This document shows positions 1-64,000 of a DNA stretch of 64,000 nucleotides, piece by piece. The position numbers and the translations under genes were made by a program. The notes under the pieces are model-generated. The model was not told the origin of the DNA, did no database searches, and saw only the letters and a list, made by a program, of their open reading frames with translations. Positions within the stretch are counted from its first letter, which is position 1, and every line of letters starts with the position of its first letter. The stretch spans positions 96,223 through 160,222 of the forward strand of contig CASEHD010000009.1 of the NCBI GenBank assembly GCA_949287655.1, in the 5' to 3' direction. The DNA comes from an uncultured Christensenella sp. (GTDB lineage: Bacteria > Bacillota > Clostridia > Christensenellales > UBA3700).

Positions 1-965
1 GTGTTCGCGACCTTCTGCACCTTTTCCTTGTCGCCTTCACCGACCGTCTTGCCGGTCAGCACGGCGGCGGCGTTGGATACGCCCATAATGCCGACGAGGG
101 ATATCTGATTGACAACCGTCGCTATGCTGCCCGCCGCGATGAAATCGTCGCTGAGGTTGCTTATGATAAGGGTTATCATAACTGTGCCGAAGCCCCAGAG
201 AAGCTCGTTCCCTACGACAGGCAGACAGCTTTTCATAAAAGGTTTCACCACGTCTGCCGCGCGTGAAAACACATGTCTTATCCTGAAGCCGGTGCGCTTG
301 TCGAACGCGTACATATATGTCAGAGACATTATAAATTCGCTTACTCTCGCCGCGACGGTGCCTATCGCCGCGCCCTTAACGCCCAACGCAGGCGCGCCTA
401 ATTTGCCGTAGATGAATACGTAGTTGACTGCGACGTTGATAAAGAAGGATATCCCGTATATCGCCATCGAAACGCCGACTTTCTCTACCGCGCGGAGCGA
501 CGTCATATAACAGTTGGAAAGACTGTAAAACACGTAACCTATCGAAATTATACTCAGATAATCCGCGCCGCTTTCTATCGTCGCGGGGTTGGACGTGAAC
601 AAGGACATCAGCTGACGCGGTATCGCGATACATACGACCGTGAACGCGAGCGAAACAAAAAACACCAGCCTTATCGCAAAACCCATTATCCTGCGGATAT
701 GATCCATTTCGTTCTTGCCCCAGTACTGGGCGATCATAACGTTCGCGCCGCTGGCTATCCCGAAGACGAACATCGTAAGCAGAAAGAAGGGCTGTCCGCC
801 GAGATTCGCTGCGGATATCGCAACGTCGCCCAGCTGACCCAGCATTACCGAGTCCATAAGGTTTACGCCGTAATTGATCACGTTCTGCAGCGCTATCGGC
901 AATATTATCGCGATCGCGCCGAAAAGAAATCTTTTGTTGAGTAAAAACCTGTCCTTGAGTCCCAT
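1..965 (-). CDS. MATE family efflux transporter (N-terminal ~321 codons; gene continues past window start)
   Basis: Absent from the ORF track because it runs off the window. Reverse translation from ATG at 965-963 gives MGLKDRFLLNKRFLFGAIAIILPIALQNVINYGVNLMDSVMLGQLG... At the window edge it reads ...ATVVNQISLVGIMGVSNAAAVLTGKTVGEGDKEKVQKVAN. The frame is uninterrupted, hydrophobic and multi-TM, typical of MATE exporters. Confidence 0.7.
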   Translation of the reverse strand, partial: MGLKDRFLLNKRFLFGAIAIILPIALQNVINYGVNLMDSVMLGQLGDVAISAANLGGQPFFLLTMFVFGIASGANVMIAQYWGKNEMDHIRRIMGFAIRLVFFVSLAFTVVCIAIPRQLMSLFTSNPATIESGADYLSIISIGYVFYSLSNCYMTSLRAVEKVGVSMAIYGISFFINVAVNYVFIYGKLGAPALGVKGAAIGTVAARVSEFIMSLTYMYAFDKRTGFRIRHVFSRAADVVKPFMKSCLPVVGNELLWGFGTVMITLIISNLSDDFIAAGSIATVVNQISLVGIMGVSNAAAVLTGKTVGEGDKEKVQKVAN

Positions 966-1137
966 AGCCACTCTATTATAACAACACCCGCCGACTTAGG
1001 CAAGCATAATTATCTGCTCGCGTTTTTCTCAAAACATTCCTTACAAAAAACTTACCGTATCCGTACAAAACAGTGATAGCGCGAAAAAAACGGAACGTAT
1101 AAGATGTATAATCGTACAGCGACTGAAAAGGTGAAAT

Positions 1138-2631
1138 ATGAAATACGTAAAAGGCAAAGAAAAATTCTCTTACGGCTTCGCCGCAGTCGGCAGTTTTATG
1201 ACTGCCAACGTGATAGCGAGTTATCTGTCCTATTTTCTTACCGATATCCTGCTGGTATCGACCGCGTTCGTTTCGGTGCTGATGACCGCGGCGAGGATAT
1301 GGGACATGCTGAACGACCCTCTTATGGGCGTTCTCATCGACAGGACAAAAAGCAAAAGCGGCAAAATGCGCCCATACATAAAGGCAGGGGCTTTTTTGAT
1401 TTTTTTCGTATCCGTGTTTATGTTCCTGCCTTTATCCGGAATAAATCCCGTTTTGAAAATGGTATTCGCCACGGTAATGTACCTTTCCTTCGATACGGCT
1501 TATACCGTCGTCGACGTCCCTTTTATGGGGCTTATGAGCGTTGCGACTCCGGACGACAAGGAGAGATCCTCTCTTCTGACTTTTTACGTCATCTGCGGTT
1601 CTTTCGGAACGGTCGCGACGATACTTCTTCTTCCCGTCTTTCAATCCTTCCTTCCTGAAAAATGGGTGTATTTCGCGCTCTCGGCGACAGTCGGTCTTTT
1701 CGCGTTTTCGGGTTATTCCATGCTGTACAGAAATTCAAAAGAAAGGTTTTCTTCAACGACCGAAAAGATCCCGATAAAAGAGATGTTCGCGACCGCGGCG
1801 CGCAACAAGCCGATGCTGCTGACTCTTCTCACCTCCATGCTTGCCTCGCCGCGATATCTGCTCATGCTGTCCGCGGCATACGTTTCGACATACGTCATCA
1901 AGATACCAGGGTTGAGCTCCGGCACCGTACTCGTACTGCTGTACCTGATCGTCGGATCAGGAATGTTTGCGGGAATACTTCTCACTCCGGTCGTATACAA
2001 GCGCGTCGGATTCAGGAATACAACCCTGCTCTTCGGCGCGATCGGCGGCGTATGTCTCGCCGCCGCGTTTTTCATAGGACGTATAAATTATTACGCCGCC
2101 ATGCCGTTCATGACTCTGGGCGGTCTGGGACTGGGCGCGTATAACACTCTTCCTTATCCCATGGTCGGCGACAGCCTCGACTACCTGGAATGGAAAACGG
2201 GCAAACGTATGGAAGGCGTATGTTTCAGCTGGAATTCGTTTGTGACAAAATTCAACAACGCGGCTGGAGCAATTCTCCTCTCTCTGGGACTGGTCGTATT
2301 TAAATTCGTACAACCGGTCGTCCCGGGGCAGCCTCTGGAGCAATCCGGGTTCACCGTCACCGGCCTTTACGCGCTCGTAACGATAATTCCGGCAATTTCT
2401 TTCTTCATATCTCTTGTACCGGCGGCGTTAAACCGCTATACTGGAAGTAGAAGAGACGCCGTTCTGAAAGAACTGTCTGAAAGAAAACGAGGATTTTCGA
2501 TAGAAAACGCGACGGACGAAGCCGTAACTGCCGCCGTCGTATGCGACGAGGAGAAGAAGATCGAAGACGCGGACGCAAACGCGGAAGCGGACGGAAAAGC
2601 AACAGCAACAACGATTGAGGTGACAAGATGA
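1138..2631 (+). CDS. Glycoside-pentoside-hexuronide (GPH)/MFS cation symporter
   Basis: 497 aa and polytopic. The N-terminus FSYGFAAVGSFMTANVIASYLSYFLTD...RIWDMLNDPLMGVLIDRT.S..GKMRPYI matches the MelB/YicJ-type GPH signature. RBS AAAAGGTGA precedes the ATG. Confidence 0.8.
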   Translation: MKYVKGKEKFSYGFAAVGSFMTANVIASYLSYFLTDILLVSTAFVSVLMTAARIWDMLNDPLMGVLIDRTKSKSGKMRPYIKAGAFLIFFVSVFMFLPLSGINPVLKMVFATVMYLSFDTAYTVVDVPFMGLMSVATPDDKERSSLLTFYVICGSFGTVATILLLPVFQSFLPEKWVYFALSATVGLFAFSGYSMLYRNSKERFSSTTEKIPIKEMFATAARNKPMLLTLLTSMLASPRYLLMLSAAYVSTYVIKIPGLSSGTVLVLLYLIVGSGMFAGILLTPVVYKRVGFRNTTLLFGAIGGVCLAAAFFIGRINYYAAMPFMTLGGLGLGAYNTLPYPMVGDSLDYLEWKTGKRMEGVCFSWNSFVTKFNNAAGAILLSLGLVVFKFVQPVVPGQPLEQSGFTVTGLYALVTIIPAISFFISLVPAALNRYTGSRRDAVLKELSERKRGFSIENATDEAVTAAVVCDEEKKIEDADANAEADGKATATTIEVTR

Positions 2632-3908
2632 AAATACGCTGCGATTACAAAACCTTGACAATGATAAAATCCCCCGTCGTCGGCGTGATCTCCGACAGCC
2701 AGCTCTCCCCGTTTTCGTGGAAGAACAACCGCACTTTCGAGCGCAACCTGATCCGTTCTTTGCAGACGTTGAAGAATTACGGCTGCAATATGGTGATATT
2801 CGCGGGCGACATCTGCAACATCGCGAACTTTTACGCGTATCACAGATTTAAAAACGCTTTCAAGCTGGTATTCGGCGCGAAGCCGCCGCTTTTGCAGATA
2901 ATCATGGGCAACCACGATTATTTTCCCGCGTTCACTTCAAGGTGGAAAAAGCGCTTTATGTTCGAATCCTATCTCGACGTGAAGCCCTACTCTCATTTTG
3001 TCGTGAACGGCTACCACTTTATCGGCGTTTCGCCCGACTGCCGCAAGCAGAAGAACGGATATTCGGAAGTGCTTGAATGGCTGGACGACGAACTGGAAAA
3101 AGCGGTCGGGGATTCAGGCAAAAAGCCTGTATTCGTCACGACCCACAACAACGCCGAAAACACCGTCTACGGCTCAGACGTCTACGGAGATACGGAGCTG
3201 TACTCGGTATTGTCAAAGTACGAAAACGTCGTAAACTTCGGCGGGCACACCCATTTCCCGATGCTGGACGAACGCTCGATACACCAGCGCGACTACACTT
3301 CGCTTAACACGCAGTCCACCTCTTACGTGGAGCTCGAAAAGGGAAAGGTCAACGGTCCGGTGCCGCCCAACCCGCATATATCGCCGATGTGTTACGTGCT
3401 GAAATTTTCAGACGAAAAGATAGATATCCTGCGCGTAAACGCGGGTACGGGCACGGAAGAAAAACAGCATATGCGCTGGTCTCTGCCGACAACTTTGACC
3501 AAAGATAAATTCGTATATACCGACGACCGCTTCGACGTCTCCGACCCCAAAGAGGAAGACTACCCGGTTATGCCCGCGATATACGGCAGAAGCGAAAAGA
3601 TAGGCATGCGCGCGTACCTCGTCTTTGAAAAAGGCGAGGACAAGGACTTCGTGCACAACTACCGCGTGGAGTTCAGCGACGGCAAAGTGCAGTATTATTT
3701 CAGCGATTTTTACAAAGGGCTGGGCTCTCCCAACAAAGAGGTCGTCCTGCCGATATACGAAAAAGCCGCGGGGGTCTACGACGTAGAGATACGCGCCGTA
3801 AACTCAAAAGGACTCGAAAGCAAGACCGCGACGAGAATATGCGACGTGCGCGTGCCGGGTTACCGCAGATATCCGCTGGTGTTCGCACCCGACGCAAAAT
3901 ATTTTTAA
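2628..3908 (+). CDS. Calcineurin-like metallophosphoesterase with extra C-terminal beta domain
   Basis: Motifs are in canonical order: ISDSQ, AGDICN, GNHDY, TTHNN, GGHTHFP. The ATGA start/stop overlap with the upstream transporter and a GAGGTG RBS indicate translational coupling. Confidence 0.75.
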   Translation: MKIRCDYKTLTMIKSPVVGVISDSQLSPFSWKNNRTFERNLIRSLQTLKNYGCNMVIFAGDICNIANFYAYHRFKNAFKLVFGAKPPLLQIIMGNHDYFPAFTSRWKKRFMFESYLDVKPYSHFVVNGYHFIGVSPDCRKQKNGYSEVLEWLDDELEKAVGDSGKKPVFVTTHNNAENTVYGSDVYGDTELYSVLSKYENVVNFGGHTHFPMLDERSIHQRDYTSLNTQSTSYVELEKGKVNGPVPPNPHISPMCYVLKFSDEKIDILRVNAGTGTEEKQHMRWSLPTTLTKDKFVYTDDRFDVSDPKEEDYPVMPAIYGRSEKIGMRAYLVFEKGEDKDFVHNYRVEFSDGKVQYYFSDFYKGLGSPNKEVVLPIYEKAAGVYDVEIRAVNSKGLESKTATRICDVRVPGYRRYPLVFAPDAKYF

Positions 3909-3917
3909 GAGGAGATC

Positions 3918-4580
3918 ATGAAAAAAACTCTCGCAAGATTCAAAGCGTTCATATTCGACCTGGACGGAACGGTCATAGACTCGATGCCCGTATGGGACAA
4001 GGTCTACGCCGCGCCGTTCGAAAAATACGGCATAGACGTGCCCGACGGCTACATCATGCGCGTAAACCATATGGGACTCGACGAATGCATGCGCTATACG
4101 CTGTCCTCCACCCCTCTCCCTTGCGGCGAGGACGAACTCAAAAGTATCTGGCATAAGGCGTCTGCCGACGAATACGCGCTGAACATACCTCTCAAAAAAG
4201 GCGCGGGAGAACTTTTGACCGCACTCAAAGAAAAAGGGGTAAAGATCGCGCTGGCAACCGCTTCTCCTTACGAGCTTTTCGTACCCTGTCTGAAACGTCT
4301 CGACGTCTACTCTCTTTTCGACCTGTTCGTATCGACGGACGACGTGTCCCGCGGCAAGGATGACCCCGAAATTTACATCGAAACCGCGAAAAAACTGGGC
4401 TTTTCACCCGCAGAATGCGCTGTCGTAGAAGACAGCCATATCGGCATCGCCAGCGCAAAGACCGCGGGTTTCTTCACGATCGGAGTGTTCGACAAAGCGT
4501 CTGAAAAATACGCGGGTTTCGTAAAGGAAAATTCTGACATATACGTGCAGTCTTTAACAGAACTGACGCAATCGCTGTAA
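3918..4580 (+). CDS. HAD-IA family hydrolase (beta-phosphoglucomutase/sugar-phosphatase-like)
   Basis: Motif I is FIFDLDGTVIDS, motif II is LATAS, and motif III/IV is K...VVEDSHIGIASAKTAG. Length 220 aa. Confidence 0.8.
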   Translation: MKKTLARFKAFIFDLDGTVIDSMPVWDKVYAAPFEKYGIDVPDGYIMRVNHMGLDECMRYTLSSTPLPCGEDELKSIWHKASADEYALNIPLKKGAGELLTALKEKGVKIALATASPYELFVPCLKRLDVYSLFDLFVSTDDVSRGKDDPEIYIETAKKLGFSPAECAVVEDSHIGIASAKTAGFFTIGVFDKASEKYAGFVKENSDIYVQSLTELTQSL

Positions 4581-4603
4581 CCGAGCGGCGTTAAGCCCGC
4601 CTC

Positions 4604-4640
4604 AAAAAAATACGGAGAATCAAACCTCTCCGTATTTTTC
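4604..4640. terminator. Bidirectional rho-independent terminator between convergent operons
   Basis: Hairpin TACGGAGA-N9-TCTCCGTA is flanked by an A7 run upstream and TTTTT downstream. Confidence 0.7.
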
Positions 4641-4662
4641 TGTCTTTCTTTAAGTTCTTTTC

Positions 4663-5817
4663 TTATTCAAGACCCGCCGGCACGATTATCTCAATATCCG
4701 AATCGGGATAAGAACAGCACGGGTGGATATAGCCGAATTTGAGGTCGGCAAGCCTTCTCTTGTCCGCTCCCGCTATGCTGAATTTGCCCGAAACGAGCTT
4801 GCTGTGACAGAAACCGCAGCCGCCCGCACGGCACTTTGACGGCACTTTGAGCCCCGCCCTTTCCATAGCGACGAGTATTGTCTCTCTGCTGTCCGCTTTT
4901 ACTTTGTAAACGTTGTCTCTTATATGCACGGTCAGCGCGTATTCCGCCTTCTTTACGTCGCGCTCGCCCACGCAGTTGGCTTCTTTCTTTACCCGCTTAC
5001 CGCCTATGCCCATCGCCGCCAGCTCCTTGTCGAGGAAGGCGTACATCGCCTGAGGTCCGCACGCCATAACTGTGAACTTTTCGGGCGCGTATTTCGCAAT
5101 CAGCTCTTTGGTGACGAAGCCGTTTTCGTACTTGTCGCTCTTTTCGTCGCTGAGCACGTACACGACTTTGAATTTGTCGGACTCAAGCGCGTCGAGTTCC
5201 TTTTTAAACGCAATGTCCTTTTCCGTCCTCGCGCCGTAAAGCAGTATCAGTTTAAAATCTTCGCTGCCCTCTTTGAGCGCCTGCGCCATAGAGTAGAACG
5301 GCGTGATGCCGCTGCCGCCCGCAACGCCGATGACGACCTCTTCGTCCTTTACGCCTTCGTAATGGAACTGACCCGAAGGATCGCCGATTATCATTTCGTC
5401 GCCCACCTTAGCGTTGTCGAAAAGCCAGTTGCTGAAAAAGCCCGCTTTCTTTACCGTAACCGAAAGCTTACCTTCCCTGAACGCGGTGTAAGGCGAAGAA
5501 GATATCGCGTAAGGTCTGCTTACGACAGAGCCGTCCACGTTTGCGGTAAGCTCAACGTACTGACCCGCGCGGAAGAACGCCTTTTTCGAAAGCTCAAAGG
5601 TGTAAGTTTTCATATCCGCGGTCTCTTTCTTTATCTCCACAAGTTTTGCCTTCTGATTGCCGGGGTGAATGATCTTCGCCGTTTCGTTGACCTTATAGGT
5701 CTTTGGAAGCGGAGTCGCGGGCGCCGCGTCGAAAGCCGCGCGACGGTTGGGTACGAGCTTCTTGAAACGGAGCAGATCCATAAATCCGAATATCTGTTTT
5801 TTAAATTTGAACGCCAT
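4663..5817 (-). CDS. Ferredoxin-NADP reductase-type FAD/NAD-binding oxidoreductase with C-terminal 2Fe-2S ferredoxin domain
   Basis: Contains the RPYAISS (RxYS FAD motif) and GVAGGSGITP (NAD-binding) motifs. The C-terminal CRAGGCGFCHSKL...HPCC is a plant-type 2Fe-2S cysteine pattern. Confidence 0.75.
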   Translation of the reverse strand: MAFKFKKQIFGFMDLLRFKKLVPNRRAAFDAAPATPLPKTYKVNETAKIIHPGNQKAKLVEIKKETADMKTYTFELSKKAFFRAGQYVELTANVDGSVVSRPYAISSSPYTAFREGKLSVTVKKAGFFSNWLFDNAKVGDEMIIGDPSGQFHYEGVKDEEVVIGVAGGSGITPFYSMAQALKEGSEDFKLILLYGARTEKDIAFKKELDALESDKFKVVYVLSDEKSDKYENGFVTKELIAKYAPEKFTVMACGPQAMYAFLDKELAAMGIGGKRVKKEANCVGERDVKKAEYALTVHIRDNVYKVKADSRETILVAMERAGLKVPSKCRAGGCGFCHSKLVSGKFSIAGADKRRLADLKFGYIHPCCSYPDSDIEIIVPAGLE

Positions 5818-5821
5818 AGTT

Positions 5822-7345
5822 TCAGCCCTCCCTCTTTATATCGCCCACGGTCTGTCTGCCCGTGATGTCGCCTGAGAAATACGCGCTGGAATAGCCCGAA
5901 AGTCTCATCGAGAAGCCGCCCGCAAAGCGCAGCCCTCTGGTCTTGTGATCTTCAGCCATCATCAGCAGTCTGGGCATGAGTCCGTCCCAGTACTGAGATT
6001 CGTAGCCGTAAATGCCGCCTTCCGGGTGACCACAGTAACGCGCGTAAGTCATCGGGGTAGCGACGGAGATCTCCTCTATGCTGTCTCTTATCTTACAACC
6101 GGTATCCTGTTCAAACCTCGCGATCATCTTGTTCGCAACGTAATCCTTTACCTTGAAATACTCTTCCGGCTTTACGTTCGCCCAATCGTCGCTCATATAA
6201 AGGGTCGTGAAATACATCATACACGTGCCCTCGGGCGAACAATCGGGGTAAGCCCTGTTGAGGCATACGGTCGCCTGCACTTCGTTGGTCTCTATTTTCT
6301 TCATGATGTCGTACTGCTTAGCGGTATCCATCGTGTCGTACAGGAAGTAGTTGTGGTTGGTTATGCCCAGCTCGTCGGCAGACTTGTTGAGACCGAGGAA
6401 CATCGTGAAACCTCTGCCCGCGAATTTGCGCGCGTTGGTCTCTTTCAGTATGCGTTCGTCGACCTTGTCGATCATCTTGCCGTAGACGATGTGCGGCGAA
6501 CAGTTGGCGATAACGTGACGGGTCGCTATCTCGTCGCCGTTGCTAAGCACGACTCCTTCCACTCCGCCGTCCGCGCCCGTCTTTATCTTCACCGCTTCGG
6601 TATTGAACCAGACGTCGCCGCCCAGCTCTCTTATCCTCTCCACCATCGCAAGCGATATTTCGTGAGAACGGGATTTGGGCATCGCCGCGCCGCGCGTGAT
6701 GTATCTTATCACCATCGAAGAATAGTGCAGGAAACTGAGATCGTCGCAATGCGCGCCCAGGTAGCACCAGTAAGCGTTCAATATGTCCTTCGCTCTCTTG
6801 GGCATCTTTATCGCGTCAAGCACTTCGTTGACGGAATAAGAACCGCATTTTACGAAATTCGCGTACTGCGAAAGCATTACCTTCTGATCGGTCTGTCCGT
6901 TCACCGAGTTGCTGTAAGCCTGCGCCGCCCTGACCTCTTCCGCCAGGTCGAAGAATTTTTCCATCGACTTTCTGCTGCCGGGAACGTAATACTCCATTTT
7001 GTCGATAAACGCCTTTATACCGAAAGGCATCGTCGCGTCTATCTTCTCCTCGCGGGATATGACTCTGTAAGCTTCGGGTATCTGCAACCACTCTATCTTG
7101 TCCGTCACTCCGAGCTGATCGAACAATACCCTGACGTCGCCCGCGTTGTCGGGGGTGCCGAAGTCGTTGAGTTCGTGAAGCGACGCTTCGAACTCAAACC
7201 TGCCGCGCCTGAAACTGGTCGCAAAGCCGCCGGGGATATTGTGCTTTTCAACGAGAAGGGTTTTCGCCCCGCTCTGCAAAAGCCGTATCGCCGCGACGAG
7301 TCCGCCGTTGCCGGCGCCGATCACTACTGCGTCATACTTTTTCAT
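5822..7345 (-). CDS. NAD(P)/FAD-dependent oxidoreductase, phytoene desaturase (CrtI)-like family
   Basis: N-terminal Rossmann motif YDAVVIGAGNGGLVAAIRLLQSGAKTLLVEKHNIPGG. 507 aa. A 4-nt gap to the downstream reductase gene suggests one operon. Confidence 0.75.
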   Translation of the reverse strand: MKKYDAVVIGAGNGGLVAAIRLLQSGAKTLLVEKHNIPGGFATSFRRGRFEFEASLHELNDFGTPDNAGDVRVLFDQLGVTDKIEWLQIPEAYRVISREEKIDATMPFGIKAFIDKMEYYVPGSRKSMEKFFDLAEEVRAAQAYSNSVNGQTDQKVMLSQYANFVKCGSYSVNEVLDAIKMPKRAKDILNAYWCYLGAHCDDLSFLHYSSMVIRYITRGAAMPKSRSHEISLAMVERIRELGGDVWFNTEAVKIKTGADGGVEGVVLSNGDEIATRHVIANCSPHIVYGKMIDKVDERILKETNARKFAGRGFTMFLGLNKSADELGITNHNYFLYDTMDTAKQYDIMKKIETNEVQATVCLNRAYPDCSPEGTCMMYFTTLYMSDDWANVKPEEYFKVKDYVANKMIARFEQDTGCKIRDSIEEISVATPMTYARYCGHPEGGIYGYESQYWDGLMPRLLMMAEDHKTRGLRFAGGFSMRLSGYSSAYFSGDITGRQTVGDIKREG

Positions 7346-7416
7346 TTAAGCCTCCTGAATACCTTATTTTATTATGCGTTTATTTTCGCGGTTTAATGCC
7401 GCCGCCGGAAAAGCCG

Positions 7417-7974
7417 TCAGACTTTTTCCGATCTTATCTTCATAAGAACGCCCGTATAAACGTCTGTAAGCATAAGCTCTGTGTCGTCGTCCGAAAAATC
7501 CGACTTGCCGGTCGCGATCATCGTCGCTATTCCGTGAGAGAACAGCCACAGTTCCCTGAATACCCTGAGCGCGTTCTCTTTCGAAAGCCCCTGCTCTTTT
7601 ACGATAACGTCTACCGCGAAAGGCACGTTCTCGTCGTTCATAAGCCCGTCGCCCGCGTTGCCGCTCATATACAGCATCTTGAATATCTCCGATTCCTCTT
7701 TTGCGAAATATATATAGTTGAGACCGACGGTCTTAAAAGGATTGACCCCGTCCCTCTTTTTTCTCAGACTTTCCGCAAACATCGCTTTCGCGCGCGCCGT
7801 CACCTCTTTTACGACCTCTTCCATTCCCGAAAAATACCAGAATACCGGCTGGGTAGAACAGCCCGCTTCCGCCGCCAAGGCTTTTGCGGTGAGCTTTGCT
7901 ATGCCCTCTCTTCTTACCAGCCTGAAAGCCGCGTCCGCTATATCTTCTCTTCTTACTTTCGCCCTCGGCGCCAT
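7417..7974 (-). CDS. TetR/AcrR family transcriptional regulator
   Basis: 185 aa with an N-terminal HTH (IADAAFRLVRREGIAKLTAKALAAEAGCSTQPVFWYF). It is the first gene of the minus-strand operon. Confidence 0.85.
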   Translation of the reverse strand: MAPRAKVRREDIADAAFRLVRREGIAKLTAKALAAEAGCSTQPVFWYFSGMEEVVKEVTARAKAMFAESLRKKRDGVNPFKTVGLNYIYFAKEESEIFKMLYMSGNAGDGLMNDENVPFAVDVIVKEQGLSKENALRVFRELWLFSHGIATMIATGKSDFSDDDTELMLTDVYTGVLMKIRSEKV

Positions 7975-8002
7975 ATATGTTTCTCCCGCATCCTTTAATT
8001 AT

Positions 8003-8031
8003 ATAATACACGTTATGTATTTTCTTGTCAA
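8003..8031 (-). promoter_or_regulatory. Sigma-A type promoter with overlapping inverted repeat (candidate TetR operator)
   Basis: Minus strand reads TTGACA (8031-8026), 17 nt, TATTAT (8008-8003). The inverted repeat AATACA-N5-TGTATT at 8005-8021 overlaps the spacer and -10. RBS GGGAGA lies before the ATG at 7974. Confidence 0.5.
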
Positions 8032-8199
8032 TAGTAAGGTTAAAAATTTAACGAAAAGCGCCGTCTTTTTAATAAATATTTAATATTGCTTACGATATAA
8101 TTAAAAACGGTCCCGGGATCTGTATTTTAAATTGGTTTCAGACTTCCCTTTCAGACAATGCGCCGGTCCTCTGTGCAGGCGGTAAAAAATAAGGTGTCT

Positions 8200-9021
8200 A
8201 TGAGTTTGTTAAATGAAAAGATCGTCTATAATGCCGATAAATCCGTCAACCGCGCCTGCTGTGTAAAAGCGGCGGGGCACGTGTTTCCCGACCCTGCATG
8301 GGCAGCTCTCAGAGAGGAACCCAAGGACGCGCTTATCCTGTTCATCGCCGAAGGAAAGGCTAAACTTTCCGTTCCCGGAGGCGAATATCCCCTTTACAAA
8401 GGCGACTGCGTCGTCTTTCCCCCGAAAAAATACAGCAAACTGCAAAGCGACGCGAAGACGCCGCCCGAAGTCTACTGGCTGCGCTGCGGCGGCGACCTCG
8501 TAGACGCTTTCGTAAAAGCTTATTTCCCCAATATGCGCGCTATCGTCGCGACTTGCGACGTTAAAAATTTTTTCGTCCGGATCACAGATATTTTATCGCA
8601 CGGCGACGCGGAATCTGCCGACACGTTATGTCTGATTCTGCATAAACTGTTCGTAACGATAAAAAACTGCCTCGGCTCAGCGCCTTCAGGCAAAGGCAAA
8701 AGTATGTTTCCGAGCAATAAATACGAAGAGTATATCCTGTCTCACATGTACGACAAACTTGACGTGCACGATTTTGCGGATCATTTCGGAATGTCTGTCC
8801 CTGCCCTTACGGCGGCGCTCAAACGCAAATTCGGCAAAACTCCTTATCAATATTACCTTTCCGTAAAGATAGAGCTGGCGAAAAAGATGCTTGCGACGGG
8901 TAAAACGTCAGTCGAAGATATCGCGGAAAGGCTTTGTTTTACCGACCGCACCCACTTTTCCAAACTTTTTAAACGCGAAACGGGCTTGTCTCCCGCAGAA
9001 TACAAAAAGAATAATTCTTAA
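8200..9021 (+). CDS. AraC family transcriptional regulator (cupin-type N-domain + HTH)
   Basis: The C-terminus (FADHFGMSVPALTAALKRKFGKTPYQYYLSVKIELAKKML...ERLCFTDRTHFSKLFKRETGLSPAEYKK) is a classic AraC double HTH. I prefer the ATG at 8200 (AAGGTG RBS) over the track start at 8158. Confidence 0.85.
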   Translation: MSLLNEKIVYNADKSVNRACCVKAAGHVFPDPAWAALREEPKDALILFIAEGKAKLSVPGGEYPLYKGDCVVFPPKKYSKLQSDAKTPPEVYWLRCGGDLVDAFVKAYFPNMRAIVATCDVKNFFVRITDILSHGDAESADTLCLILHKLFVTIKNCLGSAPSGKGKSMFPSNKYEEYILSHMYDKLDVHDFADHFGMSVPALTAALKRKFGKTPYQYYLSVKIELAKKMLATGKTSVEDIAERLCFTDRTHFSKLFKRETGLSPAEYKKNNS

Positions 9022-9043
9022 GTAAACTTAAAATAAAACATAA

Positions 9044-9073
9044 AGACGAGGAATATGCGTCCCTCGTCTTTTT
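9044..9073. terminator. Rho-independent terminator after araC-family gene; also follows the minus-strand remnant
   Basis: Hairpin AGACGAGG-N9-CCTCGTCT is followed by TTTTAT. Confidence 0.65.
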
Positions 9074-9078
9074 ATACT

Positions 9079-9272
9079 TTAACCCTGAACCGAAGCCGAA
9101 CTTGCGCCCCATACAATGCTGAGCGGAACCGATGCGGAAGCTACGGACGTGCCGCCGTCTGTATCGAAAGTAACCGTATGTTTTCCTGAACGTTATCGCA
9201 CGCGTTAAATACAAACGCGGAAACCGTCAACATAACAAGCATTATTACGACAGGCGTAAAACTCTTTTCATA
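9079..9272 (-). pseudogene. Decayed remnant of a lipoprotein with an InlB B-repeat start (two frameshifts)
   Basis: AAGGAGG sits 5 nt before the ATG at 9272, and the first frame gives MKRVLRLS then a stop. The next frame continues VVIMLVMLTVSAFVFNACDNVQEN (signal peptide plus lipobox). A third frame gives HTVTFDTDGGTSVASASVP... and stops at 9081-9079. Confidence 0.4.
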
Positions 9273-9370
9273 TGTGCCTCCTTTCCGCCCTCCCCGTTTC
9301 ATCTTAAAAAGCGCACCTCTTTGTCAATGCTGACAATGACGGCGCGCTACGATTTTACATATCATTCCTT

Positions 9371-10489
9371 TTACTTATCCGCAGATATGACAGCCTGACA
9401 CAGCTTTGCGATAAGGGTGTTGTCCGTTATCCGAGACAAGTCGAAATCTATATCCCCGAACACGTAGAACGGCACGTCGGCTTTGGAATGGCTTCCTTTA
9501 GTATACATATCGTCGGAAAGCCGATCCGCAGTTTCCCCGTTGTACTGCAGACCGCCCGTCTCATGGTCAGCGGTCACGATGACTATCGTGTTTCCTATCC
9601 TGTCGGCATATTCGACGACCGCTTTTATCGCGTTGTCGTACGCCTTGACGTGTTCAAGCGCGTCCGAAAGCCGATTCTCATGGCTGTATTTATCGATATG
9701 ACTTTCCTCTATCATCAGGAAAAACCCCTCCTCGTCCGCGCTTAGTATATCGAGCGCCGCGACTGCAAGCGAAGCGAGAGTGGGTTTTGTTTCGCCTCCG
9801 CTTTCAAGCGGTATTTCCTCAAACGAAGCGAATATCCTGCCGTCCGCCGAAGCTATATCCGAAAATTCGTCCACATAAGTATAGCTTTTCTCTATTCTCT
9901 CTCTGAGCGGCGCGTATCTTTCAACGTTACTGCCGAAAAACAGGTCTATCCCGCTCGCCAGCTGATCCGCGAATATCTCGTCCAGATCGTTTCTGGACGG
10001 AGCGTGCGCGGAAAAGCCCGCCGGAGTCGCGCCGTCAACGCCTTCGGTCGCGATAACGCCGGTAGCCATACCCAGCGAAATTGCGAGTTCAGTCGTCGAA
10101 GCCAGATCTTTACCTCCGTACATTGCGACTTTGCCGTTATCCGTCTTATGTCCCGTCGCGAGAGCTGTCGCAGCAGCCGCGCTGTCCGTCGGGCCGAAAA
10201 CGTCGCGGGAGAAAGTGGTCACGGAGCTTTTGTAATCTGCCTGCGTATAGAAAAACAGATCGCCGTATTTTGCGGTCGCCGCGCCGACGTGACTGAATCC
10301 CATGCCGTCTCCTATCATAAGGATAACGTTTAGCTTTTCGCCGTTGTATTCTACCGCCAGACTTTCCACGTCAGAGACTTTCGCGTAATGTGCCGCCGCC
10401 AGTCCTCCGAGAGTCGCCGCCATCGATACGATAAGCACAGCAAGGATTATCGCGGTTATCTTCAACCATTTCTTTGTCGTATTTTCCAT
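9371..10489 (-). CDS. Alkaline phosphatase (PhoA family), membrane-anchored/secreted
   Basis: Motifs: MIGDGMGFSH, the active-site region TDSAAAATALATGHKT, HIDKYSH and TADHETGG. There is an N-terminal TM/signal segment. I prefer the ATG at 10489 (GAGGTGAG RBS) over 10531. Confidence 0.85.
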   Translation of the reverse strand: MENTTKKWLKITAIILAVLIVSMAATLGGLAAAHYAKVSDVESLAVEYNGEKLNVILMIGDGMGFSHVGAATAKYGDLFFYTQADYKSSVTTFSRDVFGPTDSAAAATALATGHKTDNGKVAMYGGKDLASTTELAISLGMATGVIATEGVDGATPAGFSAHAPSRNDLDEIFADQLASGIDLFFGSNVERYAPLRERIEKSYTYVDEFSDIASADGRIFASFEEIPLESGGETKPTLASLAVAALDILSADEEGFFLMIEESHIDKYSHENRLSDALEHVKAYDNAIKAVVEYADRIGNTIVIVTADHETGGLQYNGETADRLSDDMYTKGSHSKADVPFYVFGDIDFDLSRITDNTLIAKLCQAVISADK

Positions 10490-10654
10490 AAACTCACCTC
10501 TCGCGCTAATTATACCACTTTGCGCCCTCACTTTTCAATACCGACAGGAAAAAAATAAAAGCAAAGCGCACTCTGTTTTGATTCGTCGAGCTTTTAAAGC
10601 TGTCGTCCCGTCAACTTTTATTGTTTTTAATAATGCCGTTTATCAACACGGGCA

Positions 10655-10684
10655 CGAAAAAAGCCGCGCATATCGCGCGGCTCT
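10655..10684 (-). terminator. Rho-independent terminator downstream of cysS
   Basis: The minus strand reads AGCCGCGCG-ATAT-GCGCGGCT followed by TTTTTT. Confidence 0.65.
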
Positions 10685-10703
10685 TTTAGTGCTGTCTTTA
10701 TTC

Positions 10704-12092
10704 TTAAGCCTTGCTCAGAACGTAACCGTCCTTTGTATCCGTAACGGTATATCCTGCCGCGCTTATCTTGGCGCGCAGTTCATCTGCGAGCGCGTAATTC
10801 TTTTCTTTCTTTGCGGCGGCTCTCTTTTCCGCAAGCTCCACGACTTCCGCGGGAGCGTCCGTTTTTGGCTGTTCTTCCGGCTTAGCTTTGTCGAGAGAAA
10901 GCCCGAGAACCTTGTCGAAATCGAGCGCGAGGTCGTATATATCGCGGCTTTTCGGCTCCTTGACCGCCTTCCACAGTATGCCCAGCGCGCGCGGCACGTT
11001 CAGGTCGTCGTTTATCGCTTCTACGAATTCGTCCTTATACGCCTTGATCACGCTTTCGTCCGTCTTTGCATCGCTTGCCTTGTGCTGATACAGCGCGCCG
11101 AGAAGTCGCGCGTACGAAACTTTCGCGCCGTCCATGCCGTCGAAGGTAAAATTCAGCTTTTTGCGGTAATGTGCGTTGAGGCAGAAATATCTGAAATCCA
11201 TCGCGCTGTATCCGCGTTTTTCCAGGTCGCTTATCGTATAAGTATTGCCCAGGCTCTTGCTCATCTTGCCGTTGTCTACCAGCATAAAGTCGCCGTGCAC
11301 CCAGTAATTGACCGTCTTTTTGCCGGTGATCGCCTCATTCTGCGCGATCTCGTTTTCGTGGTGGACGGGTATATGATCCACGCCGCCGGTATGGATATCG
11401 AACGGAAAGCCGAGATACTTGCGGCTTAGCGCGGAACATTCTATATGCCAGCCGGGATATCCCATACCCCACGGGCTTTTCCACTGCATTATATGGTTGG
11501 GTTCAGCCTTTTTCCATACGGCGAAATCGGCGGGGTGGCGCTTTTGGCTGTTGACCTCTACCCTGGCGCCCGCCTGCTGTTCGTCGAGGTTAAGGCGCGA
11601 CAGCTTGCCGTAACCGGGGAATTTGCTTATGTCGTAATAAATACCGTCGTCTATCTCGTACGCGTAGCCCTTGTCTATAAGCTCCTGAACGTAAGCTATC
11701 GTTTCGGGAATATGATCGGTTATCTTTTCGACTATCTCAGGTCTTCCGATGTTGAGTTTTTTCAGATCCTCAAAGAATACGCCCGCGTAAAATTCCGCGA
11801 TCTCGTACGGCGATTTTTTCTGTTCGCGCGAAGCCTTTTCCATCTTGTCCTCGCCCTCATCCTCGTCGCTGGTAAGGTGCCCGACGTCGGTGATGTTCAT
11901 CACGCCCTTCAATTTGTAGCCGTCGTATTTCAGCACGCGGCGGAACAGGTCCATAAATACGTATGTCCTCAGGTTTCCTATGTGCGCAAAGCTGTACACG
12001 GTGGGTCCGCAGCTGTACATACAGACCTTGCCTTCTTTTATCGGTTTAAATTCCTCTTTTTTCCTTGTAAGAGTATTGTATATTTTCAGCAT
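10704..12092 (-). CDS. cysS: Cysteine--tRNA ligase
   Basis: Class I motifs HIGNLRT (HIGH) and KMSKS. Also CGPTVYSFAHIGN and HIECSA. I prefer the ATG at 12092 with an AAGGAGAGG RBS. Confidence 0.95.
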   Translation of the reverse strand: MLKIYNTLTRKKEEFKPIKEGKVCMYSCGPTVYSFAHIGNLRTYVFMDLFRRVLKYDGYKLKGVMNITDVGHLTSDEDEGEDKMEKASREQKKSPYEIAEFYAGVFFEDLKKLNIGRPEIVEKITDHIPETIAYVQELIDKGYAYEIDDGIYYDISKFPGYGKLSRLNLDEQQAGARVEVNSQKRHPADFAVWKKAEPNHIMQWKSPWGMGYPGWHIECSALSRKYLGFPFDIHTGGVDHIPVHHENEIAQNEAITGKKTVNYWVHGDFMLVDNGKMSKSLGNTYTISDLEKRGYSAMDFRYFCLNAHYRKKLNFTFDGMDGAKVSYARLLGALYQHKASDAKTDESVIKAYKDEFVEAINDDLNVPRALGILWKAVKEPKSRDIYDLALDFDKVLGLSLDKAKPEEQPKTDAPAEVVELAEKRAAAKKEKNYALADELRAKISAAGYTVTDTKDGYVLSKA

Positions 12093-12119
12093 AACCTCTC
12101 CTTCCCGCAAAGCGGAAAA

Positions 12120-12818
12120 TTATTCTTTTATATCTTTGTTTATCGTATCGTCGTTTTTAATATCGTCGTTGTCGTTGGTTATCGAATAGCGGCAGCCCTT
12201 GACGTCAAGCGCGTCTTCGAGGACCGCGATGCGCTTATTCAGCCTTTGGATCTCTTCGAGTATCGGGTCGGGCAGCTTCTGCTGGTCGAGGTCTTCAACC
12301 CTCTCGTTGTACTGCTTTACGACCCTTCCCGGAACGCCGACGACCGTGCAGTGAGGCGGCACGTCCTTGAGGACGACGCTGCCCGCGCCTATCTTGCTGT
12401 CGTGGCCTATCGTTATCGCGCCCAGAACTTTCGCGCCGCTGCTTATCATGACGTTGTCCTCTATCGTCGGGTGGCGCTTGCCGGTCTGCTTGCCGGTACC
12501 GCCCAGCGTAACGCCCTGATATATCACGACGTGAGTGCCGACTTTCGCCGTCTCGCCGATGACCACTCCCACGCCGTGGTCGATGAATACGCCTCCCGCG
12601 ATATCCGCCGCGGGGTGTATGTCGACGCCCGTCTTTTTGCGAGTGCCCTTTGCTATTAAAAACGCAAAAAACTTGCATCCGTGTTTATAAAACCAATGCG
12701 CGAACCTGTGTCTGAAAAGCGCGTTGAAGCCGCCGTATGTCCAGAAAACAGTCCATTTGCTGGTCGCCGCGGGATCGTTCTCCATCGCGAATTCAAGGTC
12801 CATTTTTATCTTTCCCAT
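12120..12818 (-). CDS. cysE: Serine O-acetyltransferase
   Basis: Contains the N-terminal SAT helical region and left-handed beta-helix hexapeptide repeats (GVFIDHGVGVVIGETAKVGTHVVIYQGVTLGG...IGAGSVVLKDVP). It lies directly upstream of cysS, as in Bacillus-type cysE-cysS operons. Confidence 0.9.
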   Translation of the reverse strand: MGKIKMDLEFAMENDPAATSKWTVFWTYGGFNALFRHRFAHWFYKHGCKFFAFLIAKGTRKKTGVDIHPAADIAGGVFIDHGVGVVIGETAKVGTHVVIYQGVTLGGTGKQTGKRHPTIEDNVMISSGAKVLGAITIGHDSKIGAGSVVLKDVPPHCTVVGVPGRVVKQYNERVEDLDQQKLPDPILEEIQRLNKRIAVLEDALDVKGCRYSITNDNDDIKNDDTINKDIKE

Positions 12819-12844
12819 TTATATCTCCTTTTCACGCCTTTCGT

Positions 12845-13080
12845 GTAAAAATAAAAAAGACGTCTTTGAAAATTCAAAGACGCCGTAGCGCGGTTCCACT
12901 CTGATTGCAGATATCTCTGCCTCTCAACGTCTTTAACGGGACTGCCCGTCGCGGCATTTCCTCCGCGAAGCTACCGCCTGCACTTCGCGCGCTTCGTCTG
13001 CAAAGGGCTTTCAGCCGCCGACCCTTCTCTCTGTCGCATCCTCCGCGCGTTACTCTTGACGGAATAACGCCTGTATTTAT
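12845..13080 (-). promoter_or_regulatory. T-box riboswitch leader, cysteine specifier (UGC)
   Basis: Minus-strand elements, in order: the AGAGA box; GAAG-UGC-A specifier context (UGC at 12982-12980); F-box CCGUUA (12939-12934); and T-box AAUCAGAGUGGAACCGCGC (12906-12888). The terminator hairpin GACGUCUUUGAA/UUCAAAGACG plus a U-run (12884-12850) competes with the T-box. All of this sits upstream of cysE. Confidence 0.85.
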
Positions 13081-13086
13081 ATATGC

Positions 13087-13115
13087 AGTATAAAATAATT
13101 AAGTGATTATGTCAA
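13087..13115 (-). promoter_or_regulatory. Sigma-A type promoter driving the T-box-cysE-cysS transcript
   Basis: Minus strand reads TTGACA (13115-13110), 17 nt, TATACT (13092-13087). Confidence 0.6.
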
Positions 13116-13197
13116 GCGTTGAGAGCGTTTTGTCCGGCGAGGCAACGCCTCTTTCCCACGTTTTTTCCGCCGCCATCCCGTTACCCGCGCGGCTTTA

Positions 13198-13226
13198 TTG
13201 CTTTTTCTCACCCGTTGTGTTATAAT
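13198..13226 (+). promoter_or_regulatory. Sigma-A type promoter with extended -10, upstream of the ATP-grasp gene
   Basis: TTGCTT, 17 nt, then TGtTATAAT (the TATAAT is at 13221-13226). Confidence 0.5.
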
Positions 13227-13253
13227 CCGTCTTAAAGAACGCCGGGGTGGAAG

Positions 13254-14138
13254 ATGAAAAAAGGAATAATACTCGTCAACTCTTATTACGACCTGCCTGC
13301 CTACCTTAATCAGGCGTACAGGTTAAGAGAGGAATTAAGCAGGATCGGAATAACCGCGGATATCGTGACAAGCGACAAGCCGGGGCTTTTTATTTACGAC
13401 GGAAAAATAACGCTGCCAGGCGGGCTGCCCGACTTCTGCATATATTACGACAAGGACAAGTACCTGTCCGAAATGCTCGAAAAGGCGGGCGTAAGGCTGT
13501 TCAATCCGCACGCCGCGATATCCGTCTGCGACGACAAGACGACGACCCTCGTCGCGCTGGCGGGTCACGGGATACCCATGCCCGACACGGTAAGCGGACT
13601 TTTGTGCTTCACCCCCGAAAAGCAGGTAAGCAAAGAGATGCTCGACAATATCGAAAAGACTCTTGGCTACCCGCTGATAGCCAAGGAAAGCTTCGGTTCT
13701 CTCGGTAAGGGAGTATACAAGATAGACGACCGCGGAAAGCTGGAGAGGATCGCCGAAAAACTCAAGACAAAACCCCACCTGTATCAGAAATATATAGCCT
13801 CAAGCTACGGCAGAGATATGCGCGTGATCGTCGTCGGCGGCAGAACGGTCGCCGCGATGACAAGACGCTCAAACGGCGACTTCCGCTCCAATATAGAGCT
13901 GGGCGGCAAGGGTGAAAAACTCGACGCCGACGAAAACCTGAAAGCGCTTTCCGAAAAAGTCGCCCGCCTTTTAAACCTCGACTACTGCGGGATAGACTGG
14001 CTGTTCGGCGAAAACGACGAGCCTGTGCTGTGCGAAGTCAACTCCAACGCGTTCTTCGGCGGCATAGAAAGCGTGACCGGCGTAAACGTCGCGAAAGCGT
14101 ACGCGGAGCACGTTGCAAAAACCGTATACGGTAAATAA
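13254..14138 (+). CDS. RimK-family ATP-grasp ligase (alpha-L-glutamate ligase-like)
   Basis: 294 aa with ATP-grasp organisation (DDKTTTLVALAGHGIPMPDT...GYPLIAKESFGSLGKGVYKI...YQKYIASSYGRDMRVIVVGG...DYCGIDWLF...LCEVNSNA). Confidence 0.7.
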   Translation: MKKGIILVNSYYDLPAYLNQAYRLREELSRIGITADIVTSDKPGLFIYDGKITLPGGLPDFCIYYDKDKYLSEMLEKAGVRLFNPHAAISVCDDKTTTLVALAGHGIPMPDTVSGLLCFTPEKQVSKEMLDNIEKTLGYPLIAKESFGSLGKGVYKIDDRGKLERIAEKLKTKPHLYQKYIASSYGRDMRVIVVGGRTVAAMTRRSNGDFRSNIELGGKGEKLDADENLKALSEKVARLLNLDYCGIDWLFGENDEPVLCEVNSNAFFGGIESVTGVNVAKAYAEHVAKTVYGK

Positions 14139-14169
14139 ATACACAATCGTTTAATAAGTCTCTTCAACA

Positions 14170-14192
14170 CCCGCCTTACATGCGGGCTTTTT
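14170..14192 (+). terminator. Rho-independent terminator
   Basis: CCCGC-CTTACAT-GCGGG followed by CTTTTT. Confidence 0.6.
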
Positions 14193-14309
14193 CATTTTGT
14201 GAATAAAAAATCTGAAAAGTCCTATTGTACCCGCATACCCGTCTATGATATAATTTTGATATAGCGTACGCGCGCAATACGCTGTCGCGCGCGACCCGGA
14301 GGTATAAAT

Positions 14310-17255
14310 ATGGGTATGGATAAACCCTTTATAAAAAGAGCGATCGCAACCCCCAATCACGTTGCGAATATCCTTAACATCAAGAGTCGCTGTTACACGA
14401 AGATAGCGGATCTCAAAGCCGAAGTCATAAAAAGCGACGAGCCGATACGCTTCGAGGACCTGGACAAAAACGCGTTTAAGCCCGCGCATATCATGGAAAA
14501 ATGGGCGGACAAGTTCGGTTGCGCCTGGTTCCGTTTCACAGGAAAGGTGCCTGAGACAGCGAAAGGTTCTCACGTCGTTTTAAGAATAAAACTGCAGGGC
14601 GAAGGTCTCGTGTTCAACGAGGACGGAATAGTCCTGCAAGGCATCACGCAGATCGTCAGCAAGGGCGATATCTTCCACTCGCTGGTCGGCAAACAGGTCG
14701 TCGACGTTGCGGACTGCTCCACCGGCAATGAGGAGATAAAGCTGTATGTCGACGCGGGTTTCAACGGCAAACTTCGCTTTGAAAAACTGGTCGCAAGACT
14801 GCGCCGCTGCGACATAAGCATCTTAAACGAGGCGGTCAATCAATATTATTACGACTATATCGACCTGTATTTCACGATGCTGAAGCTGGACAAATCCAAC
14901 CCGCGCACGGCGGAGATAGACAAGGTTCTCAAAGACTCCTTCAAGGCGTTCAAAAAGAACGGCGCGACGGCGGCGAGAGAGATACTTAAGCCGCAGTTCG
15001 AAAAACCCGTATTCGACAAACAGACCGAATATTACTGCATAGGTCACGCGCATATAGACCTCGCGTGGCTGTGGCCTTTGAGAGAGACAAAGCGCAAAGT
15101 CGCGAGAACGTTCGCAAATCAGCTCAGAAACATAAAAAAATACGACGATTTCATATTCGCCGAATCCCAGCCCCAGATGTGGGTATGGCTCAAAGAGGGC
15201 TACCCCGACCTGTACGAAAAGGCGAAAAAGGCTGTTGAGGACGGCAGGATAGAGCTTCAAGGCAAGATGTGGGTCGAAAGCGATACCAATCTGACCGGCG
15301 GCGAAAGCTGGATAAGGCAGTCTCTTTACGGCGATAAGTTCTGGAAACAGGAGTTCGGCAAGGATATCAACCTGTGCTGGCTGCCCGACGTCTTCGGATT
15401 CCCCGCATCCCTTCCGCAGGTCATTAAAGGCTGCGGCATGGACTATTTCATGACGATAAAGATTCTCAGCAACACCGTCAACCAGTTCCCCTATAAGACT
15501 TTCAACTGGGTGGGCATAGACGGCACGACGCTGCTCGCGCATATGGAGCCTCTCGGCGACTACAACGCGGGCGCATCCCCTCTTGCGATATTCAAAGGCA
15601 ATATGCGCAATACGGAAAAGGACATAATCCCCAAAGCGCTGCTGATATACGGCGACGGCGACGGCGGCGGCGGTCCGGGCGAAGGTCATATCGAATATGT
15701 CAAGAGACATAAAAAGCTGTTCAACTGCAAGGTCAGCAAGTCAATAAGCCTGTTTGAAGACTTAGAGCCTTACCGCGAGATAATGCCGACGCATAAGGGC
15801 GAATTGTATTATGAACGTCACCAGGGCAGCTACACCTCTCAGGCGCGCTCCAAAAAATTCAACCGCAAGATCGAATATCTGCTCCACAAGGTGGAGTGGC
15901 TGGGCGCGGTCGCAAAACTGAGCGGCGCAAAATACGATTTCGACGAGATGGAAGAGATATGGAAAGAGATCCTTCTCTATCAATTCCACGACATACTGCC
16001 CGGCACTTCTATAAAGAGAGTTTACGACGAAAGCCTCGCAAGGTATCAGATAATTTCCGACCGCCTGGACGAAATGGCGAAAAATATCTTGCTCGCGGGC
16101 AAAGAAGAAGGGACGCTTTCCGCGCTCAACCCGACAAACTTCGAAAGAACGGAATGGGTCAAAAACGGCGACGACTGGTATAAGCTGACCCTTGCGCCGT
16201 ACAGCGTGAGCAAGCTGCCCGAAGCGGCTGTTCCCGATTCTTCCTCCCTCTCATTCGACGACTATACGTTGCAGAATTCCCGCGTCCGCGTCGTGTTCGA
16301 CACGAACGGCGAGATAACCTCTCTGTACGACAAAGAGGGCGACAAGGAGATCGTCGGCAAGTACTTCAATAAGTTCACGATATACAGCGACCCGTTTATG
16401 TACTACAACGCGTGGGACATAAATATCCATTATCAGGAGATGAAAAAGTGGGATATGAAACTGGTCGGCGTGCGTTCTTATATCGACGGCGCGAAAGTCG
16501 TCAGAGAACAGACCTTCAAGTACGATAAATCCACGCTCGTGCAGAAGATATCCCTTACCGTCGACGACAATATGGTCAGATTCGATACGACCGTCGACTG
16601 GGACGAACGCTTCAAGATGCTGAGAGCGGACTTTATCCCCGCATTCTTCGCGGACGAGGTCAACTGCGACATTCAGTTCGGCACCTTCAACCGCACGACA
16701 AAACAGGAAAACAGCGTGGACTGGGCGCAGTTCGAGATATGCGCGCATAAGTACGTGAATATCGACGGTCCCGACTACGGCTTCGCGCTGATAAACGACT
16801 GTAAGTACGGTCACCGCGCGAAAGACGGCTTCCTCAGCCTGTGCCTGCTCCGTTCGCCCGAATTCCCCGACCCTACCTGCGACATCTGCACGCATACGTT
16901 CAGCTACGCTATACTGCCGCACAAAGCGCCGCTTACCCAAAGCGACGTACAGGCGCGCGCGTACTGTTTCAACCAGCCGATAGAGATCGTCGAAGCGGCG
17001 AATCCCGTAAACACATTCGCGACCACGGACGGAGACGGCGTTATCATCGAAACGGTCAAACCCGCCGAAAGCGGCGAAGGCACTCTGCTCAGAATATACG
17101 AGTGCAAGGGTAAGAACTGCACGGTGAAGCTTACCCCGAACGTAAAATTCAAAAAGGCGTACGACTGCGACATGCTCGAAAATATCAAAGGCGAGACGGA
17201 TATAGACAAGCTCATATTCCGTCCATGGGAGATAAAGACGATAATAATTAAATAA
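14310..17255 (+). CDS. Glycoside hydrolase family 38 alpha-mannosidase
   Basis: 981 aa. It has the GH38 N-terminal catalytic signature CIGHAHIDLAWLWPLRETKRK. DVFGF and YGDGDGGGGPG are also present, and the length and architecture are typical of cytoplasmic bacterial GH38 enzymes. Confidence 0.85.
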   Translation: MGMDKPFIKRAIATPNHVANILNIKSRCYTKIADLKAEVIKSDEPIRFEDLDKNAFKPAHIMEKWADKFGCAWFRFTGKVPETAKGSHVVLRIKLQGEGLVFNEDGIVLQGITQIVSKGDIFHSLVGKQVVDVADCSTGNEEIKLYVDAGFNGKLRFEKLVARLRRCDISILNEAVNQYYYDYIDLYFTMLKLDKSNPRTAEIDKVLKDSFKAFKKNGATAAREILKPQFEKPVFDKQTEYYCIGHAHIDLAWLWPLRETKRKVARTFANQLRNIKKYDDFIFAESQPQMWVWLKEGYPDLYEKAKKAVEDGRIELQGKMWVESDTNLTGGESWIRQSLYGDKFWKQEFGKDINLCWLPDVFGFPASLPQVIKGCGMDYFMTIKILSNTVNQFPYKTFNWVGIDGTTLLAHMEPLGDYNAGASPLAIFKGNMRNTEKDIIPKALLIYGDGDGGGGPGEGHIEYVKRHKKLFNCKVSKSISLFEDLEPYREIMPTHKGELYYERHQGSYTSQARSKKFNRKIEYLLHKVEWLGAVAKLSGAKYDFDEMEEIWKEILLYQFHDILPGTSIKRVYDESLARYQIISDRLDEMAKNILLAGKEEGTLSALNPTNFERTEWVKNGDDWYKLTLAPYSVSKLPEAAVPDSSSLSFDDYTLQNSRVRVVFDTNGEITSLYDKEGDKEIVGKYFNKFTIYSDPFMYYNAWDINIHYQEMKKWDMKLVGVRSYIDGAKVVREQTFKYDKSTLVQKISLTVDDNMVRFDTTVDWDERFKMLRADFIPAFFADEVNCDIQFGTFNRTTKQENSVDWAQFEICAHKYVNIDGPDYGFALINDCKYGHRAKDGFLSLCLLRSPEFPDPTCDICTHTFSYAILPHKAPLTQSDVQARAYCFNQPIEIVEAANPVNTFATTDGDGVIIETVKPAESGEGTLLRIYECKGKNCTVKLTPNVKFKKAYDCDMLENIKGETDIDKLIFRPWEIKTIIIK

Positions 17256-17369
17256 CTTACCGACTAACAAAAAAACACAACCGCCGCGGTTTTGATGTGT
17301 ACCCCGAAAGTCAGACACTTTTGGAGGTGCATATTTCATGGCAAAAAAGGACAAGAACACGAGAAGTAT

Positions 17370-17510
17370 ACCAGACCGGAATAATACGAACAAGGTTTAA
17401 AGCGGCAAATTTTCGTAGCTACTGCGTTAAATGCCTTGATAATATGTCTGATATTACCTGCGGAATTTGCCTTTTATCAACAAAAATTTGCCGGCTTAAA
17501 ACTGCATGCA
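17370..17510. repeat. Copy A of a 141-nt tandemly duplicated intergenic element
   Basis: Near-identical to 17578-17718 (period 208 nt). It contains GGCAAATT at 17404-17411 and its complement AATTTGCC at 17464-17471 and 17485-17492. It also has the palindrome GTAGCTAC (17415-17422) and the hairpin TAATAT-GTCTG-ATATTA. Confidence 0.85.
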
Positions 17511-17577
17511 CCCTCAGGCGATGATTTTTAGTGTGTGTTTCAGCGAGGCGAACGCAGATAATATTATAATATTTTCA

Positions 17578-17718
17578 ACCAGACCAGAATAATACGAACC
17601 TGGTTTAAAGCGGCAAATTTTCGCAGCTGCTGTGTTAAATACCTTGCTAATATGTCTGATATTACCTGCGGAATTTGCCTTTTATCAACAAAAATTTGCC
17701 GGCTTTAAACTGCATACA
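17578..17718. repeat. Copy B of the 141-nt tandemly duplicated intergenic element
   Basis: Aligns base for base with copy A, with roughly 12 substitutions and no indels. The palindrome here is GCAGCTGC (17623-17630). A TATAAT lies about 7 nt upstream of the element. Confidence 0.85.
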
Positions 17719-17845
17719 CTCTAAGGATTTCGACAACGTGAATTTAAAACGCATTACGGCAAACTCTTGATAATTTAAAGATAAACAGCCGGACTCACGC
17801 CGGCGCGGAAAACGCGTTCACGGCTCCGCCCCGTCCGCGCCTTTT

Positions 17846-17876
17846 AAAAACAAAAAGAGGAGACTTCCGTCTCCCC
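17846..17876 (-). terminator. Rho-independent terminator of the nfeD-floA operon
   Basis: The minus strand reads GGAGAC-GGAA-GTCTCC followed by TCTTTTTGTTTTT. Confidence 0.7.
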
Positions 17877-17895
17877 GAATTTTCGCTTTTACTTC

Positions 17896-18441
17896 TTATT
17901 TTTTATACGCCGGGTCGTTGATTACCTCACCCAGGATTATCGCCTTCCTTACGTCGTCCGGGCTTATCACCATTTTGCCGCCGCCGTTTTCCTGCTCGTT
18001 TATCTTGACGAAACGCAGGTTGTAATGCTCGCGGCAGCCTTCGTCGCTTTCGCCGCCTATGCTGCCGGAAACGGGTACCTTTTCGACGATGTACAAGTCC
18101 TCGTCCTCATGGGAATCAACGTCGCAATGCTTGTCGTGGTGCGAGCTCGTTACGCCTACGACCTCGGCGGACGTATGCACCCCGGGGCGATTTTCGACAA
18201 GGTCGGTACCCTTAACGGGACGCGCGGGCTTAACGTACTTTCTGACGGAAGCCTTCTTTACGGCTGCCGTATTTGCAGGTTCTGCAAACGGATCGCCGTC
18301 AAGCCGCGGACGCGCGTTCTGCGCGCCCGCGGTCTGATTGTTTTTCTTCTTTTTCCCCGACTTTACCGACGCGGTTATCATGATCGAGAAAAAGACCACG
18401 AGAAACGCGACGAATATCGGTATAAAAGTACCCAGCGTCAT
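17896..18441 (-). CDS. Membrane-anchored hypothetical protein, third gene of the flotillin operon (positional equivalent of yqfB)
   Basis: 181 aa with an N-terminal TM ([22 protein letters not shown]) followed by a basic stretch. The C-terminal half is rich in His/Asp/Glu/Cys. The ATGA overlap with the floA stop indicates translational coupling. I recognise no family. Confidence 0.55.
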
Positions 18442-19457
18442 TTCTTCTTCTTACCGCCGTCGGCAGGAGCTTCCGCGCCGCTTACGAGCGAATTTCTCAT
18501 CGCGGTATCCGCCTGGATGTTCTGCATACGGTAATAGTCGAAAACGCCTATCTTGCCTTCTCTGAGAGCCTCAGCCATAGCCTTGGGGACCTCGGCTTCC
18601 GCGGCGATGACGTTAGCCCTCATCTCCTGCGACTTAGCCTTCATTTCCTGTTCAAGCGCGACCGCCATTGCGCGGCGCTCTTCCGCCTTCGCTTCCGCTA
18701 TGCGTTTATCCGCTTCCGCCTGGTCCATCTGCAGCTGCGCGCCGATGTTTCTGCCGACGTCGATATCCGCGATATCTATCGACAGTATCTCGAACGCGGT
18801 GCCGTTGTCCAGACCTTTGTTGAGAACGGTCTTGGAGATCTGATCGGGATTTTCAAGAACGTCCTTATGGCTGTCCGCAGAGCCGACCGTGGTGACGATA
18901 CCCTCGCCTATTCTCGCGATTATCGTATCTTCGCCTGCGCCGCCGATAAGACGGGTGATATTGGCGCGGACGGTGACTCTCGCTTTGACCCTGAGTTCGA
19001 TACCGTCTTTTGCTATCGCTGAAATGCCCGGGGTCTCGATGACCTTGGGGTTGACGGACACTTTGACCGCGTTCAGCACGTCTCTGCCCGCGAGGTCGAT
19101 CGCTCTCGCCGTTTCGGGAGCGAGCTGGATATTCGCGCTGTGCGCGCTTATCAGAGCGTTGACAACCTTTATCGCGTCGCCTTTTGCGAGCACGTGCGTT
19201 TCAAGCTCGTCGATAGTGACGTCGAGTCCCGCTTTCATCGCGCTTATATAAGCGTCGACGATCGTCGCGACCTTGACGCCTCTCCACTTCATACCGATAA
19301 GCCTTGCCATTGAGACTTTGACGCCCGATACGAGCGCCCTGAACCATATTCTTATCGGCAGTACCCCGAGAATTATCGCGAGCAGTACCAGAACGACTAC
19401 GACCGCTATGATTATCGCCGTGATCGAGCCCGCCGTCATCGCCAGAAGCGTTAACAT
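18438..19457 (-). CDS. floA: Flotillin-like protein FloA (UPF0365/SPFH family)
   Basis: Collinear with the B. subtilis FloA sequence as I remember it. Shared strings include [45 protein letters not shown]...GS...[63 protein letters not shown] and [20 protein letters not shown]. Confidence 0.95.
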
Positions 19458-19476
19458 GTTATTGATCCCTCCAAAT

Positions 19477-20010
19477 CTATTCTTTTATTTTAACCACAAT
19501 TTTGCCGCCTTCGACGTAATCGACGACGACTTTGCAGTCTTTTGCTATAAACATCGCGTTGGATACGACGTCGTAAATCTTGCCGTCTATCTTAACGCTG
19601 CCCGCCGGGCGCAGTGCGCAGAGCGTAACGCCCTCTTTGCCGACCAGGTCGTCGTAATCCTCAGTGCCGGCGGTATGTCCCGTAGACACGGCGGTATCCT
19701 TATTCACGAAACCCGTGCGCGAAAGATAACCGCGTTTCATTGAAAACACCATGCACGCGAACGCCGCCACAAGGACGAGCATCACGACAGCAAGCAGTAT
19801 AAACAACTGTATGATCGGATTGCCGCCTCCGTGGTTGTAAACGCGTATAACGATGCCGACGATAACGAGCACAGAACCCGTTATGCCGAAGAACCCGAAT
19901 CCCGGCTGGAAGATCTCAACGACGATAAAGATAAGCCCCACTATGAGACATATCGCCGCCGCCCAGCCTATTTCAGAGAACACCAAAGCGAATTCCTGCC
20001 AGAAAGTCAT
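19477..20010 (-). CDS. nfeD: NfeD family membrane protein (short form, C-terminal OB-fold)
   Basis: Has 3-4 TM segments, then [54 protein letters not shown] (NfeD C-terminal domain). It lies directly upstream of floA. I prefer the ATG at 20010 (GGAGGT RBS) over 20121. Confidence 0.85.
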
Positions 20011-20188
20011 CTTTTCATTTACCTCCGCAACGCGCCTGCGCGTTATCATAATATTATAATACAGTAAGAGCGCCGCCTTGTCAATAGCCTTCTCTTTATG
20101 CCGGCGCATATCCGAAAACAAAGTTTTTATTTGCAGCGGGAATAAAAAAGCGGCGGAAAATTCCGCCGCAAAACGATATCGTTATGTA

Positions 20189-21001
20189 TTACCCCAAGAA
20201 AGCTTTGTACGCCGGATCGAGCAGCTGATGCGGGAAAAGCTCAAGCATTCTCAGCATGCCGCTGTTCTTGACTTTGTAACGCGCCTTCGGCTTCTTCTTA
20301 TTCAGCGCCTTCATCGTTGCCTTTACGAGATGCTTGGGGTCGTGAGCGTTTTTCAGCTCGTGCTCCATTATCGGTTTCATCTTATTGAGTATCTTCTTAT
20401 AAAGCTTCGTTCCCTCGTAAAGAGCCGTGAAAGATGCGGAAGCGCTGTCGTGCATACGCGTCTTAAAGGACCCCGGAACGATCTGAACGACGGGAATACC
20501 GACGAACATCAGCTCTCTTCTGAGGCTGTCGCAGTACGCGTCGACGGCATATTTCGACATCGTGTAAGGACCGTTGAACGGCTGCGGGGTGAGATATCCG
20601 CATTCAGAACCGCAATTGATTATCCTGCCTTTGCCTTTCATTACCATATCTATGAAAGTACGGTTCACTCTCACCATACCCATCACGTTGATTTTAAGGC
20701 TCTTTTCGACCAGTTCGACACAATCGCCTTCGATCATCGAGCACATCTTCTGGTAGCCCGCAAAATTTATTACGGCGTCGAGTTTATCGGTAACTTTGAG
20801 TATCTCTTCTTTTGCCTTGTCGAGGTCTTCCTGTATCACGACGTCGCATGACATCGGGACCATGTTTTCGATTTTTGAAAGTTCTTCCAGTTCTTTCTTG
20901 TTTCTTCCAAGGGCGAACACCGTCCAACCGTTCTTAGTCATCTCTCTGGCGACCACGCCGCCGAGACCGCCGGTCACGCCGGTAAATACTGCATATTTCA
21001 T
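20189..21001 (-). CDS. Short-chain dehydrogenase/reductase (SDR) family oxidoreductase
   Basis: TGVTGGLGG cofactor motif at the N-terminus, and a catalytic YTMSK (YxxxK). I prefer the ATG at 21001 with a GGAGGTG RBS. Confidence 0.85.
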   Translation of the reverse strand: MKYAVFTGVTGGLGGVVAREMTKNGWTVFALGRNKKELEELSKIENMVPMSCDVVIQEDLDKAKEEILKVTDKLDAVINFAGYQKMCSMIEGDCVELVEKSLKINVMGMVRVNRTFIDMVMKGKGRIINCGSECGYLTPQPFNGPYTMSKYAVDAYCDSLRRELMFVGIPVVQIVPGSFKTRMHDSASASFTALYEGTKLYKKILNKMKPIMEHELKNAHDPKHLVKATMKALNKKKPKARYKVKNSGMLRMLELFPHQLLDPAYKAFLG

Positions 21002-21239
21002 AACACACCTCCGTCCACACATTCCGACTTTCGTCGGACAACATAATAATTATAAATTTACCGCAGAGTTTTGTCAAACTTTTAACAACGGATTTTGACA
21101 CGTTCTGCCGCGTTTGTATAATATTTTACGTTTTTCATACATTACGCCGAAAATATTCATGTATAATTGCATAAAAACGACTATATGTTATTTAAATCGG
21201 CAGCGTTATGTAAAATCCTTATTTTTTTTAACCTATTCG

Positions 21240-21268
21240 TTGCATAAATATGCGGAGCGGTCTATAAT
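21240..21268 (+). promoter_or_regulatory. Sigma-A type promoter of the amino-acid ABC operon
   Basis: TTGCAT (21240-21245), 17 nt, TATAAT (21263-21268). A GC-rich hairpin CGCGCGG-N9-CCGCGCG follows immediately at the predicted 5' end, ahead of the RBS AAGGAGA. Confidence 0.55.
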
Positions 21269-21312
21269 GTATTCACGCGCGGCAGTTCTGACCGCGCGTA
21301 AGGAGACACTTT

Positions 21313-22185
21313 ATGAAAAAGAAAATCGTTTTGTTTATCGTAATAGCCGTCGTGGCTGCGCTGTCCGTCAGCGTACTGCTGACCGGCTGCACTACCATAG
21401 ATATGTCCAAAGCCGGTCCCGACGAAATTAAGGAATACGGCAAACTCGTAGTAGCCACTTCCCCCGACTTTCCCCCGTTCGAAAATCTCGACCAGGCGGG
21501 TAACGTAGTCGGCTGGGATATCGACGTAGCGCAAGCTCTCGCCGACAAACTTGGCGTCAAGCTCGAAGTTCAGCAGATGGAATTCGACGCGGTGCTCTCT
21601 TCGGTCGCGGCGGGCAAAGTCCACATCGGTATGGCAGGTATAAGCAATACCGAAGAACGCGACAAAAGCGTGGACTTCAGCATGAACGTTTTCAACAGTT
21701 CACAGATGATAATCGTCAGAGAGGACAACACCTCGATAACCGGTCCTATGGATCTCGCCGGCAAGACGGTAGCCGTTCAGGCAGGCACGATCGGCAACTG
21801 GCTGGCTGAAATGGACGAGGACTATGCCTACAATTTTGACGACGACGGCAATGTCCTTCTCGACGAGCCTCTCCTCGGCGAGCCCAGGACCGTTACCAAA
21901 CTTTCCAGCGGACTTATGGCTATCCAGCAGGTCAAGAACGGTCAGGCGGACGCGGTCATTCTGGACAAACTCCCCGCTCAGACGATCGTCGCCAACCTCA
22001 ACGCCGAAGGCGGCGCGCAGCTCAAGATCCTCGAAACCAGCGTTTACGACGACGCGTACGCGTTCGCTATCGGCGAAGGCAATACCGCTCTCAAAGCGTG
22101 GATCGACAGCGCTCTCGAAGAATTGATCGCAGACGGCACTTTCGACGAACTCAACGAAAAGTGGTTCGGATCTTCCGAAGAATAA
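21313..22185 (+). CDS. Amino-acid ABC transporter substrate-binding lipoprotein (type 3 SBP)
   Basis: Signal peptide plus lipobox LLTGC. Also SPDFPPFE, GWDIDVAQALADKLG and AGISNTEERDKSVDFS. Confidence 0.85.
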   Translation: MKKKIVLFIVIAVVAALSVSVLLTGCTTIDMSKAGPDEIKEYGKLVVATSPDFPPFENLDQAGNVVGWDIDVAQALADKLGVKLEVQQMEFDAVLSSVAAGKVHIGMAGISNTEERDKSVDFSMNVFNSSQMIIVREDNTSITGPMDLAGKTVAVQAGTIGNWLAEMDEDYAYNFDDDGNVLLDEPLLGEPRTVTKLSSGLMAIQQVKNGQADAVILDKLPAQTIVANLNAEGGAQLKILETSVYDDAYAFAIGEGNTALKAWIDSALEELIADGTFDELNEKWFGSSEE

Positions 22186-22247
22186 TTCTTTGAATCAAAG
22201 CACGCGCCCGTTTCCGTACCATGCGGAAACGGGCGTAAAAGGTATTT

Positions 22248-22943
22248 ATGAAACTCGATCTAAGTATTATATTCAACGCAAAGACGTTCACGATGCTCCT
22301 TCAGGCGTACGGCTGGACGATATTCATCACCGTGTTTGCGCTTTTAATCGGAATAATTCTGGGCACCCTGCTCGCCGTTTTCAGAGTCATTCCGCAGACA
22401 AACGTTGTCGCAAAGATCCTGAACAAATTCGCGGGCGTCTACGTATCGGTATTCCGCGGCACTCCTTTGATGGTGCAGCTGTTTATCTTCTCGTTCGTCA
22501 TCTTCGCGAACGTCGTGCTCGTCAATTCGACGGTAAGCGCATATCTGATCGCGGTGATAGGCTTCGGTCTCAACTCTGCGGCTTACGTATCCGAAAACAT
22601 ACGCGCGGGCATACTCAGCATTGACAAAGGTCAGATGGAAGCGGGGCGCGCGCTGGGGCTTTCATACGGTCAGACGATGAAAAGCGTCATATTGCCGCAG
22701 GCGGCGAAGAACATAATCCCCCCGCTCGGGAACGAGGCGATAACGCTGGTAAAGGACACGTCGGTCGCGCTGATAATCGGCGTAAACGAATTCTTTACCG
22801 CGATAAAAAACATCACGGCAAGCACCTACAACGTGCTTACCCCTTACCTGTTCGCGGCGGTCGTATACTATATCACGGTCGCGATAATGAACTTCGGACT
22901 TACAAAGCTCGAAAAGAGGCTGAGAAGAAGCGATGCAAGATAA
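22248..22943 (+). CDS. Amino-acid ABC transporter permease (His/Glu/Gln/Arg/opine family)
   Basis: 231 aa with 5 TM. It carries the EAA-type loop [38 protein letters not shown]. Confidence 0.9.
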
Positions 22944-24237
22944 AATATTGAATACGGGCGCAGAAAGCGCAGAAAATAAAGAACCGATAATATCCACCCG
23001 CGGACTGGTCAAAAAGTTTGCCGGCAAAACGGTGCTTCGCGGAATAGACGCGGATATATACGAAGGAGAAAAGGTCGCGGTCATCGGACCGTCCGGAAGC
23101 GGCAAAAGCACGTTCCTGCGCTGTCTCAATCTTCTGGAGATCCCGACCGCAGGCAAGATTTCCTTCGGCGACGACGTCATCTACGAGAGCGATTACTACG
23201 CGCAAAAGGACAAACTGAACGACCTCAAAGACAAAAAACGCGCGTATTTAAGCGGCGCGGACGACGACGAAGTGCGCGCTCTCGAAAGCCGCGAAAATCA
23301 GCTCAAAATCCAGCTCAAAGACCTGAAAAAGGAATTGGAAGCGCTCAGAACGCACGCAAAGCTTTTAAAGGCAACCTCTTACCGCGAAGGCGCAGCCGAA
23401 GAAGCGGAAAAGACAGAGCGTCGCACCGCGCAGGCGCTCAGGCAAAGAACCGGTATAAAGGCAGAGATAAAGAACGTAAAAGCGGGAATCAAACGCCGCA
23501 AGTCCGTCGTGAAAAGCTCTTTGGACGAGGCGAAGATCGCCGCAATGAACGCGGATATCTCCGCGCAGCGCATAGTTACCTCTTCTTCCCTTTCACGCCA
23601 CAAGAAGTTTATAAAGAAGATGGACAGGACGGTCGACGCACACCGCCGCACGACGGGCATGGTCTTTCAGCATTTCAACCTGTTCAACAATTTAAACGTA
23701 CTGGACAACATCACTCTCGCGCCGGTAAAGACGGGCGTCCTGGAGGTCAGAGCGCGCAGAAAGGCGCTTAAAGCCGCTGCAAAAGCGGGCGACGAAAACG
23801 CGAAAGCCGAGCTGCTCACCCTTCCTCATAAATTGGAAATAATCGAAAACGCGCGCAAGAACGCGTTTGCTCTTCTCGACCGCGTAGGACTTAAGGACAA
23901 AGCTTACGTCTATCCGGCGACCCTTTCGGGCGGGCAGAAACAGCGTATCGCGATAGTACGCGCGCTGGCGATGAACCCGCGCATAATGCTTTTCGACGAG
24001 CCGACTTCCGCGCTCGACCCCGAGATGGTGGGCGAGGTTCTGCAGGTAATCAAACAGCTTGCAGACGACGGCATGACGATGGTCATCGTCACTCACGAAA
24101 TGGGCTTTGCGAGAGAGGTCGCGACCCGCGTGCTTTTCGTCGACGAAGGCAAGATAAAAGAGGACGCGCCGCCCAAAGAACTTTTCGGAAACCCGAAAAA
24201 CGACAGGCTCAAAGAATTTTTGTCAAAGGTGCTTTAA
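22933..24237 (+). CDS. Amino-acid ABC transporter ATP-binding protein carrying a large internal insertion
   Basis: Walker A is GPSGSGKST, the Q-loop region is [10 protein letters not shown], and the signature is [15 protein letters not shown]. Walker B is [11 protein letters not shown] and the H-loop is VTHEMGFA. It is 434 aa versus roughly 240-260 aa for the family. The extra residues (about 85-235) lie between Walker A and the Q-loop. Confidence 0.9.
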
Positions 24238-24272
24238 ATTTTTTGTCTCTATAAAAACGCTGTAAAATACAG

Positions 24273-24302
24273 GCTCCGCACATCGCACGGCGGAGCCTTT
24301 TC
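24273..24302 (+). terminator. Rho-independent terminator of the amino-acid ABC operon
   Basis: GGCTCCGC-N10-GCGGAGCC followed by TTTT. Confidence 0.65.
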
Positions 24303-24332
24303 ATATATATCAAAATATGTGCTAAAATTGTT

Positions 24333-25451
24333 TTACCGGTCGCGAAAGCGCGTTGTTTCTTTCACCTCGCGCGCCCCTCGATCGTCATTCCTTCTCTGCG
24401 AAAAAAGCCATTCCCTCCATCTCTCTTTGCGGTAAAACTTTTTCATCATCTTATGCCCGCCCGTCGGGTACAGGCTGAGCCTTATATCGCATATGTCTTT
24501 CAGTTTTTTATACGCGGTCACATCGCTGTCCGCCGGCACGACTTTATCGTCTGCGGCGTGACCTGCCCATATCTTTGCGCCTCTGAAAGCCGCCGGGTCG
24601 AAAGCTGAGGAATCCGTGTCCGGGAAATACCCCATAAGCGGTATCGCCGCAGCGTAAAAACCGGGGTTGTTGCAGACAGAATACCAGGCGCATGCACCGC
24701 CGTACGATATGCCGGTAACGTAAAGTCTGTCGGTATCTATCGGGTACGTTTGCGCCAGCTTTCCGACAAGACGACCGACCGACATCGTAAATACGTTTAT
24801 CGTCCCGAGGTTGTCCGCTTTAAAATTGCCGCACTGAGGGATAAGGACAAAGCAATCCTCTTTAAGCCTTATGCCTGACGTTTTGAATTCGACAAGCTGC
24901 CTTACGTTGTCGCTCCCCGTGCAGCCCGCCCCGTGAAGATAGATAAGCAGAGGCATTTTTCCGCCACTTTTGCTCTTTTTAAACCTGAAAGGGATCTCTA
25001 TCCCGTTTTCAACGTCGACAAAAGAACACTTTTCATACCCGGGGATAAACGATTTTTTGCGGACTATCGCGTTATCATCGTATGCGTTTTTTATACAACG
25101 CGCTTTTTCTGCGAATTTTTTTATCTCCGCTTCCTGCTTCAATACAACTTTTCTGAACTTTTTTTCGGACATCGTTCCGTATTCGGAAAATCTCCCGTTT
25201 CGAAAATCGACGACATATATCGCTCCGTCGTCGCCGAGCGCGGTCGCGTAATACCACTTCAATATGCCGTCTCTTGCGGAATATTGTTGATTTTCGTTTA
25301 AAAACTGTTTTAAAAGAAGATCGCAGATCTTGTCCTTGTCCTCGTCGTTAAAAGCCGCTAAGGACAGATATTCACGCTCTTCACACAGAAAATCCCGAAA
25401 AATGTTTTTGTCCCTTACCGCAATAAGATATTTCATACTCACATCATCCAA
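24333..25451 (-). CDS. Alpha/beta hydrolase (esterase/peptidase S9-like) with ~130-aa unknown N-terminal domain
   Basis: Contains LLIYLHGAGCTG and the nucleophile elbow GISYGGACAW, plus late D and H residues (HAADDKVV, GGHKM). The start is ambiguous (25451 or 25436); neither has a strong RBS. Confidence 0.65.
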   Translation of the reverse strand: MDDVSMKYLIAVRDKNIFRDFLCEEREYLSLAAFNDEDKDKICDLLLKQFLNENQQYSARDGILKWYYATALGDDGAIYVVDFRNGRFSEYGTMSEKKFRKVVLKQEAEIKKFAEKARCIKNAYDDNAIVRKKSFIPGYEKCSFVDVENGIEIPFRFKKSKSGGKMPLLIYLHGAGCTGSDNVRQLVEFKTSGIRLKEDCFVLIPQCGNFKADNLGTINVFTMSVGRLVGKLAQTYPIDTDRLYVTGISYGGACAWYSVCNNPGFYAAAIPLMGYFPDTDSSAFDPAAFRGAKIWAGHAADDKVVPADSDVTAYKKLKDICDIRLSLYPTGGHKMMKKFYRKERWREWLFSQRRNDDRGAREVKETTRFRDR

Positions 25452-25483
25452 ACAAGCGCGTTTTATCTACACGGGCAGGAAAA

Positions 25484-26974
25484 TTATATCCTTTTCTTTA
25501 TATCTTCCAGGATAGTTATCATTGAGAGGGTGTCCAGCTTGCAGTACTCCCACAGCGCCTTTCTTCTCTCTTCTCTCTCCCGCTCCGACATATTCGGCAG
25601 CATAAGGTAAGTCGCCATAGCGTCCGCGCCGTTGTGCACCGCGCCGACCTCGTAGCCGTGCGCACCCGCCGCGTCCACGCACCTGTATATAGTCTTAAGC
25701 GAACGCGAGCCGAGCGAGTCGCCGTAATACACGGTGTCGCTTGCGAACACCGCGCCTATGTCCCGCACGTTGTTTCTCGCAGTCAAAAGCTTTGCGCGCA
25801 CTTCGGGGAACATCTGCGACAGCTGTCCCAGCACCTTGCATTCGAGGAATTTGCCGAAAGCGAGTATGCAGGAATTCTGCGGGATCTCGTCGGCAAGTCT
25901 TTTCGCGATGGTCTCGCGCGCGTCCTCGCCTTCCTTTGCGAGATAGCCGTAATGCACCGGTTTATCGCCCTCCTTTTCGATCACATGCAGCGAGTACTGA
26001 AACGCGACCGTTTCGAGAGGTCTGACGCCGCGGTAGCGCGGTATGCACGATTGAAGAGACTCGAAGTCGAGGAAACACAGCGGATACCACAGCCCGTCCA
26101 GAAACTTTTTCAGCTCTTTTTTGTCGACTGAGACCGCTCTTTCTTCGTAAAGCTTTATCACGTTGGCGACCTTGGGCTTCAGAATGCCGATATTCGCCTT
26201 CAGATCTTCCATTGAGATTATCCCGTCCGTATACAGCTTATATCTGGTCGCAGAGTCTACCCCGTGCACTGTGAAAAGCGACGGCCGATCCAGCCACTTT
26301 CCGAAACAAGCGTTGAAATATTCGCAGCCGAACTGCCTTTCGCAATTGTGGCAAAGCACCGCTTCAGGCGTATCGTTTTTTTGAACGAACGCGGCGAGCT
26401 CCTCGCAATTTTTCCTTACTTTTTCTTCGTAACGCATAACGCGCTTTGTAAGGTCCATCTTGCGCAGAAGCGCGGATTCTTTTATCTGCTTACCCCTCGT
26501 ATAGTTGGGATCCGTCACGATAAGGGATATCTTTGCGACGTTTACGCCCGCGCGTTTTGCGACGTACGAAAGATATGCCAGCTCTCTTATATAATTTTCT
26601 GAAGGCGCGGTCGCGCATTTGACTACGTAAAAATTCACTCCCTCGTCAAAAGGGACCGCAATATCGAACGTACAGCTGAAATTTTTATAAAGAAGAATTC
26701 CGTCGTAAACCGTCTTGCCCTGAGAAAGCAAGTTTTTAACGCTTTCGGACAGCCCGGTAAGGGTTTTAAAATCGTCCGCGTCGCTGCCCGAAACGACTCC
26801 GCCCGGGAAAAGCGCGCGCGCCAGATAAGCGAGCGCTCTCGTCTCCTGTCTTCTCTGCTGAACGGTCAGACTTAATTTCGCTGCGCCCGGGTCGTTTGCC
26901 TCATATCTCGCGCTGCGACGGCACCTTGTATATTTTACGTATAATCTCTTCGTGATAACGCCCTTGATTGCCAT
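25484..26974 (-). CDS. DUF2779 domain protein (Cas4/PD-(D/E)XK-like N-region plus RNase H-like exonuclease-fold C-region)
   Basis: Cys cluster CHNCERQFGCEYFNAC. The segment FLDFESLQSCIPRYRGVRPLETVAFQYSLHVIEKEG matches my memory of the DUF2779 core (FLDFE...IP...P.Q.IPFQ.SLH). Confidence 0.6.
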   Translation of the reverse strand: MAIKGVITKRLYVKYTRCRRSARYEANDPGAAKLSLTVQQRRQETRALAYLARALFPGGVVSGSDADDFKTLTGLSESVKNLLSQGKTVYDGILLYKNFSCTFDIAVPFDEGVNFYVVKCATAPSENYIRELAYLSYVAKRAGVNVAKISLIVTDPNYTRGKQIKESALLRKMDLTKRVMRYEEKVRKNCEELAAFVQKNDTPEAVLCHNCERQFGCEYFNACFGKWLDRPSLFTVHGVDSATRYKLYTDGIISMEDLKANIGILKPKVANVIKLYEERAVSVDKKELKKFLDGLWYPLCFLDFESLQSCIPRYRGVRPLETVAFQYSLHVIEKEGDKPVHYGYLAKEGEDARETIAKRLADEIPQNSCILAFGKFLECKVLGQLSQMFPEVRAKLLTARNNVRDIGAVFASDTVYYGDSLGSRSLKTIYRCVDAAGAHGYEVGAVHNGADAMATYLMLPNMSEREREERRKALWEYCKLDTLSMITILEDIKKRI

Positions 26975-26982
26975 ACGAATAA

Positions 26983-27011
26983 ATTATAACATATAAAGCT
27001 TCATTTTACAA
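26983..27011 (-). promoter_or_regulatory. Extended -10 promoter abutting the DUF2779 start codon (near-leaderless)
   Basis: Minus strand reads TTGTAA (27011-27006), 17 nt, TGtTATAAT (the TATAAT is at 26988-26983). Only 8 nt separate the -10 from the ATG at 26974, and there is no Shine-Dalgarno. Confidence 0.45.
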
Positions 27012-27186
27012 CTTTTGGCGGCATTAAAGACGACGGCAGCCTGCCTTACGCGTATTTTTTTTACTCATTTAACTATACTTTTGGTTGAAAAAACGCAGAA
27101 TCAGCTAAAATTATAAGTTTACTATTGACTTAATAAAAACCTCGTGTTATCATATCAGTATAAAGGAAAAGGAGGAAAATTCTTTT

Positions 27187-27504
27187 ATGGCAGACGTTGA
27201 CAAAAGCAGATCAAAATTCGACGGCGGAGTGCTGGGCTATATAGGCACCCGTCTCCTCGCCGGATTGATCACGATATGCACGATCTTCATCGGATATCCG
27301 TGGGCGGCATGTATTGTGTACAGGTGGGAGATCAAGCACACGACCATCGACGACAGAAGACTTGTCTTCGACGGCACGGGCGCTCAGCTTTTCGGCTCCT
27401 ACATCAAATGGTTTTTACTTTGTATCATCACGATCGGTATCTACTCTCTGTGGCTTCCGATAAAGATGACTGCGTGGAAGGTAAAGCACACCCGTTTCGC
27501 TTGA
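27187..27504 (+). CDS. Small membrane protein, DUF898 (YjgN-like) type
   Basis: 105 aa with a strong RBS (AAGGAGGAAAA). It has two TM hairpin-like segments in the pattern FDGG.LGYIG..LL..LIT..T.FIGYPWA...YRW....T.ID.RRL.FDG.G..LFG..IKW.LL.IITIGIYSLW. Confidence 0.55.
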   Translation: MADVDKSRSKFDGGVLGYIGTRLLAGLITICTIFIGYPWAACIVYRWEIKHTTIDDRRLVFDGTGAQLFGSYIKWFLLCIITIGIYSLWLPIKMTAWKVKHTRFA

Positions 27505-27543
27505 ACTTAAACGGAGCAAAACACAAATAAGGTAATTACCTGC

Positions 27544-27577
27544 ACGGGCACGTAAATTTACGTGTCCGTAATTTTTT
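27544..27577 (+). terminator. Rho-independent terminator
   Basis: An 11-bp stem ACGGGCACGTA/TACGTGTCCGT (one G-U pair) with a 4-nt loop, followed by AATTTTTT. The 5' arm is an instance of the recurrent ACACGGGCAC-type motif. Confidence 0.7.
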
Positions 27578-27731
27578 AAAAAGGTGCTTTTCGTACCTTT
27601 CTCCGCCGCGCCGCCCGCTTTTATTTCCCCTCCCGCCGCACAGCTCCCGCCGATCGTTCTCGTTTTTTCCGACGCCATATCGACGCGCGTGATTTACAAA
27701 AAATATTTTACATATGTTATGGTTTTAACAG

Positions 27732-27760
27732 TTGGATTTTTAATATCTTTGAATTATAAT
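27732..27760 (+). promoter_or_regulatory. Orphan sigma-A type promoter in a gene-free gap
   Basis: TTGGAT (27732-27737), 17 nt, TATAAT (27755-27760). No annotated gene lies downstream on this strand before the terminator at 27869-27900. Confidence 0.45.
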
Positions 27761-27868
27761 TGCATCGCGATACAAATCATGGAGGGCTGCAACGATACGT
27801 TTGAGATCAATCGCCCCGACATCCGGATTAATCTTTATGCGAGAAACTCAGACGGCGCATAAAAAGGC

Positions 27869-27900
27869 GGGCGCAAAATTTGCGTCCTTTTCTTTTTTAC
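27869..27900. terminator. Bidirectional rho-independent terminator
   Basis: A 7-bp stem GGGCGCA/TGCGTCC with a 5-nt loop, flanked by AAAAA upstream and TTTTCTTTTTT downstream. It serves GH43 on the minus strand and the orphan unit on the plus strand. Confidence 0.6.
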
Positions 27901-27950
27901 CTGTTCCCGCTCAAAAGTTATCCGATCTCCCGCCACGTAAGCCGCTTTAT

Positions 27951-28871
27951 TCAGCTTCTCTGTTCCGGATACGGGATAATCACCGGTCTTTCGTACTTTT
28001 TCGTGAACGCCGTGCGCGCGTCAGGGCTGTGCAACACAAGATATCTGTTGCCGTCATAGTCGTTAAAAACCATGCCGTGCCCGCCGTCCGCGGTATAGAC
28101 CGCGCCTTCCTGCAACCACTTGCCCGTCACACTTCCGTCCGCGGACTTTGCGACAAGCTGAACGTACTTTCTGTCCGAAGTCCTTGTCGACCACAACATC
28201 TTTCTCTCACCTTTTTCAAAATAACAGAACGGACCGTCCGTGACCTTTCTTCTCCCGCGGGTAAGCTTATAAACGTTGTCGGAAGCGCGGAACAAAAGAG
28301 TATCCGTCTCCTTTTCAACTCCCGAAAGATCTGTGGTAAGCCTTACCGCGCGTACCTCGCCGTCGTCGCATTCGATATATTCCTTGCAATAAATACACCA
28401 ATATCTCCCGTCCTCTTCGGTAAGCGTTCCGTCCAGACAGGATACTCCGTCCGGGGTCAGCCGCACTCCGCCGGTATAGTTTCCGTCCGGGACGTCGCAC
28501 GAAAACATATAAGTGCCCCTCTTTTCCCCTTCCGGCGACAGGGTCACCAGAAGCCTGTATTTTCCGTCCGCGTAATGTATCTCCGGCGCCCAGAAGTCCG
28601 CATACTCTTTTTCAAGACCGCTTTTTTTGAGTATCGTATACGGACCTTTCCAGATTTTAAGATCGTCCGACTTATATATCACCGCGCCGTAACCGTCGTT
28701 GAAATTGTAGTGATATACCGTGCCCGCCATGATATAGCCGCCGCTGCCGTCCTTTACGATAAACGGATCTCTGACCGTGATGTCGTTCAACGTCAGCCCT
28801 TCGCGGTAAGGTATCGGCCATTCAAGCCGTCTGCCGCCGACGTACTTTCTGAATTTTTTTAAAAGTCCCAT
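27951..28871 (-). CDS. Glycoside hydrolase family 43 protein (beta-xylosidase/alpha-L-arabinofuranosidase-like)
   Basis: Contains RDPFIVKDGSGGYIMAGT (catalytic Asp region), FWAPEIHYADGKYRLL and DGPFCYF. At 306 aa it is a single five-bladed propeller with no signal peptide. Confidence 0.75.
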   Translation of the reverse strand: MGLLKKFRKYVGGRRLEWPIPYREGLTLNDITVRDPFIVKDGSGGYIMAGTVYHYNFNDGYGAVIYKSDDLKIWKGPYTILKKSGLEKEYADFWAPEIHYADGKYRLLVTLSPEGEKRGTYMFSCDVPDGNYTGGVRLTPDGVSCLDGTLTEEDGRYWCIYCKEYIECDDGEVRAVRLTTDLSGVEKETDTLLFRASDNVYKLTRGRRKVTDGPFCYFEKGERKMLWSTRTSDRKYVQLVAKSADGSVTGKWLQEGAVYTADGGHGMVFNDYDGNRYLVLHSPDARTAFTKKYERPVIIPYPEQRS

Positions 28872-29031
28872 TCTTTTTACTCCCGAAATTACGGACTATA
28901 CGCCGCCCGAAGCGGCGCATCTCACTTTTTCATTTTCTCATAATACGATATCTTTTGCAAGATCTGCGCCGTTTTTCCCAAAATATCAACGTTTTAAACG
29001 CAAATATATTGACTGCGGATAAAAAACGGTA

Positions 29032-29060
29032 TTGACCAACGCCCGTTCAGAATTTATAAT
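29032..29060 (+). promoter_or_regulatory. Sigma-A type promoter of the GH2 gene with a downstream palindrome
   Basis: TTGACC (29032-29037), 17 nt, TATAAT (29055-29060). A perfect 12-nt palindrome GCGGGATCCCGC at 29067-29078 lies between the -10 and the RBS. Confidence 0.5.
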
Positions 29061-29096
29061 TAAATCAGCGGGATCCCGCATACGGAGATAAGCGTT

Positions 29097-31259
29097 TTGA
29101 AAAAAATCAACATAAACGACGGTTGGGAGTTTGAAAAAGAAGGCGTAAAAAGCGTCGTCTCTCTGCCGCACACATGGAACGGCAAAGACGGTCAGGACGG
29201 CGAACACGGCTATTTTAAGGGCAAATGCGTTTACCGCAAAAATCTCGAAAAAGCCGACGGAGTGTGTTATATCGAATTCAACGGCGCGAACAGCGTAACC
29301 GAAGTGTTCATAAATAAAAACAAAGTCGGAACGCACAGGGGCGGATATTCGATGTTCCGTTTCAGAATAGATCAATTTCTCACGCAGGAAAGCAACCTTC
29401 TAGAAGTCTATGTCGACAACACGATAGTACCCGAGGTCTTCCCGACTTCAGCCGACTTCACTTTCTACGGCGGCATTTACCGCGACGTAAATCTTATATT
29501 CGCGGGCAACACGCGGTTTTCTCTCGACGACGGCAGCCGCGACGGGATTTCCGCGGCGCCGAAACGCGTCGGGGATATCTGGGAGCTTGAGATAAACGCG
29601 AACGTGACGGGCGCGGGAACGGACTTTGTATGCGTTTACGAACTCAAAGACGACTCCGGAAACGTCGTCGCGCGCGATACCCGCCCGTCCGCCGACGCGG
29701 CAACTACGCTTAAAATAGGATCTCCCAGGCTGTGGGACGGCGTAAAGGATCCTTATCTCTACACCCTTTACTGCGCGCTCGTAAAAAACGCAAAGACGGT
29801 GGACGAAAGAAATATCCCCGTCGGCTTCCGCGAAATAGAGTTTTCAAGCGAAAAGGGCTGTTTCTTAAACGGCAGACATATCAAACTGAAAGGCGTATCC
29901 CGCCATCAGGACAGAGAGAACGTCGGCAACGCTTTGACGATAAAGGAACACGAGGAAGATATCGCGCTTATCCTCGAAGTCGGTGCGAATTCCGTGCGCC
30001 TCGCGCATTACCAGCAATCGGAGGACTTCTATACTCTCTGCGACAAAAAAGGTCTGCTGGTCTGGGCGGAAGTCCCCGTCATATCGATATATTCCAAATT
30101 GCGCCAGCAGAACGCGGAAGAACAGCTGTCATCTCTTATCAGACAGAATATCAATCACCCGTCGATATTCTGCTGGGGCATAGAAAACGAAATAACGATG
30201 ACGGGCGACCGCAGCAAAAAGCTTATCAAGGGAATCAGCAGACTGAACGACCTCGCTCATTCCCTCGACCCGTCCCGTCCGACCGCATGCGCGCAGATCG
30301 CGTCGTTAAACCCCGGCTCTCCGCTCAACAGGCTGACAGACATATTGGGATACAACCATTATTTCGGCTGGTATATGATGACGATGTACGCTCTCGACAA
30401 GTGGCTGGACGATTTCCACGCGACAAACCCGGACATAAAGCTGTGCCTTTCCGAATACGGCGCGGAAGCCGTCCTCGGCTATTACAGCGAGAACCCGGTA
30501 CAGGGCGACTATTCCGAAGGCTACCAGGCGATATACCACGAACACTATATCGACGCGGTCAACGCGCGCGACTGGATGTGGGGCTCTTACGTCTGGAATA
30601 TGTTTGACTTCGGCTCCGCGGCGAGAAACGAAGGCGGCGTGCGCGGCAGAAACAACAAAGGACTCGTCACGATAGACAGAAAGACAAAAAAAGACGCCTT
30701 CTATGCGTACAAGGCGACATGGAGCGACGAAAAATTCGTCCATATCACAGCGAAACGCTACCCCTGCCGCGTTGTCGGCACGACTAAAATAAAGGTCTAT
30801 TCCAACCTGCCGGAAGTCACCCTTACCGCGGGCGGCTACGAAAAGACGTTGAAAGCGGACAGGATATTCGTGTTCGACGACGTACCCGTAACGGAAGGTG
30901 AAAACGCGGTAAAGGCGCGCGCCGGCAGATATACCGACGAAATAATTTTGCAGGGCGTCGACAAGCTGCCGGAAAGTTACGCGCTAAGCGACGGCGCCCC
31001 GACTCTCATCCGCAACTGGTTCGGCACCGACGGCACATTAAAAGACGGCTGCTTTTCGATAAACGACAAGGTCAGCGAACTGCTCGACAACAAAGAAGCG
31101 CAGAGTTTGCTTATACTCGCCGCCGGCAACATAATCAAGAAATGGTACGTAAATCTTTTAAGACCTTTCAGAATCAAAACCTTGCTTAAAATCGCGCATA
31201 TCGACCCTCAGATGACGGATGTAGTAAACGGATTTTTACAGACGATAAAAAAACAGTAA
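29097..31259 (+). CDS. Glycoside hydrolase family 2 protein (beta-galactosidase/beta-glucuronidase-like)
   Basis: TTG start with a GGAGA RBS. The N-terminus is INDGWEF. Also NSVRLAHYQQS, WGIENE (acid/base) and LSEYGAEA (nucleophile). 720 aa. Confidence 0.85.
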   Translation: MKKININDGWEFEKEGVKSVVSLPHTWNGKDGQDGEHGYFKGKCVYRKNLEKADGVCYIEFNGANSVTEVFINKNKVGTHRGGYSMFRFRIDQFLTQESNLLEVYVDNTIVPEVFPTSADFTFYGGIYRDVNLIFAGNTRFSLDDGSRDGISAAPKRVGDIWELEINANVTGAGTDFVCVYELKDDSGNVVARDTRPSADAATTLKIGSPRLWDGVKDPYLYTLYCALVKNAKTVDERNIPVGFREIEFSSEKGCFLNGRHIKLKGVSRHQDRENVGNALTIKEHEEDIALILEVGANSVRLAHYQQSEDFYTLCDKKGLLVWAEVPVISIYSKLRQQNAEEQLSSLIRQNINHPSIFCWGIENEITMTGDRSKKLIKGISRLNDLAHSLDPSRPTACAQIASLNPGSPLNRLTDILGYNHYFGWYMMTMYALDKWLDDFHATNPDIKLCLSEYGAEAVLGYYSENPVQGDYSEGYQAIYHEHYIDAVNARDWMWGSYVWNMFDFGSAARNEGGVRGRNNKGLVTIDRKTKKDAFYAYKATWSDEKFVHITAKRYPCRVVGTTKIKVYSNLPEVTLTAGGYEKTLKADRIFVFDDVPVTEGENAVKARAGRYTDEIILQGVDKLPESYALSDGAPTLIRNWFGTDGTLKDGCFSINDKVSELLDNKEAQSLLILAAGNIIKKWYVNLLRPFRIKTLLKIAHIDPQMTDVVNGFLQTIKKQ

Positions 31260-31276
31260 CCGGGGATAATCAATAA

Positions 31277-31305
31277 GACGGCGCAGAACGCCGCGTCGTC
31301 TTTTC
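31277..31305 (+). terminator. Probable rho-independent terminator
   Basis: Imperfect hairpin GACGGCG...CGC(GT)CGTC followed by TTTTC. Confidence 0.45.
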
Positions 31306-31407
31306 TCTCCGATCGAGAAAATATATTTTTATCAAACGGTACGTTTATATCGTTTTCAGGATACATGTCCTTAATTCCGCATATCCCGACCGCCCGGAAC
31401 GATAAAT

Positions 31408-32142
31408 TCAGAGCGGCGTTTTGCCGGCGAAATAGTCTATCCCCGCTTTCTTTGCCTGAACGTGTTGCAATTTTCTGGGCACCGAATAATATCTGCCGTC
31501 CTTTTTAAATATCGCGCCCGTTTGCTTGAAGCGGAAAGAAACGCCCGCCTCAACGCATTGACGCCTGAGGTCGAGCACCCAATCGTAATCGCACTCCCTG
31601 ACGTCGACTCCCGACTCGCCGCCGGCGATGACCATATCTATCCTGTCGTCAAGCCACGGCGTAAGGTCGACTTTTTCAAGGAGCGGCTCGCAACATACAA
31701 ACCTGCTCTTTAAAGGCGCGTCAAGGAATACCGGCATGCGACGCGCGGCTTCGAGATTATTTTCGACCGTGCACCCCACGCTTACGTTATCCCAGCCGTC
31801 GCCCCAGTCGGAAGGCAGGCATTCTTTAAATCTTACTATTCGCTTTGTGATAAACACGAAATCGCAATCCGACCTTTCGCGTATCATATCCCACGCTTCG
31901 CCGCGCCAGTCGTCCGCGTCCTCAATAAGAAAATCGGAAGTAAAACAGGTCATAAAACAGGTCCCCGAAGGGTACTTGTACTCTCCGCTTCTGCCGCGCG
32001 CGACGGGCAAAGAAAAGCTCGCGGTCTTTCTGACCTTTGAGCTGTCAACGTCATGCTTGCCGTCCTGACGGTATACGTAACAGTTTTTGCACCCCGCGCT
32101 GTACTTGTGACAGCCGTGCCATAAGTTCCACGTAACTTCCAT
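31408..32142 (-). CDS. DUF5131 (phage Gp37/Gp68-like) family protein
   Basis: The N-terminus MEVTWNLWHGCHKYSAGCKNCYVY matches the family's W-N-x-W-x-GC-x(4)-GC-x-x-CY opening. I start at the ATG at 32142; the 74 upstream codons in the track ORF look non-coding. Confidence 0.7.
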   Translation of the reverse strand: MEVTWNLWHGCHKYSAGCKNCYVYRQDGKHDVDSSKVRKTASFSLPVARGRSGEYKYPSGTCFMTCFTSDFLIEDADDWRGEAWDMIRERSDCDFVFITKRIVRFKECLPSDWGDGWDNVSVGCTVENNLEAARRMPVFLDAPLKSRFVCCEPLLEKVDLTPWLDDRIDMVIAGGESGVDVRECDYDWVLDLRRQCVEAGVSFRFKQTGAIFKKDGRYYSVPRKLQHVQAKKAGIDYFAGKTPL

Positions 32143-32148
32143 AATACG

Positions 32149-32157
32149 ATTATAACA
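32149..32157 (-). promoter_or_regulatory. Extended -10 element (TGtTATAAT) 6 nt upstream of the DUF5131 ATG (leaderless)
   Basis: The minus strand reads TGTTATAAT-CGTATT-ATG. A second GTTATAAT lies immediately upstream in tandem. There is no Shine-Dalgarno. Confidence 0.4.
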
Positions 32158-32453
32158 CATTATAACGGCAAACACAAAATTTTCCCGCTCGGCTGTCATG
32201 CGAAAGAGAAAGGCACCGCGCCTTAAAAGTCTTAATTGATCCCTTAAAAAATCCGAGCCGCAAAAACGGAGCAAGCCGTGTTGCGAAAAAACTGCAATAA
32301 AAGCGCGTCGAGAGACGACTGTCTGAGCATAATGATTTTTATCAAACGAACAAAATAACAACACGCGGGCGGCGACGACTACTCCGCTTTACACGTGTAA
32401 ACGCGACCCGGAAGGGGTCGCGTTTGCATTGAAAAATTACCTTTTATATCGGC

Positions 32454-33968
32454 TTATTCTTCTTCCTCTTTGGGATTATTGGTGATATAAGTCTCTTTGT
32501 CGGTATCCGTCATAAACTTCGGAATAGTACCGTCCTCAGTCTTATCTGACTCTTCGTAGCCGGCGGCGATCTTGCCGGTGAGCAGCTGAACGTCGTTGGG
32601 CTCAAACTTAAAATCGTCGAGGTCGACGAAGAATGTATAGTTGTAAGTGTTGTCTATATAGTATACGCAGCCGTTCACGAACGCCGGAGCCAGCCATGAG
32701 GTATTTATCTCCGCGCCGCTCATATTTATCTCAACGGGCTGATCGTCTGCGCTGAGCGCGTTGACGTCGGTAATGACCTTCTTCATCAGCTTATTGGAGA
32801 TCACGTAGTAAAGAGTGACGCCCTCGTCGGTAACGTCGGCTTTAAGCACGGTCGGAGTTGCGCTGAAATTCAGCGGTTTCTTCAGCTGGATGTCGTCCGC
32901 GGTCATTACGTACACGTAAGAAGAAGCCGCGTTCGCGACGAGCACGCCGTTTTCAAGACCGATATGAGTTATCGCGGTCAGCGCGTCTATCGCGACCTTG
33001 ACCTCTTTTGTCGTATCGAAAGCGGGCTTTTCGCCGCTGAACTTAATCGCGAAAGTGCCGGCGGTCTCTGAAGAACCGTTGACGGTAGAAGTCTTGCTGT
33101 AATATACGACCACGCCGTCGCTCTCGTTAGCCGCCTTTACGAGGGTAAACGAATACTGCTTATCCTTGCTCGCGTCCGCGCCGCCCGTACCGTAAGTCTT
33201 GCTGTCGACGAGGAGCACGGGCTCGCCGCCGTCGGTCGCGTAGACCTTATTGCCGCTCAGAAGCGAATCGCTGTCATAGCTCTGCGTGTAGTAAACGTAA
33301 TCTTCGACGCTGCTCTGCCCCTTCTTGTAAGTGGAAGCGTGGTTGAAAAGCACGTCGGTCACGTTTTCCGCGATCACGGTCGCGTCCTTGTCGACCTTGT
33401 CAGCGGTGTAACCCACCTTGTAAAGAGTGGACGAGGTATAATACAAAAGCGCGTCGTCGGTGAACACGTACTCTACGCTTGAGCCCTCAATCATCGTTAT
33501 CTGCTGGGTCTCTGTGCCGTCGGTCTTAGTGCGGTAGTATTCAAGATAACTGACCTGAACAACGCCGCTGTTATCCGTCTTAGTCGTCGGGGTCACGTAG
33601 TATATCCAGTCGCCGAAGATATAGATACCGCCGCCCGTATAGCCGGTGTAGAACATCTTGGGCACAACGACCGCGGCGTCTTTCAGCGTACCGTCCTCTG
33701 CGATCTCGCTCTTCATAATGCTTCCTTTGACGGAAGCCTTGCCGAAATAGTTGTCCTCCGGCTTCGAGATATTGGAAGTGGAATCCATACCGTTGATATA
33801 GTACAGATATTTACCCTGCCGTACGGCAAGCGAACCGTTGTTGACGACGTCCGCGTTTCCGTCCGTAGTGCCGACGGGTCCCCATTTATAGCTCTGGCAG
33901 CCTGCGAGCAACGCGGTTATCACCAGCGCGACCGCAAGGATCAAAGCTATCTTTTTAGTCTTTGTCAT
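32454..33968 (-). CDS. Secreted lipoprotein with beta-propeller-like YY repeats (DUF5050-like)
   Basis: Signal peptide plus lipobox LLAGC. Recurrent motifs are KYLYYINGMD, DWIYYVTPTT, DALLYYTSSTLYKV, DYVYYTQSYD, VVVYYSKTS, VTLYYVISN and GCVYYIDNT. Confidence 0.55.
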   Translation of the reverse strand: MTKTKKIALILAVALVITALLAGCQSYKWGPVGTTDGNADVVNNGSLAVRQGKYLYYINGMDSTSNISKPEDNYFGKASVKGSIMKSEIAEDGTLKDAAVVVPKMFYTGYTGGGIYIFGDWIYYVTPTTKTDNSGVVQVSYLEYYRTKTDGTETQQITMIEGSSVEYVFTDDALLYYTSSTLYKVGYTADKVDKDATVIAENVTDVLFNHASTYKKGQSSVEDYVYYTQSYDSDSLLSGNKVYATDGGEPVLLVDSKTYGTGGADASKDKQYSFTLVKAANESDGVVVYYSKTSTVNGSSETAGTFAIKFSGEKPAFDTTKEVKVAIDALTAITHIGLENGVLVANAASSYVYVMTADDIQLKKPLNFSATPTVLKADVTDEGVTLYYVISNKLMKKVITDVNALSADDQPVEINMSGAEINTSWLAPAFVNGCVYYIDNTYNYTFFVDLDDFKFEPNDVQLLTGKIAAGYEESDKTEDGTIPKFMTDTDKETYITNNPKEEEE

Positions 33969-34133
33969 ATCATGCTCCTGTAGTGATTATTGACTGTCTT
34001 TTGCGCGGCTTAAACGCCCGCGTTTGATTTTTCAGGCATTATAAAAACCGTACGCGCATAACTTATTATAGTATATAAAAAAACAATATGCAATTATTTT
34101 ACGCGACAATTTTGCGCGGGGAGAAATCGGAAA

Positions 34134-34754
34134 ATGAAGAAATTTGCATTTAGTGGCGCGTTTTTTAAAGAGGACGGAGCGAACGAGAGCGAAAATGCGG
34201 CGCATAAACTGCTTGCCTCTCTTCTCAGACACAACGCGGGCACGAACGATAAAGAGGCAGAGAACAAAGAGAAAATAAACGTCGCGACTAAAAATAAAAA
34301 CGCGATACTGTCAGAGCTTTATCCCGAAAACCCGGATAAAAGCCGCGATCCCCGCCCTTTAAACGGCGATAATAGTTTAAACGAAGAAAACTTGCCGGCA
34401 CAATCGCCGAATAACGCATTTTTTGTCAAAAACTCGAAATCGGACAGCGGAAAAATTGTAAAAAACGGCGATTTTTACAAAAATACAGATCAAAATAACG
34501 CGAATTATAGTAAAAATTACTATTTTTTACAAAACTGTCACAACGAAAATTGCAAAACCGTAGAAAACGGGTACTTTTCGTCGGATAAGCAGCATAACGA
34601 CGGAAAAGACGGTTATCTTTTGCAAAAAAACGGACGAAATGTCGGTCCGAGCGGCGCAAATACCGGCAAAGAAACGCCGGATAACGCGGATAAAGTCAAA
34701 AAAAGCGGCGAAGGCGATTATTTTTCGCCGCCGCCGTATTATAAATTACCTTGA
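34134..34754 (+). CDS. Hypothetical Asn/Lys-rich low-complexity protein
   Basis: 206-aa ORF in an AT-rich stretch with degenerate [FY]x[KQ]N repeats (FFVKNS, IVKNGD, FYKNTD, YSKNYY, FLQNCH, LLQKNG). It ends in PPPYYKLP. I recognise no family, and whether it is coding is uncertain. Confidence 0.3.
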   Translation: MKKFAFSGAFFKEDGANESENAAHKLLASLLRHNAGTNDKEAENKEKINVATKNKNAILSELYPENPDKSRDPRPLNGDNSLNEENLPAQSPNNAFFVKNSKSDSGKIVKNGDFYKNTDQNNANYSKNYYFLQNCHNENCKTVENGYFSSDKQHNDGKDGYLLQKNGRNVGPSGANTGKETPDNADKVKKSGEGDYFSPPPYYKLP

Positions 34755-34771
34755 TTTTCAGTCTTACCTTC

Positions 34772-35473
34772 TCACTCATCCAATCCCTTTTCGTACTCCT
34801 CCAGGGAACGTTTGCTCCAATCTATCGGTTTTACTCCCTTTGATTCGAGAAACGCGTTGGCTTTTGAAAAATGCCTGCATTCGAGAAATCCCTGATAGAA
34901 AGAAAGCGGGCTGGGATGCACGCTGGTAAGCACGAGGTGCTGCGGGTTTTTCACCAGTTTTCCCTTTGCCTTTGCGTAGCCGCCCCACAGCATAAAGACC
35001 ATCGGCGACGGCGATTTGTCCAGAAGTTCAATCACCACGTCGGTAAAGCGTTCCCACCCCTTTCCGGCGTGGCTTTGCGCTTCGCCTGCGCGTACTGTCA
35101 GCACGCTGTTGAGAAGGAGCACGCCCTGCTTAGCCCAGCCGCGCAGATCGCCGTTGTCGGTGGGCTTTATCCCCAGGTCGTATTCGAGCGCCTTATAGAT
35201 ATTGACGAGAGAGGGCGGACATTTGACCCCTTCCCCGACGGAAAAACACAGTCCGTTCGCCTGTCCCGCGCCGTGGTACGGATCCTGACCTATAATTACG
35301 ACCTTGACGTCCTCGTAAGCCGTATTCTCAAACGCCGCCAGCATCTTGCTTTTGGGCGGATATACCGTATGGTTTCTGTATTGCGCGCGCAGATATTCGC
35401 GCAGCCGGCCCATATAGTCGCTTTGCCACTGCGGTTCGAGCAATTTATCCCAGCTGTTTTTAAGATCGGACAT
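34772..35473 (-). CDS. ung: Uracil-DNA glycosylase (family 1)
   Basis: Contains VVIIGQDPYHG (water-activating loop), GVLLLN and TSVHPSPLS (Leu-intercalation loop). 233 aa. Confidence 0.95.
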   Translation of the reverse strand: MSDLKNSWDKLLEPQWQSDYMGRLREYLRAQYRNHTVYPPKSKMLAAFENTAYEDVKVVIIGQDPYHGAGQANGLCFSVGEGVKCPPSLVNIYKALEYDLGIKPTDNGDLRGWAKQGVLLLNSVLTVRAGEAQSHAGKGWERFTDVVIELLDKSPSPMVFMLWGGYAKAKGKLVKNPQHLVLTSVHPSPLSFYQGFLECRHFSKANAFLESKGVKPIDWSKRSLEEYEKGLDE

Positions 35474-35617
35474 AGCAGCCTCCCTTTTTCAAAATGATAA
35501 CACCGCGCGCCGCCCGCTGTCAAGCGCGCGCATATGCGGTGCTCCGAGCACCGGATCGAAAGCGCGCCGCCATCTGTCCTCTTTGAAGTCATTCGATATC
35601 AATCTGATCGGGTAAAA

Positions 35618-35646
35618 TTGACTTTTCCCCGCCATAGCGTTATACT
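35618..35646 (+). promoter_or_regulatory. Sigma-A type promoter 7 nt upstream of the PHP phosphatase ATG (leaderless)
   Basis: TTGACT (35618-35623), 17 nt, TATACT (35641-35646), then TTGATTT and the ATG at 35654. There is no Shine-Dalgarno. Confidence 0.45.
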
Positions 35647-35653
35647 TTGATTT

Positions 35654-36472
35654 ATGGAATACCTTTTCGACACTCACACTCATTCAAATTATTCGCACGA
35701 CGGCAGACCCGACCTCGAAGAGCTGGTAAAAGCCGCGATTGCGAAAGGCCTCAGATACCTCGCCGTGACGGATCACTGCGACAGAGACTGCGTTGCTCTG
35801 CCGGGTTTCGGCTGGGTAAGGCAGATAGACCTTTCTTCCCGCAAAGCGGAGATGACCGCGCTCAAAGAAAAGTATGCGGATAAGATATATCTTGCCGATT
35901 CTCTCGAATACGGATACGCTCCCGAAGCGAACGCGCTGTACCTCGACGTGCAGAATTCCTATGCCTCCGATTACGTAATAAATTCGGTGCATATCGTAGA
36001 GGGTATCGACGTTTATTTCAGAGAATACTTCGATGCCCGCACGAAAGCCAAAGCTTACGGCGCTTACCTCGACGCGGTGCTCGCCAGCGTTGACGCGCCG
36101 TACGGATACGACGCGATAGGACACCTGGGATATATCGCCCGCTGTTCGACTTACCCGGACAAAAAACTGTATTACAAAGACTTCCCGGACCTTATCGACG
36201 AGATACTCAAAGCGGTGACGGCAAAGGGAAAAGCTCTTGAGATAAACACCGCTTCAAAGGGCACTAATTGCGACCTTTTCCACGATACGACGATATTGAA
36301 ACGATATAAGGAACTGGGCGGAGAACTTATAACGCTCGGCTCAGACGCGCACGACCCGTCAAGGCTTTGCTACGACTTTAAGAAGGCTGAAGCGGCGGCG
36401 CTATCCTGCGGTTTCAGATATGCGTTCGTATATAAGAACCATGTCCCGAACGCGGTAAAACTCAGCATATAA
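35654..36472 (+). CDS. Histidinol-phosphatase HisJ-family PHP domain protein
   Basis: Starts with FDTHTHSNYSHDG (PHP motif 1). Later motifs are AVTDHCD, SVH, GHLGY and GSDAH. Confidence 0.75.
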   Translation: MEYLFDTHTHSNYSHDGRPDLEELVKAAIAKGLRYLAVTDHCDRDCVALPGFGWVRQIDLSSRKAEMTALKEKYADKIYLADSLEYGYAPEANALYLDVQNSYASDYVINSVHIVEGIDVYFREYFDARTKAKAYGAYLDAVLASVDAPYGYDAIGHLGYIARCSTYPDKKLYYKDFPDLIDEILKAVTAKGKALEINTASKGTNCDLFHDTTILKRYKELGGELITLGSDAHDPSRLCYDFKKAEAAALSCGFRYAFVYKNHVPNAVKLSI

Positions 36473-36523
36473 AAACAGCATATAACCTACACGGACACCA
36501 AAATTTTATTTTTAAAAGCGGAC

Positions 36524-37888
36524 TTGAAAATGACGGAATACTTTAACAAACGATTTGTTTCCGATATGATATCCCTTCTGGGTCAGGACGGCGCGAAAGC
36601 GTTTTTTGCTTCGTACGCCGACGAGTCCGTCTGTTCTTTAAGAGTCAATACCCTCAAAGTAAAAGAGATAAAATCTCTGTTCCCGGACGTGGATTTTACG
36701 CCCGTACCATGGTGCCAAAACGCATATTACTACCCGTCCCCTTTCAAGGCGGGCAAGACGGCGGCGCACCTTGCCGGCGCGTACTATATCCAGGAAGCGA
36801 GCGCTACTTTCCCTGTCTCCGTGCTCGGGATAAAAGGAGGCGAAAAGATACTCGATCTTTGCGCGGCGCCGGGCGGAAAGTCCACCCAGATCGCGGAGCT
36901 TTTAAACGGTACGGGGCTGCTCGTGTCCAACGAAATAATACCTTCCCGCGCGGTCGCGCTGTCTCAGAACATCGAGCGCCTCGGCATAAAAAACGCGGTC
37001 GTGACGAACGCCGACCCCCGCGACCTCGAAAAAAGATTTTCCTGCTTTTTCGATAAGATACTCGTCGACGCGCCTTGTTCGGGCGAAGGCATGTTCCGCA
37101 AAAACCCGGAGGCGGCGAAAGAGCGTTCGGAAGACTCCCCCGCGATATGCGCGGCAAGACAGCGCGAGATACTCAAAAGCGCGTTCAATATGCTTAAAAA
37201 AGGCGGCGCGCTGGTATACAGCACCTGCACTTTCAATAAACTCGAAAACGAAGAGACCGTCGCCGCAATACTCAAAGAAAGAGACGACGTAAAGCTTGAC
37301 CCGATAGAGACGGATATTCCCCAACCGATGCTTTTCGGCGTGGAAGCCGACAAAGATACGATCTCAGGTACGGTCAGGATAATGCCGCACCTTGCGCGCG
37401 GCGAAGGGCATTTCTGCGCCCGTTTCATAAAGACGGACGGCGAAGAGGGGCGCGTAAAACCTTTGAAGAAGATGACGAACGGGGCGTTCGACGCAGCGTT
37501 CAAAAAATTCGCGGACAGATTTCTCAACGTAAAGCCGACAGCCGACCTGTTTTTCGGCGACTACGGCTACGCCGCCCCCGCAGGCTGCCCCGATCTTGCC
37601 GGGCTTAAGGTGTTGCGTGCGGGCGTACAACTGGGACAACTTATCAAGGACCGCTTCGAGCCGTCCCACTCTTTCGCTCTCGCGCTCAGACCGGAAGAAG
37701 TAAAAAACGTGCTTTCTCTTGAAGAAGGAAGCGCGGAAGCCACAAGGTATCTTATGGGCGAAACTCTTCCCTGCGACCCGGACGGCTGGACCCTCGTGAC
37801 GGTCGGGTCTCTCCCTTTGGGCTGGGGAAAGGCAAGCGGCGGCGTCCTGAAAAACCGCCTGCCCAAAGGAATAAGGATAAACCGCTGA
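36524..37888 (+). CDS. RsmB/RsmF (NOL1/NOP2/Sun) family rRNA cytosine-C5 methyltransferase
   Basis: SAM motifs DLCAAPGGKST and the catalytic DAPCSGEGMFRK, with TCT later. The start is ambiguous (TTG at 36524 or ATG at 36530). Confidence 0.85.
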   Translation: MKMTEYFNKRFVSDMISLLGQDGAKAFFASYADESVCSLRVNTLKVKEIKSLFPDVDFTPVPWCQNAYYYPSPFKAGKTAAHLAGAYYIQEASATFPVSVLGIKGGEKILDLCAAPGGKSTQIAELLNGTGLLVSNEIIPSRAVALSQNIERLGIKNAVVTNADPRDLEKRFSCFFDKILVDAPCSGEGMFRKNPEAAKERSEDSPAICAARQREILKSAFNMLKKGGALVYSTCTFNKLENEETVAAILKERDDVKLDPIETDIPQPMLFGVEADKDTISGTVRIMPHLARGEGHFCARFIKTDGEEGRVKPLKKMTNGAFDAAFKKFADRFLNVKPTADLFFGDYGYAAPAGCPDLAGLKVLRAGVQLGQLIKDRFEPSHSFALALRPEEVKNVLSLEEGSAEATRYLMGETLPCDPDGWTLVTVGSLPLGWGKASGGVLKNRLPKGIRINR

Positions 37889-37959
37889 TTTATATAACGC
37901 CATCTTCGCGCCCCGCCGGCGCAATTAATAATTTTTTTCTTCAATATTCGACAAATACA

Positions 37960-37989
37960 TTGACTTAACGCGTACGCGTGTCTTAAAAT
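37960..37989 (+). promoter_or_regulatory. Putative xpt promoter with a tandem ACGCGT palindrome in the spacer
   Basis: TTGACT (37960-37965), 18 nt, TAAAAT (37984-37989). The spacer contains ACGCGTACGCGT (37968-37979). Confidence 0.4.
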
Positions 37990-38017
37990 AGTATTATATT
38001 CTTTAAAGGAAGAGTTT

Positions 38018-38593
38018 ATGCAACTGCTGGAAGAAGCCATCAAGAGCCGCGGTACGGTCTACCCCGGCAACATTCTCAAAGTCGACGGATTTCTCAATCA
38101 TCAGATCGATCCCGATATTCTCCGCGCGATAGGCGAAGAAGTCTACCGCCTTTACAGAGACGCGGGCGTAACGAAGATCCTCACGATCGAAGCGTCCGGC
38201 ATAGCGATAGCCGCCATCTGCGCGCAGTTTTTCAACGTGCCTATGGTTTTCGCAAAAAAGAGCGCGTCTTCCAATATCTCTAAAACCGTTTATAAAACCA
38301 CCGTCCATTCATATACGCACAACCGCGACTATGAAGTTCTCGTCAGCAAAGATTATCTGAAAAAGGACGACGTCGTGCTGATCGTAGACGACTTTCTGTC
38401 CAACGGCGCGGCGCTTACCGGGCTTATCGACCTGGTAAAACAGGCGGGCGCTGCTCTCGCGGGCGCGGCGATAGCGATAGAAAAGAGCTTCCAGCCCGGC
38501 GGTAGGACTCTGCGCGCCCAGGGAGTGCGTATCGAAAGCCTCGCGATCGTGGAAAGCATGGACGACGGCAATATTGTGTTTGCGCGCGGCTGA
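38018..38593 (+). CDS. xpt: Xanthine phosphoribosyltransferase
   Basis: Collinear with B. subtilis Xpt as I remember it: LKVD.FLNHQIDP, KI.TIE.SGIA.A, the PRPP motif V.I.DDFL.NG.A, and IEKSFQPG. Confidence 0.9.
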   Translation: MQLLEEAIKSRGTVYPGNILKVDGFLNHQIDPDILRAIGEEVYRLYRDAGVTKILTIEASGIAIAAICAQFFNVPMVFAKKSASSNISKTVYKTTVHSYTHNRDYEVLVSKDYLKKDDVVLIVDDFLSNGAALTGLIDLVKQAGAALAGAAIAIEKSFQPGGRTLRAQGVRIESLAIVESMDDGNIVFARG

Positions 38594-38616
38594 TTTTCCG
38601 CGCCTTTTTTATTTTT
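38584..38616 (+). terminator. Rho-independent terminator/attenuator overlapping the xpt stop
   Basis: GCGCGG-N8-CCGCGC followed by CTTTTTTATTTTT. The xpt stop codon sits in the loop. A further GTTATC-GAAA-GATAAC hairpin lies at 38622-38637. Confidence 0.5.
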
Positions 38617-38659
38617 GGAATCAGTTATCGAAAGATAACAATATATGGAGGTTTTAACA

Positions 38660-39907
38660 ATGAAGAAAAAACTCACCGTTCTTCTGCTCGTCTTCGTAAT
38701 GATCGTAGCGAGCCTCGGAACTCTCGTAGCTTTCACGGGCTGTGACAACAACGAAAGCGAATTCAAAGTCGGCGTTCTGCATATCAACCCCGTAACTTCG
38801 ACGTCCGGTTATACCTATGCTCACCAGCAGGGTATTTCCTACGCTCAGAAGGAGCTCGGTCTTAAAGATTCTCAGATCGTTATCAAAGACTCTCTGCCCG
38901 ACGACCAGACCGACCTGATCAACGCGGCTATCGAAGAGCTCATCGCAGAAGGCTGCAATATGATCATCGGCACGTCCTTCGGCTATATGGAAGAGATGCA
39001 GACTTACGCAAAGCAGTATCCCGAGATCATCTTCTCCCACGGTACCGGTTATCTGGACACGTACGGCGAAGGTCAGAACAACAATATGAACAACTACTTC
39101 GGCAGAATTTATCAGATCAGATACCTGTCCGGTCTCGTTGCGGGTCTTACCACCAAGACTAACAATATCGGTTACGTCGTCGCGAGAGGTACCGATACAG
39201 CTGAATGCACCAGCGGCGTAAACGCGTTCACACTCGGTGCACAAGCGGTAAATCCCGACGCTAAGGTCCACGTTATGATTCTGAACAGCTGGTTCGATCC
39301 GACCAACGAAAAAGGTTTTGCCGACACTCTGATCGAGGACTACGACTGCGACGTAATCACCCAGCACTGCGACACCGAAGGTCCTTCTTCCAGCGCTAAG
39401 GCACACAACGTTTACAGCATCGGCTACAACAGCGATATGGCTCTTGCGGTAGCGGACAAAGGCGTCGAAAGAGATCCTTCCGTTCTCACTTCCGTTCTCT
39501 GGAACTGGGGCGCTTACTACAAAGTTGCTATCGAAACCGCTATGAAGTGCTTTGACGAACAGGGCAACTTCGTAAGCAACGAAGAATGGGTCAAGTTCGG
39601 CAACTACTACGGCGACTACACCGACGGTCTGTATGAACTCGCTCCCCTCTCCGAAAACTGCGCGGAAGGCACCGCCGAGATCGTAGCTCTCGTCGAAGCT
39701 ATGATGGCAAAAGGCACCGAAGATTGGGATGTGTTCACCAACAAGGCTCTCTCCTTCACCAAGGGCGAAGACGGCAAGTACACCGTTACGCAGGTCGACA
39801 GACAGCTTAAAGACAACGCCGGCAACGCTATCAACAACGTTACCGTTGCGAATATTACCGGCGATATGCCCTATTGGGTAGAAGGCGTAATTGTCCACAA
39901 CAACTGA
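38660..39907 (+). CDS. BMP-family (basic membrane protein) ABC substrate-binding lipoprotein, nucleoside-type
   Basis: Lipobox VAFTGC. The core FKVGVLHINPVTSTSGYTYAHQQGISYAQKELG is the typical BMP/PnrA-like opening. I prefer the ATG at 38660 (GGAGG RBS) over 38645. Confidence 0.8.
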   Translation: MKKKLTVLLLVFVMIVASLGTLVAFTGCDNNESEFKVGVLHINPVTSTSGYTYAHQQGISYAQKELGLKDSQIVIKDSLPDDQTDLINAAIEELIAEGCNMIIGTSFGYMEEMQTYAKQYPEIIFSHGTGYLDTYGEGQNNNMNNYFGRIYQIRYLSGLVAGLTTKTNNIGYVVARGTDTAECTSGVNAFTLGAQAVNPDAKVHVMILNSWFDPTNEKGFADTLIEDYDCDVITQHCDTEGPSSSAKAHNVYSIGYNSDMALAVADKGVERDPSVLTSVLWNWGAYYKVAIETAMKCFDEQGNFVSNEEWVKFGNYYGDYTDGLYELAPLSENCAEGTAEIVALVEAMMAKGTEDWDVFTNKALSFTKGEDGKYTVTQVDRQLKDNAGNAINNVTVANITGDMPYWVEGVIVHNN

Positions 39908-39937
39908 TAATCGCAAAACAACGACAAGGATTTTCAA

Positions 39938-41683
39938 ATGACAAACATTGTAGAGATCCGCAACCTCACCAAGACTTTCGGTGAAGTAGTTGCGAACAAT
40001 AAAGTTCGCTTGGATTTACGGCAGGGCGAGATTCTCGCCCTGCTCGGTGAAAACGGAAGCGGCAAGACAACGCTTATGAATATGCTTTCGGGCATATATC
40101 AGCCTGACAGCGGCGATATATTCATAAACGGCGAAAAAGTCGTCATCCACTCTCCCGAAGAAGCGAAAAAGCTGGGTATCGGCATGGTACACCAGCATTT
40201 CAAACTTATAGACACCCTTTCGGCGGCGGACAACATCTGGATGGGCGCCGACCAAAAAGAGTCTTTTTGTCTGAAAGACAAATTCGATTGCGTCGATTCT
40301 CTCTATCCTTACGAAGGACTCGACGACCCTTCTCTCCGCAAACAAAAGCGGATTAGATTTAAAATAAAGACAAAGCTGTGCTTTAAAGCACTCAATTATA
40401 AAACAGTAAATTTTTTCAGAAACGCTTTCCTTAACAGCTCGCGCTTCAGAAACGTCAACGACGTAGCAAAAAAATTCGGGTTTGAACTCGATTCTCGCAA
40501 AAAAGTCTGCGATATGGCGGTCAGCGAAAAGCAGACCTGCGAGATAATCAAAGTGTTGTTCTACGGCGCGAAGATATTAATCCTCGACGAGCCGACCGCA
40601 GTCCTCACGACGCAGGAGATACAAAAACTTTTCGCGACGATGAGAAAGATGAAAGAACGCGGTTGCTCTATCATAATAATCACGCACAAACTCAACGAAG
40701 TCCTCGAAATAAGCGATCGCGTCGCGATAATGAGAAAGGGCGAATACATAACGACCGTCAACGCGAAAGACGCGAACGAACAGATGCTGACGGAACTTAT
40801 GGTCGGCGAAAAGGTAGAACTGCATATCGACAGACCGAGAACCGACTTTGACCGCCCTCTTCTCGAAATACGCGACCTGACCGTCAAAAACGACGAAGGA
40901 TCCGTAGCCATCGACAACATGAGTTTCTATATCCGCGGCGGCGAGATGCTGGGCGTTGCCGGTATATCGGGTTGCGGGCAGAAAGAACTGTGCGAAGCAA
41001 TCGCCGGACTCAGAAAAATTGAGAGCGGAGAAATCAACCATAAAGGTCAGTCTCTTATCGGACTTCCTCCCAAAAAGATAATCGAAATGGGCATCTCTAT
41101 GAGCTTTATCCCCGAAGACAGACTGGGCATGGGTCTTGCGCCGTCTATGTCGATAACGGACAATATGATGCTTAAAACCTATTCGGAAGGCAGATTCAAC
41201 CCGTTCGTAAACAGAAAAAAGGCAAGGGAAAGAGCTTCCCACCTGATAAAAGAACTGAATATCGTTACTCCGTCGACCGAAACGCCCGTGCGCAGACTTT
41301 CGGGCGGAAACGTACAGAAAGTACTTGTCGGCAGAGAGATAGAGTCCTCACCCAACGTAATAATAACCGCATACCCGGTAAGAGGTCTCGATATCAACTC
41401 TTCTTACGCGATATACGATATCTTAAACGAACAGAAAAAGAACGGCGTCGGTATACTTTTCGTAGGCGAAGACCTCGACGTTATGCTCGCGCTGTGCGAC
41501 AAGATAATGGTAATATGTCACGGCAAGCTGATGGGCGTCGTACACGCCGAAAAAGCGACAAAAGAACAGCTGGGTCTTATGATGACCGGCGCGCTCGACC
41601 TGCAGATCGAAAACGCAAAACCGTACGGCATAGCAAAAGACAGCAATATAACCGAGGAGGCGCAGAATGACAAAAACGATTAA
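39938..41683 (+). CDS. Duplicated-domain ABC transporter ATP-binding protein (BMP/sugar type) with an in-frame insertion in domain 1
   Basis: Two nucleotide-binding domains. Walker A is GENGSGKTT in domain 1, and GISGCGQKE (degenerate) in domain 2. Walker B motifs are ILILDEPTA and the VITAYPVRGLD region. At 581 aa it is longer than my recollection of about 500-520 aa for the family. Confidence 0.85.
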   Translation: MTNIVEIRNLTKTFGEVVANNKVRLDLRQGEILALLGENGSGKTTLMNMLSGIYQPDSGDIFINGEKVVIHSPEEAKKLGIGMVHQHFKLIDTLSAADNIWMGADQKESFCLKDKFDCVDSLYPYEGLDDPSLRKQKRIRFKIKTKLCFKALNYKTVNFFRNAFLNSSRFRNVNDVAKKFGFELDSRKKVCDMAVSEKQTCEIIKVLFYGAKILILDEPTAVLTTQEIQKLFATMRKMKERGCSIIIITHKLNEVLEISDRVAIMRKGEYITTVNAKDANEQMLTELMVGEKVELHIDRPRTDFDRPLLEIRDLTVKNDEGSVAIDNMSFYIRGGEMLGVAGISGCGQKELCEAIAGLRKIESGEINHKGQSLIGLPPKKIIEMGISMSFIPEDRLGMGLAPSMSITDNMMLKTYSEGRFNPFVNRKKARERASHLIKELNIVTPSTETPVRRLSGGNVQKVLVGREIESSPNVIITAYPVRGLDINSSYAIYDILNEQKKNGVGILFVGEDLDVMLALCDKIMVICHGKLMGVVHAEKATKEQLGLMMTGALDLQIENAKPYGIAKDSNITEEAQNDKND

Positions 41684-43439
41684 AGAACCTCTTGTCAAAA
41701 TCTCCAAGCGTCAGAACCTCGCGCTGGGGTACAAGCTCCTTCTGACCGTCGGAGCGATCCTGTTATCTCTCGTTCTGGGCGCAATCCTTCTCTCGTGCTT
41801 AGGATACAATCCGATAAGCTTCTACGTTCAGATGTTGATGGGCAACTTTAAAAACGCGTCTTACCTGAAACTGATGGTAAGGGCGCTCATCCCTCTTCTC
41901 ATAACCTCTCTGGGCGTATCTCTCGCATTTAAAATGCGTTTCTGGAATATCGGCGCCGAAGGTCAGTTCATCGTCGGCGCATTGATCGCTATGACCTTCT
42001 CCCTTCTTATCGGAGATTCTCTCCCCTCTCCGCTGGGAGCGATAATCATCGTCCTTCTCGGCACGCTCGGCGGCGGTCTGTATGCGCTTTTCGTAGCGGC
42101 GCTCAAAGTTAAATTCAACACCAACGAAACGCTGATGACGCTGATGCTGAACTACGTCGCTTTATACATTGCCTCGTATACTTTAAAAACCGATTTCTAC
42201 GCGGTGCAGGGTCAGGGCGTACCCGCTTTCAGAATAATAGCGGAATCCTTATGGCTTACCGAAATAGATATCGGAAAATTCTCTTTCGATACGGCGCTTT
42301 TCGTAGCGGTCGCACTCGTTCTGATCATATTCGTGTATTTTAAACAATCAAAACACGGTTATGAACTCAACGTCGTAGGAGACAGTCCCAATACCGCAAA
42401 ATACGCGGGTATGAAAGTCAAATGGATCATTGTCCGCACGATGTTCCTTTCGGGCGCGATCATCGGCATGGCGGGCGCGCTCAAACTGTGCGGCTCTTCG
42501 GCGGGACACACATTCAGCGCAAACATTACCGGCGGCGTGGGCTGGACTTCGATAATCGTCGCATGGCTGGCGAAACTCAACCCGATCGGCATATTCATCG
42601 CTTCCCTGCTGATGTCGATACTCGAACGAGGTTGTTCCTTCGCGCGTACGTCGCTCGGCATAAGCGAAGCCATGAGCGACGTTCTGCAAGGAATAATACT
42701 CTTTACCGTTCTGGCAAGCGATTTCTTCATTAACTATAAAGTATCCTTCCGCAAAAAAGTAAAAGCTGCTGTTTCAACGCCGGAAGGCGACGCGTCGTTG
42801 ACAGAGGAAACAAAGACGGATGAAAGCTGCGAAAATGCGGAAGCAGACGCTTTACGCATAACTGCGGGCGAAAGCGAGGAAGCTCTCCTTTCCCCTGTAA
42901 ATGCCGTAACGGTTGCCGAAGAAACCGTCTCTGACGGGCAATCGACCGGAGCGACTGACGAAACGGCGGCAGAAACTCCGCCAAACGGTCCGGATACGTA
43001 CGAAAACGCGGAGAAAGAAGCCGACAAGCTCCCCGCTCCCGAAAAGGACGAAACGCCCGCCGACGAAAACGCGGTTGAATTAAACGAAAACGCGCCGGAT
43101 AAGCAGGAAATAAAGGACGCGACAGACGAAAATACCGCGCACGAAGCAAAAGCGAAGCAAAAACCCGCGTCGAAAAAACGCGCGACGACGGCTAAAAAGC
43201 AGCCGGCAGATAAATCAGGCGAAAAGCCGACAAAGGCGAAGAAACCCGCCGCAAAGAAAACAGCCGCCGAAAAACCTGCGGCTAAGACGACGGCGACAAA
43301 ATCAAAGACGACGAAAAAACCGGCGGCAACCGCGGTAAAATCGACAAAGACGACCGCGGCAAGCAAAACGGACAAATCTGCGGCAAAGACTTCCGCACAG
43401 ATAAAGAAAAACGGCAAAGGAGGAAATAATAATGAATAG
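41667..43439 (+). CDS. ABC transporter permease (BMP/nucleoside type) with a ~235-aa disordered C-terminal tail
   Basis: Residues 1 to about 355 are polytopic (WNIGAEGQF, SGAIIGMAGA). From about nt 42730 the sequence is an E/D/T-rich segment followed by a K/A/T-rich segment. Confidence 0.85.
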   Translation: MTKTIKEPLVKISKRQNLALGYKLLLTVGAILLSLVLGAILLSCLGYNPISFYVQMLMGNFKNASYLKLMVRALIPLLITSLGVSLAFKMRFWNIGAEGQFIVGALIAMTFSLLIGDSLPSPLGAIIIVLLGTLGGGLYALFVAALKVKFNTNETLMTLMLNYVALYIASYTLKTDFYAVQGQGVPAFRIIAESLWLTEIDIGKFSFDTALFVAVALVLIIFVYFKQSKHGYELNVVGDSPNTAKYAGMKVKWIIVRTMFLSGAIIGMAGALKLCGSSAGHTFSANITGGVGWTSIIVAWLAKLNPIGIFIASLLMSILERGCSFARTSLGISEAMSDVLQGIILFTVLASDFFINYKVSFRKKVKAAVSTPEGDASLTEETKTDESCENAEADALRITAGESEEALLSPVNAVTVAEETVSDGQSTGATDETAAETPPNGPDTYENAEKEADKLPAPEKDETPADENAVELNENAPDKQEIKDATDENTAHEAKAKQKPASKKRATTAKKQPADKSGEKPTKAKKPAAKKTAAEKPAAKTTATKSKTTKKPAATAVKSTKTTAASKTDKSAAKTSAQIKKNGKGGNNNE

Positions 43440-44424
43440 TTCGATAACGACTATAATCCTCGCCCTCTGCGAAGCCGTACGCCGCGGTACGCCGCTTCTT
43501 CTGGGTACTACCGGTGAAATATTAAATGAAAAATCGGGCTCTCTTAACCTGGGCGTCGAAGGTACGATGGCAGTAGGCGCGATATCGGGCGCTCTGCTCG
43601 GTCTTGCGACAAGCAATATGTTCCTCGCTCTACTCGGCGCATTCGTCGGAGGCATGTTCTGCGGACTTATATACGCGTTCCTGACGATAACGCTCAAAGC
43701 CAATCAGAACGTTACCGGTCTTGCCATAACGATCTTCGGAAGCGGCCTCTGCCTGTTTATCGGCGAAACTCTCAAAGATTCAGACAAATTCCCGGCATAC
43801 ACTTCTCAATTTTATGCCGAGATCACAAGCGGAGGAATCCCCGTCCTTAAAGATATACCGTATATAGGTCAACTGCTGTTCTCTTACAACGCGCTCGTCT
43901 ATATCGCGATCGTCATCGCGCTTATCGTATGGATCTATATCACGAAAACCAAATCCGGTCTTCGTATGCGCGCGGCGGGCGAAAACCCCGCGTCGGCGGA
44001 CAGCGTGGGCATCAACGTCAACGCCGAAAGATATAAGAACATCATAATCGGAAGCGGAATAATGGGCCTCGGCGGCGTATATATGGCGCTGTTCATCAAC
44101 AACGGTCTGTGGAATACCGACTGGATTGCCGGCTACGGCTGGATCGCGGTCGCGCTGGTCATATTCGCAAACTGGTCATCCGCAAGAGCCATCTGGGGTT
44201 CTTACGTATTCGGACTTCTGCTCGCGCTGAAATCGAGAATGCCCTCGCTCGCCAGCGCCTTCCCGTCCGTACTATCTTGGTCGACGGCTATCCCGACAGA
44301 ACTCTTCGACGCTCTGCCGTTCATAGTGACGATGCTGGTCCTCATCGTCTCGTCGATGAGAAAGAATAAAAAGACGGGTTGTCCGACAGGACTCGGTCTC
44401 AATTATTTCAGAGAAGAACGCTGA
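43432..44424 (+). CDS. ABC transporter permease (second BMP-type permease)
   Basis: 330 aa and polytopic (GEILNEKSGSLNLGVEGTMAVGA). There is an 8-nt overlap with the upstream permease. Confidence 0.85.
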   Translation: MNSSITTIILALCEAVRRGTPLLLGTTGEILNEKSGSLNLGVEGTMAVGAISGALLGLATSNMFLALLGAFVGGMFCGLIYAFLTITLKANQNVTGLAITIFGSGLCLFIGETLKDSDKFPAYTSQFYAEITSGGIPVLKDIPYIGQLLFSYNALVYIAIVIALIVWIYITKTKSGLRMRAAGENPASADSVGINVNAERYKNIIIGSGIMGLGGVYMALFINNGLWNTDWIAGYGWIAVALVIFANWSSARAIWGSYVFGLLLALKSRMPSLASAFPSVLSWSTAIPTELFDALPFIVTMLVLIVSSMRKNKKTGCPTGLGLNYFREER

Positions 44425-44450
44425 TAAGGCTTAAAAAGTCGATACGTATC

Positions 44451-44480
44451 AAAAAAAGCGCGGACGTCCGCGCTTTTTTG
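44451..44480. terminator. Bidirectional rho-independent terminator
   Basis: Perfect 18-nt palindrome AGCGCGGACGTCCGCGCT flanked by A7 and T6. Confidence 0.75.
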
Positions 44481-44530
44481 TTTTACCCGTATTTATTGTT
44501 TTGTTATTAAATTTACTGTTTGAATTTCAT

Positions 44531-44770
44531 TCAATCCGTTATATTTTCCGCTTTAAAATACTCACTGTCGAAAAACTCAGTCAGGTCGATCCCGAGCCCT
44601 GCCGAGATCTCATATATCAACGATATATTCGCCCCCTTGTTCCTTTTCAACCTTATATCGGCAATCGAACTTTGCGCCACTCCGCTAAGTTGCGAAAGCC
44701 TGTATTGGGTCACTCCCTTTTCTTTCATCAATTCTTCAAGTCTTGCAGATAATGCGTCGGCTAACGTCAT
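44531..44770 (-). CDS. XRE-family helix-turn-helix transcriptional regulator
   Basis: 79 aa with LMKEKGVTQYRLSQLSGVAQSSIADIRLKRNKGANISLIYEISAGLGIDLTEFF. RBS AAAGGTGAG. Confidence 0.85.
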   Translation of the reverse strand: MTLADALSARLEELMKEKGVTQYRLSQLSGVAQSSIADIRLKRNKGANISLIYEISAGLGIDLTEFFDSEYFKAENITD

Positions 44771-44890
44771 ACAACAAACTCACCTTTCAGATTTTTATTT
44801 AGTATAAATCTTAAAAAATTTTTCATACTGAGCCTACCCGTAGTACTTTGCTTTCGCTTAGTATTCTGCTATTATAGAAATGGGTGAATT

Positions 44891-45439
44891 ATGGTTAACG
44901 GAAATAAATTAAATTTTTATGAAACAGAACTTTCGTCAGATAACTTTAAAAGTCAAACGTGTTGTTTTACGGGATACAGACCGCAGAAAGTAAATTGGGA
45001 ATTCAATAGCTCTTCAAAAGAATATTTACGCGTTGCCGGCATTGTCGAAAACCTGATACAGCAATCTGTAATAAAAGGTTACCGATACTTTATTTCCGGC
45101 ATGGCTATCGGATTTGATACTTTGTGTGCAGAAACAGTTTTAAAAATAAAAGCTGCAAATCCCGATGTAAAACTTATATGTGCTCTACCTTGTAAAGAAC
45201 AAGACCGGTATTGGTCGGATTTACAACGTCAGAATTACAAACGCATTTTAACCCAGGCTGACGCAGTACGATATGTATCTGAAAAATACACAAAATTCTG
45301 TATGCAGAAAAGAAATAAGTATATGATCGACAACTCATATCTCGTTATCGCTCTTTTCGACGGTCAACCCGGCGGGACAAAGTCTACTTTAGTCATGGCG
45401 AAAAAATCAGGACTTAATATCCTGCTTATTTCTCCATGA
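44891..45439 (+). CDS. DUF1273 / YpsA-like SLOG-superfamily protein
   Basis: CCFTGYRPQK...YFISGMAIGFDTLCAETVL...KLICALPCKEQDRYW...MQKRNKYMIDNSYLVIALFDGQPGGTKSTL fits the UPF0398/YpsA pattern as I remember it. Confidence 0.65.
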   Translation: MVNGNKLNFYETELSSDNFKSQTCCFTGYRPQKVNWEFNSSSKEYLRVAGIVENLIQQSVIKGYRYFISGMAIGFDTLCAETVLKIKAANPDVKLICALPCKEQDRYWSDLQRQNYKRILTQADAVRYVSEKYTKFCMQKRNKYMIDNSYLVIALFDGQPGGTKSTLVMAKKSGLNILLISP

Positions 45440-45464
45440 AAAGAGCGGCGCTGTCGCGCCGCCC
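45437..45464 (-). terminator. Rho-independent terminator ending the giant-protein operon
   Basis: The minus strand reads GCGGCGC-GACA-GCGCCGC followed by TCTTTT. It overlaps the stop codon of the convergent DUF1273 gene. Confidence 0.65.
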
Positions 45465-45484
45465 TGAAAATTGTTGCAACGGGA

Positions 45485-45970
45485 TCAGACGAGAGTTATC
45501 GTCACGTCGAAACCGTTGTGTCGATAGGCTATGCTGTATATCTCAACCTTACCTTCGATATAATTGCCTTTAAGATGCGCGGTCGCCTCAACGTCGACGC
45601 CGAGGAGCGATTTAGCGTCGGCAAGCGCGCCTTCTATCTCAAACGCGCCGGTGACCTCTTCGTACGACTTTTCGACGTCGGACTTAAAGTCTGAAAGCGA
45701 CAGCTTTTTGCCGGCGTTTTCAGCCGCCCGGATATACGCCGAAGCGTCTATCTGCAGGTCCTTAAAATCGCTGCTGCCGACGCCGTCCTTATAAGTATAG
45801 ACGGTGACGTCGCCCTGTTTTACCGTAACGGCGAGGTTGTTCTGTTTCGCGCAGACGTCAAAGATCTGAGAGTATATCTCTTCTTCCGTATTGCAGGCGG
45901 TAAACGTCGCCGCCGTCAGCGTCACGACCGCAAGGATCGCGCAGATAAGAATAAGTTTTTTACTTTTCAT
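45485..45970 (-). CDS. Small lipoprotein (161 aa), third gene of the giant-protein operon
   Basis: Signal peptide plus lipobox TFTAC. GGAGG sits 8 nt upstream, inside the preceding gene, and there is an 11-nt overlap with that gene. It is a paralog of 60279-60755 (same length class and the same C-terminal ending: NGFDVTITLV vs NGYKIKITLA). Confidence 0.75.
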   Translation of the reverse strand: MKSKKLILICAILAVVTLTAATFTACNTEEEIYSQIFDVCAKQNNLAVTVKQGDVTVYTYKDGVGSSDFKDLQIDASAYIRAAENAGKKLSLSDFKSDVEKSYEEVTGAFEIEGALADAKSLLGVDVEATAHLKGNYIEGKVEIYSIAYRHNGFDVTITLV

Positions 45971-48900
45971 TGTTGCAACCTCCGTTACGCTTTTTGTTTC
46001 TGTGCGCGCCTATCGCGAGAGCGCCGACCGCAAGCGACAGCCCGCCGACGGACACCGATATCACCGCAGCCGCGAGCTTCTGATAGCCGGACAGCGCGGC
46101 GCCCGCGTTGAGCGCGGCGACGACGGTTTCCTCAGCCGAGCTCATAAGCGCGTCGTACTTGCTTTCGAGACCGCCTACGACGACCCCGTAAGTGTCGCTC
46201 TTTTCGCCCGTCGCGTTATCCTGCCAACCGAGTACCGCCGCGACCTCTTTCGCTTTTTCAAAGCTGACCTCCGCGTTCAGGTAATTTCTGCCGACGTATT
46301 CTTCGAGCACGTCGTAAGTTATCGTCGCGACGACTTCTTTTACATCGCTTTGATTGTAATTTTCTGTCTGCTTATAGCGCAGATATACGGTTATCTGTCC
46401 CGCGACGTCCGCGGATATTCTGCCGTCCGAAGAAAGCGCGGAGAAAGTCGCCTTGTCGAAAGAATACTCAACCGCGTCTCTTTCGTCGACGGTTATCTCG
46501 ATATATCCGTAACCCATACGCGCGGTCGCGGATATCTCTCTGTCCGCGCGGCCGACCGTTACGTCGACGACGACCGTTGCAGCGTCCTCGTAATTTTCAA
46601 GACCTTTGAGCACGAGACCGACATTGTAGGCGCCCGCGCCGAGGATCGTCTCTCCGCTGTAAACGCTGACCCTGCCGGCAAGCGCTTCATCGCCCGCGAC
46701 GAGTCCGCTCACCGTATAGACGACCGTATTCACGGGGTTGATTATGCTGCCGGTATATACGACCTTTTCGGCAGTCGCGTTGATGACGGGAGCCGCCGCC
46801 TTGCTTATCGTGAAAGTCGCGGCAGCGAGCGCGTTGACCTCGTAATTGCCGTTTCCGACGACCTCTGCCGCCCTGACGTAATAATTGCCGGCGTTGACCG
46901 GAGCGACCCGGGAATAATTCCTGCCGTCTGTCGAATATTCGAACGCAACGCTTATAACGTCGTCGCCGACCAGATTGTCCCAGTCCGCCGCCGCGCCGTC
47001 GTAAGCCGCGCCGTCGTAAGTCTTGTCGTCCGCGGCGATCGTGCCGCTCAGAACGCGTTTGACGACGTTTAAATTTGCGGTAAGAGGCTCTCCGCCGTTG
47101 ACCGCGTAGTTCGCCGCGTTGTCGAGCGTATACTCTACCGTCACGGCTATCGCCGTACCAGCGCCAGTCTCGCCCGCGGCGTATTCTTCGGAATATTCAT
47201 AGCCGGTCACCGCGAATTTATCGCTGCCGACCATACCTTCCGCCCTTATGAAATAGACCTCGTTGCCGCCGAGCGGATCGCCGTAGACGACGGAGTTGTC
47301 TTTAAGAGTTACCGTAACGGGAGCCTTTGCGATATTCACGGTTATTTCAGCCTGTTCCGCGTCCTCGTAATTTTCAAGTCCGCTCAACGTTGCGGTGACG
47401 GTATAGTCGCCGGCGTTCAGCAGTTTTGCAAGACAGAGAGTCTGGACATGCGCCGCCAGGCTTTCGTCGCCCGCGAACAAGCCTTCTACCGTAACGGTCA
47501 CGACGTCTGCGACCGTCTTTTCCCTGCCGTCGTAGACGAGCCCGTCCTTAACGGTCAGCACTATAACGGGAGCCTCCGCCTTTACGATATTGAACTGCAC
47601 GCCGCCAGCGATCTCGCCCATAGCGTAGTTGGGGTTGTCGACAGATGTGACTTTGACGTAATAAGAGCCCGCGTCTATCGGCGCGTTGTTTACGTAACTC
47701 ACGCCGTCCAAAGAGTACTGAACGGTACAGTTGACGACGTCGCCTTCCAGTATGCCTTCGCTGTCTATATACGCGTTGTCATACGGCATTCCGTCGTAAA
47801 CCGCTTCCGGCGCGACGACTGAGCCGTCTATCGTCCTCTTGTCCACGGTGAGTTTCGCCGCTACCGCTTCGCCGTTATTGATAAGATAGTTGTCCGCGTT
47901 TCCGGTCGTGAACGTAAAGTACAGAACGACGTCTACAACGCTTCCCGCCGCCGTCTTTACGACGTAATCGGTCGTATATTCAGCCGTCACCGCGTCCTCT
48001 CCGACCAGTCCGTTCACCGCGGTGTAGAAGTCGGTCGCGGCGTAAGTCAGTTCATTGCCGTAAGTCACGTTTTTATCCGCAGTAACCACTCTTACGACAG
48101 CTTTGTCGACGACGACCTCTTTGCCGACGATGACGACGTCGTTGTAGTTCGCCGGATTGTCAACGCTGAAATTGATCGCGGTGACGATCACTTTGCCGCC
48201 CGCGTCGACAGCCGCCTCGGTATATGTCTCTCCGCTTTCGGTCAAAGTCACTGAGTCGAAATCATACGCGTCGTAAACGCCGCTGACAACGGGATCGGTA
48301 ACGGACTTTTCGCCCGCCGCGCTTACCGCGCTTTCACCGTACGCTATCTTTACGTCGACGCCCGAAAAATCCACCTTCGGGGTCGCCTTTTCAACGCAGT
48401 ATTCGCCTGTGCCCGCCGCAGAGTCGACTATCTCGTAATTCGCGTTTGCAGAAGTCGCGACCACCTTGTAGTAGCCCGCGTTCTTTATCTCAGTCACAGC
48501 CTCGAACGTGCCGTCGGCGGTCGCGCTGTAAGTTATCGCATAAGTTTTTTCGAACGTATCCGCAGTCGTCAGTCCGAAAGAAGTTTTCGCTTCGCCGTCG
48601 TAGACCTTATTCTGCAAAGCCGCCCAGCTCGCGTTGGAGTTTTCGCCTGTGATATAAATCTTCTGCGTGACGACTTTCACCTCAAATTCGACGCTCGCCT
48701 CTTCGTAACGCTGGCTCTTCAAAGTCGCGGTCACCGTGTAATTCGTCTCGCCGACGTCGAGCGCGCTTGCTATCTCAACGCCGCCCACCGAGAATACGAA
48801 ATAATCGGTCTCTTCTTTGACTTCCGCTTTATAATCCACCGCCGCGAGAAGCGCGTTCGCCAGCTTTTCAGCCGTGTTCAGGTATTCCGTCGTAAACACG

Positions 48901-51395
48901 CCGTCGACCACCTTGTCGGTCGTTATCACTTCGACAACCGCGGTCACGGTAAATGTGTAAACGTCCGTTTTAAGCTCGTAGTTCGCGTTGTCGAACGTTA
49001 CTTTCACATAGTATCTGTCCGACTCCGTCGGCATACTTTCCGACCATTCGGTCGCGTCTGCGCTCTTCGCGTAACCGTAAATAAACGTAAGCTCGTCGGG
49101 AAGCTGCGTTTCAGGCATAAACTGCGCCGTCTCGCCGTCCGCCACTTCGATCGTCGTGAACTTGTCCTTGACCAGCGCGCCGGCGATCCGATATTTCGCT
49201 ATGACAGCCGTTGCGGCGCCGGTAGCGATCTCGTAGTTCGCCTCGTTGCCGTTCATCAGGACGTTTGCTATGCCGAGGGTGACCTCTGTGCCCGCCGCGG
49301 TCTTTTCGGTATATCCGGTTATTTCATAGCCTGTAAACGCGTCGGGAGCCTGCACGTTCTCGCCGACCGCAACGCCGCCGACCGCAACTATGCCGACGGG
49401 GTTGTTGTTCTTTACCGTATCGAGGCTGTCGCCGTAAGTGATATTGCCCGCGCCGTCGAACGCTATTTCGAGCGCGAGTTTAGCGATGCTTATCTCTATT
49501 TTCGCGCCGTCCTTTACGTTCATCTTATATATCGCGCCGTTTGCGCTGTCGACGAGGTAGTTGCCCTCCGCGTTGGTCAGTTGCACTTCGGTAAGTCCGG
49601 CGCCCGCGTAAAGACCCTTGTTGAGAGTGAATTCGTATTCGCCCGCCGCGCCGCTGTTGGCTTTTTCGCCGCTGAACACGTTTATGCCGCCCGTCTTGTC
49701 GCCCGCGACCGTCTTAACGCTTATATCTTTGAGATTGTTCACGCCGTCGTAAGTCTTTGAATACGAATATGTGTTGGTGTCTTCCGCATAGGTAAAGCCT
49801 TCCGCAATGTCCGCGCTGCCCATCGTCATAAAGTTGAGCGTATACAGCGTGCCGTAATCCTGCTGATTGCCGGACGAAGTAAACTCAACGTTGGCGAACA
49901 TATCCATCGTAAGATATACGCTGCCCGTCTGAGACTCGTCCGCGACTATCGTATACTCTTCGACGTCGTAGACGTTTTTATCCCTGTCCGTCACCGAATA
50001 AAGCGCGCTTTCGCCTTCCTTCCATACGACGGACTGCTGCGCGGGAATTACCAGTTTACCGCCGCTGACGTACACGGGCGCGGAAATATCGTAAACGATA
50101 CCGCCGTTGTACGTCTCGTTGTCGCCCATGACCCATACGTCGTGTTGCGTGCTGGTGGAAGCGTAGTAAACGTTTTCGATAGTCGTCAACGAAGTATCCG
50201 ATCCGTTTTTTCCGATTAGGGCACCGAAGTTATCATCGTTTGTACCCATATTTTTGCTTTTTATAACACCTGTAAACGAGTAGTTAAGTCCGTCAATATT
50301 CACCGATACCGATCTATCTCCGCTTGGCGATTGAACTTCACCTATTATTCCGCCTGCGTAGCCTGTATTGGGTCTGCCTTTGCTTACGACCCAACTTCCG
50401 ACTGTTACGTTTGCCGAATAATTTTCGTTAAAGTTATATATCTTGCCTGCACCTTCAAGATTGATATTTGTCATCGTAAGTTTTCCGTTGTTTACTCTGC
50501 CGACAAAACCTCCGAGAATGTAATATCTTTCATTGCCGTCTTTTGCTCTCCAACCGCTTATGCCGAAGCCGCCGACAGTCGTCGCGGAAAGATTTTCGTT
50601 GCCCGCGTTCGCGTTGACGGAGACCGTCGTCTCGTCTATCGTCGTATTGCCCGCGATATCGCCGACAACGCCGCCGAGCATCAGATAATTGGGAGCGCCC
50701 GAATTTCTTGAAGTATAGTCGTAAAGATAGTTGGTGTTTTTCTTGTTTGCGTCGGCGGTGCCGTAAGCCTCGTTGGAAGCCCAGTTAAGATCTACGCGCA
50801 CGTTCTCTATCTTTGCGTTATTGGTCGCCTGACCCGCGATAATACCTGCCAGAGCGCCGACCTGATCCGCGCCTATCGTATACTTGGATACGACAATTTT
50901 AACGTTCTTGACCGTGCCGCCGTCTATCGCTTTGAACAGACCGCCGACGATCTGCTCGGTGCCGCCGCTTGTCGTAAGTGTGCCTTCGACGCTTATCTTG
51001 ATCGTATGTCCGTTGCCGTCCAGAATACCTTTCAGCGCGGTCACGGTATCGTAACTGCTGACGGTGATATCCTCGTCCAGGTAGTAATACATATTCGTAT
51101 TGTCTTTGCCCGGAATATAACTGTTCCAGCCTGTCTGCGTTATCTTCTGCGCGGTATATCCTTCCGGCACGTTGGCGGTCGGGTCGTAATCCGAAGCGAC
51201 GCTTCCGTTGGCGACGTAGCCTTCGTCCACGGCTATTTCAGCCGCATATACGGTCTGCGCGCCGCCGCCCGCAACGATATTTTCAACCGTTTCGCCCAGG
51301 ATAAATGTCAGCGCGACCGCTACCATAAGGAGCAGTGCGGTGACTACCGCCGCGATATTATATCTTTTTCTTGTCATCTTCTCGCCTCCTCTCAT
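45960..51395 (-). CDS. 1,811-aa surface repeat protein: N-terminal TM, GLUG-like region, ~12 MBG/YDG-type repeats, C-terminal TM plus basic tail
   Basis: N-terminal TM is IAAVVTALLLMVAVALTFILG. GLUG-like motifs include GGLFKAIDGGTVKNVKI, LGGVVGDIAGNTTI, GGFVGRVNNGKLT and AGGIIGEV. Repeats of about 80 aa carry the signature K.YDG...NAG.Y.V......NY......F.I.KA. The C-terminus is LAAAVISVSVGGLSLAVGALAIGAHRNKKRNGG, and there is no LPXTG. Confidence 0.8.
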   Translation of the reverse strand: MRGGEKMTRKRYNIAAVVTALLLMVAVALTFILGETVENIVAGGGAQTVYAAEIAVDEGYVANGSVASDYDPTANVPEGYTAQKITQTGWNSYIPGKDNTNMYYYLDEDITVSSYDTVTALKGILDGNGHTIKISVEGTLTTSGGTEQIVGGLFKAIDGGTVKNVKIVVSKYTIGADQVGALAGIIAGQATNNAKIENVRVDLNWASNEAYGTADANKKNTNYLYDYTSRNSGAPNYLMLGGVVGDIAGNTTIDETTVSVNANAGNENLSATTVGGFGISGWRAKDGNERYYILGGFVGRVNNGKLTMTNINLEGAGKIYNFNENYSANVTVGSWVVSKGRPNTGYAGGIIGEVQSPSGDRSVSVNIDGLNYSFTGVIKSKNMGTNDDNFGALIGKNGSDTSLTTIENVYYASTSTQHDVWVMGDNETYNGGIVYDISAPVYVSGGKLVIPAQQSVVWKEGESALYSVTDRDKNVYDVEEYTIVADESQTGSVYLTMDMFANVEFTSSGNQQDYGTLYTLNFMTMGSADIAEGFTYAEDTNTYSYSKTYDGVNNLKDISVKTVAGDKTGGINVFSGEKANSGAAGEYEFTLNKGLYAGAGLTEVQLTNAEGNYLVDSANGAIYKMNVKDGAKIEISIAKLALEIAFDGAGNITYGDSLDTVKNNNPVGIVAVGGVAVGENVQAPDAFTGYEITGYTEKTAAGTEVTLGIANVLMNGNEANYEIATGAATAVIAKYRIAGALVKDKFTTIEVADGETAQFMPETQLPDELTFIYGYAKSADATEWSESMPTESDRYYVKVTFDNANYELKTDVYTFTVTAVVEVITTDKVVDGVFTTEYLNTAEKLANALLAAVDYKAEVKEETDYFVFSVGGVEIASALDVGETNYTVTATLKSQRYEEASVEFEVKVVTQKIYITGENSNASWAALQNKVYDGEAKTSFGLTTADTFEKTYAITYSATADGTFEAVTEIKNAGYYKVVATSANANYEIVDSAAGTGEYCVEKATPKVDFSGVDVKIAYGESAVSAAGEKSVTDPVVSGVYDAYDFDSVTLTESGETYTEAAVDAGGKVIVTAINFSVDNPANYNDVVIVGKEVVVDKAVVRVVTADKNVTYGNELTYAATDFYTAVNGLVGEDAVTAEYTTDYVVKTAAGSVVDVVLYFTFTTGNADNYLINNGEAVAAKLTVDKRTIDGSVVAPEAVYDGMPYDNAYIDSEGILEGDVVNCTVQYSLDGVSYVNNAPIDAGSYYVKVTSVDNPNYAMGEIAGGVQFNIVKAEAPVIVLTVKDGLVYDGREKTVADVVTVTVEGLFAGDESLAAHVQTLCLAKLLNAGDYTVTATLSGLENYEDAEQAEITVNIAKAPVTVTLKDNSVVYGDPLGGNEVYFIRAEGMVGSDKFAVTGYEYSEEYAAGETGAGTAIAVTVEYTLDNAANYAVNGGEPLTANLNVVKRVLSGTIAADDKTYDGAAYDGAAADWDNLVGDDVISVAFEYSTDGRNYSRVAPVNAGNYYVRAAEVVGNGNYEVNALAAATFTISKAAAPVINATAEKVVYTGSIINPVNTVVYTVSGLVAGDEALAGRVSVYSGETILGAGAYNVGLVLKGLENYEDAATVVVDVTVGRADREISATARMGYGYIEITVDERDAVEYSFDKATFSALSSDGRISADVAGQITVYLRYKQTENYNQSDVKEVVATITYDVLEEYVGRNYLNAEVSFEKAKEVAAVLGWQDNATGEKSDTYGVVVGGLESKYDALMSSAEETVVAALNAGAALSGYQKLAAAVISVSVGGLSLAVGALAIGAHRNKKRNGGCNNEK

Positions 51396-54300
51396 TCGCC
51401 GTCTGCCGGGGTATCTTCACCGGAAGGTACGTCCGGCTCAGGCTCTTCGGGCTGAATTTCGTTTACTTTGCTCATATATACGGTAACTTCGACCGACTGA
51501 ACTTTGCCCGCCGCGTCCGTAACCGATATCTTTACCGTAAACGCCGTCGCGCCCTGCTCCTGCGCCGTCGTGCCGAGCGAGCCGTCGTAATATACGGTCT
51601 CTTCGCCCGGGGTCAGCGCGGAAAAGTCGAGCGCCGCTTCGAGAGAAGCGGTCTCGCCTCCCTCGAATACAGCTGTCAGGGTCGCGGTAGCAGTCGGAGC
51701 GGATACCGCTTCGTAAGAAACGCCGTTTATCTCAACCGTCACAGTGCCCGCCGTCTCGTCGTAAGCCGCGTAATACTCGCCCGTTATCCCGCTGAAACCG
51801 GTCAGCTTTTTCGCCGTCACGGTCACGGGTACGATCACGCTGTAAGTCTTGCCGTTGTATACGAAACTTGCCGCCGCGAGATATTCGCCGCCTGTCGCGG
51901 AAAAATCCACTCCGCTCAGATTCCAGCCGGTCACGGTGACGTTAAAGCTCGTATTGCCGCTGCCGACGGTGATCTCCGTCGGGAACTGAGCCGCGCCGCC
52001 CTCGCCGTACGGGTCGACGGTCACGCCGCCGCCTACGTATTCAAGCGAGCCGCCGATTTTGACCGTCATAGCCTGTCTCTGATAGAACGCCGCGTTCAGC
52101 GCCGCGTCGTCGGAATATCCGATCTCAGCGTATACGGTCACATCGTAATTGCTTGCGTCGAATGTGAGCGTTTCAAAGTTGAGCGCGTAGCCGTTCCTGT
52201 CCGTCCAGCGTATCGGGAGCGCGAGCACGTAGCCGTTGGTGAACCTGACCCACGCCGTGGTCGGGAACAGCGCCGCCTTTTCTTCCGCGGTCATATTATT
52301 GAACGCGAGCGCGTCGATACTTATCGTATTCCTTCTCAGCGCCCTGTCGAAATAGACGCCCTCTATAACATTGCTCTGCACGTCAATGCTCACCGTCTTT
52401 GTCCAGGTGAAGTATTCCGAGCCTGCGAGAGTCGCGGTCGCCCCGCATGTGCCGGACGTGTTGTAAGTCATCGTCGTGAAATCGAATTCCGTGGCGAATT
52501 TGACCTTTACCTCTTCCGACCACTCCTTTCCGTCGTAAACGTAATTAGCGTCCACGTTTGTCGGCCACGGCGAGAAGGTCGAGCCTTCCGTCGCGGTCAG
52601 TGCGTACAGATAATAGTCATACGGATTGACGACAACCGTGTCTTCCTTTCCGTCAATCGTAAGAGAAGTCACTTCTTTGTTTTTTATACGCACGGTAAGT
52701 TCGAGAGTCTGTTCAAGGTTGCCCTTGCCGACGGTCGCCACCGCGGTGAATTCCATACCCGACAGGTCGTTCTCCGTCCTTTGAGCAAACGTCTGCAATA
52801 CCTCCGCGTCGACCGACCAGCTTTCAACGTCAATCGCGCCGTACATTCCGTCCGGATAGGAGAAGAACAGCTGAGCCGGCAACTGACTCATTATGTCGAG
52901 CGCACTGTCGAACGCGTACAGGTCGAGTTCGTATACCCCGCTCTCACCGTCGCTTCCGAGCGCGGTTATCGTGCTGTCGAGATATTCGACGTCGAGCGCG
53001 GCTTCAGCGCCGTTTCTGAACGTTACTGCCGCCTGATACGTTCCGCCGTCTATCGTCGGCGACGGCATCGTCAGGTTCTTTATCGCGGACATCTCCACTC
53101 TGCGCGAGGTCATATTTTTGAAATACACCGTTATCGACGACGGAGCGCTGTCGTATGCGTGGAGCGACACCGTATCTATAAGAGCGGGCTCAAGGTTGGG
53201 ATATACCGTTATCGTGAATTCTCTTTCCCTCGTCACCCCGTTGGGGAATGTCGCGACCGCCTTTCCTTTCAGAACGGTCTCTTCAAAGTTGTCGTTGTTT
53301 GCGTAATTCAGAAGTCCGAGCGAAGTCGTGCCGAGGACGATCTTGTCGCCGTAGCTTTGCGCGTCCTCGTTCCACATATAGAAGCTGACTTCCGCCTTCA
53401 TTACCGTCGTGCCCTGTTGGTAGACCGCGATCTTGTCCGTAAAGTAGTTTTCTATAAATTCGTAGTCGCTTGTCACCGCGTCGTTTTCATAAGCGAGCGG
53501 TTCAAAGAACATATCGAATTGCATATTGCCCCAGTTCACGACGCCCGCCGTACCGCTGCCGTCAACCGTGTTGTCCGGGTCGCCGACCGACGAGAAGCAA
53601 TCGTACAGGTTTATCTCAGTCTTATAGGTATTGCTGCGCTGGTTGGCGTTGTACACCTGATCGTTGGAAACGATATTCGTTTCTGTGGACACGCAGTATT
53701 TTCCGTGGTATTCCAGCACCTCGCCGTCCGCATTTGTGACCGCCTGGTTGTAATCGTAACCCTGAATATAGATGTTGGTCAGCGTGCCGTCCACAAGATT
53801 GAGTCCCGCGTTTACCTCGTTGTATACGGGGAGCGGCAATATAGCCTTGACGATATCGTACACTATGCCGTTGAGCAGGTCTCCTATTGCGCCGTCCAGC
53901 GCACCCGCGACGATACCGCCCACGCCGTCCACTTTATTTTCTATCAACGTCTTGACGATCTGTTTGAGTTCGTTGCTGAGCGTCGACCAGAACGCGTTGT
54001 AGTTGGTCCTGTCCCAGTTCACGTATTTCAGATAGTGCGCGCCGAACATGTCGGGAGCGAGCTTACTGAGGTCTATCTGCGATTCCGCACCGAACACAAG
54101 GTTTCCCATGAGATCGTCGATCAGTTTGTTGAACGTGTAAGAATCAAAGTTGATATTGACGTTCAACGTGCCCGTTGAGCGCATGCTGATATCTATGCCG
54201 CCGCTCAACAGTGCGTTGATATCGAGATTGTCGAAGATATCGGTCTCTATCTTAAGTCCGCCTTCCTCTGCGGTCGTTTCGTCTTCTGCCGCGGCAATCT

Positions 54301-57300
54301 CCGGCACTTCGACTTCAACGCCGTCCTCTGTAAACACGAGAGAGTCGATTATGCTCTGCATTGCGCCGGAAAGCGTGCCGACTATATCCATCTGGAATTC
54401 GAGCATACTGCCTACTATGCTCGCGAGATCTATTGTGAACAGAACATTTACGGTAAACTTGCCGGGCACGAGAATTATCTTCATATTCTTTCCCGTGCCG
54501 TCCGCGCCTAACGCGTCGTCCGAATAGTCGAGCGTGATGTGCAGAAGCGCGTCATCCGCATAATTGGTCGTCGTGTTGTTGAATCTGTCCTCGCTGCTGA
54601 TAAGGTACAACGATATCACCAGGGTCTCCGCCGCAACGCTGTCGCTCGTGCCGTCGAGCGTGAAGTTGCTCTCGCCTTCGACCACGTTCTTTATTCTTAC
54701 GCGCAGATAGCTGTTTCCGCCGCTTTCTACGCTGTTGTTGAGGATATCCAGATTAAAGTCCATATTCAGGCATTTAAGCAGGCTTCTCGTCATCGCCTCG
54801 CCGTCGGTCGCGTCGAGGACTTTTCCCGAATCGCTGGTCACGGTAAAGCTTTCGGCAGGCTTGAGCGCAAGTTCCGCCGTCAGGTTGAAGGTATCGTTTA
54901 CGGATACCGGCAGTTTTATCGTGCCGCCGTCAATGTCTATCTCTCCTTCTTTGACCTCTATATTAACGCCGAGGGTCGTGCCCAGAAGCGCGGTGAAGAT
55001 CGTATCGAAAGTGGACGCCGCGATATTCGCTTTTATCACACCGTCGTATATAGAGATATCGCCGAGGACAGCCGCAAGTATCGCTTTTGTATCCGTACCG
55101 TCCCCTGTCGTCGTTTCGTCCGAAGCCGCGCCGCCGTCGCCCGTCTCCGCAGTCTTGCCCGCGCCCGTTATCAGGTCTGTCAGAAGCGCGCCGAGATCGG
55201 TATCTCTGAGTATGCCGACCTTCTCGTCCAGCATCGTGAACAGACTGGTCGCGAGCTCGCTGTTTTCGACCTTGAATTCAAACAGTCCCATTCCTTCGAG
55301 GTCTACGAAAAGATCTCCTTCCTGTATGCCCAGGGAAAGTATTTTCTTCTGCTCATATCTGAGTTCAAGATATATCTTTGTGTCGTACGGGCTGTCGAGA
55401 TGTATATCCCATTTAAGGTCTAGATACAGCTTCGCGTCGTTCTTGTCGAGAACAAGGTTTATCGGGAAGCCGATATAGCTGCCCTCTTTCGCTAAGATAT
55501 TGTTTAACATCGACGCGATATCTATCGTGTCTTTTTCGTTGGCTATCTGCAGCGTCATGCCAGCCTGCATTGAGTTGGCAAGGTCGAACACGACGTCGTA
55601 CAGCGATTCTTCCGCATCGGCAGCCTTTTCCTTTCCGCGGGCGACCGCCGCAGCGAGGTTGACCGTCGAGCCTATCGAGATCGGATAGCTTTCGGTGCCC
55701 GTTTCAAGAGACAGCGAATAGTCTCCGTATTCTGTCGGAAGCGCCGCGCCGCCGTCGCCGTATACCGTCTTTTTTGGCAGAGTTCCCGAAAGATCGAGAG
55801 TTACGCCCTTCGTGCCGAGCGATACGTCCGCGGTAAGGTCGAGGACGTCCGCGCTTATGCCGGTATCCACGTTCAGCTCTTCGAGAAGTTTAATAAGCGC
55901 CGCGAAAGTTACGCTCGCGGTTATCTTGTCCGCGCTGAGTCCGACAAGCACTGCGCCCGCCTCTGTAAGCTCCGTGCCGCCCGCGGTGCCGTCGCTTTCG
56001 GTCATTATCAGGCTTTCAGCTTCGGACGAGCCGCCGATGAGTCCGCTTAAATCGAATGCAAGGTCTAAGTCCGTCAGATTTTCTCCGTTTATCTTTATAC
56101 CCCCGATAAGATCGAGTACTATATTCGCAAAGTCGAATTCGAACTTATAAACGGGCAGCGTCAGGTACTGAGTCTTTATGCCGCTGAGGTCGAGAAGCAC
56201 CGTCGGAACGCCGTTTTCGTAATAGCCGTAAACGCCGATAATGATATCCCCGCCCGTCTTTTTCAGTTCGAGCGCGAGAGTGCTGTTTTCAGGCTTTTCC
56301 CTGTCGATCGAGAACGCCGCGAGAAGGTCTATGCCGACCTCGTATCTGTCGCCGTCCGCGTTATTCGCGGAAAGACCCAGCGTCGGGTTGTCGCCGCCGG
56401 TATCGATGCCGAATCCCGCCAGCAGCTTCCCTATCGCGTACTCTGCAGCCTCAACGCCGAGCGTACCGTTTGCGTTGACTTCTACGCCTGCAAGCGCGGA
56501 ATATATGAGGTCGCCGAGGTTGGACGTATAGTCGCCGTCCGTGCGCTCAGCGATATAATCGGAAAGGTCCTGCAATGTGCCTTCGAGGAAGCCGACGCGG
56601 AAATCGTGCGCTCTCAAAGTCGCGTTCAGCGGATCGTTCTCGTCGCCGAGGTCGACGGTCGCGACTATGTCGTTCAAGCCGTATTCCGCAAAGTTGACAG
56701 AAAGGCTCATATTGCTGAGACCCGCCGGCAGAGTTATCTTGTTCTCCTCGCCGAGGAAGCCGTTTATCACGTCAAAGAACTTCTGATCGACTTCGACGAT
56801 AAGGCTGTCGCCTTCCTCGTCCACGTAAACGTTTTCCTGCAGACCGATAACGCCGACCACCGCGGAGATAAGACCGCTTATCGTCGGGTTTATGATCGCC
56901 TTTACTTCGCCGCCGTCATCGCTCAACGTCGCTTCGAGCATATTGCCCGAAGAGAGCGACAGCGCCTTAGCTTCGTCAAAATCGGTGCCGAGCGCCTCGT
57001 CTATCGCCTTCGTTACAAGATTCACGAGGTCGCCTATCAGCGCGTCGAGGCTTGCTTCTATCTTTATATTCTTTGCGTTCCAGTAATCGGGTATGAGGTC
57101 GGATAGAGAAATATAGAACGCCCCGTCTCTGTAATAGATACCCAGAGCCGGCGTATCGCCCGTCGGCTGACCGTCCGCGCCGAGCACGTACAGATCGAGG
57201 GCGATAAGGTTGTTGTCCGCCGAAGATCCGGCGTAATTGAGGTCGAGGTCTACCCTCGCGGAAAGTCTGAACCCGAACTCTCCTTCGATTATCAGAGTGT

Positions 57301-58723
57301 TTTCGGGCACAGGCACGTCGTCTGTGAACAGACCTATCAGCTTTGCGACGTCCAGTCCGTTTTCGGGCGCGTCCAGCGTAAGGTCGATATCAAACGCGAG
57401 GTTTGTAAAGGAAAATTCGCGCGAATTGCCTTCAAGGTCTGTCGGCATATCAATATATATCGGATAGTCGTAGTATCCGATCTTCGTGCTCTTCCAGTTG
57501 AGCAGCTCGTCTCCCTCCGACCCTGCCGCATTGTCGCTGACGCTGGTCGTAATGCCTGTGATCACCCCGTTTTCGCAGTCTGCCTGCAAGTACATCCTGA
57601 CCTGCGGCACGGCGGAATTCAGCCAGTTGAACAGCGAGCTGAGATCAAGATCTATGCCGATGAGATCCCCCAGGTCGAACATGTCGAGCAGGCTCTTTAA
57701 ACCGGTTATCATACTGTTGACCTTGACTTCGAAAAGCAGGCTTTCGCCGACCAGCTCTCCTGTCGAGACCCTTACCGTCTTCGTATACAGAGGGGTGTTG
57801 AATATGAGTCCTATCAGGGTGCCGTATATGTCGATATTCCCCGCGAGCCCGTTGAGCAGCTCTTCGATGTCTATCTCCGCTCCCGCCTCTGCAAGAATCG
57901 CGGCAAGATATTCCGCCTTAAGATCGCTGAGGTGCACGTACGCCTCGCCGTCGCCGAAATCGAGATAGACCTCTCCGTTCACCGCATAGATCGCAAAAGC
58001 GACGCTCTCGTCGTCCTGCATGGATATCCTGAACATCATCTGCGTGCTCTTGCCCTCATCGAGGTTGATCTGCAGCTGTACGCGAGCGGCGCCGTTTGTC
58101 GTCGTCAGCAGGCTGTCGTAATCTATCGCCACGCCGTTCATTGAATCGAAGTAACCCATGAGCTTTTCGATCGCGCTCTTTGCCGTGAGATCATACCCCG
58201 TCGTCTGTTCGTATTCTGCCGTGCCCGCGTCCGCAGTCCACTTGGCGTACAGAGTCGCGTCCTTTGTCGGCGTGTACGGGAAAGTCACCTGCGCGCCCGT
58301 AAGCCTGGGGCTGGTGTACCAACCGGCGAATACGAAACCGTCGCGGTAGGTGCGCGGCGAAGTTTCGATCACGTCGGTGACCGCGTCCTCTATCTCGCTG
58401 CCGCCGTTCACGGCGAAACTCACGGTATAGAGTCTGGTCCATTTTGAATACAGCGTGACGTCAGACGTCAACGTCATCGGGAAAGCAGCCTCTGCGGTAA
58501 ACTCGGGATCGAGATACCAGCCTTCGAAACGGTACCCGCTCCGTTCGGGAGCTTCGGGCGCCGTCGCCACTATCGTCTGATCGCTTATCGCAGTCGCGGT
58601 CTCGTCGCCGTTATCGAGAGTTAGCGTAAAAGACGCCACCTTCTCGTCACAAGCGGCAAAGACAAAGACCAGCGACAACACTAACGCGAGCAGCGCGGCA
58701 GTCAGCATTACCTTCTTTCTCAT
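51392..58723 (-). CDS. 2,443-aa giant lipoprotein: two InlB B-repeats, ~1,500-aa uncharacterised core, C-terminal Ig-like repeats
   Basis: AAGGAGG RBS and a signal peptide plus lipobox VFAAC. Two Flg_new/InlB B-repeats cover residues about 31-163 (RSGYRFEGWYLDPEFT...LYSKW; YTVSFAVNGGSEI...DGFVFAGWYTSP...LYAKW). The C-terminal third has repeated modules with W-centred motifs (IDVESWSVDAEVL, LPIRWTDRNGYA, VTVTGWNLSGVDF). The ATGA overlap links it to the next gene. Confidence 0.8.
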   Translation of the reverse strand: MRKKVMLTAALLALVLSLVFVFAACDEKVASFTLTLDNGDETATAISDQTIVATAPEAPERSGYRFEGWYLDPEFTAEAAFPMTLTSDVTLYSKWTRLYTVSFAVNGGSEIEDAVTDVIETSPRTYRDGFVFAGWYTSPRLTGAQVTFPYTPTKDATLYAKWTADAGTAEYEQTTGYDLTAKSAIEKLMGYFDSMNGVAIDYDSLLTTTNGAARVQLQINLDEGKSTQMMFRISMQDDESVAFAIYAVNGEVYLDFGDGEAYVHLSDLKAEYLAAILAEAGAEIDIEELLNGLAGNIDIYGTLIGLIFNTPLYTKTVRVSTGELVGESLLFEVKVNSMITGLKSLLDMFDLGDLIGIDLDLSSLFNWLNSAVPQVRMYLQADCENGVITGITTSVSDNAAGSEGDELLNWKSTKIGYYDYPIYIDMPTDLEGNSREFSFTNLAFDIDLTLDAPENGLDVAKLIGLFTDDVPVPENTLIIEGEFGFRLSARVDLDLNYAGSSADNNLIALDLYVLGADGQPTGDTPALGIYYRDGAFYISLSDLIPDYWNAKNIKIEASLDALIGDLVNLVTKAIDEALGTDFDEAKALSLSSGNMLEATLSDDGGEVKAIINPTISGLISAVVGVIGLQENVYVDEEGDSLIVEVDQKFFDVINGFLGEENKITLPAGLSNMSLSVNFAEYGLNDIVATVDLGDENDPLNATLRAHDFRVGFLEGTLQDLSDYIAERTDGDYTSNLGDLIYSALAGVEVNANGTLGVEAAEYAIGKLLAGFGIDTGGDNPTLGLSANNADGDRYEVGIDLLAAFSIDREKPENSTLALELKKTGGDIIIGVYGYYENGVPTVLLDLSGIKTQYLTLPVYKFEFDFANIVLDLIGGIKINGENLTDLDLAFDLSGLIGGSSEAESLIMTESDGTAGGTELTEAGAVLVGLSADKITASVTFAALIKLLEELNVDTGISADVLDLTADVSLGTKGVTLDLSGTLPKKTVYGDGGAALPTEYGDYSLSLETGTESYPISIGSTVNLAAAVARGKEKAADAEESLYDVVFDLANSMQAGMTLQIANEKDTIDIASMLNNILAKEGSYIGFPINLVLDKNDAKLYLDLKWDIHLDSPYDTKIYLELRYEQKKILSLGIQEGDLFVDLEGMGLFEFKVENSELATSLFTMLDEKVGILRDTDLGALLTDLITGAGKTAETGDGGAASDETTTGDGTDTKAILAAVLGDISIYDGVIKANIAASTFDTIFTALLGTTLGVNIEVKEGEIDIDGGTIKLPVSVNDTFNLTAELALKPAESFTVTSDSGKVLDATDGEAMTRSLLKCLNMDFNLDILNNSVESGGNSYLRVRIKNVVEGESNFTLDGTSDSVAAETLVISLYLISSEDRFNNTTTNYADDALLHITLDYSDDALGADGTGKNMKIILVPGKFTVNVLFTIDLASIVGSMLEFQMDIVGTLSGAMQSIIDSLVFTEDGVEVEVPEIAAAEDETTAEEGGLKIETDIFDNLDINALLSGGIDISMRSTGTLNVNINFDSYTFNKLIDDLMGNLVFGAESQIDLSKLAPDMFGAHYLKYVNWDRTNYNAFWSTLSNELKQIVKTLIENKVDGVGGIVAGALDGAIGDLLNGIVYDIVKAILPLPVYNEVNAGLNLVDGTLTNIYIQGYDYNQAVTNADGEVLEYHGKYCVSTETNIVSNDQVYNANQRSNTYKTEINLYDCFSSVGDPDNTVDGSGTAGVVNWGNMQFDMFFEPLAYENDAVTSDYEFIENYFTDKIAVYQQGTTVMKAEVSFYMWNEDAQSYGDKIVLGTTSLGLLNYANNDNFEETVLKGKAVATFPNGVTREREFTITVYPNLEPALIDTVSLHAYDSAPSSITVYFKNMTSRRVEMSAIKNLTMPSPTIDGGTYQAAVTFRNGAEAALDVEYLDSTITALGSDGESGVYELDLYAFDSALDIMSQLPAQLFFSYPDGMYGAIDVESWSVDAEVLQTFAQRTENDLSGMEFTAVATVGKGNLEQTLELTVRIKNKEVTSLTIDGKEDTVVVNPYDYYLYALTATEGSTFSPWPTNVDANYVYDGKEWSEEVKVKFATEFDFTTMTYNTSGTCGATATLAGSEYFTWTKTVSIDVQSNVIEGVYFDRALRRNTISIDALAFNNMTAEEKAALFPTTAWVRFTNGYVLALPIRWTDRNGYALNFETLTFDASNYDVTVYAEIGYSDDAALNAAFYQRQAMTVKIGGSLEYVGGGVTVDPYGEGGAAQFPTEITVGSGNTSFNVTVTGWNLSGVDFSATGGEYLAAASFVYNGKTYSVIVPVTVTAKKLTGFSGITGEYYAAYDETAGTVTVEINGVSYEAVSAPTATATLTAVFEGGETASLEAALDFSALTPGEETVYYDGSLGTTAQEQGATAFTVKISVTDAAGKVQSVEVTVYMSKVNEIQPEEPEPDVPSGEDTPADGE

Positions 58724-59371
58724 TTTCCGTCCTCCTTTTTCGCATTTAATCGCATTAAATTATTTAAATAAAAAGATTAAAAGCAACTTAAAATACCGGA
58801 AGTAAAGATATGGAAAAAGCTGTTATAGGTAAAAAACGTGCAGAAAACGCATTTGCGGTAAAATTCCCGTATATTTCCGATTTTTTGATAATTATACTTG
58901 AAAACGCCGTTTTTTGCCGTAATAACCGCGCTTTGGCGCAAAATATCCTCGCCGCCGCAGACGCGCGAAAAAAGTCGCGCGACTATACTGCTCAGGTAAA
59001 AAACATATAAAACATTTTTTCTGTTTTTTACATATAATCTTATTAATACTAAGTAATATACAATAAAAATCAAAATTAGTATTATTATACGAAAACCGGT
59101 AATTTTAAGAAAAACCCGCTTTTCGGACGCGGCTTTCGTAGTTTTGCGGCATACGTTATTTTTTTAACATTATACAATATCCGAGGCTGAAAATCAGGTT
59201 GCTTTTTGTCTGAAAATTGATTTTTTCACCTGATATCTCATATAATCGCGCCTTTCTCTGCTTACGACGAAAAGACGGAACGGCGCGGTTTTAAACTCTT
59301 TGCGGTATTTTTTGTCCTCAGTCTTTGCCCTTTTTCGGAACCGACGGAGCGCGGCGCGCATACACTGAAAT

Positions 59372-59800
59372 ATGACGGACCGGGAATTGCTGGCAAGGCT
59401 TATCCAATGTGAAGCCGGAGGCGAAGGAGACGCGGGTATGCGCGCGGTCGCGACCGTTGTCATGAACAGGGTCGAAACACTGCAGGGCGAATACGGCCGC
59501 TACCCGACCCTGCGCGACGTGATATTCGCGCCCTATCAGTTCGACTGCGCAATGACGGCGATAGACGGAGTGCAAAACGTACAAAATCTGTACAACATGA
59601 ACCCGACCGACCAGCATTACGGTATCGCCGACTGGGCGATCGGCGGCGGAAAGCTGGGCGCGGTGGGAAACTCTCTGTGGTTTTACAACCCGTTTCCCGC
59701 AGCCTGCCGACAGTCCTTCCCCAACGCATCGGGTGCTTTCGCTACTCGGATAGGAGACCACTGTTTTTACTATCCCACCCGGGCGTATTATTCGACGTAA
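59372..59800 (+). CDS. cwlJ: SleB/CwlJ-family spore cortex-lytic cell wall hydrolase
   Basis: LLARLIQCEAGGEGDAGMRAVATVVMNRV...PYQFDC...FYNP is the Hydrolase_2 (SleB/CwlJ) core. The 142-aa catalytic-domain-only form, followed by a gerQ-like gene, favours CwlJ. Confidence 0.75.
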   Translation: MTDRELLARLIQCEAGGEGDAGMRAVATVVMNRVETLQGEYGRYPTLRDVIFAPYQFDCAMTAIDGVQNVQNLYNMNPTDQHYGIADWAIGGGKLGAVGNSLWFYNPFPAACRQSFPNASGAFATRIGDHCFYYPTRAYYST

Positions 59801-59867
59801 TATAAGAATATAAAAGGTAATAACGCGTGTAACCTACACGGGCACGTAAAAATCAATAGGAGACGAT

Positions 59868-60134
59868 ATGCCTGACTTTAAACCCGAGACCCCCGAAGAT
59901 TTCAACGAAAATCCTTACATAGGGTCGATACAACAAGTGCTGTCAATGAATAAAGGCGAAGCGGTGATATGCGAATTTCTGGTCGGAGCGTCCAACCTCG
60001 TGACTAAATCCGGCATACTTTACGCGGTCGCTGACAAATACCTGGTGCTCTTCCACCCCAACAGCGGCACGTACACGGTATGCGACATCTATTCAGTCAA
60101 ATTCGTCACGTTCGTCAACCGCAGGACAAATTAA
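59868..60134 (+). CDS. gerQ: GerQ-like spore coat protein (C-terminal domain only)
   Basis: It aligns by eye to the B. subtilis GerQ C-terminal region. YIGSIQQVLSMNKGE matches SYIENILRLNRGK. GILYAVADKYLVLFHPNSGTYTVCDIYSVKFVTF matches GVIEAAGRDHIIISDPQSGTRYLLLTIYLDYITF. RBS AGGAGA. Confidence 0.65.
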   Translation: MPDFKPETPEDFNENPYIGSIQQVLSMNKGEAVICEFLVGASNLVTKSGILYAVADKYLVLFHPNSGTYTVCDIYSVKFVTFVNRRTN

Positions 60135-60215
60135 GAGTATTGACGGCGTTTAAAACGCTTACATCGGATTTTGCAACGCCCGGATATACTCGTTTTACCT
60201 TGTTATAAAAGATAT

Positions 60216-60235
60216 GCGACCCCGACCGGGATCGC
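60216..60235. terminator. Hairpin between the convergent gerQ-like gene and the small lipoprotein gene
   Basis: GCGACCCC-GACC-GGGATCGC has one mismatch, with an A/T-rich flank upstream (TTATAAAAGATAT) and ACGTCGTTTT downstream. A further AT-rich palindrome GAATAAACGTTTATTC lies at 60258-60273. Confidence 0.35.
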
Positions 60236-60278
60236 ACGTCGTTTTACACGTTGACCGCGAATAAACGTTTATTCCGTT

Positions 60279-60755
60279 TTACGCCAGCGTGATCTTTATC
60301 TTGTAACCGTTTTCGTCGGTATAGGTTATCACGTACGACGCGACCTCTTTTGCCAGTGTATCGGCTTCGAGGACGACCGTCGCGCCGTCAAGCCCGAGTG
60401 AGCCGGTATTCTGCAGCTCTGCACTCAGCGAGACCTTGCCGCTCGACTCGTCCTTTTCGCAAACGTACCCCTCTTTAAGATTGTCGACGGTAAACGCGTA
60501 CGCCTCTCCTTTCGCGCCGACCACGTTCTCGAATTTTACGCCCAGACCGTAAAGGTCGGTCGTCTTGCCGTTGTCGTAGACATAGAACGTGCCGCCGTTA
60601 TCCGACACCTCGACTTTGAGATAATCTTTGCCCGCAGCGAGCTTAAACGCGTCGTTTATCTGCCGATCCTCTTTCGTTACGCAAGCCGAGGCGCACAGCG
60701 CGACCGTTAACGCTATTGCGACGATCGCCGCGATGATGAGTTTACTTTTTTTCAT
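60279..60755 (-). CDS. Small lipoprotein (158 aa), paralog of 45485-45970
   Basis: Signal peptide with Cys-containing lipobox region ALCASAC. It has the same overlapping junction with the upstream repeat protein (…NEKK-stop overlapping ATGAAAAAAAGTAAA) and the same C-terminal ending. Confidence 0.75.
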   Translation of the reverse strand: MKKSKLIIAAIVAIALTVALCASACVTKEDRQINDAFKLAAGKDYLKVEVSDNGGTFYVYDNGKTTDLYGLGVKFENVVGAKGEAYAFTVDNLKEGYVCEKDESSGKVSLSAELQNTGSLGLDGATVVLEADTLAKEVASYVITYTDENGYKIKITLA

Positions 60756-63700
60756 TTTTCCTTCCTCCCTTGCCTTTTTTGACTATGAAACCTATCGCTG
60801 CCGCTACGGAAATACCGCCTGCGGCGAGCGCGATCGCGGTCGTTACAGCCCCGTAACCTCTGAGCGCGCCGCCGGCTTTAAGCGCCTTTTCAACCGCACC
60901 GACAGCGCCGTTGACCAGTTCTTCTCTCCGCGCGGTAAGGCTTTCTAGCACACCGTCAAAATCATCGCTCTGACCTGCCGCCGACTTTGCCAGCTCTTCG
61001 AGCATCTCAACGTCCGCCGCGTCTGCCAGCGTGATGTCGCCGTCAAAACGCTCGTCGACGTACCGCATAAGCGCCGCCTTAGTGATGTTGCCCTGTACCT
61101 TTATCTCCGCGCTCGCGTTGTAATTTCCGCTTTCGGCGTACCTCACGTAATAAGTGTAAGTCGCTTTGAGTTCCACGTCTATCGCTCCGTCAAGCGTCTT
61201 CCAGACGTTGCCGTCCTCAGAATACTCGACGACCGCCGTCTCGTCCGCAGCGATTATCTCGACCTTCAGGTAGTCGACGTTTATATCCGCCGCCGCCGTC
61301 TTATCCGCTTTTCTTACGGTATAGTAACAGCTTACCGGCTCCGCGCGGTAGTTCTTTTCTTCTATCGTCGCGGTGATCTTATACGTGCCGGCATTGAGAA
61401 CGGTATCTCCTGCCGTTACTTTGACCGCGATGCCGTCGGTCGCTGAAAAATGTTCGGCGAGTTGCGCCAAAGTGACCTCTAAGCCGTCGTAAACCTTTTC
61501 TCTGCTGCCTATCGTGACGATCTCGACCTCTTTTTTCTCAACGTTCATCGCCTTGCAGTATTCCGTGCCTTCCTCGAACCTGTAATTCTTCGTATCGGGA
61601 AGTGTCGCGACGACCTCGTAAACGCCCGCGTCGACAGGCGCGCCCTGCAATACTGTGCCGTCGGTAAGTTCGTACGCTATATTCATCGTCGCGCCGCCGA
61701 GAAGCTCGCCCTTAGTCAGCGTGAACGTAGCGACTTTCGCTACTCCGTCGTAAACGAGGTTTTCGGGAAGAGTTATGTATCCCGACAACGTGACGGGCGT
61801 TATCTCCCAGGAAAGCATCCTGTCTTCCGCTAAGCCGTCAGCCCACTCATAGTTGACCTTATCCGTAAGCGATACTACAGCGTTATATTTTCCTACGTTG
61901 ATCTTTTCGCTTCCATCGACGATAATATAACGCGGATCTTCCGCTACGGTCACCGTGTGCGGCTGTGCGGTATATTCGAATTCGGTCTGTTCGAGAGCGG
62001 GTATTTCTACCTTTATCTTAGCGACCGATACCGCTATCTCGACCGACATATTGCCGTATTTAACGGTCACTTTAGTCGTAGCCGCGGTAAGTTTTCCGTC
62101 AGCAGTAGCGTTTTCAACAACTATCTCGCATTCGTCTATCGCTACTGCCTGCTCATGTACTCCGTCAAACGTAGCCATGAGTTCGATCCCTGTCGGATCG
62201 AAAGCTTCAAACGCGTTATATTCAGTCTTATCGGGTCCTTTCGTCATCTTAAACGCGGTAAGTACTTCGTCTCCTACGGTCAACGTAAGGCTTCCCGTAG
62301 CGCCCGTATAGTTCAGCGTATCTTCGGGATCGTAAGTCCAGTTAACAACGTTTTCGCCCTTTTCAAGCGCAAATTCGGTATCGTCCCAGCTTACCGTACC
62401 CGGAGTGCTTCCCTCTTCGAGGTAAATGCCGACCGTGGACAGCTTATCGCCTTCCTGGAGCAGTTTATCCTGTACTTTGACGTTGACTACCGGGGTAGCC
62501 TGCGTAACGGTGAACGTTACTTCTGCCGTCGCCGCTGTATAATTGATATCGTTTATTTCAGCCGTTACGGTATAAACTCCCGCATCGAGCACTTTTCCGC
62601 CGTTATTCACGGATACCGCGATATCCACTTTGCCGCCGCCTATCTTATCGGGAGCGTTAAACAGCGCCTTGAGTTCTTCTTCCGTCAGAGCAACGCCGTT
62701 GTAGACCTTGGTTTTCGCCGCTTCGCTTATCTCTATCGTAACGCCGTACGGAGCAATCCGCCCACTTGTAGTTGTTGCTGACGAGTGTGAACGTAGCGGT
62801 ATATCCGTCCACGGACACGTTTGCAGCCGCGTATACGCCGCCGAGAGTGTATCTCGCGTCTTCGTCAAACGCGATCTGTTCTTCGCCGTTATACGTAAGC
62901 GATTTCGCAACGGGAGTTACGACGCTCGCCCTTGCGACTGACATCTCGTAGCTCACGTCGGCGGCAACGGTGTAATTGCCGTCTGCAGATCTGAAGGTCA
63001 CGGTATAAGTTCCTGCGTTTACGGGAGCGTTCTCTTCGCCGTCGTACAGAGAAACGAGTTCTACGTCCTCGCCTTTTACGCCTCTGCCCGTCGCGGTCAC
63101 CTTGTTGGACGTGCCGCTGTAAGTAAAGCTGAGTCCGCCGCTCACCGTAACGTCGTTTGCCGCAAGTTCCTTCTTCTCGATCGTCATCGTCTTGCTTATG
63201 CCCTCGACGATGTTTGTCTTTGTGTTTTTGTAAATATATACGGTATATTCGCCTGCGTTTACCGCCTCGTCGATGTAACTGATGCCGTTGTGATATACGA
63301 TGCCGTAGCCGTTGCCGTCTGTTACCTCGTAATCGAGCTCTGCGACGTAAGCGTTGCCGTTGTAAACGAGCGTGCCTTCAGGGATCACGATGCTGTCCGC
63401 GGTCATGCCGTCGGGAGCCGTAGCCGTCTGAGGAGTTATCTTTACCTGCACGGTACCTGCATTGTAGTATCCTGCCTGAGCGCCTTTGAGCGTAAACTCT
63501 ACGTCGTAAGTGCCCGCCTCGATCGGAGAAATCGCAACGCCGTTCTGTCTGTAAGTGCTGCTATCTATCTGAACGTCGTCCTCACCTACCTTGCCGCCCG
63601 TGATATCGAATTCAAACGCAATGACTTTGCCCGTATATTCTATCTCCGCGGTTTTTGCGCCTATCGTAAGCGTTGCTTTGTTTATAATAAGTTTCGCTTC

Positions 63701-64000
63701 AGTCGGCTCTACGGTAACGTTATAGTTCGCGTTCGCGTCGTGCGATACCGTGATGCCGTAACTGCCGGGCGTATAAATTTCGCCCGCGCTTACCGTAACG
63801 GTTACTTTATCGCGTCCGAAGAAACCGTCCGCACCTGCAACGACGTATCCGCCAAAGTCGTAAGCCGCCCCGTCGTATACTTTGTCGACGCTCGTTTCCG
63901 CTTTGAGAGTTATCTCTTTTGCGGTGATGTTCCACGGCAATTCGATGTCCGCGCTACCGCCCGTAATCCACTCATAATTTGATTTATTCTTGAGCGCAGC
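60742..64000 (-). pseudogene. Second MBG/YDG-repeat surface protein (paralog of 45960-51395), interrupted by a frameshift near 62758-62765; 5' end beyond the window
   Basis: Track ORFs 62657-63940 and 60742-62910 overlap in different frames. The family-like sequence switches frame at ...TFTLVSNNYKW | (R)IAPYGVTIEISEAAKTKVYNG. The upstream frame stays open to nt 64000 (AALKNKSNYEWITGGSADIELPWNITAKE). The C-terminal TM plus basic tail is AIALAAGGISVAAAIGFIVKKGKGGRKNEKK. Confidence 0.7.

What the first reader, a model, noticed from the sequence alone, without database searches (positions are those of the whole stretch)
17256..17895. Tandemly duplicated 141-nt structured element in a 640-bp gap between convergent genes
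The GH38 gene ends at 17255 and the flotillin operon ends at 17896, so neither needs a promoter here, yet 640 bp separate them. Two copies of a 141-nt element (17370-17510 and 17578-17718, period 208) differ by about 12 substitutions and no indels.

Each copy has one GGCAAATT box and two complementary AATTTGCC boxes. In copy A these are at 17404, 17464 and 17485. That gives two mutually exclusive pairings for the first box, and the first of these pairings is followed by TTTTAT. Each copy also has a conserved hairpin TAATAT-GTCTG-ATATTA.

The 8-nt palindrome GTAGCTAC in copy A is GCAGCTGC in copy B. Two substitutions preserve the symmetry, which is consistent with selection on pairing or on a dimeric binding site.

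Copy B is preceded by TATAAT. Copy A is preceded by a GGAGGT RBS plus a 20-codon ORF (17338-17400, MAKKDKNTRSIPDRNNTNKV) whose last 9 codons lie inside the element. Candidates are a duplicated sRNA or riboswitch-like RNA, a MITE-like insertion, or a protein-binding array.
Basis: seen in the sequence. Interest (0 to 1): 0.6.

Follow-up and report, generated by a model that had tools for sequence, protein, structure and literature searches.

The report
Two broken MITE copies, not RNA gene
The "tandem structured element" is two truncated, side-by-side copies of a small non-coding jumping element (a MITE) that litters this gut Clostridia genome, sitting in the wreck of an IS3 insertion sequence; it is ordinary genomic debris, although the MITE family itself seems undescribed and has an unusually well-conserved fold.

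Summary
They are not a local RNA gene. They are the left parts of two members of a ~281-nt MITE family. The family has 25-nt terminal inverted repeats, inserts at AT (consensus T-AT-A) with an apparent 2-bp duplication, and has about 37 loci in this 1.9-Mb genome. Dozens more occur in most congeners (Christensenellales, genus of Ca. Ornithoclostridium), and a ~60%-identical sister subfamily occurs in other genera. Both window copies lack the right end, so they are immobile relics. The "RBS + 20-codon ORF" is the left end and orfA start of an IS3-family element into which copy A inserted. Relatives have no MITE in this gap. There is no Rfam hit.

One structural claim survives. The first GGCAAATT box, the second AATTTGCC box and the TAATAT hairpin form a stem-loop domain kept by compensatory changes between subfamilies. 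The alternative pairing/terminator and the "symmetry-preserving" palindrome change are not conserved. No autonomous parent or transposase was found. The MITE's terminal 23-mer is identical to a conserved hairpin just behind tRNA-Leu genes in related genera, which is unexplained.

The parts
14310..17255 (+). GH38 alpha-mannosidase gene (left flank, context)
   Evidence: ORF list. Pfam Glyco_hydro_38N/38C/Alpha-mann_mid, E 3e-70.
17270..17292 (+). Remnant of the GH38 terminator. Only the left arm (ACAACCGCCGCGG) is left. The closest relative G001 has the full hairpin CGACCGCCGCG-ATCTTA-CGCGGCGGTC-TTTTT.
   Evidence: Comparison of the gaps, read directly from the sequence.
17293..17369 (+). Relic of the left end of an IS3-family insertion sequence: terminal TGATGTG..., RBS GGAGGT, and the first 11 codons of orfA.
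   Evidence: 84-87% identical to at least 10 copies at contig ends of the same genome. A full copy in G001 (L298) encodes HTH_21 + rve + rve_2.
17370..17577 (+). MITE copy A. It covers element positions 1 to about 210 of 277 (core numbering). The left TIR is intact (ACCAGACCGGAATAATACGAAC). About 70 nt on the right, including the right TIR, are missing. It inserted at the T-AT-A site (GTAT|A) of the IS3 orfA.
   Evidence: BLAST to the reference copy C15:17754-18034; junction read.
17394..17503 (.). Conserved stem-loop domain of copy A. The outer interrupted 17-bp stem is 17394-17412 / 17484-17503 (Box1 with the second AATTTGCC box). The inner hairpin is 17440-17445 / 17451-17456.
   Evidence: RNAalifold and pair counts on alignment A1: 98.4% of cells paired, 7 pairs with changes on both sides. 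Fold z-scores: -1.2 (+) and -3.9 (-).
17578..17726 (+). MITE copy B. It covers element positions 1 to about 149. The left TIR is intact and the right half is missing. It is joined directly to an internal position of copy A with no AT target, so the junction is not a canonical insertion.
   Evidence: The same domain lies at 17602-17620 / 17692-17711, with the hairpin at 17648-17664 (z -2.4 on +, -4.5 on -).
17727..17856 (.). Unique spacer with no other copy in the genome. It holds one terminator-like hairpin on the minus strand (17788-17804).
   Evidence: BLAST of the gap in pieces; terminator scan.
17857..17876 (-). Intrinsic terminator of the nfeD-floA operon: GGGGAGAC-GGAA-GTCTCCTC followed by TTTTTGTTTT.
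   Evidence: Terminator scan.
17896..18441 (-). 181-aa last gene of the nfeD-floA operon (right flank, context). It has no Pfam family.

Best explanation
The two repeats are dead, 3'-truncated copies of a non-autonomous DNA transposon (a MITE).

The family:
- It is about 281 nt long and has no ORF.
- It carries 25-nt terminal inverted repeats: (AT)ACCAGACCAGAATAATACGAACC ... GGTTCGTATTATTCTGGKCTGGT(AT).
- A transposase or recombinase supplied in trans is inferred to recognise the repeats.
- It inserts at an AT dinucleotide (consensus T-AT-A) and leaves AT on both sides.

Most likely history of this gap (inferred order):
1. An IS3-family element inserted just behind the GH38 terminator.
2. A MITE inserted into the TATA of its orfA, at codon 11.
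3. A second copy came to lie head-to-tail beside it. Intact head-to-tail dimers sharing one AT exist in a congener.
4. Deletions then removed the right part of each MITE and the remaining ~1.2 kb of the IS3.
5. Partial gene conversion homogenised the central 54 nt of the two copies.

Neither copy can move now, because each has only one TIR.

The boxes and the hairpin are family features. They form a stem-loop domain that is conserved by compensatory change. Selection most likely acts on the element's own propagation, through DNA hairpins or recombinase sites. It does not reflect a function serving the GH38 or floA genes.

Shown: family membership, TIRs, empty sites, truncation, IS3 identity, covariation.
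Inferred: the order of events, the trans-acting enzyme, and the level (DNA or RNA) at which the fold is selected.
For: - Copy number: about 37 loci on both strands across 20 or more contigs of the own genome, 86-96% identical, including many internal-deletion derivatives of 144-300 nt.
- TIRs: both are present in 21 own-genome copies.
- Flanks: 49 non-redundant insertions have A 99% and T 97% at the two flanking positions and T 73% at -3.
- Empty sites: for C11:42647, the filled site reads GCCGCTT-AT-[element]-AT-CGCGGC. The empty sites read GCCGCTTGTCGCGGC in G013 and CCGCAGATCGCGG in G007. More are seen for C3:112219 in 7 congeners, and for L159 against the own genome.
- Distribution: 11 of 15 genomes of the genus carry the TIR, with very uneven loads from 0 to 74 hits. 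It is absent from other genera of the family at the DNA level. A homologous B subfamily occurs in other genera.
- The orthologous GH38-floA gap in 7 congeners holds no MITE.
- Copy A is nearer to dispersed copies than to copy B.
- IS3 relic.
- No Rfam family.
- Covariation of the stem-loop domain.
- A head-to-tail dimer sharing one AT is seen in L022/L183.
- Earlier first-stage notes from other windows of this genome flagged the same family independently. These are leads only.
Against: - No autonomous element with these TIRs was found, and no transposase was found next to any TIR. Collections searched: the own genome, congeners (17, 32-36), public genomes (25-27, 51-53), viral contigs (56), metagenome contigs (57-58), plasmids and phages (86-87).
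- The A-B junction is not a canonical AT insertion, so the dimer-plus-deletion history is a reconstruction.
An expressed RNA riding on the element is therefore not excluded.
- The compensatory changes rest essentially on one deep split (subfamily A versus B).
Confidence: 0.88

Rival explanations
1. The stem-loop domain carried by the element is a functional small RNA or cis-regulatory RNA (for example a terminator, an RNA-stability element or an antisense RNA). The two copies here act on the GH38 3' end, whose own terminator has lost its right arm.
For: - The domain is conserved through compensatory changes.
- It folds stably, especially on the minus strand, with z -3.9 and -4.5.
- Promoter-like hexamers occur on the minus strand inside each copy.
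- The GH38 terminator is truncated, so read-through into the element is plausible.
Against: - There is no Rfam match.
- The Box1-Box2 alternative pairing with TTTTAT is not conserved, and one of its pairs exists only in these two copies.
- The inner modules are swapped between subfamilies.
- Copies lie in all gene contexts and both orientations (a rough estimate).
- G-U and A-C departures give no strand preference.
- The promoter hits are only consensus matches, counted twice because the unit is duplicated.
Confidence: 0.08
2. This is a neutral local tandem duplication of a unique intergenic segment.
For: The two copies are adjacent and in direct orientation, have no indels, and share a 54-nt identical core with two derived states (GGAATTTGCCTTTTATC) seen in no other copy.
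Against: - About 37 dispersed copies exist in the genome and hundreds in relatives.
- Copy A is 94-96% identical to distant copies but only 91.8% to copy B.
- Each copy starts exactly at the family's TIR.
Confidence: 0.01
3. The element is moved by a site-specific recombinase, for example a large serine recombinase of islands integrated at tRNA-Leu genes, and not by a DDE transposase. The TIRs would be copies of the island's attachment-site arm, and the flanking AT would be the crossover dinucleotide.
For: - The terminal 23-mer ACCAGACCAGAATAATACGAACC is identical to the sequence that follows ...GC at the 3' end of tRNA-Leu genes of all five anticodons in related genera and metagenomes. There it forms a hairpin with GGTTCGTATTATT plus a T-run.
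- A 2-nt palindromic flank (AT here, GC there) fits a crossover dinucleotide.
- One such island carries a large serine recombinase with Resolvase, Recombinase and Zn_ribbon domains.
- Genomes G042 and G044 hold both MITEs and such sites.
Against: - The recombinase is found in only one of about 38 islands examined. The constant neighbour is a 220-aa HTH protein of unknown function.
- Homologues do not track MITE load in the genus. G013, the richest genome, has none.
- The own genome has the MITE but neither the hairpin site nor the HTH gene.
- MITE targets share only T-AT-A, unlike the roughly 40-bp sites of serine integrases (known from the literature; not tested here).
- The hairpin may simply be the tRNA-Leu terminator from which the TIRs were recruited.
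Confidence: 0.12

Closest known systems
Correia elements (CREE/NEMIS) of Neisseria and RUP of Streptococcus pneumoniae, the classical bacterial MITEs
   Same: They are 100-300 nt and non-coding, with ~26-nt TIRs and a 2-bp flanking duplication. They have many dispersed, mostly intergenic copies with internal-deletion variants. Their extensive self-complementarity makes them look like structured RNAs.
   Different: - Those duplicate TA and are linked to IS630-type transposases (from memory of the literature). Here the flanking dinucleotide is AT, and a TA duplication is excluded by the length of the empty sites.
- There is no sequence similarity.
- The host is Christensenellales.
- No parent IS is known.
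BOX elements of S. pneumoniae (modular boxA-boxB-boxC repeats)
   Same: Both have a mosaic, modular interior with modules gained, lost or swapped between copies, and conserved stem-loop potential.
   Different: BOX elements lack long perfect TIRs and a defined target duplication. In this family the TIRs are the best-conserved part.
IS30-family insertion sequences
   Same: They have a 2-3-bp target duplication and 20-30-nt IRs. Head-to-tail junctions have the two IRs abutted and separated by 2 bp, as in the L022 dimer.
   Different: IS30-family transposase genes occur only in G001 (intact) and G011 (fragments), and their ends do not resemble the MITE TIR. This is a mechanistic analogy only.
Genomic islands and small cassettes integrated at tRNA 3' ends
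   Same: The MITE's terminal 23-mer equals the conserved sequence directly behind tRNA-Leu genes where such islands or cassettes sit. Duplicated 21-nt tRNA tails are present, including in the own genome on contig C16.
   Different: The MITE inserts at many AT sites, has inverted ends and not direct att repeats, and carries no tRNA tail beyond ACCA.

Membership tests
MITE (non-autonomous DNA transposon), the family as a whole | Short (under about 600 nt) with no coding capacity | tested here: met
   The canonical length is 276-281 nt and variants run from 144 to 510 nt. The element holds no ORF.
MITE (non-autonomous DNA transposon), the family as a whole | Terminal inverted repeats | tested here: met
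   25-nt TIRs with 0-2 mismatches in 21 own-genome copies.
MITE (non-autonomous DNA transposon), the family as a whole | Many dispersed copies at unrelated sites | tested here: met
   About 37 loci in the own genome, and 11 of 15 congeners carry it.
MITE (non-autonomous DNA transposon), the family as a whole | Precise insertions with a target-site duplication, shown by empty sites | tested here: met
   Empty sites in congeners are exactly the element plus 2 nt shorter, and AT flanks both ends. The sequence cannot tell whether AT is duplicated or the element (T...A) sits between A and T.
MITE (non-autonomous DNA transposon), the family as a whole | An autonomous relative with the same TIRs that encodes the transposase | tested here: inconclusive
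   None was found in any collection searched. Repeats are collapsed or binned out of these MAGs. For example, the IS3 interior is also missing from this assembly.
Intact, mobilisable MITE copy (the two window copies) | Both TIRs present | tested here: not met
   Copy A stops at about position 210 and copy B at about 149. There is no right TIR anywhere in 17256-17895.
Known structured RNA family / riboswitch | Match to an Rfam covariance model | tested here: not met
   The best E-values are 1.7-5.9, far below the gathering scores. The full-length copy gives no match at E<=1.
Known structured RNA family / riboswitch | Conserved mutually exclusive (switching) helices | tested here: not met
   The Box1-Box2 helix has 4 of 8 pairs unpaired in all subfamily-B sequences. 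The Box1-Box3 helix is conserved.
IS630/Tc1-mariner-derived MITE (Correia, RUP type) | TA target-site duplication | tested here: not met
   A TA duplication predicts a 13-nt empty site at C11:42647. Both relatives show 15 nt.
IS30-derived MITE | IS30-family transposase gene bounded by the same IRs | tested here: not met
   NF033563 hits occur only in G001 and G011, and no TIR-like sequence with 7 or fewer mismatches lies nearby.
IS3 family (the relic at 17293-17369) | Terminal TG..., an orfA start right after the IR, and an orfB with a DDE (rve) domain in full copies | tested here: met
   The relic aligns at 87.5% to the left end of the 1.3-kb copy in L298, which encodes HTH_21, rve and rve_2.

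The most novel reading that the evidence does not exclude
The family may be a new kind of miniature element whose inverted ends are copies of the conserved trailer/hairpin that follows tRNA-Leu genes in Christensenellales. That is the arm next to which islands and tiny cassettes integrate. In this reading it is moved by the still-unidentified recombination system of those tRNA-Leu islands, with the palindromic flanking dinucleotide (AT here, GC at the tRNA) as the exchange point. Its covarying stem-loop domains would be required for that reaction, acting on folded DNA.
Probability: 0.12. Interest if true: 0.7.

Novelty: new member of a known kind. Interest (0 to 1): 0.3.

Why it matters
For this locus it matters little. 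The 640-bp gap is a graveyard of mobile-element fragments, not a regulatory RNA, and annotators should mask it.

The family is of modest interest for four reasons:
- It is an apparently undescribed, recently active MITE of uncultured gut Christensenellales. It breaks short-read assemblies and differs sharply in load between sister species, so it is useful as a strain or lineage marker.
- Its duplication is AT and not the usual TA.
- Its interior fold is kept by compensatory change across genera.
- Its ends equal the tRNA-Leu trailer, which hints at how MITE ends can be recruited or at an unknown mobilising enzyme.

Tried and rejected
- Rfam on the gap and on a full-length copy gave nothing. 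There are no tRNAs in the window.
- Search for an autonomous parent:
  - TIR pairs 0.3-6 kb apart in the own genome. The three candidates hold housekeeping genes, not transposases.
  - Orphan TIR hits in congeners and other genera lead to tRNA-Leu sites or truncated MITEs.
  - Viral contigs gave 0 hits.
  - Metagenome contigs gave 39 loci, all MITE ends or tRNA-Leu hairpins.
  - Plasmid and phage collections gave no match.
- IS30 family as parent: transposase genes are rare in the genus and their ends are unrelated.
- Large serine recombinase as mobiliser: confirmed in one island. It is not recurrent and is not correlated with MITE load.
- The IS3 element as parent was rejected because its ends (TGATGTGCACCCC...) are unrelated.
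- A TA-duplication parse was rejected by the length of the empty sites.
- A remnant of the IS3 right end in 17727-17895 was not found.
- The gene-context tally is too noisy, because it uses stop-to-stop ORFs, to claim any orientation bias.
- A literature search found no MITE described in Christensenellaceae. The second search returned nothing relevant.

Full report
**Observation.** The sequence is as described.
- The gap 17256-17895 lies between a GH38 alpha-mannosidase gene (14310-17255, +) and the last gene of an nfeD-floA operon (17896-18441, -).
- The repeat finder gives a two-copy direct repeat, 17370-17518 / 17578-17726: 149 nt, 92% identical, spacing 208, ungapped.
- All boxes, the hairpin, the two palindromes, the TATAAT and the short ORF are at the stated coordinates.

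**What it is.** The 149-nt unit is not local.
- It matches about 37 loci on both strands of 20 or more contigs of the same 1.94-Mb genome at 86-96% identity.
- It matches dozens of places in most, but not all, genomes of the same genus.
- Extending the best copies defines a ~281-nt element (reference G000:C15:17754-18034). Its 25-nt terminal inverted repeats are ATACCAGACCAGAATAATACGAACC / GGTTCGTATTATTCTGGGCTGGTAT.
- Many copies carry internal deletions (144-300 nt), and some carry extra modules (444 and 510 nt).
- In 49 non-redundant complete insertions the two bases next to the core are A (99%) and T (97%), preceded by T (73%). The target is therefore T-AT-A.

**Empty sites prove insertion.** I searched the joined flanks of 14 own-genome copies against the genus.
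- At C11:42647 the filled site reads GCCGCTT-AT-[ACCAG...CTGGT]-AT-CGCGGC. G013 has GCCGCTTGTCGCGGC and G007 has CCGCAGATCGCGG. Both are exactly the element plus 2 nt shorter. Here the site lies in the loop of a terminator-like hairpin.
- C3:112219 is empty in seven congeners.
- A copy in another species is empty in the own genome.
- A TA duplication, as in IS630-type MITEs, would predict a 13-nt empty site where 15 nt are seen, so it is rejected.
- Whether AT is duplicated or the element sits between A and T cannot be told from sequence.

**The window copies.**
- Copy A (17370-17577) covers positions 1 to about 210. Copy B (17578-17726) covers positions 1 to about 149. Neither has a right TIR, and none exists elsewhere in the gap.
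- Copy A's left junction is a canonical insertion (GAAGTAT|ACCAG) into another mobile element.
- 17293-17369 is 84-87% identical to a sequence found at ten or more contig ends of this assembly: TGATGTGCACCCCAAAAGTTAGACACTTTTGGAGGTGCATATTTTATGGCAAAAAAAGGG.... This is the left end and orfA start of an IS.
- A full 1.3-kb copy in G001 encodes HTH_21, rve and rve_2 domains, which identifies the IS3 family.
- The TATAAT 'upstream of copy B' is an internal part of copy A.
- Copy A is closer to dispersed copies (95.9% to C10:148858; 94.5% to copies in other species) than to copy B (91.8%). The pair is therefore not a recent local duplication.
- Their 12 differences all lie outside a 54-nt central block. 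That block is identical and carries two states unique to this pair, which suggests local gene conversion.
- Intact head-to-tail dimers sharing one AT exist in G005 (L022, L183). A dimer followed by deletions is the simplest history, but this is inferred.

**The orthologous gap in relatives** holds no MITE and varies widely.
- It is 280 nt in G009.
- It is 650 nt in G005, with a different ~95-nt repeat array.
- It is 1.1-1.4 kb, with an extra gene, in G012, G007, G006 and G011.
- G001 has different downstream genes altogether.
- G001 retains a full terminator hairpin behind GH38, of which the window keeps only the left arm.

**Structure.** The interior is mosaic.
- The first ~70 nt are shared by all A-type copies, while the inner modules are swapped. 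One subfamily replaces the TAATAT hairpin and both AATTTGCC boxes.
- A sister subfamily B has the TIR GCCGGACCGGAATAATACGAACC and is about 60% identical. It is found in other genera such as Ca. Limadaptatus. It is colinear with type A.
- I aligned 14 A-type and 8 B-type left halves (A1). RNAalifold predicts an interrupted 17-bp outer stem (Box1 with the second AATTTGCC box) enclosing the TAATAT/ATATTA hairpin.
- 98.4% of cells are paired, against 28-53% when partners are slid. Seven pairs changed on both sides, and 0 of 500 shuffles reached the observed covariation score. The caveat is that this is mostly one A/B split.
The 8-nt palindrome is not conserved in B.
- In A-type copies the palindrome shows single-sided variants beside GCAGCTGC.
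- The domain folds on both strands, more stably on the minus strand (z -3.9 and -4.5, against -1.2 and -2.4). Wobble and mismatch patterns give no strand. This fits a DNA-level palindrome as well as an RNA.
- There is no Rfam match.

**Who moves it.** This is unknown.
- No TIR-bounded coding element was found in any collection searched. IS interiors are missing from this MAG in any case.
- IS30 is a mechanistic analogue, with its 2-bp duplication and abutted IRs with a 2-bp spacer. However, IS30-family genes are rare in the genus and their ends are unrelated.

**An unexpected link.** The terminal 23-mer ACCAGACCAGAATAATACGAACC is identical to the sequence that starts at the discriminator-CCA of tRNA-Leu genes in related genera and gut metagenomes.
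- This holds for all five anticodons. There the 23-mer pairs with GGTTCGTATTATT and a T-run, forming a terminator-like hairpin. About 100 conserved nt and a 220-aa HTH ORF follow.
- Copies of the 21-nt tRNA tail without the tRNA body mark small cassettes stacked at these sites.
- One island carries a large serine recombinase. It is not recurrent, and homologues do not follow MITE load.
- The own genome has the MITE but neither the hairpin site nor the HTH gene.
- Two readings remain open. The TIRs may have been recruited from this tRNA-Leu trailer, or the two may share a recombinase.

**Verdict.** The feature is two immobile MITE relics inside an IS3 relic: a new member of a known kind, and ordinary at this locus.

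Noticed in passing
G000 contig ends (C3, C4, C8, C16, C23, C25, C29 both ends, C30, C31); window 17293-17369: An IS3-family element sits at ten or more contig ends, and its interior is absent from the MAG. It is a main cause of assembly breaks, and the window holds an 87%-identical left-end relic.
   Followed up: yes
L059, L070, L083, L112, L120, L166, L168-L171, L231, L261-L297 (other genera and metagenomes): The MITE's terminal 23-mer is identical to the sequence directly behind tRNA-Leu genes of all five anticodons. There it forms a terminator-like hairpin followed by a conserved 220-aa HTH ORF (MEMLVxKFSxGKYRNE...). Pfam gives only weak HTH/sigma70_r4 hits for that ORF.
   Followed up: partly
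G000:C16:1-990 (downstream of tRNA-Leu(caa) at 899-985, minus strand): Two small non-coding cassettes are stacked behind the tRNA. The first ends in an exact copy of the 21-nt tRNA tail (CAAGTCCCGCCTTCGGCACCA) and the second in a partial copy of it (CAAGTCCCGCCTTCC).
   Followed up: partly
L043 (G005) and L044 (G009), the gap after the GH38 ortholog: The orthologous gap holds a different tandem array of ~95-nt GC-rich units (GTCGCGGGGTCGTGGGACGACAGCC...GCTTAGCGACAGCC...). There are about 6 units in G005 and about 2.5 in G009. This is another repeat family and was not analysed.
   Followed up: no
L045-L048 (G012, G007, G006, G011), the gap after the GH38 ortholog: Four congeners have an extra minus-strand gene of about 300 aa between GH38 and the floA operon. 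It is missing in this genome. The gene was not identified.
   Followed up: no
window 17270-17292 vs L042 (G001): The GH38 terminator hairpin seen in the closest relative (CGACCGCCGCG-ATCTTA-CGCGGCGGTC-TTTTT) has lost its right arm here, at the point where the IS3 relic begins. GH38 transcripts may read into the relics.
   Followed up: partly
G000:C5:1-1060: A MITE right-end fragment (137-250) lies 130 nt from an N-terminally truncated large serine recombinase gene (378-1058). This is probably another decayed mobile-element cluster.
   Followed up: partly
window 17446-17499 vs 17654-17707: The central 54 nt of copies A and B are identical and share two states found in no other copy, while the flanking parts differ at 12 positions. 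This mosaic pattern suggests gene conversion between the neighbouring copies.
   Followed up: partly
window 17896-18441 (-): The 181-aa third gene of the nfeD-floA operon has no Pfam family at E<=0.01.
   Followed up: no
L022 (G005:C65:5515-6004), L183 (G005:C123): Intact head-to-tail MITE dimers in which the right TIR of one copy and the left TIR of the next are separated by a single AT. This resembles the IR-IR junctions of IS30-type elements.
   Followed up: partly

What the first reader, a model, noticed from the sequence alone, without database searches (positions are those of the whole stretch)
45437..58723. 13.2-kb translationally coupled operon: giant lipoprotein, doubly anchored repeat protein and small lipoprotein
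Seen in sequence: three minus-strand genes of 2,443, 1,811 and 161 aa are joined by overlapping stop/start codons. The overlaps are ATGA at 51392-51395 and 11 nt at 45960-45970, with a GGAGG inside the upstream gene. AAGGAGG precedes the first gene and a terminator lies at 45437-45464. None of the three has an LPXTG sorting signal. Gene 1 has a lipobox (VFAAC). Gene 2 has an N-terminal TM plus a C-terminal hydrophobic segment followed by HRNKKRNGG. Gene 3 has a lipobox (TFTAC).

Established knowledge: InlB B-repeats, GLUG motifs and MBG/YDG-type repeats occur in large Firmicute surface proteins, which are normally wall-attached by sortase, SLH or CWB domains.

Inference: this looks like a membrane-tethered, three-component surface structure (adhesin, fibre or envelope scaffold) whose anchoring logic and small-lipoprotein partner are not part of any described system I know. 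It occupies a fifth of the window and is duplicated (see 60279-64000).
Basis: partly seen in the sequence, partly recalled or inferred. Interest (0 to 1): 0.75.

Follow-up and report, generated by a model that had tools for sequence, protein, structure and literature searches.

The report
Conserved giant membrane-anchored surface-protein operon
A gut Clostridia lineage (Christensenellales) carries a conserved operon for a giant lipoprotein, a giant membrane-anchored repeat protein and a small partner lipoprotein, none of them characterised; it is most likely a regulated cell-surface adhesion structure, real and lineage-specific but of unproven function.

Summary
The three minus-strand genes, their lipoboxes, the C-terminal anchor, the ribosome-binding sites and the terminator are real. 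Two details need correcting. Gene 2 most likely starts 18 nt downstream of the ATGA overlap. GLUG and MBG domains are not detected by HMM in gene 2.

The arrangement is not chance. Gene-1 homologues occur at 35 loci in 29 species genomes, all Christensenellales or Clostridia MAGs. In every locus where the downstream gene could be read, it encodes a 1,800-2,100-aa protein with an N-terminal hydrophobic segment, a beta-helix-like head and a C-terminal TM plus basic tail.

The small lipoprotein family is tiny: 29 representatives among 1.84 billion. In every context examined it overlaps, directly follows or is fused in frame to such a tail-anchored protein.

AlphaFold/Foldseek give weak LolA/RseB-like matches for the gene-1 core and for gene 3. 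No Pfam family, PDB sequence relative or paper describes the system.

A direct repeat, TTAAG-N6-TTAAG, sits about 70 nt upstream of nearly every gene-1 homologue. Most distant loci also carry an adjacent OmpR-type regulator.

Best reading: a regulated, membrane-tethered adhesin or fibril module with gene 3 as a dedicated partner of the tail anchor. Function is unproven, so interest is moderate.

The parts
51392..58723 (-). Gene 1: 2,443-aa giant lipoprotein. It comprises a signal peptide with lipobox, two InlB B-repeats, a core of about 1,550 aa with no family match, Ig-like repeats and an acidic tail.
   Evidence: ORF and translation. About 58 full-length homologues at 29-100% identity, all unnamed. 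35 loci in 29 species genomes.
58649..58723 (-). Gene 1 signal peptide MRKKVMLTAALLALVLSLVFVFAAC, with the lipobox Cys at residue 25.
   Evidence: PROSITE-type lipobox pattern match. The Cys is at least 90% conserved across 40 homologues. Lipoboxes were found in most distant homologues.
58229..58636 (-). Two Listeria-Bacteroides / InlB B-repeat units (about aa 30-165).
   Evidence: Pfam PF09479, E = 1.1e-19; TIGR02543. A profile of the family matches the InlB B-repeat in the PDB.
53564..58216 (-). Gene 1 core (about aa 170-1720). No Pfam family. It is predicted as repeated helix plus antiparallel beta-meander modules with weak LolA/RseB-like fold matches.
   Evidence: AF2 model of aa 170-1369: pLDDT 62.9. 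Foldseek PDB top hits are RseB, LolA, MucB and LolB, with probability up to 1.0 but E about 2e-3 and TM below 0.4. One weak internal duplication, aa 721-819 versus 1024-1120.
51392..53563 (-). Gene 1 C-terminal region: repeated Ig-like modules and the acidic tail EEPEPDVPSGEDTPADGE.
   Evidence: hhalign internal repeats, aa 1928-2036 versus 2131-2240, probability 93%. Some homologues carry a Big_4 (PF07532) hit. The Ig-like assignment is otherwise inferred from sequence.
45960..51377 (-). Gene 2: about 1,805-aa protein, with the likely start at ATG 51375-51377 (the ORF extends to 51395). It comprises an N-terminal hydrophobic segment, a beta-helix-like head, divergent MBG-like repeats, a conserved C-terminal module, a TM and a basic tail.
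   Evidence: Orthologues start at the equivalent Met. The family has one source name only, a hypothetical protein of Candidatus Ornithoclostridium faecavium.
49896..51233 (-). Gene 2 head domain (about aa 55-500) with the LDGNGHTI motif and GG..G....I.N repeats. It looks like a GLUG-type beta-helix by eye only.
   Evidence: The head is shared with genes X and Y of distant loci and with P0219, P0221 and P0226. The alignment has an invariant D-G-x-G and periodic G/N columns. No Pfam hit and no PDB sequence relative.
46005..46715 (-). Gene 2 conserved C-terminal module (Ig-like plus helical region, aa about 1560-1772) and TM helix (aa 1773-1797).
   Evidence: The equivalent C-terminal region of the L001 orthologue of gene 2 is 34% identical over 335 aa to the upstream paralogue. 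The same module precedes every gene-3 homologue examined. Hydropathy peak 2.15.
45963..46004 (-). Basic cytoplasmic tail HRNKKRNGGCNNEK. Its Gly-Gly codons GGAGGT are the Shine-Dalgarno sequence for gene 3.
   Evidence: Sequence. Tails of the form KRKGGxxNEK are conserved in orthologues. The same arrangement occurs in L047 and L050.
45485..45970 (-). Gene 3: 161-aa lipoprotein (lipobox TFTAC, Cys26). It overlaps gene 2 by 11 nt.
   Evidence: The family has only 29 representatives among 1.84 billion proteins. AF2 model: pLDDT 85.8, pTM 0.74, a helix plus an antiparallel sheet of about eight strands. Weak LolA-like Foldseek hits. No Pfam family.
45439..45465 (-). Intrinsic terminator after gene 3. 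It may work in both directions, because the convergent YpsA-like gene ends at 45439.
   Evidence: 10-bp GC-rich stem, GACA loop and U tract; -20.8 kcal/mol, z = -4.8.
58776..58791 (-). TTAAGTTGCTTTTAAT: a conserved direct repeat TTAAG-N6-TTAA(G/T), 68 nt upstream of the gene-1 ATG. It is a candidate response-regulator operator or promoter element.
   Evidence: Present upstream of gene-1 homologues in 34 of 37 loci. There are 47 hits in 18.5 kb of upstream windows against 2 in 1.75 Mb elsewhere.
58829..59031 (-). Three GTAAAAAAC / GTTTTTTAC boxes at 59023-59031, 58996-59004 and 58829-58837, conserved in the upstream region of the ortholog group.
   Evidence: Alignment of seven upstream regions. 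Occurrences are clustered upstream of gene 1.
60279..60755 (-). Gene 3 paralogue (158-aa lipoprotein) ending the neighbouring upstream unit. It overlaps the large gene before it by 14 nt.
   Evidence: 29% identity to gene 3. Conserved at the same place in L009-L015. Terminator at 60214-60237.
60742..64000 (-). Gene-2-like paralogue with MBG repeats, the C-terminal module, a TM and the tail KKGKGGRKNEKK. It runs off the window and is interrupted by a frameshift near 62760-62796.
   Evidence: Orthologues in L010 and L012-L015 are single ORFs of at least 2,300-2,500 aa.

Best explanation
This is a Christensenellales-specific operon for a membrane-tethered cell-surface structure, most likely an adhesin or fibril module whose expression is controlled by a response regulator.

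Shown:
- Gene 1 is exported with a lipoprotein-type signal. It is followed in every locus where the downstream gene could be read by a gene for a giant protein with an N-terminal hydrophobic segment and a C-terminal TM plus basic tail.
- Gene 3 is made together with the tail-anchored protein, through overlap with a Shine-Dalgarno sequence inside the tail codons. In other lineages it is fused to that protein in frame.
- A conserved TTAAG-N6-TTAAG element marks the gene-1 promoter region across the whole family.

Inferred:
- Gene 1 is diacylglycerol-anchored at Cys25. It projects a long stalk of InlB B-repeats, tandem beta-meander (possibly LolA-like) modules and Ig-like domains through the wall.
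- Gene 2 is held in the membrane by its C-terminal helix, with the basic tail in the cytoplasm. It projects a stalk of MBG-like repeats tipped by a beta-helix head that binds a ligand.
- Gene 3 is a small, possibly LolA-like lipoprotein made 1:1 with gene 2. It docks on or stabilises the membrane-proximal C-terminal module of gene 2.
- Transcription is activated by an OmpR-family regulator. That regulator is encoded next to paralogous and distant loci, and would act in trans on this locus.
For: - Gene order is conserved in close relatives and in distant ones, where gene 1 is 25-34% identical and 34 of 35 genome loci show gene 1 followed by a tail-anchored giant protein (L040 is a 7-kb contig end).
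- The full distant operon is gene 1, then X, then Y fused to a gene-3 domain.
- The gene-3 family is always adjacent to, or fused with, the TM-plus-basic-tail module in every context examined.
- All four fusions retain the lipobox.
- Lipoboxes and TM segments are present. There are no sortase, SLH or CWB signals.
- Adhesin-type domains are present: Flg_new in gene 1 and MBG in the paralogues. The proteins have an acidic composition.
- Conserved cis-elements and adjacent regulators are present.
- The site architecture matches known OmpR-family operators, TGTWAH-N5-TGTWAH (PMC9210968) and GTTAAN6GTTAA (PMC5083920).
Against: - There is no direct evidence for surface exposure, complex formation, ligand binding or transcription.
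- The adhesin-type domains are only marginal in gene 2 itself.
- About 1,550 aa of gene 1 match nothing known, so their role is open.
- The LolA-like fold calls are weak: TM 0.28-0.37 and E above 1e-3.
- No two-component system lies within this window, and the WalR-like box is absent here.
- Operon adjacency does not prove that gene 1 and gene 2 interact.
Confidence: 0.45

Rival explanations
1. Lipid or hydrophobic-ligand handling apparatus. The tandem LolA/RseB-like modules of the gene-1 lipoprotein, together with the small LolA-like gene-3 lipoprotein, would bind and pass acyl-bearing molecules (glycolipids, lipoteichoic acid intermediates, lipoproteins) across the wall. The tail-anchored proteins would act as scaffolds.
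For: Foldseek top hits for both models are LolA, RseB, MucB, LolB and a S. aureus LolA-like lipoprotein. Both proteins are membrane-tethered lipoproteins. LolA-like lipoproteins do exist in monoderm Clostridia, for example GerS (bioRxiv 10.1101/2025.01.13.632879, found).
Against: TM-scores are 0.28-0.37 and E-values are above 1e-3. No LolA-clan Pfam family is hit by gene 1, or by any of the 24 gene-3 homologues at E <= 1 among the families listed. Profile comparison finds no homology between gene 3 and the gene-1 modules. No TamB or AsmA-type hit appears. No lipid-metabolism genes are linked.
Confidence: 0.12
2. Independent adhesins that merely share an operon. Gene 1 and gene 2 would be unrelated surface proteins with no physical or functional partnership, and only gene 2 and gene 3 would work together.
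For: The gene-2-like plus gene-3 pair occurs without gene 1. It does so in the upstream unit at 60279-64000. In L046 it has its own promoter-like region, but only 293 nt lie upstream of it before the contig end. The only evidence linking gene 1 to gene 2 is adjacency.
Against: Gene 1 is never seen without a following tail-anchored giant gene in the loci where the downstream gene is readable, despite divergence down to 25% identity and changes in the flanking genes. The gaps between the two genes are 0-20 nt.
Confidence: 0.2
3. Sporulation or germination envelope proteins. The locus would be expressed in the sporangium and act at the spore membranes, by analogy with the LolA-like germination lipoprotein GerS.
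For: A SleB-type hydrolase gene and a GerQ-like gene lie between the two units; the hydrolase gene is conserved there in orthologues. A paralogous locus lies near gerA and spoIIE. GerS is a LolA-like lipoprotein.
Against: The spore genes are on the opposite strand. Spore genes are numerous in spore-formers, so proximity is weak evidence. Most distant loci are flanked by unrelated genes. Adjacency to a two-component regulator and the direct-repeat operators are not typical of sigma E, F, G or K promoters (this last point is from my own knowledge).
Confidence: 0.07
4. Mobile-element or phage cargo, such as a conjugation adhesin or a receptor-binding protein.
For: The genes are very large and acidic and have a slightly higher GC content than their surroundings.
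Against: Chromosomal synteny with the Bmp/ABC transporter genes is conserved (L001, L048). No integrase, relaxase or phage genes are nearby. The search of predicted viral structures gave nothing meaningful.
Confidence: 0.02

Closest known systems
Large multi-domain Firmicute surface adhesins with MBG/MucBP-type, GLUG-type and InlB B-repeat domains
   Same: Giant, acidic, repeat-rich exported proteins. Flg_new repeats occur in gene 1. MBG_2 and MBG_3 occur in the paralogues. The head domain has a beta-helix-like GG..G..I.N pattern.
   Different: There is no LPXTG, SLH or CWB wall anchor. Anchoring is by an N-terminal lipobox in gene 1 and by a C-terminal TM plus basic tail in gene 2. Gene 2 itself fails the MBG and GLUG HMMs. 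A fixed operon with a dedicated small lipoprotein has not been described.
LolA/LolB/RseB/LprG/GerS-type (LolA-like fold) lipoprotein domains
   Same: These are the best structural matches for the gene-1 core and for gene 3. Both proteins are lipoproteins, with a helix followed by an antiparallel beta-sheet.
   Different: The matches are weak (TM below 0.4). There is no sequence-family membership. The mature gene-3 protein is about 135 aa, shorter than LolA. A tandem array inside a 2,443-aa lipoprotein is not a known architecture, and there is no outer membrane to serve.
Tail-anchored Gram-positive surface proteins, i.e. a C-terminal hydrophobic helix and a basic tail without a sortase motif, such as Listeria ActA (from my own knowledge)
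   Same: A C-terminal TM followed by a Lys/Arg-rich tail, with no LPXTG.
   Different: Here the tail anchor is genetically coupled or fused to a lipoprotein. The tail codons carry the ribosome-binding site for the next gene.
Surface or wall regulons controlled by two-component systems of the OmpR family: WalRK (site TGTWAH-N5-TGTWAH, PMC9210968) and SaeRS (site GTTAAN6GTTAA, PMC5083920)
   Same: Direct repeats with 11-bp periodicity lie upstream of gene-1 homologues. An OmpR-family regulator is encoded next to most distant loci.
   Different: The regulator is a generic OmpR/PhoB family member; its best PDB match is DrrD. The kinase has 420-445 aa, not WalK-like. No binding has been shown. This window has only the TTAAG box and no adjacent two-component system.

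Membership tests
Bacterial lipoproteins (Lgt/Lsp substrates) | N-terminal signal peptide ending in a lipobox [LVI..][ASTG][GAS]C, with a positively charged n-region | tested here: met
   Gene 1 MRKK...VFAAC and gene 3 MKSKK...TFTAC match the PROSITE-type pattern. The paralogue at 60279-60755 has CASAC, which fits only the looser rule.
Bacterial lipoproteins (Lgt/Lsp substrates) | Conservation of the lipobox Cys across homologues | tested here: met
   Cys26 is invariant in 24 gene-3 homologues. The Cys is at least 90% conserved in 40 gene-1 homologues. It is retained in all four fused forms.
Bacterial lipoproteins (Lgt/Lsp substrates) | Actual lipidation and cleavage by signal peptidase II | not testable with these tools
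   Needs globomycin sensitivity, palmitate labelling or mass spectrometry. SignalP-6 was not available.
Sortase-anchored LPXTG proteins | LPXTG-like motif immediately before the C-terminal hydrophobic segment and basic tail | tested here: not met
   No LPXTG or relaxed variant lies near the C-terminus of gene 1, gene 2 or the paralogue.
LolA/LolB clan (LolA-like fold) | Sequence match to a clan family HMM (LolA, LolB, MucB_RseB, LppX_LprAFG, DUF4367 and others) | tested here: not met
   No such hit for gene 1 or gene 3. No such hit among the families listed for the 24 gene-3 homologues at E <= 1.
LolA/LolB clan (LolA-like fold) | Unclosed antiparallel beta-barrel with helices, recognised by structure comparison | tested here: inconclusive
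   The top Foldseek hits are LolA, RseB, MucB and LolB, with probabilities up to 1.0. However, E is 2e-3 to 5e-3 and TM is 0.28-0.37. The gene-1 model has only pLDDT 62.9.
LolA/LolB clan (LolA-like fold) | Hydrophobic cavity that binds acyl chains | not testable with these tools
MBG-domain (MucBP-related) adhesins | Pfam MBG, MBG_2 or MBG_3 above the gathering score | tested here: not met
   Gene 2 has no hit even at E = 10. The test is met only by the upstream paralogue (MBG_3, 46.9 bits) and by P0230 (MBG_2, 44.7 bits).
GLUG-motif proteins | Pfam PF07581 match | tested here: not met
   No hit. The resemblance is by eye only.
InlB B-repeat / Listeria-Bacteroides repeat proteins | PF09479 / TIGR02543 match | tested here: met
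   Gene 1 aa about 30-165 holds two units, E = 1.1e-19.
Bridge-like lipid transfer proteins (AsmA/TamB) | Sequence or fold match to AsmA or TamB-type beta-groove repeats | tested here: not met
   There are no Pfam hits. No TamB or AsmA structure appears among the top 50 Foldseek hits.
WalR-type regulon | TGTWAH-N5-TGTWAH site in the promoter region | tested here: not met
   The site is absent upstream of gene 1 in the window and in its ortholog group. It is present at 27 regulator-linked related loci.

The most novel reading that the evidence does not exclude
The locus encodes a previously unrecognised envelope machine of monoderm Christensenellales. A giant lipoprotein built from tandem LolA-like lipid-binding modules would form a wall-spanning conduit or scaffold together with tail-anchored beta-helix proteins. 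The small LolA-like lipoprotein would be released from its partner, in the fused versions, by signal peptidase II cutting at an internal lipobox. That would make the fused form a lipoprotein 'polyprotein', a processing mode not described for bacterial surface proteins.
Probability: 0.1. Interest if true: 0.8.

Novelty: new variant of a known kind. Interest (0 to 1): 0.5.

Why it matters
Christensenellales are heritable, health-associated gut bacteria that are almost uncharacterised at the molecular level. This locus devotes 13 kb, and with its paralogous units considerably more, to membrane-anchored surface proteins that no database names.

If the model is right, it defines three things:
- two new protein families, the gene-1 core and the gene-3 lipoprotein;
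- a sortase-independent way of displaying giant adhesins, in which a tail anchor is paired with or fused to a dedicated lipoprotein;
- a compact, testable regulatory circuit made of the TTAAG-N6-TTAAG and TGTAAA-N5-TGTAAA boxes and an adjacent OmpR-type regulator.

The in-frame fusions that keep a lipobox raise the testable question of whether signal peptidase II can process an internal site.

If the locus is only another set of adhesins, it is ordinary. It would still be useful as a lineage marker.

Tried and rejected
- Pfam and NCBIfam on all three proteins gave only Flg_new in gene 1. GLUG and MBG were not detected in gene 2.
- PDB sequence searches with single proteins and with family profiles gave only the InlB B-repeat, and nothing for gene 2 or its head domain.
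- I tested the idea that gene 3 is a free copy of a gene-1 module. Profile-profile comparison matched only the signal peptides, and all gene-1 segments scored below 3% probability. Rejected at the sequence level.
- Self-BLAST of genes 1 and 2 found no repeats at 1e-3. Segment-wise hhalign found only weak internal duplications.
- I looked for a riboswitch or leader RNA in the 650-nt region upstream of gene 1, for example a c-di-GMP riboswitch. Rfam found nothing at the gathering threshold or at E <= 1.
- No two-component system like those next to the distant loci is present in the window.
- The search for related loci with the diverse gene-3 alignment failed because no stretch was conserved enough.
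- A phage or viral origin was checked against the viral structure library, with no meaningful matches.
- Four literature searches for a described system found none.
- Looking up the exact gene-1 protein returned only a 21.6-kb contig, so the region beyond window position 64000 could not be read.

Full report
**Observation**

The three minus-strand ORFs exist as described: 51392-58723 (2,443 aa), 45960-51395 (1,811 aa) and 45485-45970 (161 aa).
- Gene 1 is preceded by AAGGAGG, 7 nt before its ATG.
- Gene 3 starts 11 nt inside gene 2, with GGAGG 8 nt upstream.
- A 10-bp GC-rich hairpin followed by a U tract comes after gene 3 (-20.8 kcal/mol, z = -4.8).
- A PROSITE-type lipobox pattern matches gene 1 (…VFAAC) and gene 3 (…TFTAC). 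No LPXTG-like motif is present in any of the proteins.
- Hydropathy finds gene-2 segments at aa 11-42 and 1773-1797. The second is followed by HRNKKRNGGCNNEK.

**Corrections to the observation**

*Gene 2 start.* The gene-1 stop codon is followed directly by GAGGAGG, and seven nt later by a second ATG at 51375-51377 (MTRKR…). Orthologues in L001 and L013-L015 begin at that Met, 19-21 nt after the gene-1 stop. The ATGA overlap is therefore probably not the start that is used. The genes are still tightly packed.

*Domains.* Pfam and NCBIfam detect only two InlB B-repeat units, in gene 1. Gene 2 has no hit even at E = 10. MBG_3 and MBG_2 are significant only in the upstream paralogue and in a distant relative. 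GLUG is a by-eye resemblance.

*Duplication.* The region at 60279-64000 contains only a gene-2-like gene and a gene-3-like gene. The large gene there is interrupted by a frameshift near 62760-62796. This looks like a deletion of roughly 40 nt compared with intact orthologues of at least 2,300 aa.

**Organism and distribution**

One gene-2 homologue is named as a hypothetical protein of Candidatus Ornithoclostridium faecavium, order Christensenellales.

Gene 1 has about 58 full-length homologues at 29-100% identity. All are 2,300-3,000 aa long and none carries a name. A scan of one genome per GTDB species found 35 loci in 29 genomes. All are Christensenellales, Christensenellaceae or unclassified Clostridia MAGs. 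Several genomes carry both an orthologue (64-78% identity) and a paralogue (34-36%).

**Conservation of the arrangement**

In close relatives the same three genes occur in the same order and with the same overlaps. The upstream pair of paralogue and small lipoprotein is conserved too, and the SleB-type gene between the units is retained in most of them.

In distant loci (gene 1 at 25-34% identity), the gene-1 homologue has a lipobox in most loci scored. Where the downstream gene could be read, it is followed within 0-20 nt by a gene for a 1,800-2,100-aa protein. That protein has an N-terminal hydrophobic segment, a head carrying the same (L/F)DGNG(H/Y)T(I/V) motif, and a C-terminal TM with a Lys/Arg tail. 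A third gene of the same kind follows.

One complete distant operon reads gene 1, then X, then Y, followed by unrelated oxidoreductase genes. There, Y ends in a gene-3 domain fused in frame.

**The small lipoprotein**

A profile of the gene-3 family found only 29 representatives with E <= 1e-3 among 1.84 billion proteins. Most are lipoproteins of 160-186 aa. Four giant gene-2-like proteins carry the domain at their C-terminus (P0219, P0221, P0226, P0230); a fifth large, unrelated repeat protein (P0224) gave a weak internal match.

In those fusions the order is: helical module, TM, basic stretch, signal-peptide-like helix, canonical lipobox Cys, gene-3 domain.

In every genomic context I could read, gene 3 is in one of three states:
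- it overlaps the tail-anchored gene by 8-14 nt;
- it follows that gene after a 14-nt gap;
- it is fused to that gene in frame.

The Gly-Gly codons GGAGGT in the conserved tail KRKGGxxNEK serve as the Shine-Dalgarno sequence for gene 3. Together, translational coupling and repeated fusion are strong evidence that gene 3 works with the tail anchor in fixed proportion.

No Pfam family covers gene 3.

**Structure**

An AlphaFold2 model of gene 1 aa 170-1369, built on 40 homologues, is of moderate quality (pLDDT 62.9). It consists of repeated helix plus antiparallel beta-meander modules. Its best PDB matches are RseB, LolA, MucB and LolB, with Foldseek probabilities up to 1.0. However, E is about 2e-3 and target-normalised TM is 0.28-0.37.

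The gene-3 model is good (pLDDT 85.8, pTM 0.74). It shows a helix followed by a sheet of about eight strands. Its top hits are also LolA-like proteins, again weak (E = 5e-3, TM 0.31-0.34).

Sequence profiles show no homology between gene 3 and any gene-1 segment. No LolA-clan HMM is hit. I therefore treat 'LolA-like' as a lead and not as membership.

The gene-1 C-terminal third contains repeated modules that I read as Ig-like. There is nothing meaningful in the viral structure library.

**Regulation (found in passing)**

The direct repeat TTAAG-N6-TTAA(G/T) lies about 70 nt upstream of the gene-1 start codon in 34 of 37 loci from all clades. That is 47 hits in 18.5 kb of upstream windows, against 2 in 1.75 Mb elsewhere. 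In the window it is at 58776-58791.

Most distant loci encode an OmpR-family regulator, with or without a kinase, immediately upstream. In 27 such loci a TGTAAA-N5-TGTAAA repeat lies 107-160 nt upstream of the TTAAG box, with only one hit elsewhere in 1.64 Mb. That repeat fits the B. subtilis WalR consensus TGTWAH-N5-TGTWAH quoted in PMC9210968. The TTAAG repeat resembles the SaeR site GTTAAN6GTTAA (PMC5083920).

The window locus has the TTAAG box and three GTAAAAAAC/GTTTTTTAC boxes. It has no WalR-like repeat and no comparable two-component system within 64 kb. Regulation in trans is an inference. No known riboswitch is present.

**Interpretation**

The best-supported reading is a regulated, sortase-independent surface module. 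Gene 1 is a lipid-anchored giant stalk. Gene 2 is a tail-anchored repeat stalk with a beta-helix head. Gene 3 is a dedicated lipoprotein partner of the gene-2 membrane-proximal module.

Export signals, anchoring motifs, gene linkage, fusions and the conserved cis-elements are shown. Surface exposure, complex formation, ligand binding and the identity of the regulator are inferred.

Rivals are a lipid-handling role for the LolA-like modules, co-transcription of independent adhesins, a spore-envelope role and a mobile element. The spore-envelope idea is suggested by the neighbouring sleB-like and gerQ-like genes and by the GerS precedent found. All four are listed with their evidence in the Rival explanations section. 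None is excluded except the mobile-element idea, which is strongly disfavoured.

**Novelty**

No family model, solved structure, source annotation or paper describes these proteins or this arrangement.

Giant repeat-rich surface proteins, lipoprotein anchors and tail anchors are each known. What is new is their fixed combination, the two uncharacterised families and the dedicated cis-elements. I rate this a new variant of a known kind, of moderate interest, and a higher-interest case if the lipid-conduit or internal-lipobox-processing reading proves true.

Noticed in passing
window 58776-58791 (minus strand); also L003-L048 upstream of gene-1 homologues: The direct repeat TTAAG-N6-TTAA(G/T) lies about 70 nt upstream of the start codon of nearly every gene-1 homologue (34 of 37 loci). 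It is about 2,000-fold enriched over the rest of the loci. It is a candidate OmpR-family operator or promoter element and resembles the SaeR site GTTAAN6GTTAA.
   Followed up: partly
L003-L008, L017-L042 (27 loci), 107-160 nt upstream of the TTAAG box; absent from the window: A perfect TGTAAA-N5-TGTAAA direct repeat, matching the WalR consensus TGTWAH-N5-TGTWAH, occurs in loci that carry an adjacent OmpR-type response regulator. Only one further hit occurs in 1.64 Mb elsewhere.
   Followed up: partly
window 59023-59031, 58996-59004, 58829-58837: GTAAAAAAC / GTTTTTTAC boxes (an inverted pair 27 nt apart, plus one more copy) are conserved upstream of gene 1 in the ortholog group. They also occur upstream of some paralogous gene-1 copies (L020-L022).
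   Followed up: partly
window 62760-62796, within 60742-63940: The gene-2-like paralogue is split into two ORFs by a frameshift. Orthologues (L010, L012-L015) are single ORFs, and L010 has about 13 extra residues (…NYKWSGLNDDVRALTVKWNVAP…) at this point. This is either a real deletion that makes a pseudogene or an assembly error.
   Followed up: partly
window 59372-59800 (+) and 59868-60134 (+): A SleB-type cell-wall hydrolase gene (Pfam Hydrolase_2 in the identical contig L048) and a small GerQ-like gene (named by eye) lie between the two surface-protein units on the opposite strand. The hydrolase gene is conserved there in orthologues. This indicates a spore-forming organism.
   Followed up: partly
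P0219, P0221, P0226, P0230; L045 9033-14777; L046 294-8240: These are in-frame fusions of the tail-anchored giant protein to the small lipoprotein. They keep a canonical internal lipobox after a TM-basic-TM hairpin. This raises the question of whether signal peptidase II processes an internal site.
   Followed up: partly
window 46005-45960; L047, L050: The conserved cytoplasmic tail …KRKGGxxNEK of the tail-anchored proteins is encoded by sequence that also supplies the Shine-Dalgarno (GGAGG, from the Gly-Gly codons) and the start codon of the overlapping lipoprotein gene. This dual coding may explain why the tail is conserved.
   Followed up: yes
L003, L028, L029, L031-L037, L042, about 3-4 kb upstream of gene-1 homologues: A lipoprotein of 285-302 aa (a SH3_3 plus NlpC/P60 peptidoglycan hydrolase in L003/L004) is conserved just upstream of the regulator gene in several distant clades. 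This hints at a link to wall remodelling.
   Followed up: no
window 59114-59128 (minus strand): A terminator-like hairpin (GTCCGAAAAGCGGGT followed by TTTTTC) lies inside the long AT-rich region upstream of gene 1, with no obvious gene before it on that strand. It may terminate the convergent or divergent neighbour, or it may be a leader element. Rfam found nothing.
   Followed up: partly
window 38645-45439 (+): Downstream of the operon, on the plus strand, lie a Bmp-family lipoprotein gene, ABC transporter genes (ABC_tran and two BPD_transp_2 permeases) and a YpsA-like gene. The names come from the syntenic loci L001 and L048. This block is syntenic in a relative with 75% identity, so the operon sits in a conserved chromosomal context.
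   Followed up: partly

Follow-up and report, generated by a model that had tools for sequence, protein, structure and literature searches.

The gene considered here lies on the minus strand of a 64,000-nucleotide (nt) stretch of DNA from an uncultured Christensenella sp., the whole of which is referred to below as the window, and it encodes a protein of 2,443 amino acids (aa) that is predicted to be a lipoprotein. A second giant gene is found downstream, and its end overlaps a gene for a small lipoprotein. The genes and the main regions of the 2,443-aa product are as follows.

51392..58723, minus strand: open reading frame (ORF) of the giant lipoprotein (P0001), 2,443 aa
58649..58723, minus strand: signal peptide and lipobox (…VFVFAAC25), with Cys25 retained in at least 90% of 42 family members
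58229..58636, minus strand: two Listeria-Bacteroides repeats (Flg_new, PF09479), residues ~30-165, Pfam E 1.1e-19
Residues ~175-1365, minus strand: tandem array of ~300-residue units, four in number (D1-D4, each located below), from profile self-comparison
53384..54628, minus strand: non-repetitive region, residues 1366-1780, the best conserved part of the family
51464..53383, minus strand: about seven modules of ~85 residues, presumably Ig-like, residues ~1781-2420, from self-hhalign
45960..51395, minus strand: ORF of the partner protein (1,811 aa; both ends bear a hydrophobic segment), tightly coupled and downstream
45485..45970, minus strand: gene for a small lipoprotein of 161 aa, overlapping the end of the partner gene by 11 nt

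The initiating ATG of the giant gene has an AGGAGG sequence 7 nt upstream on the minus strand. The amino terminus of the product reads MRKKVMLTAALLALVLSLVFVFAAC25, that is, a signal peptide whose last residues form a lipobox with its invariant cysteine, as is characteristic of bacterial lipoproteins, and its assignment as a lipoprotein is predicted from this lipobox and the conserved Cys25. Directly behind it are two bona fide copies of the InlB B-repeat, as had been expected from a first reading of the sequence: PF09479 matches residues ~30-165 in two stretches (70.7 bits against a cut-off of 27), the NCBIfam model TIGR02543 / List_Bact_rpt matches the same residues only (48 bits against 20.95), and the sole match of the 2,443-aa protein among PDB sequences is the InlB B-repeat. 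Most members of the family carry these Flg_new repeats. At the other end of the protein a repeat of ~85 residues is real, with a self-hhalign probability of 95% at offsets of 76 and 172. These modules had been taken to be Ig-like and presumably are, although the match of Big_4 (PF07532) stays below its cut-off (E 0.0015, 18.5 bits against 22.1). Between the array and these modules, the family alignment shows conservation in a block at residues 1501-1550 and at W1570, R1572, W1579, P1630 and P1632.

The likely start of the 1,811-aa partner is the ATG at 51377, located behind a GAGGAGG sequence, which places it within 20 nt of the stop codon of the giant lipoprotein gene. The same arrangement of giant lipoprotein and partner gene is encountered in relatives, and at a paralogous locus on contig 12 of the same genome an ORF of 2,076 aa begins 2 nt after the giant gene; the pair is thus conserved both among relatives and at the paralogous locus. 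Similarity between the partners of relatives is weak but collinear over the N-terminal 500 residues. The small lipoproteins of the operon are unrelated to the core of the giant protein in HMM comparisons.

The core, located between the Flg_new repeats and the Ig-like modules, belongs to no recognized family, as the original prediction had it. Pfam and NCBIfam searches with the whole 2,443-aa protein return nothing beyond residues ~30-165, and no Pfam family is found on residues 170-1760 when seven sub-fragments are scanned at E<=10. Searches of PDB sequences with a 1,160-position core profile or a generalized unit profile give either the InlB B-repeat or no match. The cores of distant family members are likewise devoid of Pfam domains, and a description of the family is absent from the literature that was searched. 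The composition is rich in leucine (12.7%), glycine (9.7%), aspartate (9.5%), alanine (8.4%), isoleucine (7.5%) and threonine (7.4%), which agrees with an earlier characterization as D/L/G/T/I-rich; the further claim that cysteine is lacking does not hold, as three cysteines are present in residues 170-1700. At the level of sequence, the ~300-residue module that makes up most of this core is undescribed.

The internal repetition of the core is visible to profiles only: a blastp comparison of the single sequence with itself shows nothing off the diagonal, whereas self-comparison of the family profile is clearly positive. For the latter, a cleaner set of 24 sequences drawn from in-frame locus fragments was used, the other family alignment comprising 42 sequences. 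When this profile is aligned to itself by hhalign, a shift of one period yields 659 columns (probability 96%, E 2e-9, score 91), a further one-period shift yields 442 columns (probability 95%, E 4e-8, score 80), and a weaker alignment at two periods is also present. The best score of a reversed-profile control is 30.5. The period is ~300 residues, and four units can be delineated along with the hairpin that carries the recurring motif in each of them.

57329..58201, minus strand: unit D1, residues 175-465; AlphaFold model, weak in-register hhalign matches to D4 (21%) and D2 (16%), and MAFFT alignment of excised units
56429..57328, minus strand: unit D2, residues 466-765; hhalign against D3 83%, E 9e-6, full length and in register
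55529..56428, minus strand: unit D3, residues 766-1065; hhalign against D4 96.9%, E 1.8e-10
54629..55528, minus strand: unit D4, residues 1066-1365; hhalign, profile self-comparison and AlphaFold model
57920..57991, minus strand: motif hairpin of D1, IYAVNGEVYLDFGDGEAYVHLSDL, residues 245-268, strands 4-5 of the unit; hhalign and AlphaFold model
57083..57142, minus strand: motif hairpin of D2, GIYYRDGAFYISLSDLIPDY, residues 528-547; hhalign
56165..56239, minus strand: motif hairpin of D3, IGVYGYYENGVPTVLLDLSGIKTQY, residues 829-853; hhalign
55274..55339, minus strand: motif hairpin of D4, LSLGIQEGDLFVDLEGMGLFEF, residues 1129-1150; hhalign

The unit pairs were compared as slices of the profile, 461-760 with 761-1060 (the 83% alignment) and 761-1060 with 1061-1360 (the 96.9% alignment), and the outer slices 170-460 and 1361-1700 align to their neighbours weakly but in register. 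Pairwise identity between units is 10-24%. D1 is the most diverged of the four, and its relationship to the others is suggested by weak, in-register alignments; in the AlphaFold model it has an N-terminal helix, six strands, a helical and disordered lid, and more strands.

The motif instances begin at residues 245, 528, 829 and 1129, hence at spacings of 283, 301 and 300 residues, which bears out the recurrence at about 250-300 residues that was first proposed. They are superimposed by hhalign together with the strand pair that precedes them (ARVQLQINL… / ARVDLDLNY… / VGIDLLAAFSI… / AKLYLDLKWDI…), and they share columns in a MAFFT alignment of 45 excised units. Positions in the hairpin and the sheet are conserved across orthologues in the family alignment, and in the hairpin of D2 variation is almost absent at G528, Y530, Y531 and Y537. 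The motif had been written as Y-x-x-G-x-x-Y-[ILV]-D-[LF], and in this literal form it has zero matches in the protein; what recurs is a loose theme rather than a strict pattern. The helix-like stretches that were said to follow the motif, at residues 559-579 and 1158-1170, are both helical in the AlphaFold model.

It could be argued that there is no true repeat, and that the motif arises from the abundance of D, L, G and I in a beta-rich protein; the empty blastp self-comparison and the unit identities as low as 10-24% would fit such a view. Composition, however, would have to account for off-diagonal alignments of 440-660 columns at three times the score of the reversed control, for two methods that co-align the same four motif instances, and for relatives in which the same profile segment is tandemly amplified (see below). 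The self-comparison, the reversed control and these tandem matches refute the argument for practical purposes, and only a very slight chance is left to it. Residues ~175-1365 thus consist of four very diverged copies of one module, with a defined period and a secondary structure that is consistent in phase.

The repeat does not extend over the whole of the ~1,500-residue core for which it was originally claimed. It accounts for about 1,200 residues (~175-1365), and residues 1366-1700 lack a significant relation to the units, as do the segments 1210-1500 and 1501-1760 when each is compared with them. A motif-like sequence, KNMKIILVPGKFTVNV, is located near residue 1418, where the generalized unit profile would place the motif, and the alignment expected of a fifth unit in 1366-1700 is indeed the best one, but its score of 21 equals that of the reversed control. 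The first ~300 residues after 1365 may therefore be a degenerate fifth unit.

The family is distributed narrowly. A word-indexed search gives 42 clusters of 2,300-3,400 aa, none with a protein name, and an exhaustive HMM search of 1.84 billion representatives gives 81 proteins or clusters at E<=1e-3, the named relatives all being Christensenellaceae or Christensenellales metagenome-assembled genomes, including Candidatus Ornithoclostridium. Among 201 genomes sampled from the order, the module is present in eight of the nine from the family to which the window belongs; in one other family, four genomes show weak single-unit matches within ORFs of 7,905-11,640 aa, and the remaining families of this sample are without a match. 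The module is thus confined almost wholly to one family of Christensenellales, in keeping with the suggestion that it would be restricted to certain Clostridia. Within the 1.94-Mb genome from which the window derives, the family occupies three paralogous loci.

Relatives differ in the number of units that they carry. Those of 4,265-7,116 aa show 9-11 separate HMM matches per protein: in P0075 (4,265 aa) and P0077 (4,300 aa) the profile segment ~430/520-680/790 occurs eightfold in tandem, and P0072 (7,116 aa) has eleven matches to the core profile. Copy number is therefore variable within the family and ranges from about 4 to >10 among relatives. Stand-alone homologues of 165-525 aa were not found with the generalized unit profile.

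The structure of the four units (residues 170-1360) was predicted with AlphaFold2 from the 42-sequence alignment, at moderate quality (mean pLDDT 69, pTM 0.50). The model shows the same order of elements four times over, namely a helix, six strands, a long helix (for example, 559-579), a low-confidence loop that is acidic or glycine-rich, a helix, two strands, a helix, and three or four strands; strands 4-5 of each unit form the motif hairpin. The LolA fold is described as an eleven-stranded antiparallel sheet in which strands 1-6 and 7-11 are joined by a lid connection, between strands 6 and 7, that packs on the concave face (PMC6363788), and the modelled order of elements in all four units fits this description. 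In a Foldseek search of the PDB with the whole four-unit model, 17 of the top 50 matches are LolA, LolB, RseB, MucB or LprF (probability 0.80-1.00, E 8.5e-5 to 2e-2), and each of the others in the top 50 has a probability of at most 0.66; the matches are given for the model as a whole and not unit by unit. Geometrically the agreement is moderate at best, with TM-scores of 0.30-0.48 when normalized to the LolA-type targets and an rmsd of 10-20 Å. The alignments exceed the targets in length by ~75-90 columns, which is expected if the lid insertion of the unit is extra. It is probable, on the strength of these modelled structures, that the unit adopts a LolA/RseB-type beta-clam.

A second model, of residues 600-900 alone (301 residues; pLDDT 75.5, pTM 0.53), gives a different picture, as its best PDB match has an E-value of 0.11 and a TM-score below 0.2. 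This piece, together with LolA-type TM-scores that are all below 0.5, could be taken to mean that the module represents a separate fold, namely an elongated alpha/beta unit with two sheets and no kinship to LolA, and that the matches reflect generic curved antiparallel sheets and helices. The same could be read from the sequence comparisons, in which no link to any family of the LolA clan is seen: no Pfam family of the clan matches any core fragment at E<=10, hhalign gives probabilities of at most 0.2% when the units are compared with 14 DUF4367 proteins from Christensenellales, an order in which LolA_like (PF17131) hardly occurs at all, and the generalized unit profile finds nothing among PDB sequences. 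Among predicted viral structures (BFVD), moreover, the best match is an uncharacterized multi-module protein of 927 aa from Erwinia phage phiEa2809 that is not LolA-like (E 4.7e-9, probability 0.77, TM 0.06-0.07); a tblastn search of 50,697 phage records with the core yields no match. Against a fold of its own, a chance resemblance of generic sheets would not place all 17 matches of probability >=0.8 in the top 50 within one superfamily, and the order of six strands, lid, and five or six strands is present in all four units. The negative piece itself would consist of two half-domains if the true phase is 466-765 / 766-1065.

The phase of the units bears directly on this last point. An assignment in which the low-pLDDT loops served as domain linkers (boundaries 608-892 and so on) was dropped, because in-register alignments favour a phase that starts after Flg_new. 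The first unit must begin where Flg_new ends (~175), slices in that phase align in register, and with this phase the loops are located between strands 6 and 7, at the position of the LolA lid. Residues 710-760, moreover, have a pLDDT of 60-90 in the four-unit model and of 49-69 once the first half of D2 is removed, while the remainder of the 600-900 piece keeps its confidence. The piece was therefore probably cut out of phase, joining the second sheet of D2 to the first sheet of D3. A separate fold for the module is accordingly less probable than one of LolA type, though not remote. The proposal that the core might be a new repetitive fold is not borne out in that form: it is in line with the lack of a sequence family and with a 600-900 piece that has no PDB neighbour, yet the only high-probability neighbours of the four-unit model belong to the LolA/LolB/RseB/LprF superfamily, and the fold is probably not new.

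Overall, the locus is explained with moderate probability by four, perhaps five, tandem diverged modules, most likely of LolA/RseB type, that act as the stalk of a lipid-anchored surface protein. The array would have arisen by internal duplication of one ~300-residue alpha/beta module, each copy opening with a helix at its N terminus, then a first sheet of six strands, of which strands 4-5 are the '…GIY..G..Y[VI]DL…' hairpin, and closing with a second sheet of five to six strands; a connection of helix, acidic disordered loop and helix would replace the LolA lid. The N-terminal lipid would hold the protein in the membrane, and the order outward would be the two Flg_new domains, the four large modules, and then the distal unique region and the Ig-like modules. 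In this layout the array may serve as a membrane-proximal stalk that spans the wall of a monoderm cell and displays residues 1366-1780 and the approximately seven Ig-like modules through and beyond that wall, possibly as one complex together with the small lipoprotein and the 1,811-aa partner, which is co-transcribed and anchored in the membrane. Such a role in display, like the extended stalk of the original proposal, is suggested by the architecture of the protein, and a spacer agrees with a copy number that varies, with units that have little identity to one another and with a distal region that is better conserved. That the cell is monoderm follows from the finding of no Omp85 in the 96%-complete genome, a control search having been positive in seven diderm genomes; in such a host a LolA-type module cannot serve the sorting of outer-membrane lipoproteins.

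A more active function for the array can also be considered, in which the units would form a chain of hydrophobic pockets that holds or passes lipids, glycolipids, acyl chains of lipoproteins or hydrophobic molecules of the host across the wall, rather than a passive spacer. LprG and LppX are lipoprotein-anchored carriers of LolA fold in mycobacteria, and here too a fold that is probably of LolA type is found in a protein that is itself predicted to be lipid-anchored in the membrane, with hairpin and sheet positions kept across orthologues. Lipids are bound by many, yet not all, members of the LolA fold, which is also found in roles that do not involve lipids (PMC6363788). An identity of 10-24% between units and copy numbers of about 4 to >10 are more typical of spacers and adhesin stalks, and the most conserved part of the protein is located outside the array, so that a chain of pockets is an improbable reading. 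A relay of beta-clams, either for the outward transport of lipids, glycolipids or the anchors of lipoproteins or for trapping host lipids or molecules derived from bile, would amount to a LolA-fold 'bridge' without an outer membrane or a Lol system; by analogy it is conceivable, and a shade more improbable still. The stalk described above remains the preferred explanation.

Christensenellaceae are prominent gut commensals and mostly uncultured. The core described here is present at three loci of a 1.94-Mb genome, yet no database model covers it, and the definition of the module, with its period and a probable phase and fold, provides the basis for a new domain family of ~80 protein clusters that includes proteins of 4,000-7,000 residues. 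If the LolA-type assignment is true, this would be, to our knowledge, the first surface protein in which the LolA fold is repeated in a long tandem array, and one could then ask whether hydrophobic ligands are bound by the units; failing confirmation, the module would be a new fold. With either outcome the significance is moderate and not field-changing, as this is an undescribed building block of one bacterial lineage and not a new kind of biology.

The closest known system in structural terms is the beta-clam of LolA, LolB, RseB (MucB) and the LprG-LppX-LprF proteins (CATH 2.50.20; Pfam clan LolA_LolB), with which the units probably share their fold, that is, the N-terminal helix, the two-part sheet and the lid between strands 6 and 7. 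In the LolA/RseB/LprG superfamily, a hairpin of sheet strand, D/N-G turn and aromatic strand is located at strands 4-5, and LprG, LppX and LprF are lipid-anchored, as the 2,443-aa protein is predicted to be. Members of the superfamily measure ~180-200 residues compared with ~300 for the units, which are longer owing to the helix-disordered-helix insertion, and the two lack detectable similarity in sequence or profile. The units, unlike the superfamily, occur as 4 to >10 tandem copies in proteins of 2,400-7,100 aa, without stand-alone homologues having been found, and in a monoderm host without Omp85 there is no Lol pathway for them to serve. The bridge-like lipid-transfer proteins AsmA/TamB/YhdP and VPS13 likewise consist of many beta-sheet modules in a long row, broken up by helices or loops, within a protein of the envelope, and this is an analogy only: their period and element order differ from those of the units, the 2,443-aa protein has no Pfam match to AsmA, DUF490 or similar families, and the 50 best PDB matches of the four-unit model include no beta-groove of the TamB/YhdP/VPS13 type. 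With Listeria-Bacteroides repeat proteins the protein shares its two Flg_new copies, which make up only 6% of its length and are uninformative on the core. Giant Gram-positive surface adhesins, finally, resemble it in great length, in tandem modules of variable copy number, in C-terminal ~85-residue repeats that are presumably Ig-like and in attachment to the surface; it differs from them in having a predicted N-terminal lipid anchor instead of an LPXTG motif, a main repeat that is a 300-residue alpha/beta unit instead of an Ig or all-beta module, and a constant pairing with a second giant membrane-anchored protein.

The four diverged units of ~300 residues in the core of the giant lipoprotein (residues ~175-1365) are followed by two further regions, both encoded in the window:

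53384-54628, minus strand: non-repetitive region (residues 1366-1780), where conservation within the family peaks
51464-53383, minus strand: about seven modules of ~85 residues (residues ~1781-2420), recognized by self-alignment with hhalign

The non-repetitive region, which has no Pfam match, probably forms the distal part of the protein that carries its function. Its block 1501-1550 lies in the stretch with the highest conservation of the whole family, and W1570, R1572, W1579, P1630, P1632, G1646, T1647 and N1650 are near-invariant among family members. Within the C-terminal modules the self-alignment gave 95% at offsets of 76 and 172, and Big_4 produced a sub-threshold signal only.

Two more paralogues of the giant lipoprotein (2,794 and 3,381 aa) are encoded in the same 1.94-Mb genome:

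contig 12, 50500-68500: locus L047
contig 25, 1-12500: locus L048

Downstream of the contig 12 paralogue, a 2,076-aa ORF starts after 2 nt and is followed by a further ORF of at least 785 aa. Four genomes from another family of the same order (G068, G145, G168 and G187) gave weak matches to a single unit (E 5e-12 to 3e-7), in which profile positions ~900-1100 align within open frames of 7,905-11,640 aa; these very large genes may encode a remote form of the ~300-residue module. Phage records contain nothing with sequence similarity to the core. The AlphaFold model of the four units (residues 170-1360) finds its best match among predicted viral structures in A0A0A0YVG6, an uncharacterised protein of 927 aa from Erwinia phage phiEa2809 (E 4.7e-9, probability 0.77), yet the TM score is 0.06-0.07.

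The listed start of the gene for the 1,811-aa partner (window 51370-51420, minus strand) forms an ATGA overlap with the stop of the upstream gene. An alternative ATG at 51377, 18 nt downstream, is preceded at 7 nt by GAGGAGG and is more likely the true start. The N-terminal ~450 residues of the partner (window 45960-51395, minus strand) contain repeated segments of the type 'DGNGHTIKI … GGLFKAIDGGTVKNVKI … GGVVG', and a distant relative conserves them in its own partner protein (23% identity over 572 residues). These segments resemble GLUG/beta-helix repeats, but they matched nothing in Pfam.

Two small lipoprotein genes in the window each lie at the end of a giant-protein locus:

45485-45970, minus strand: small lipoprotein
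60279-60755, minus strand: small lipoprotein

The two products are paralogues of each other (29% identity, E 4e-4), match nothing in Pfam and are unrelated to the core by HMM comparison. A '…VxVxxGxxTxYxYxxG…' stretch, reminiscent of the unit hairpin (strands 4-5), is present in both.

A search of the whole 96%-complete genome found no Omp85/BamA homologue, from which it follows that the cell is monoderm. This reading contrasts with the Gram-negative staining reported for Christensenella in culture.
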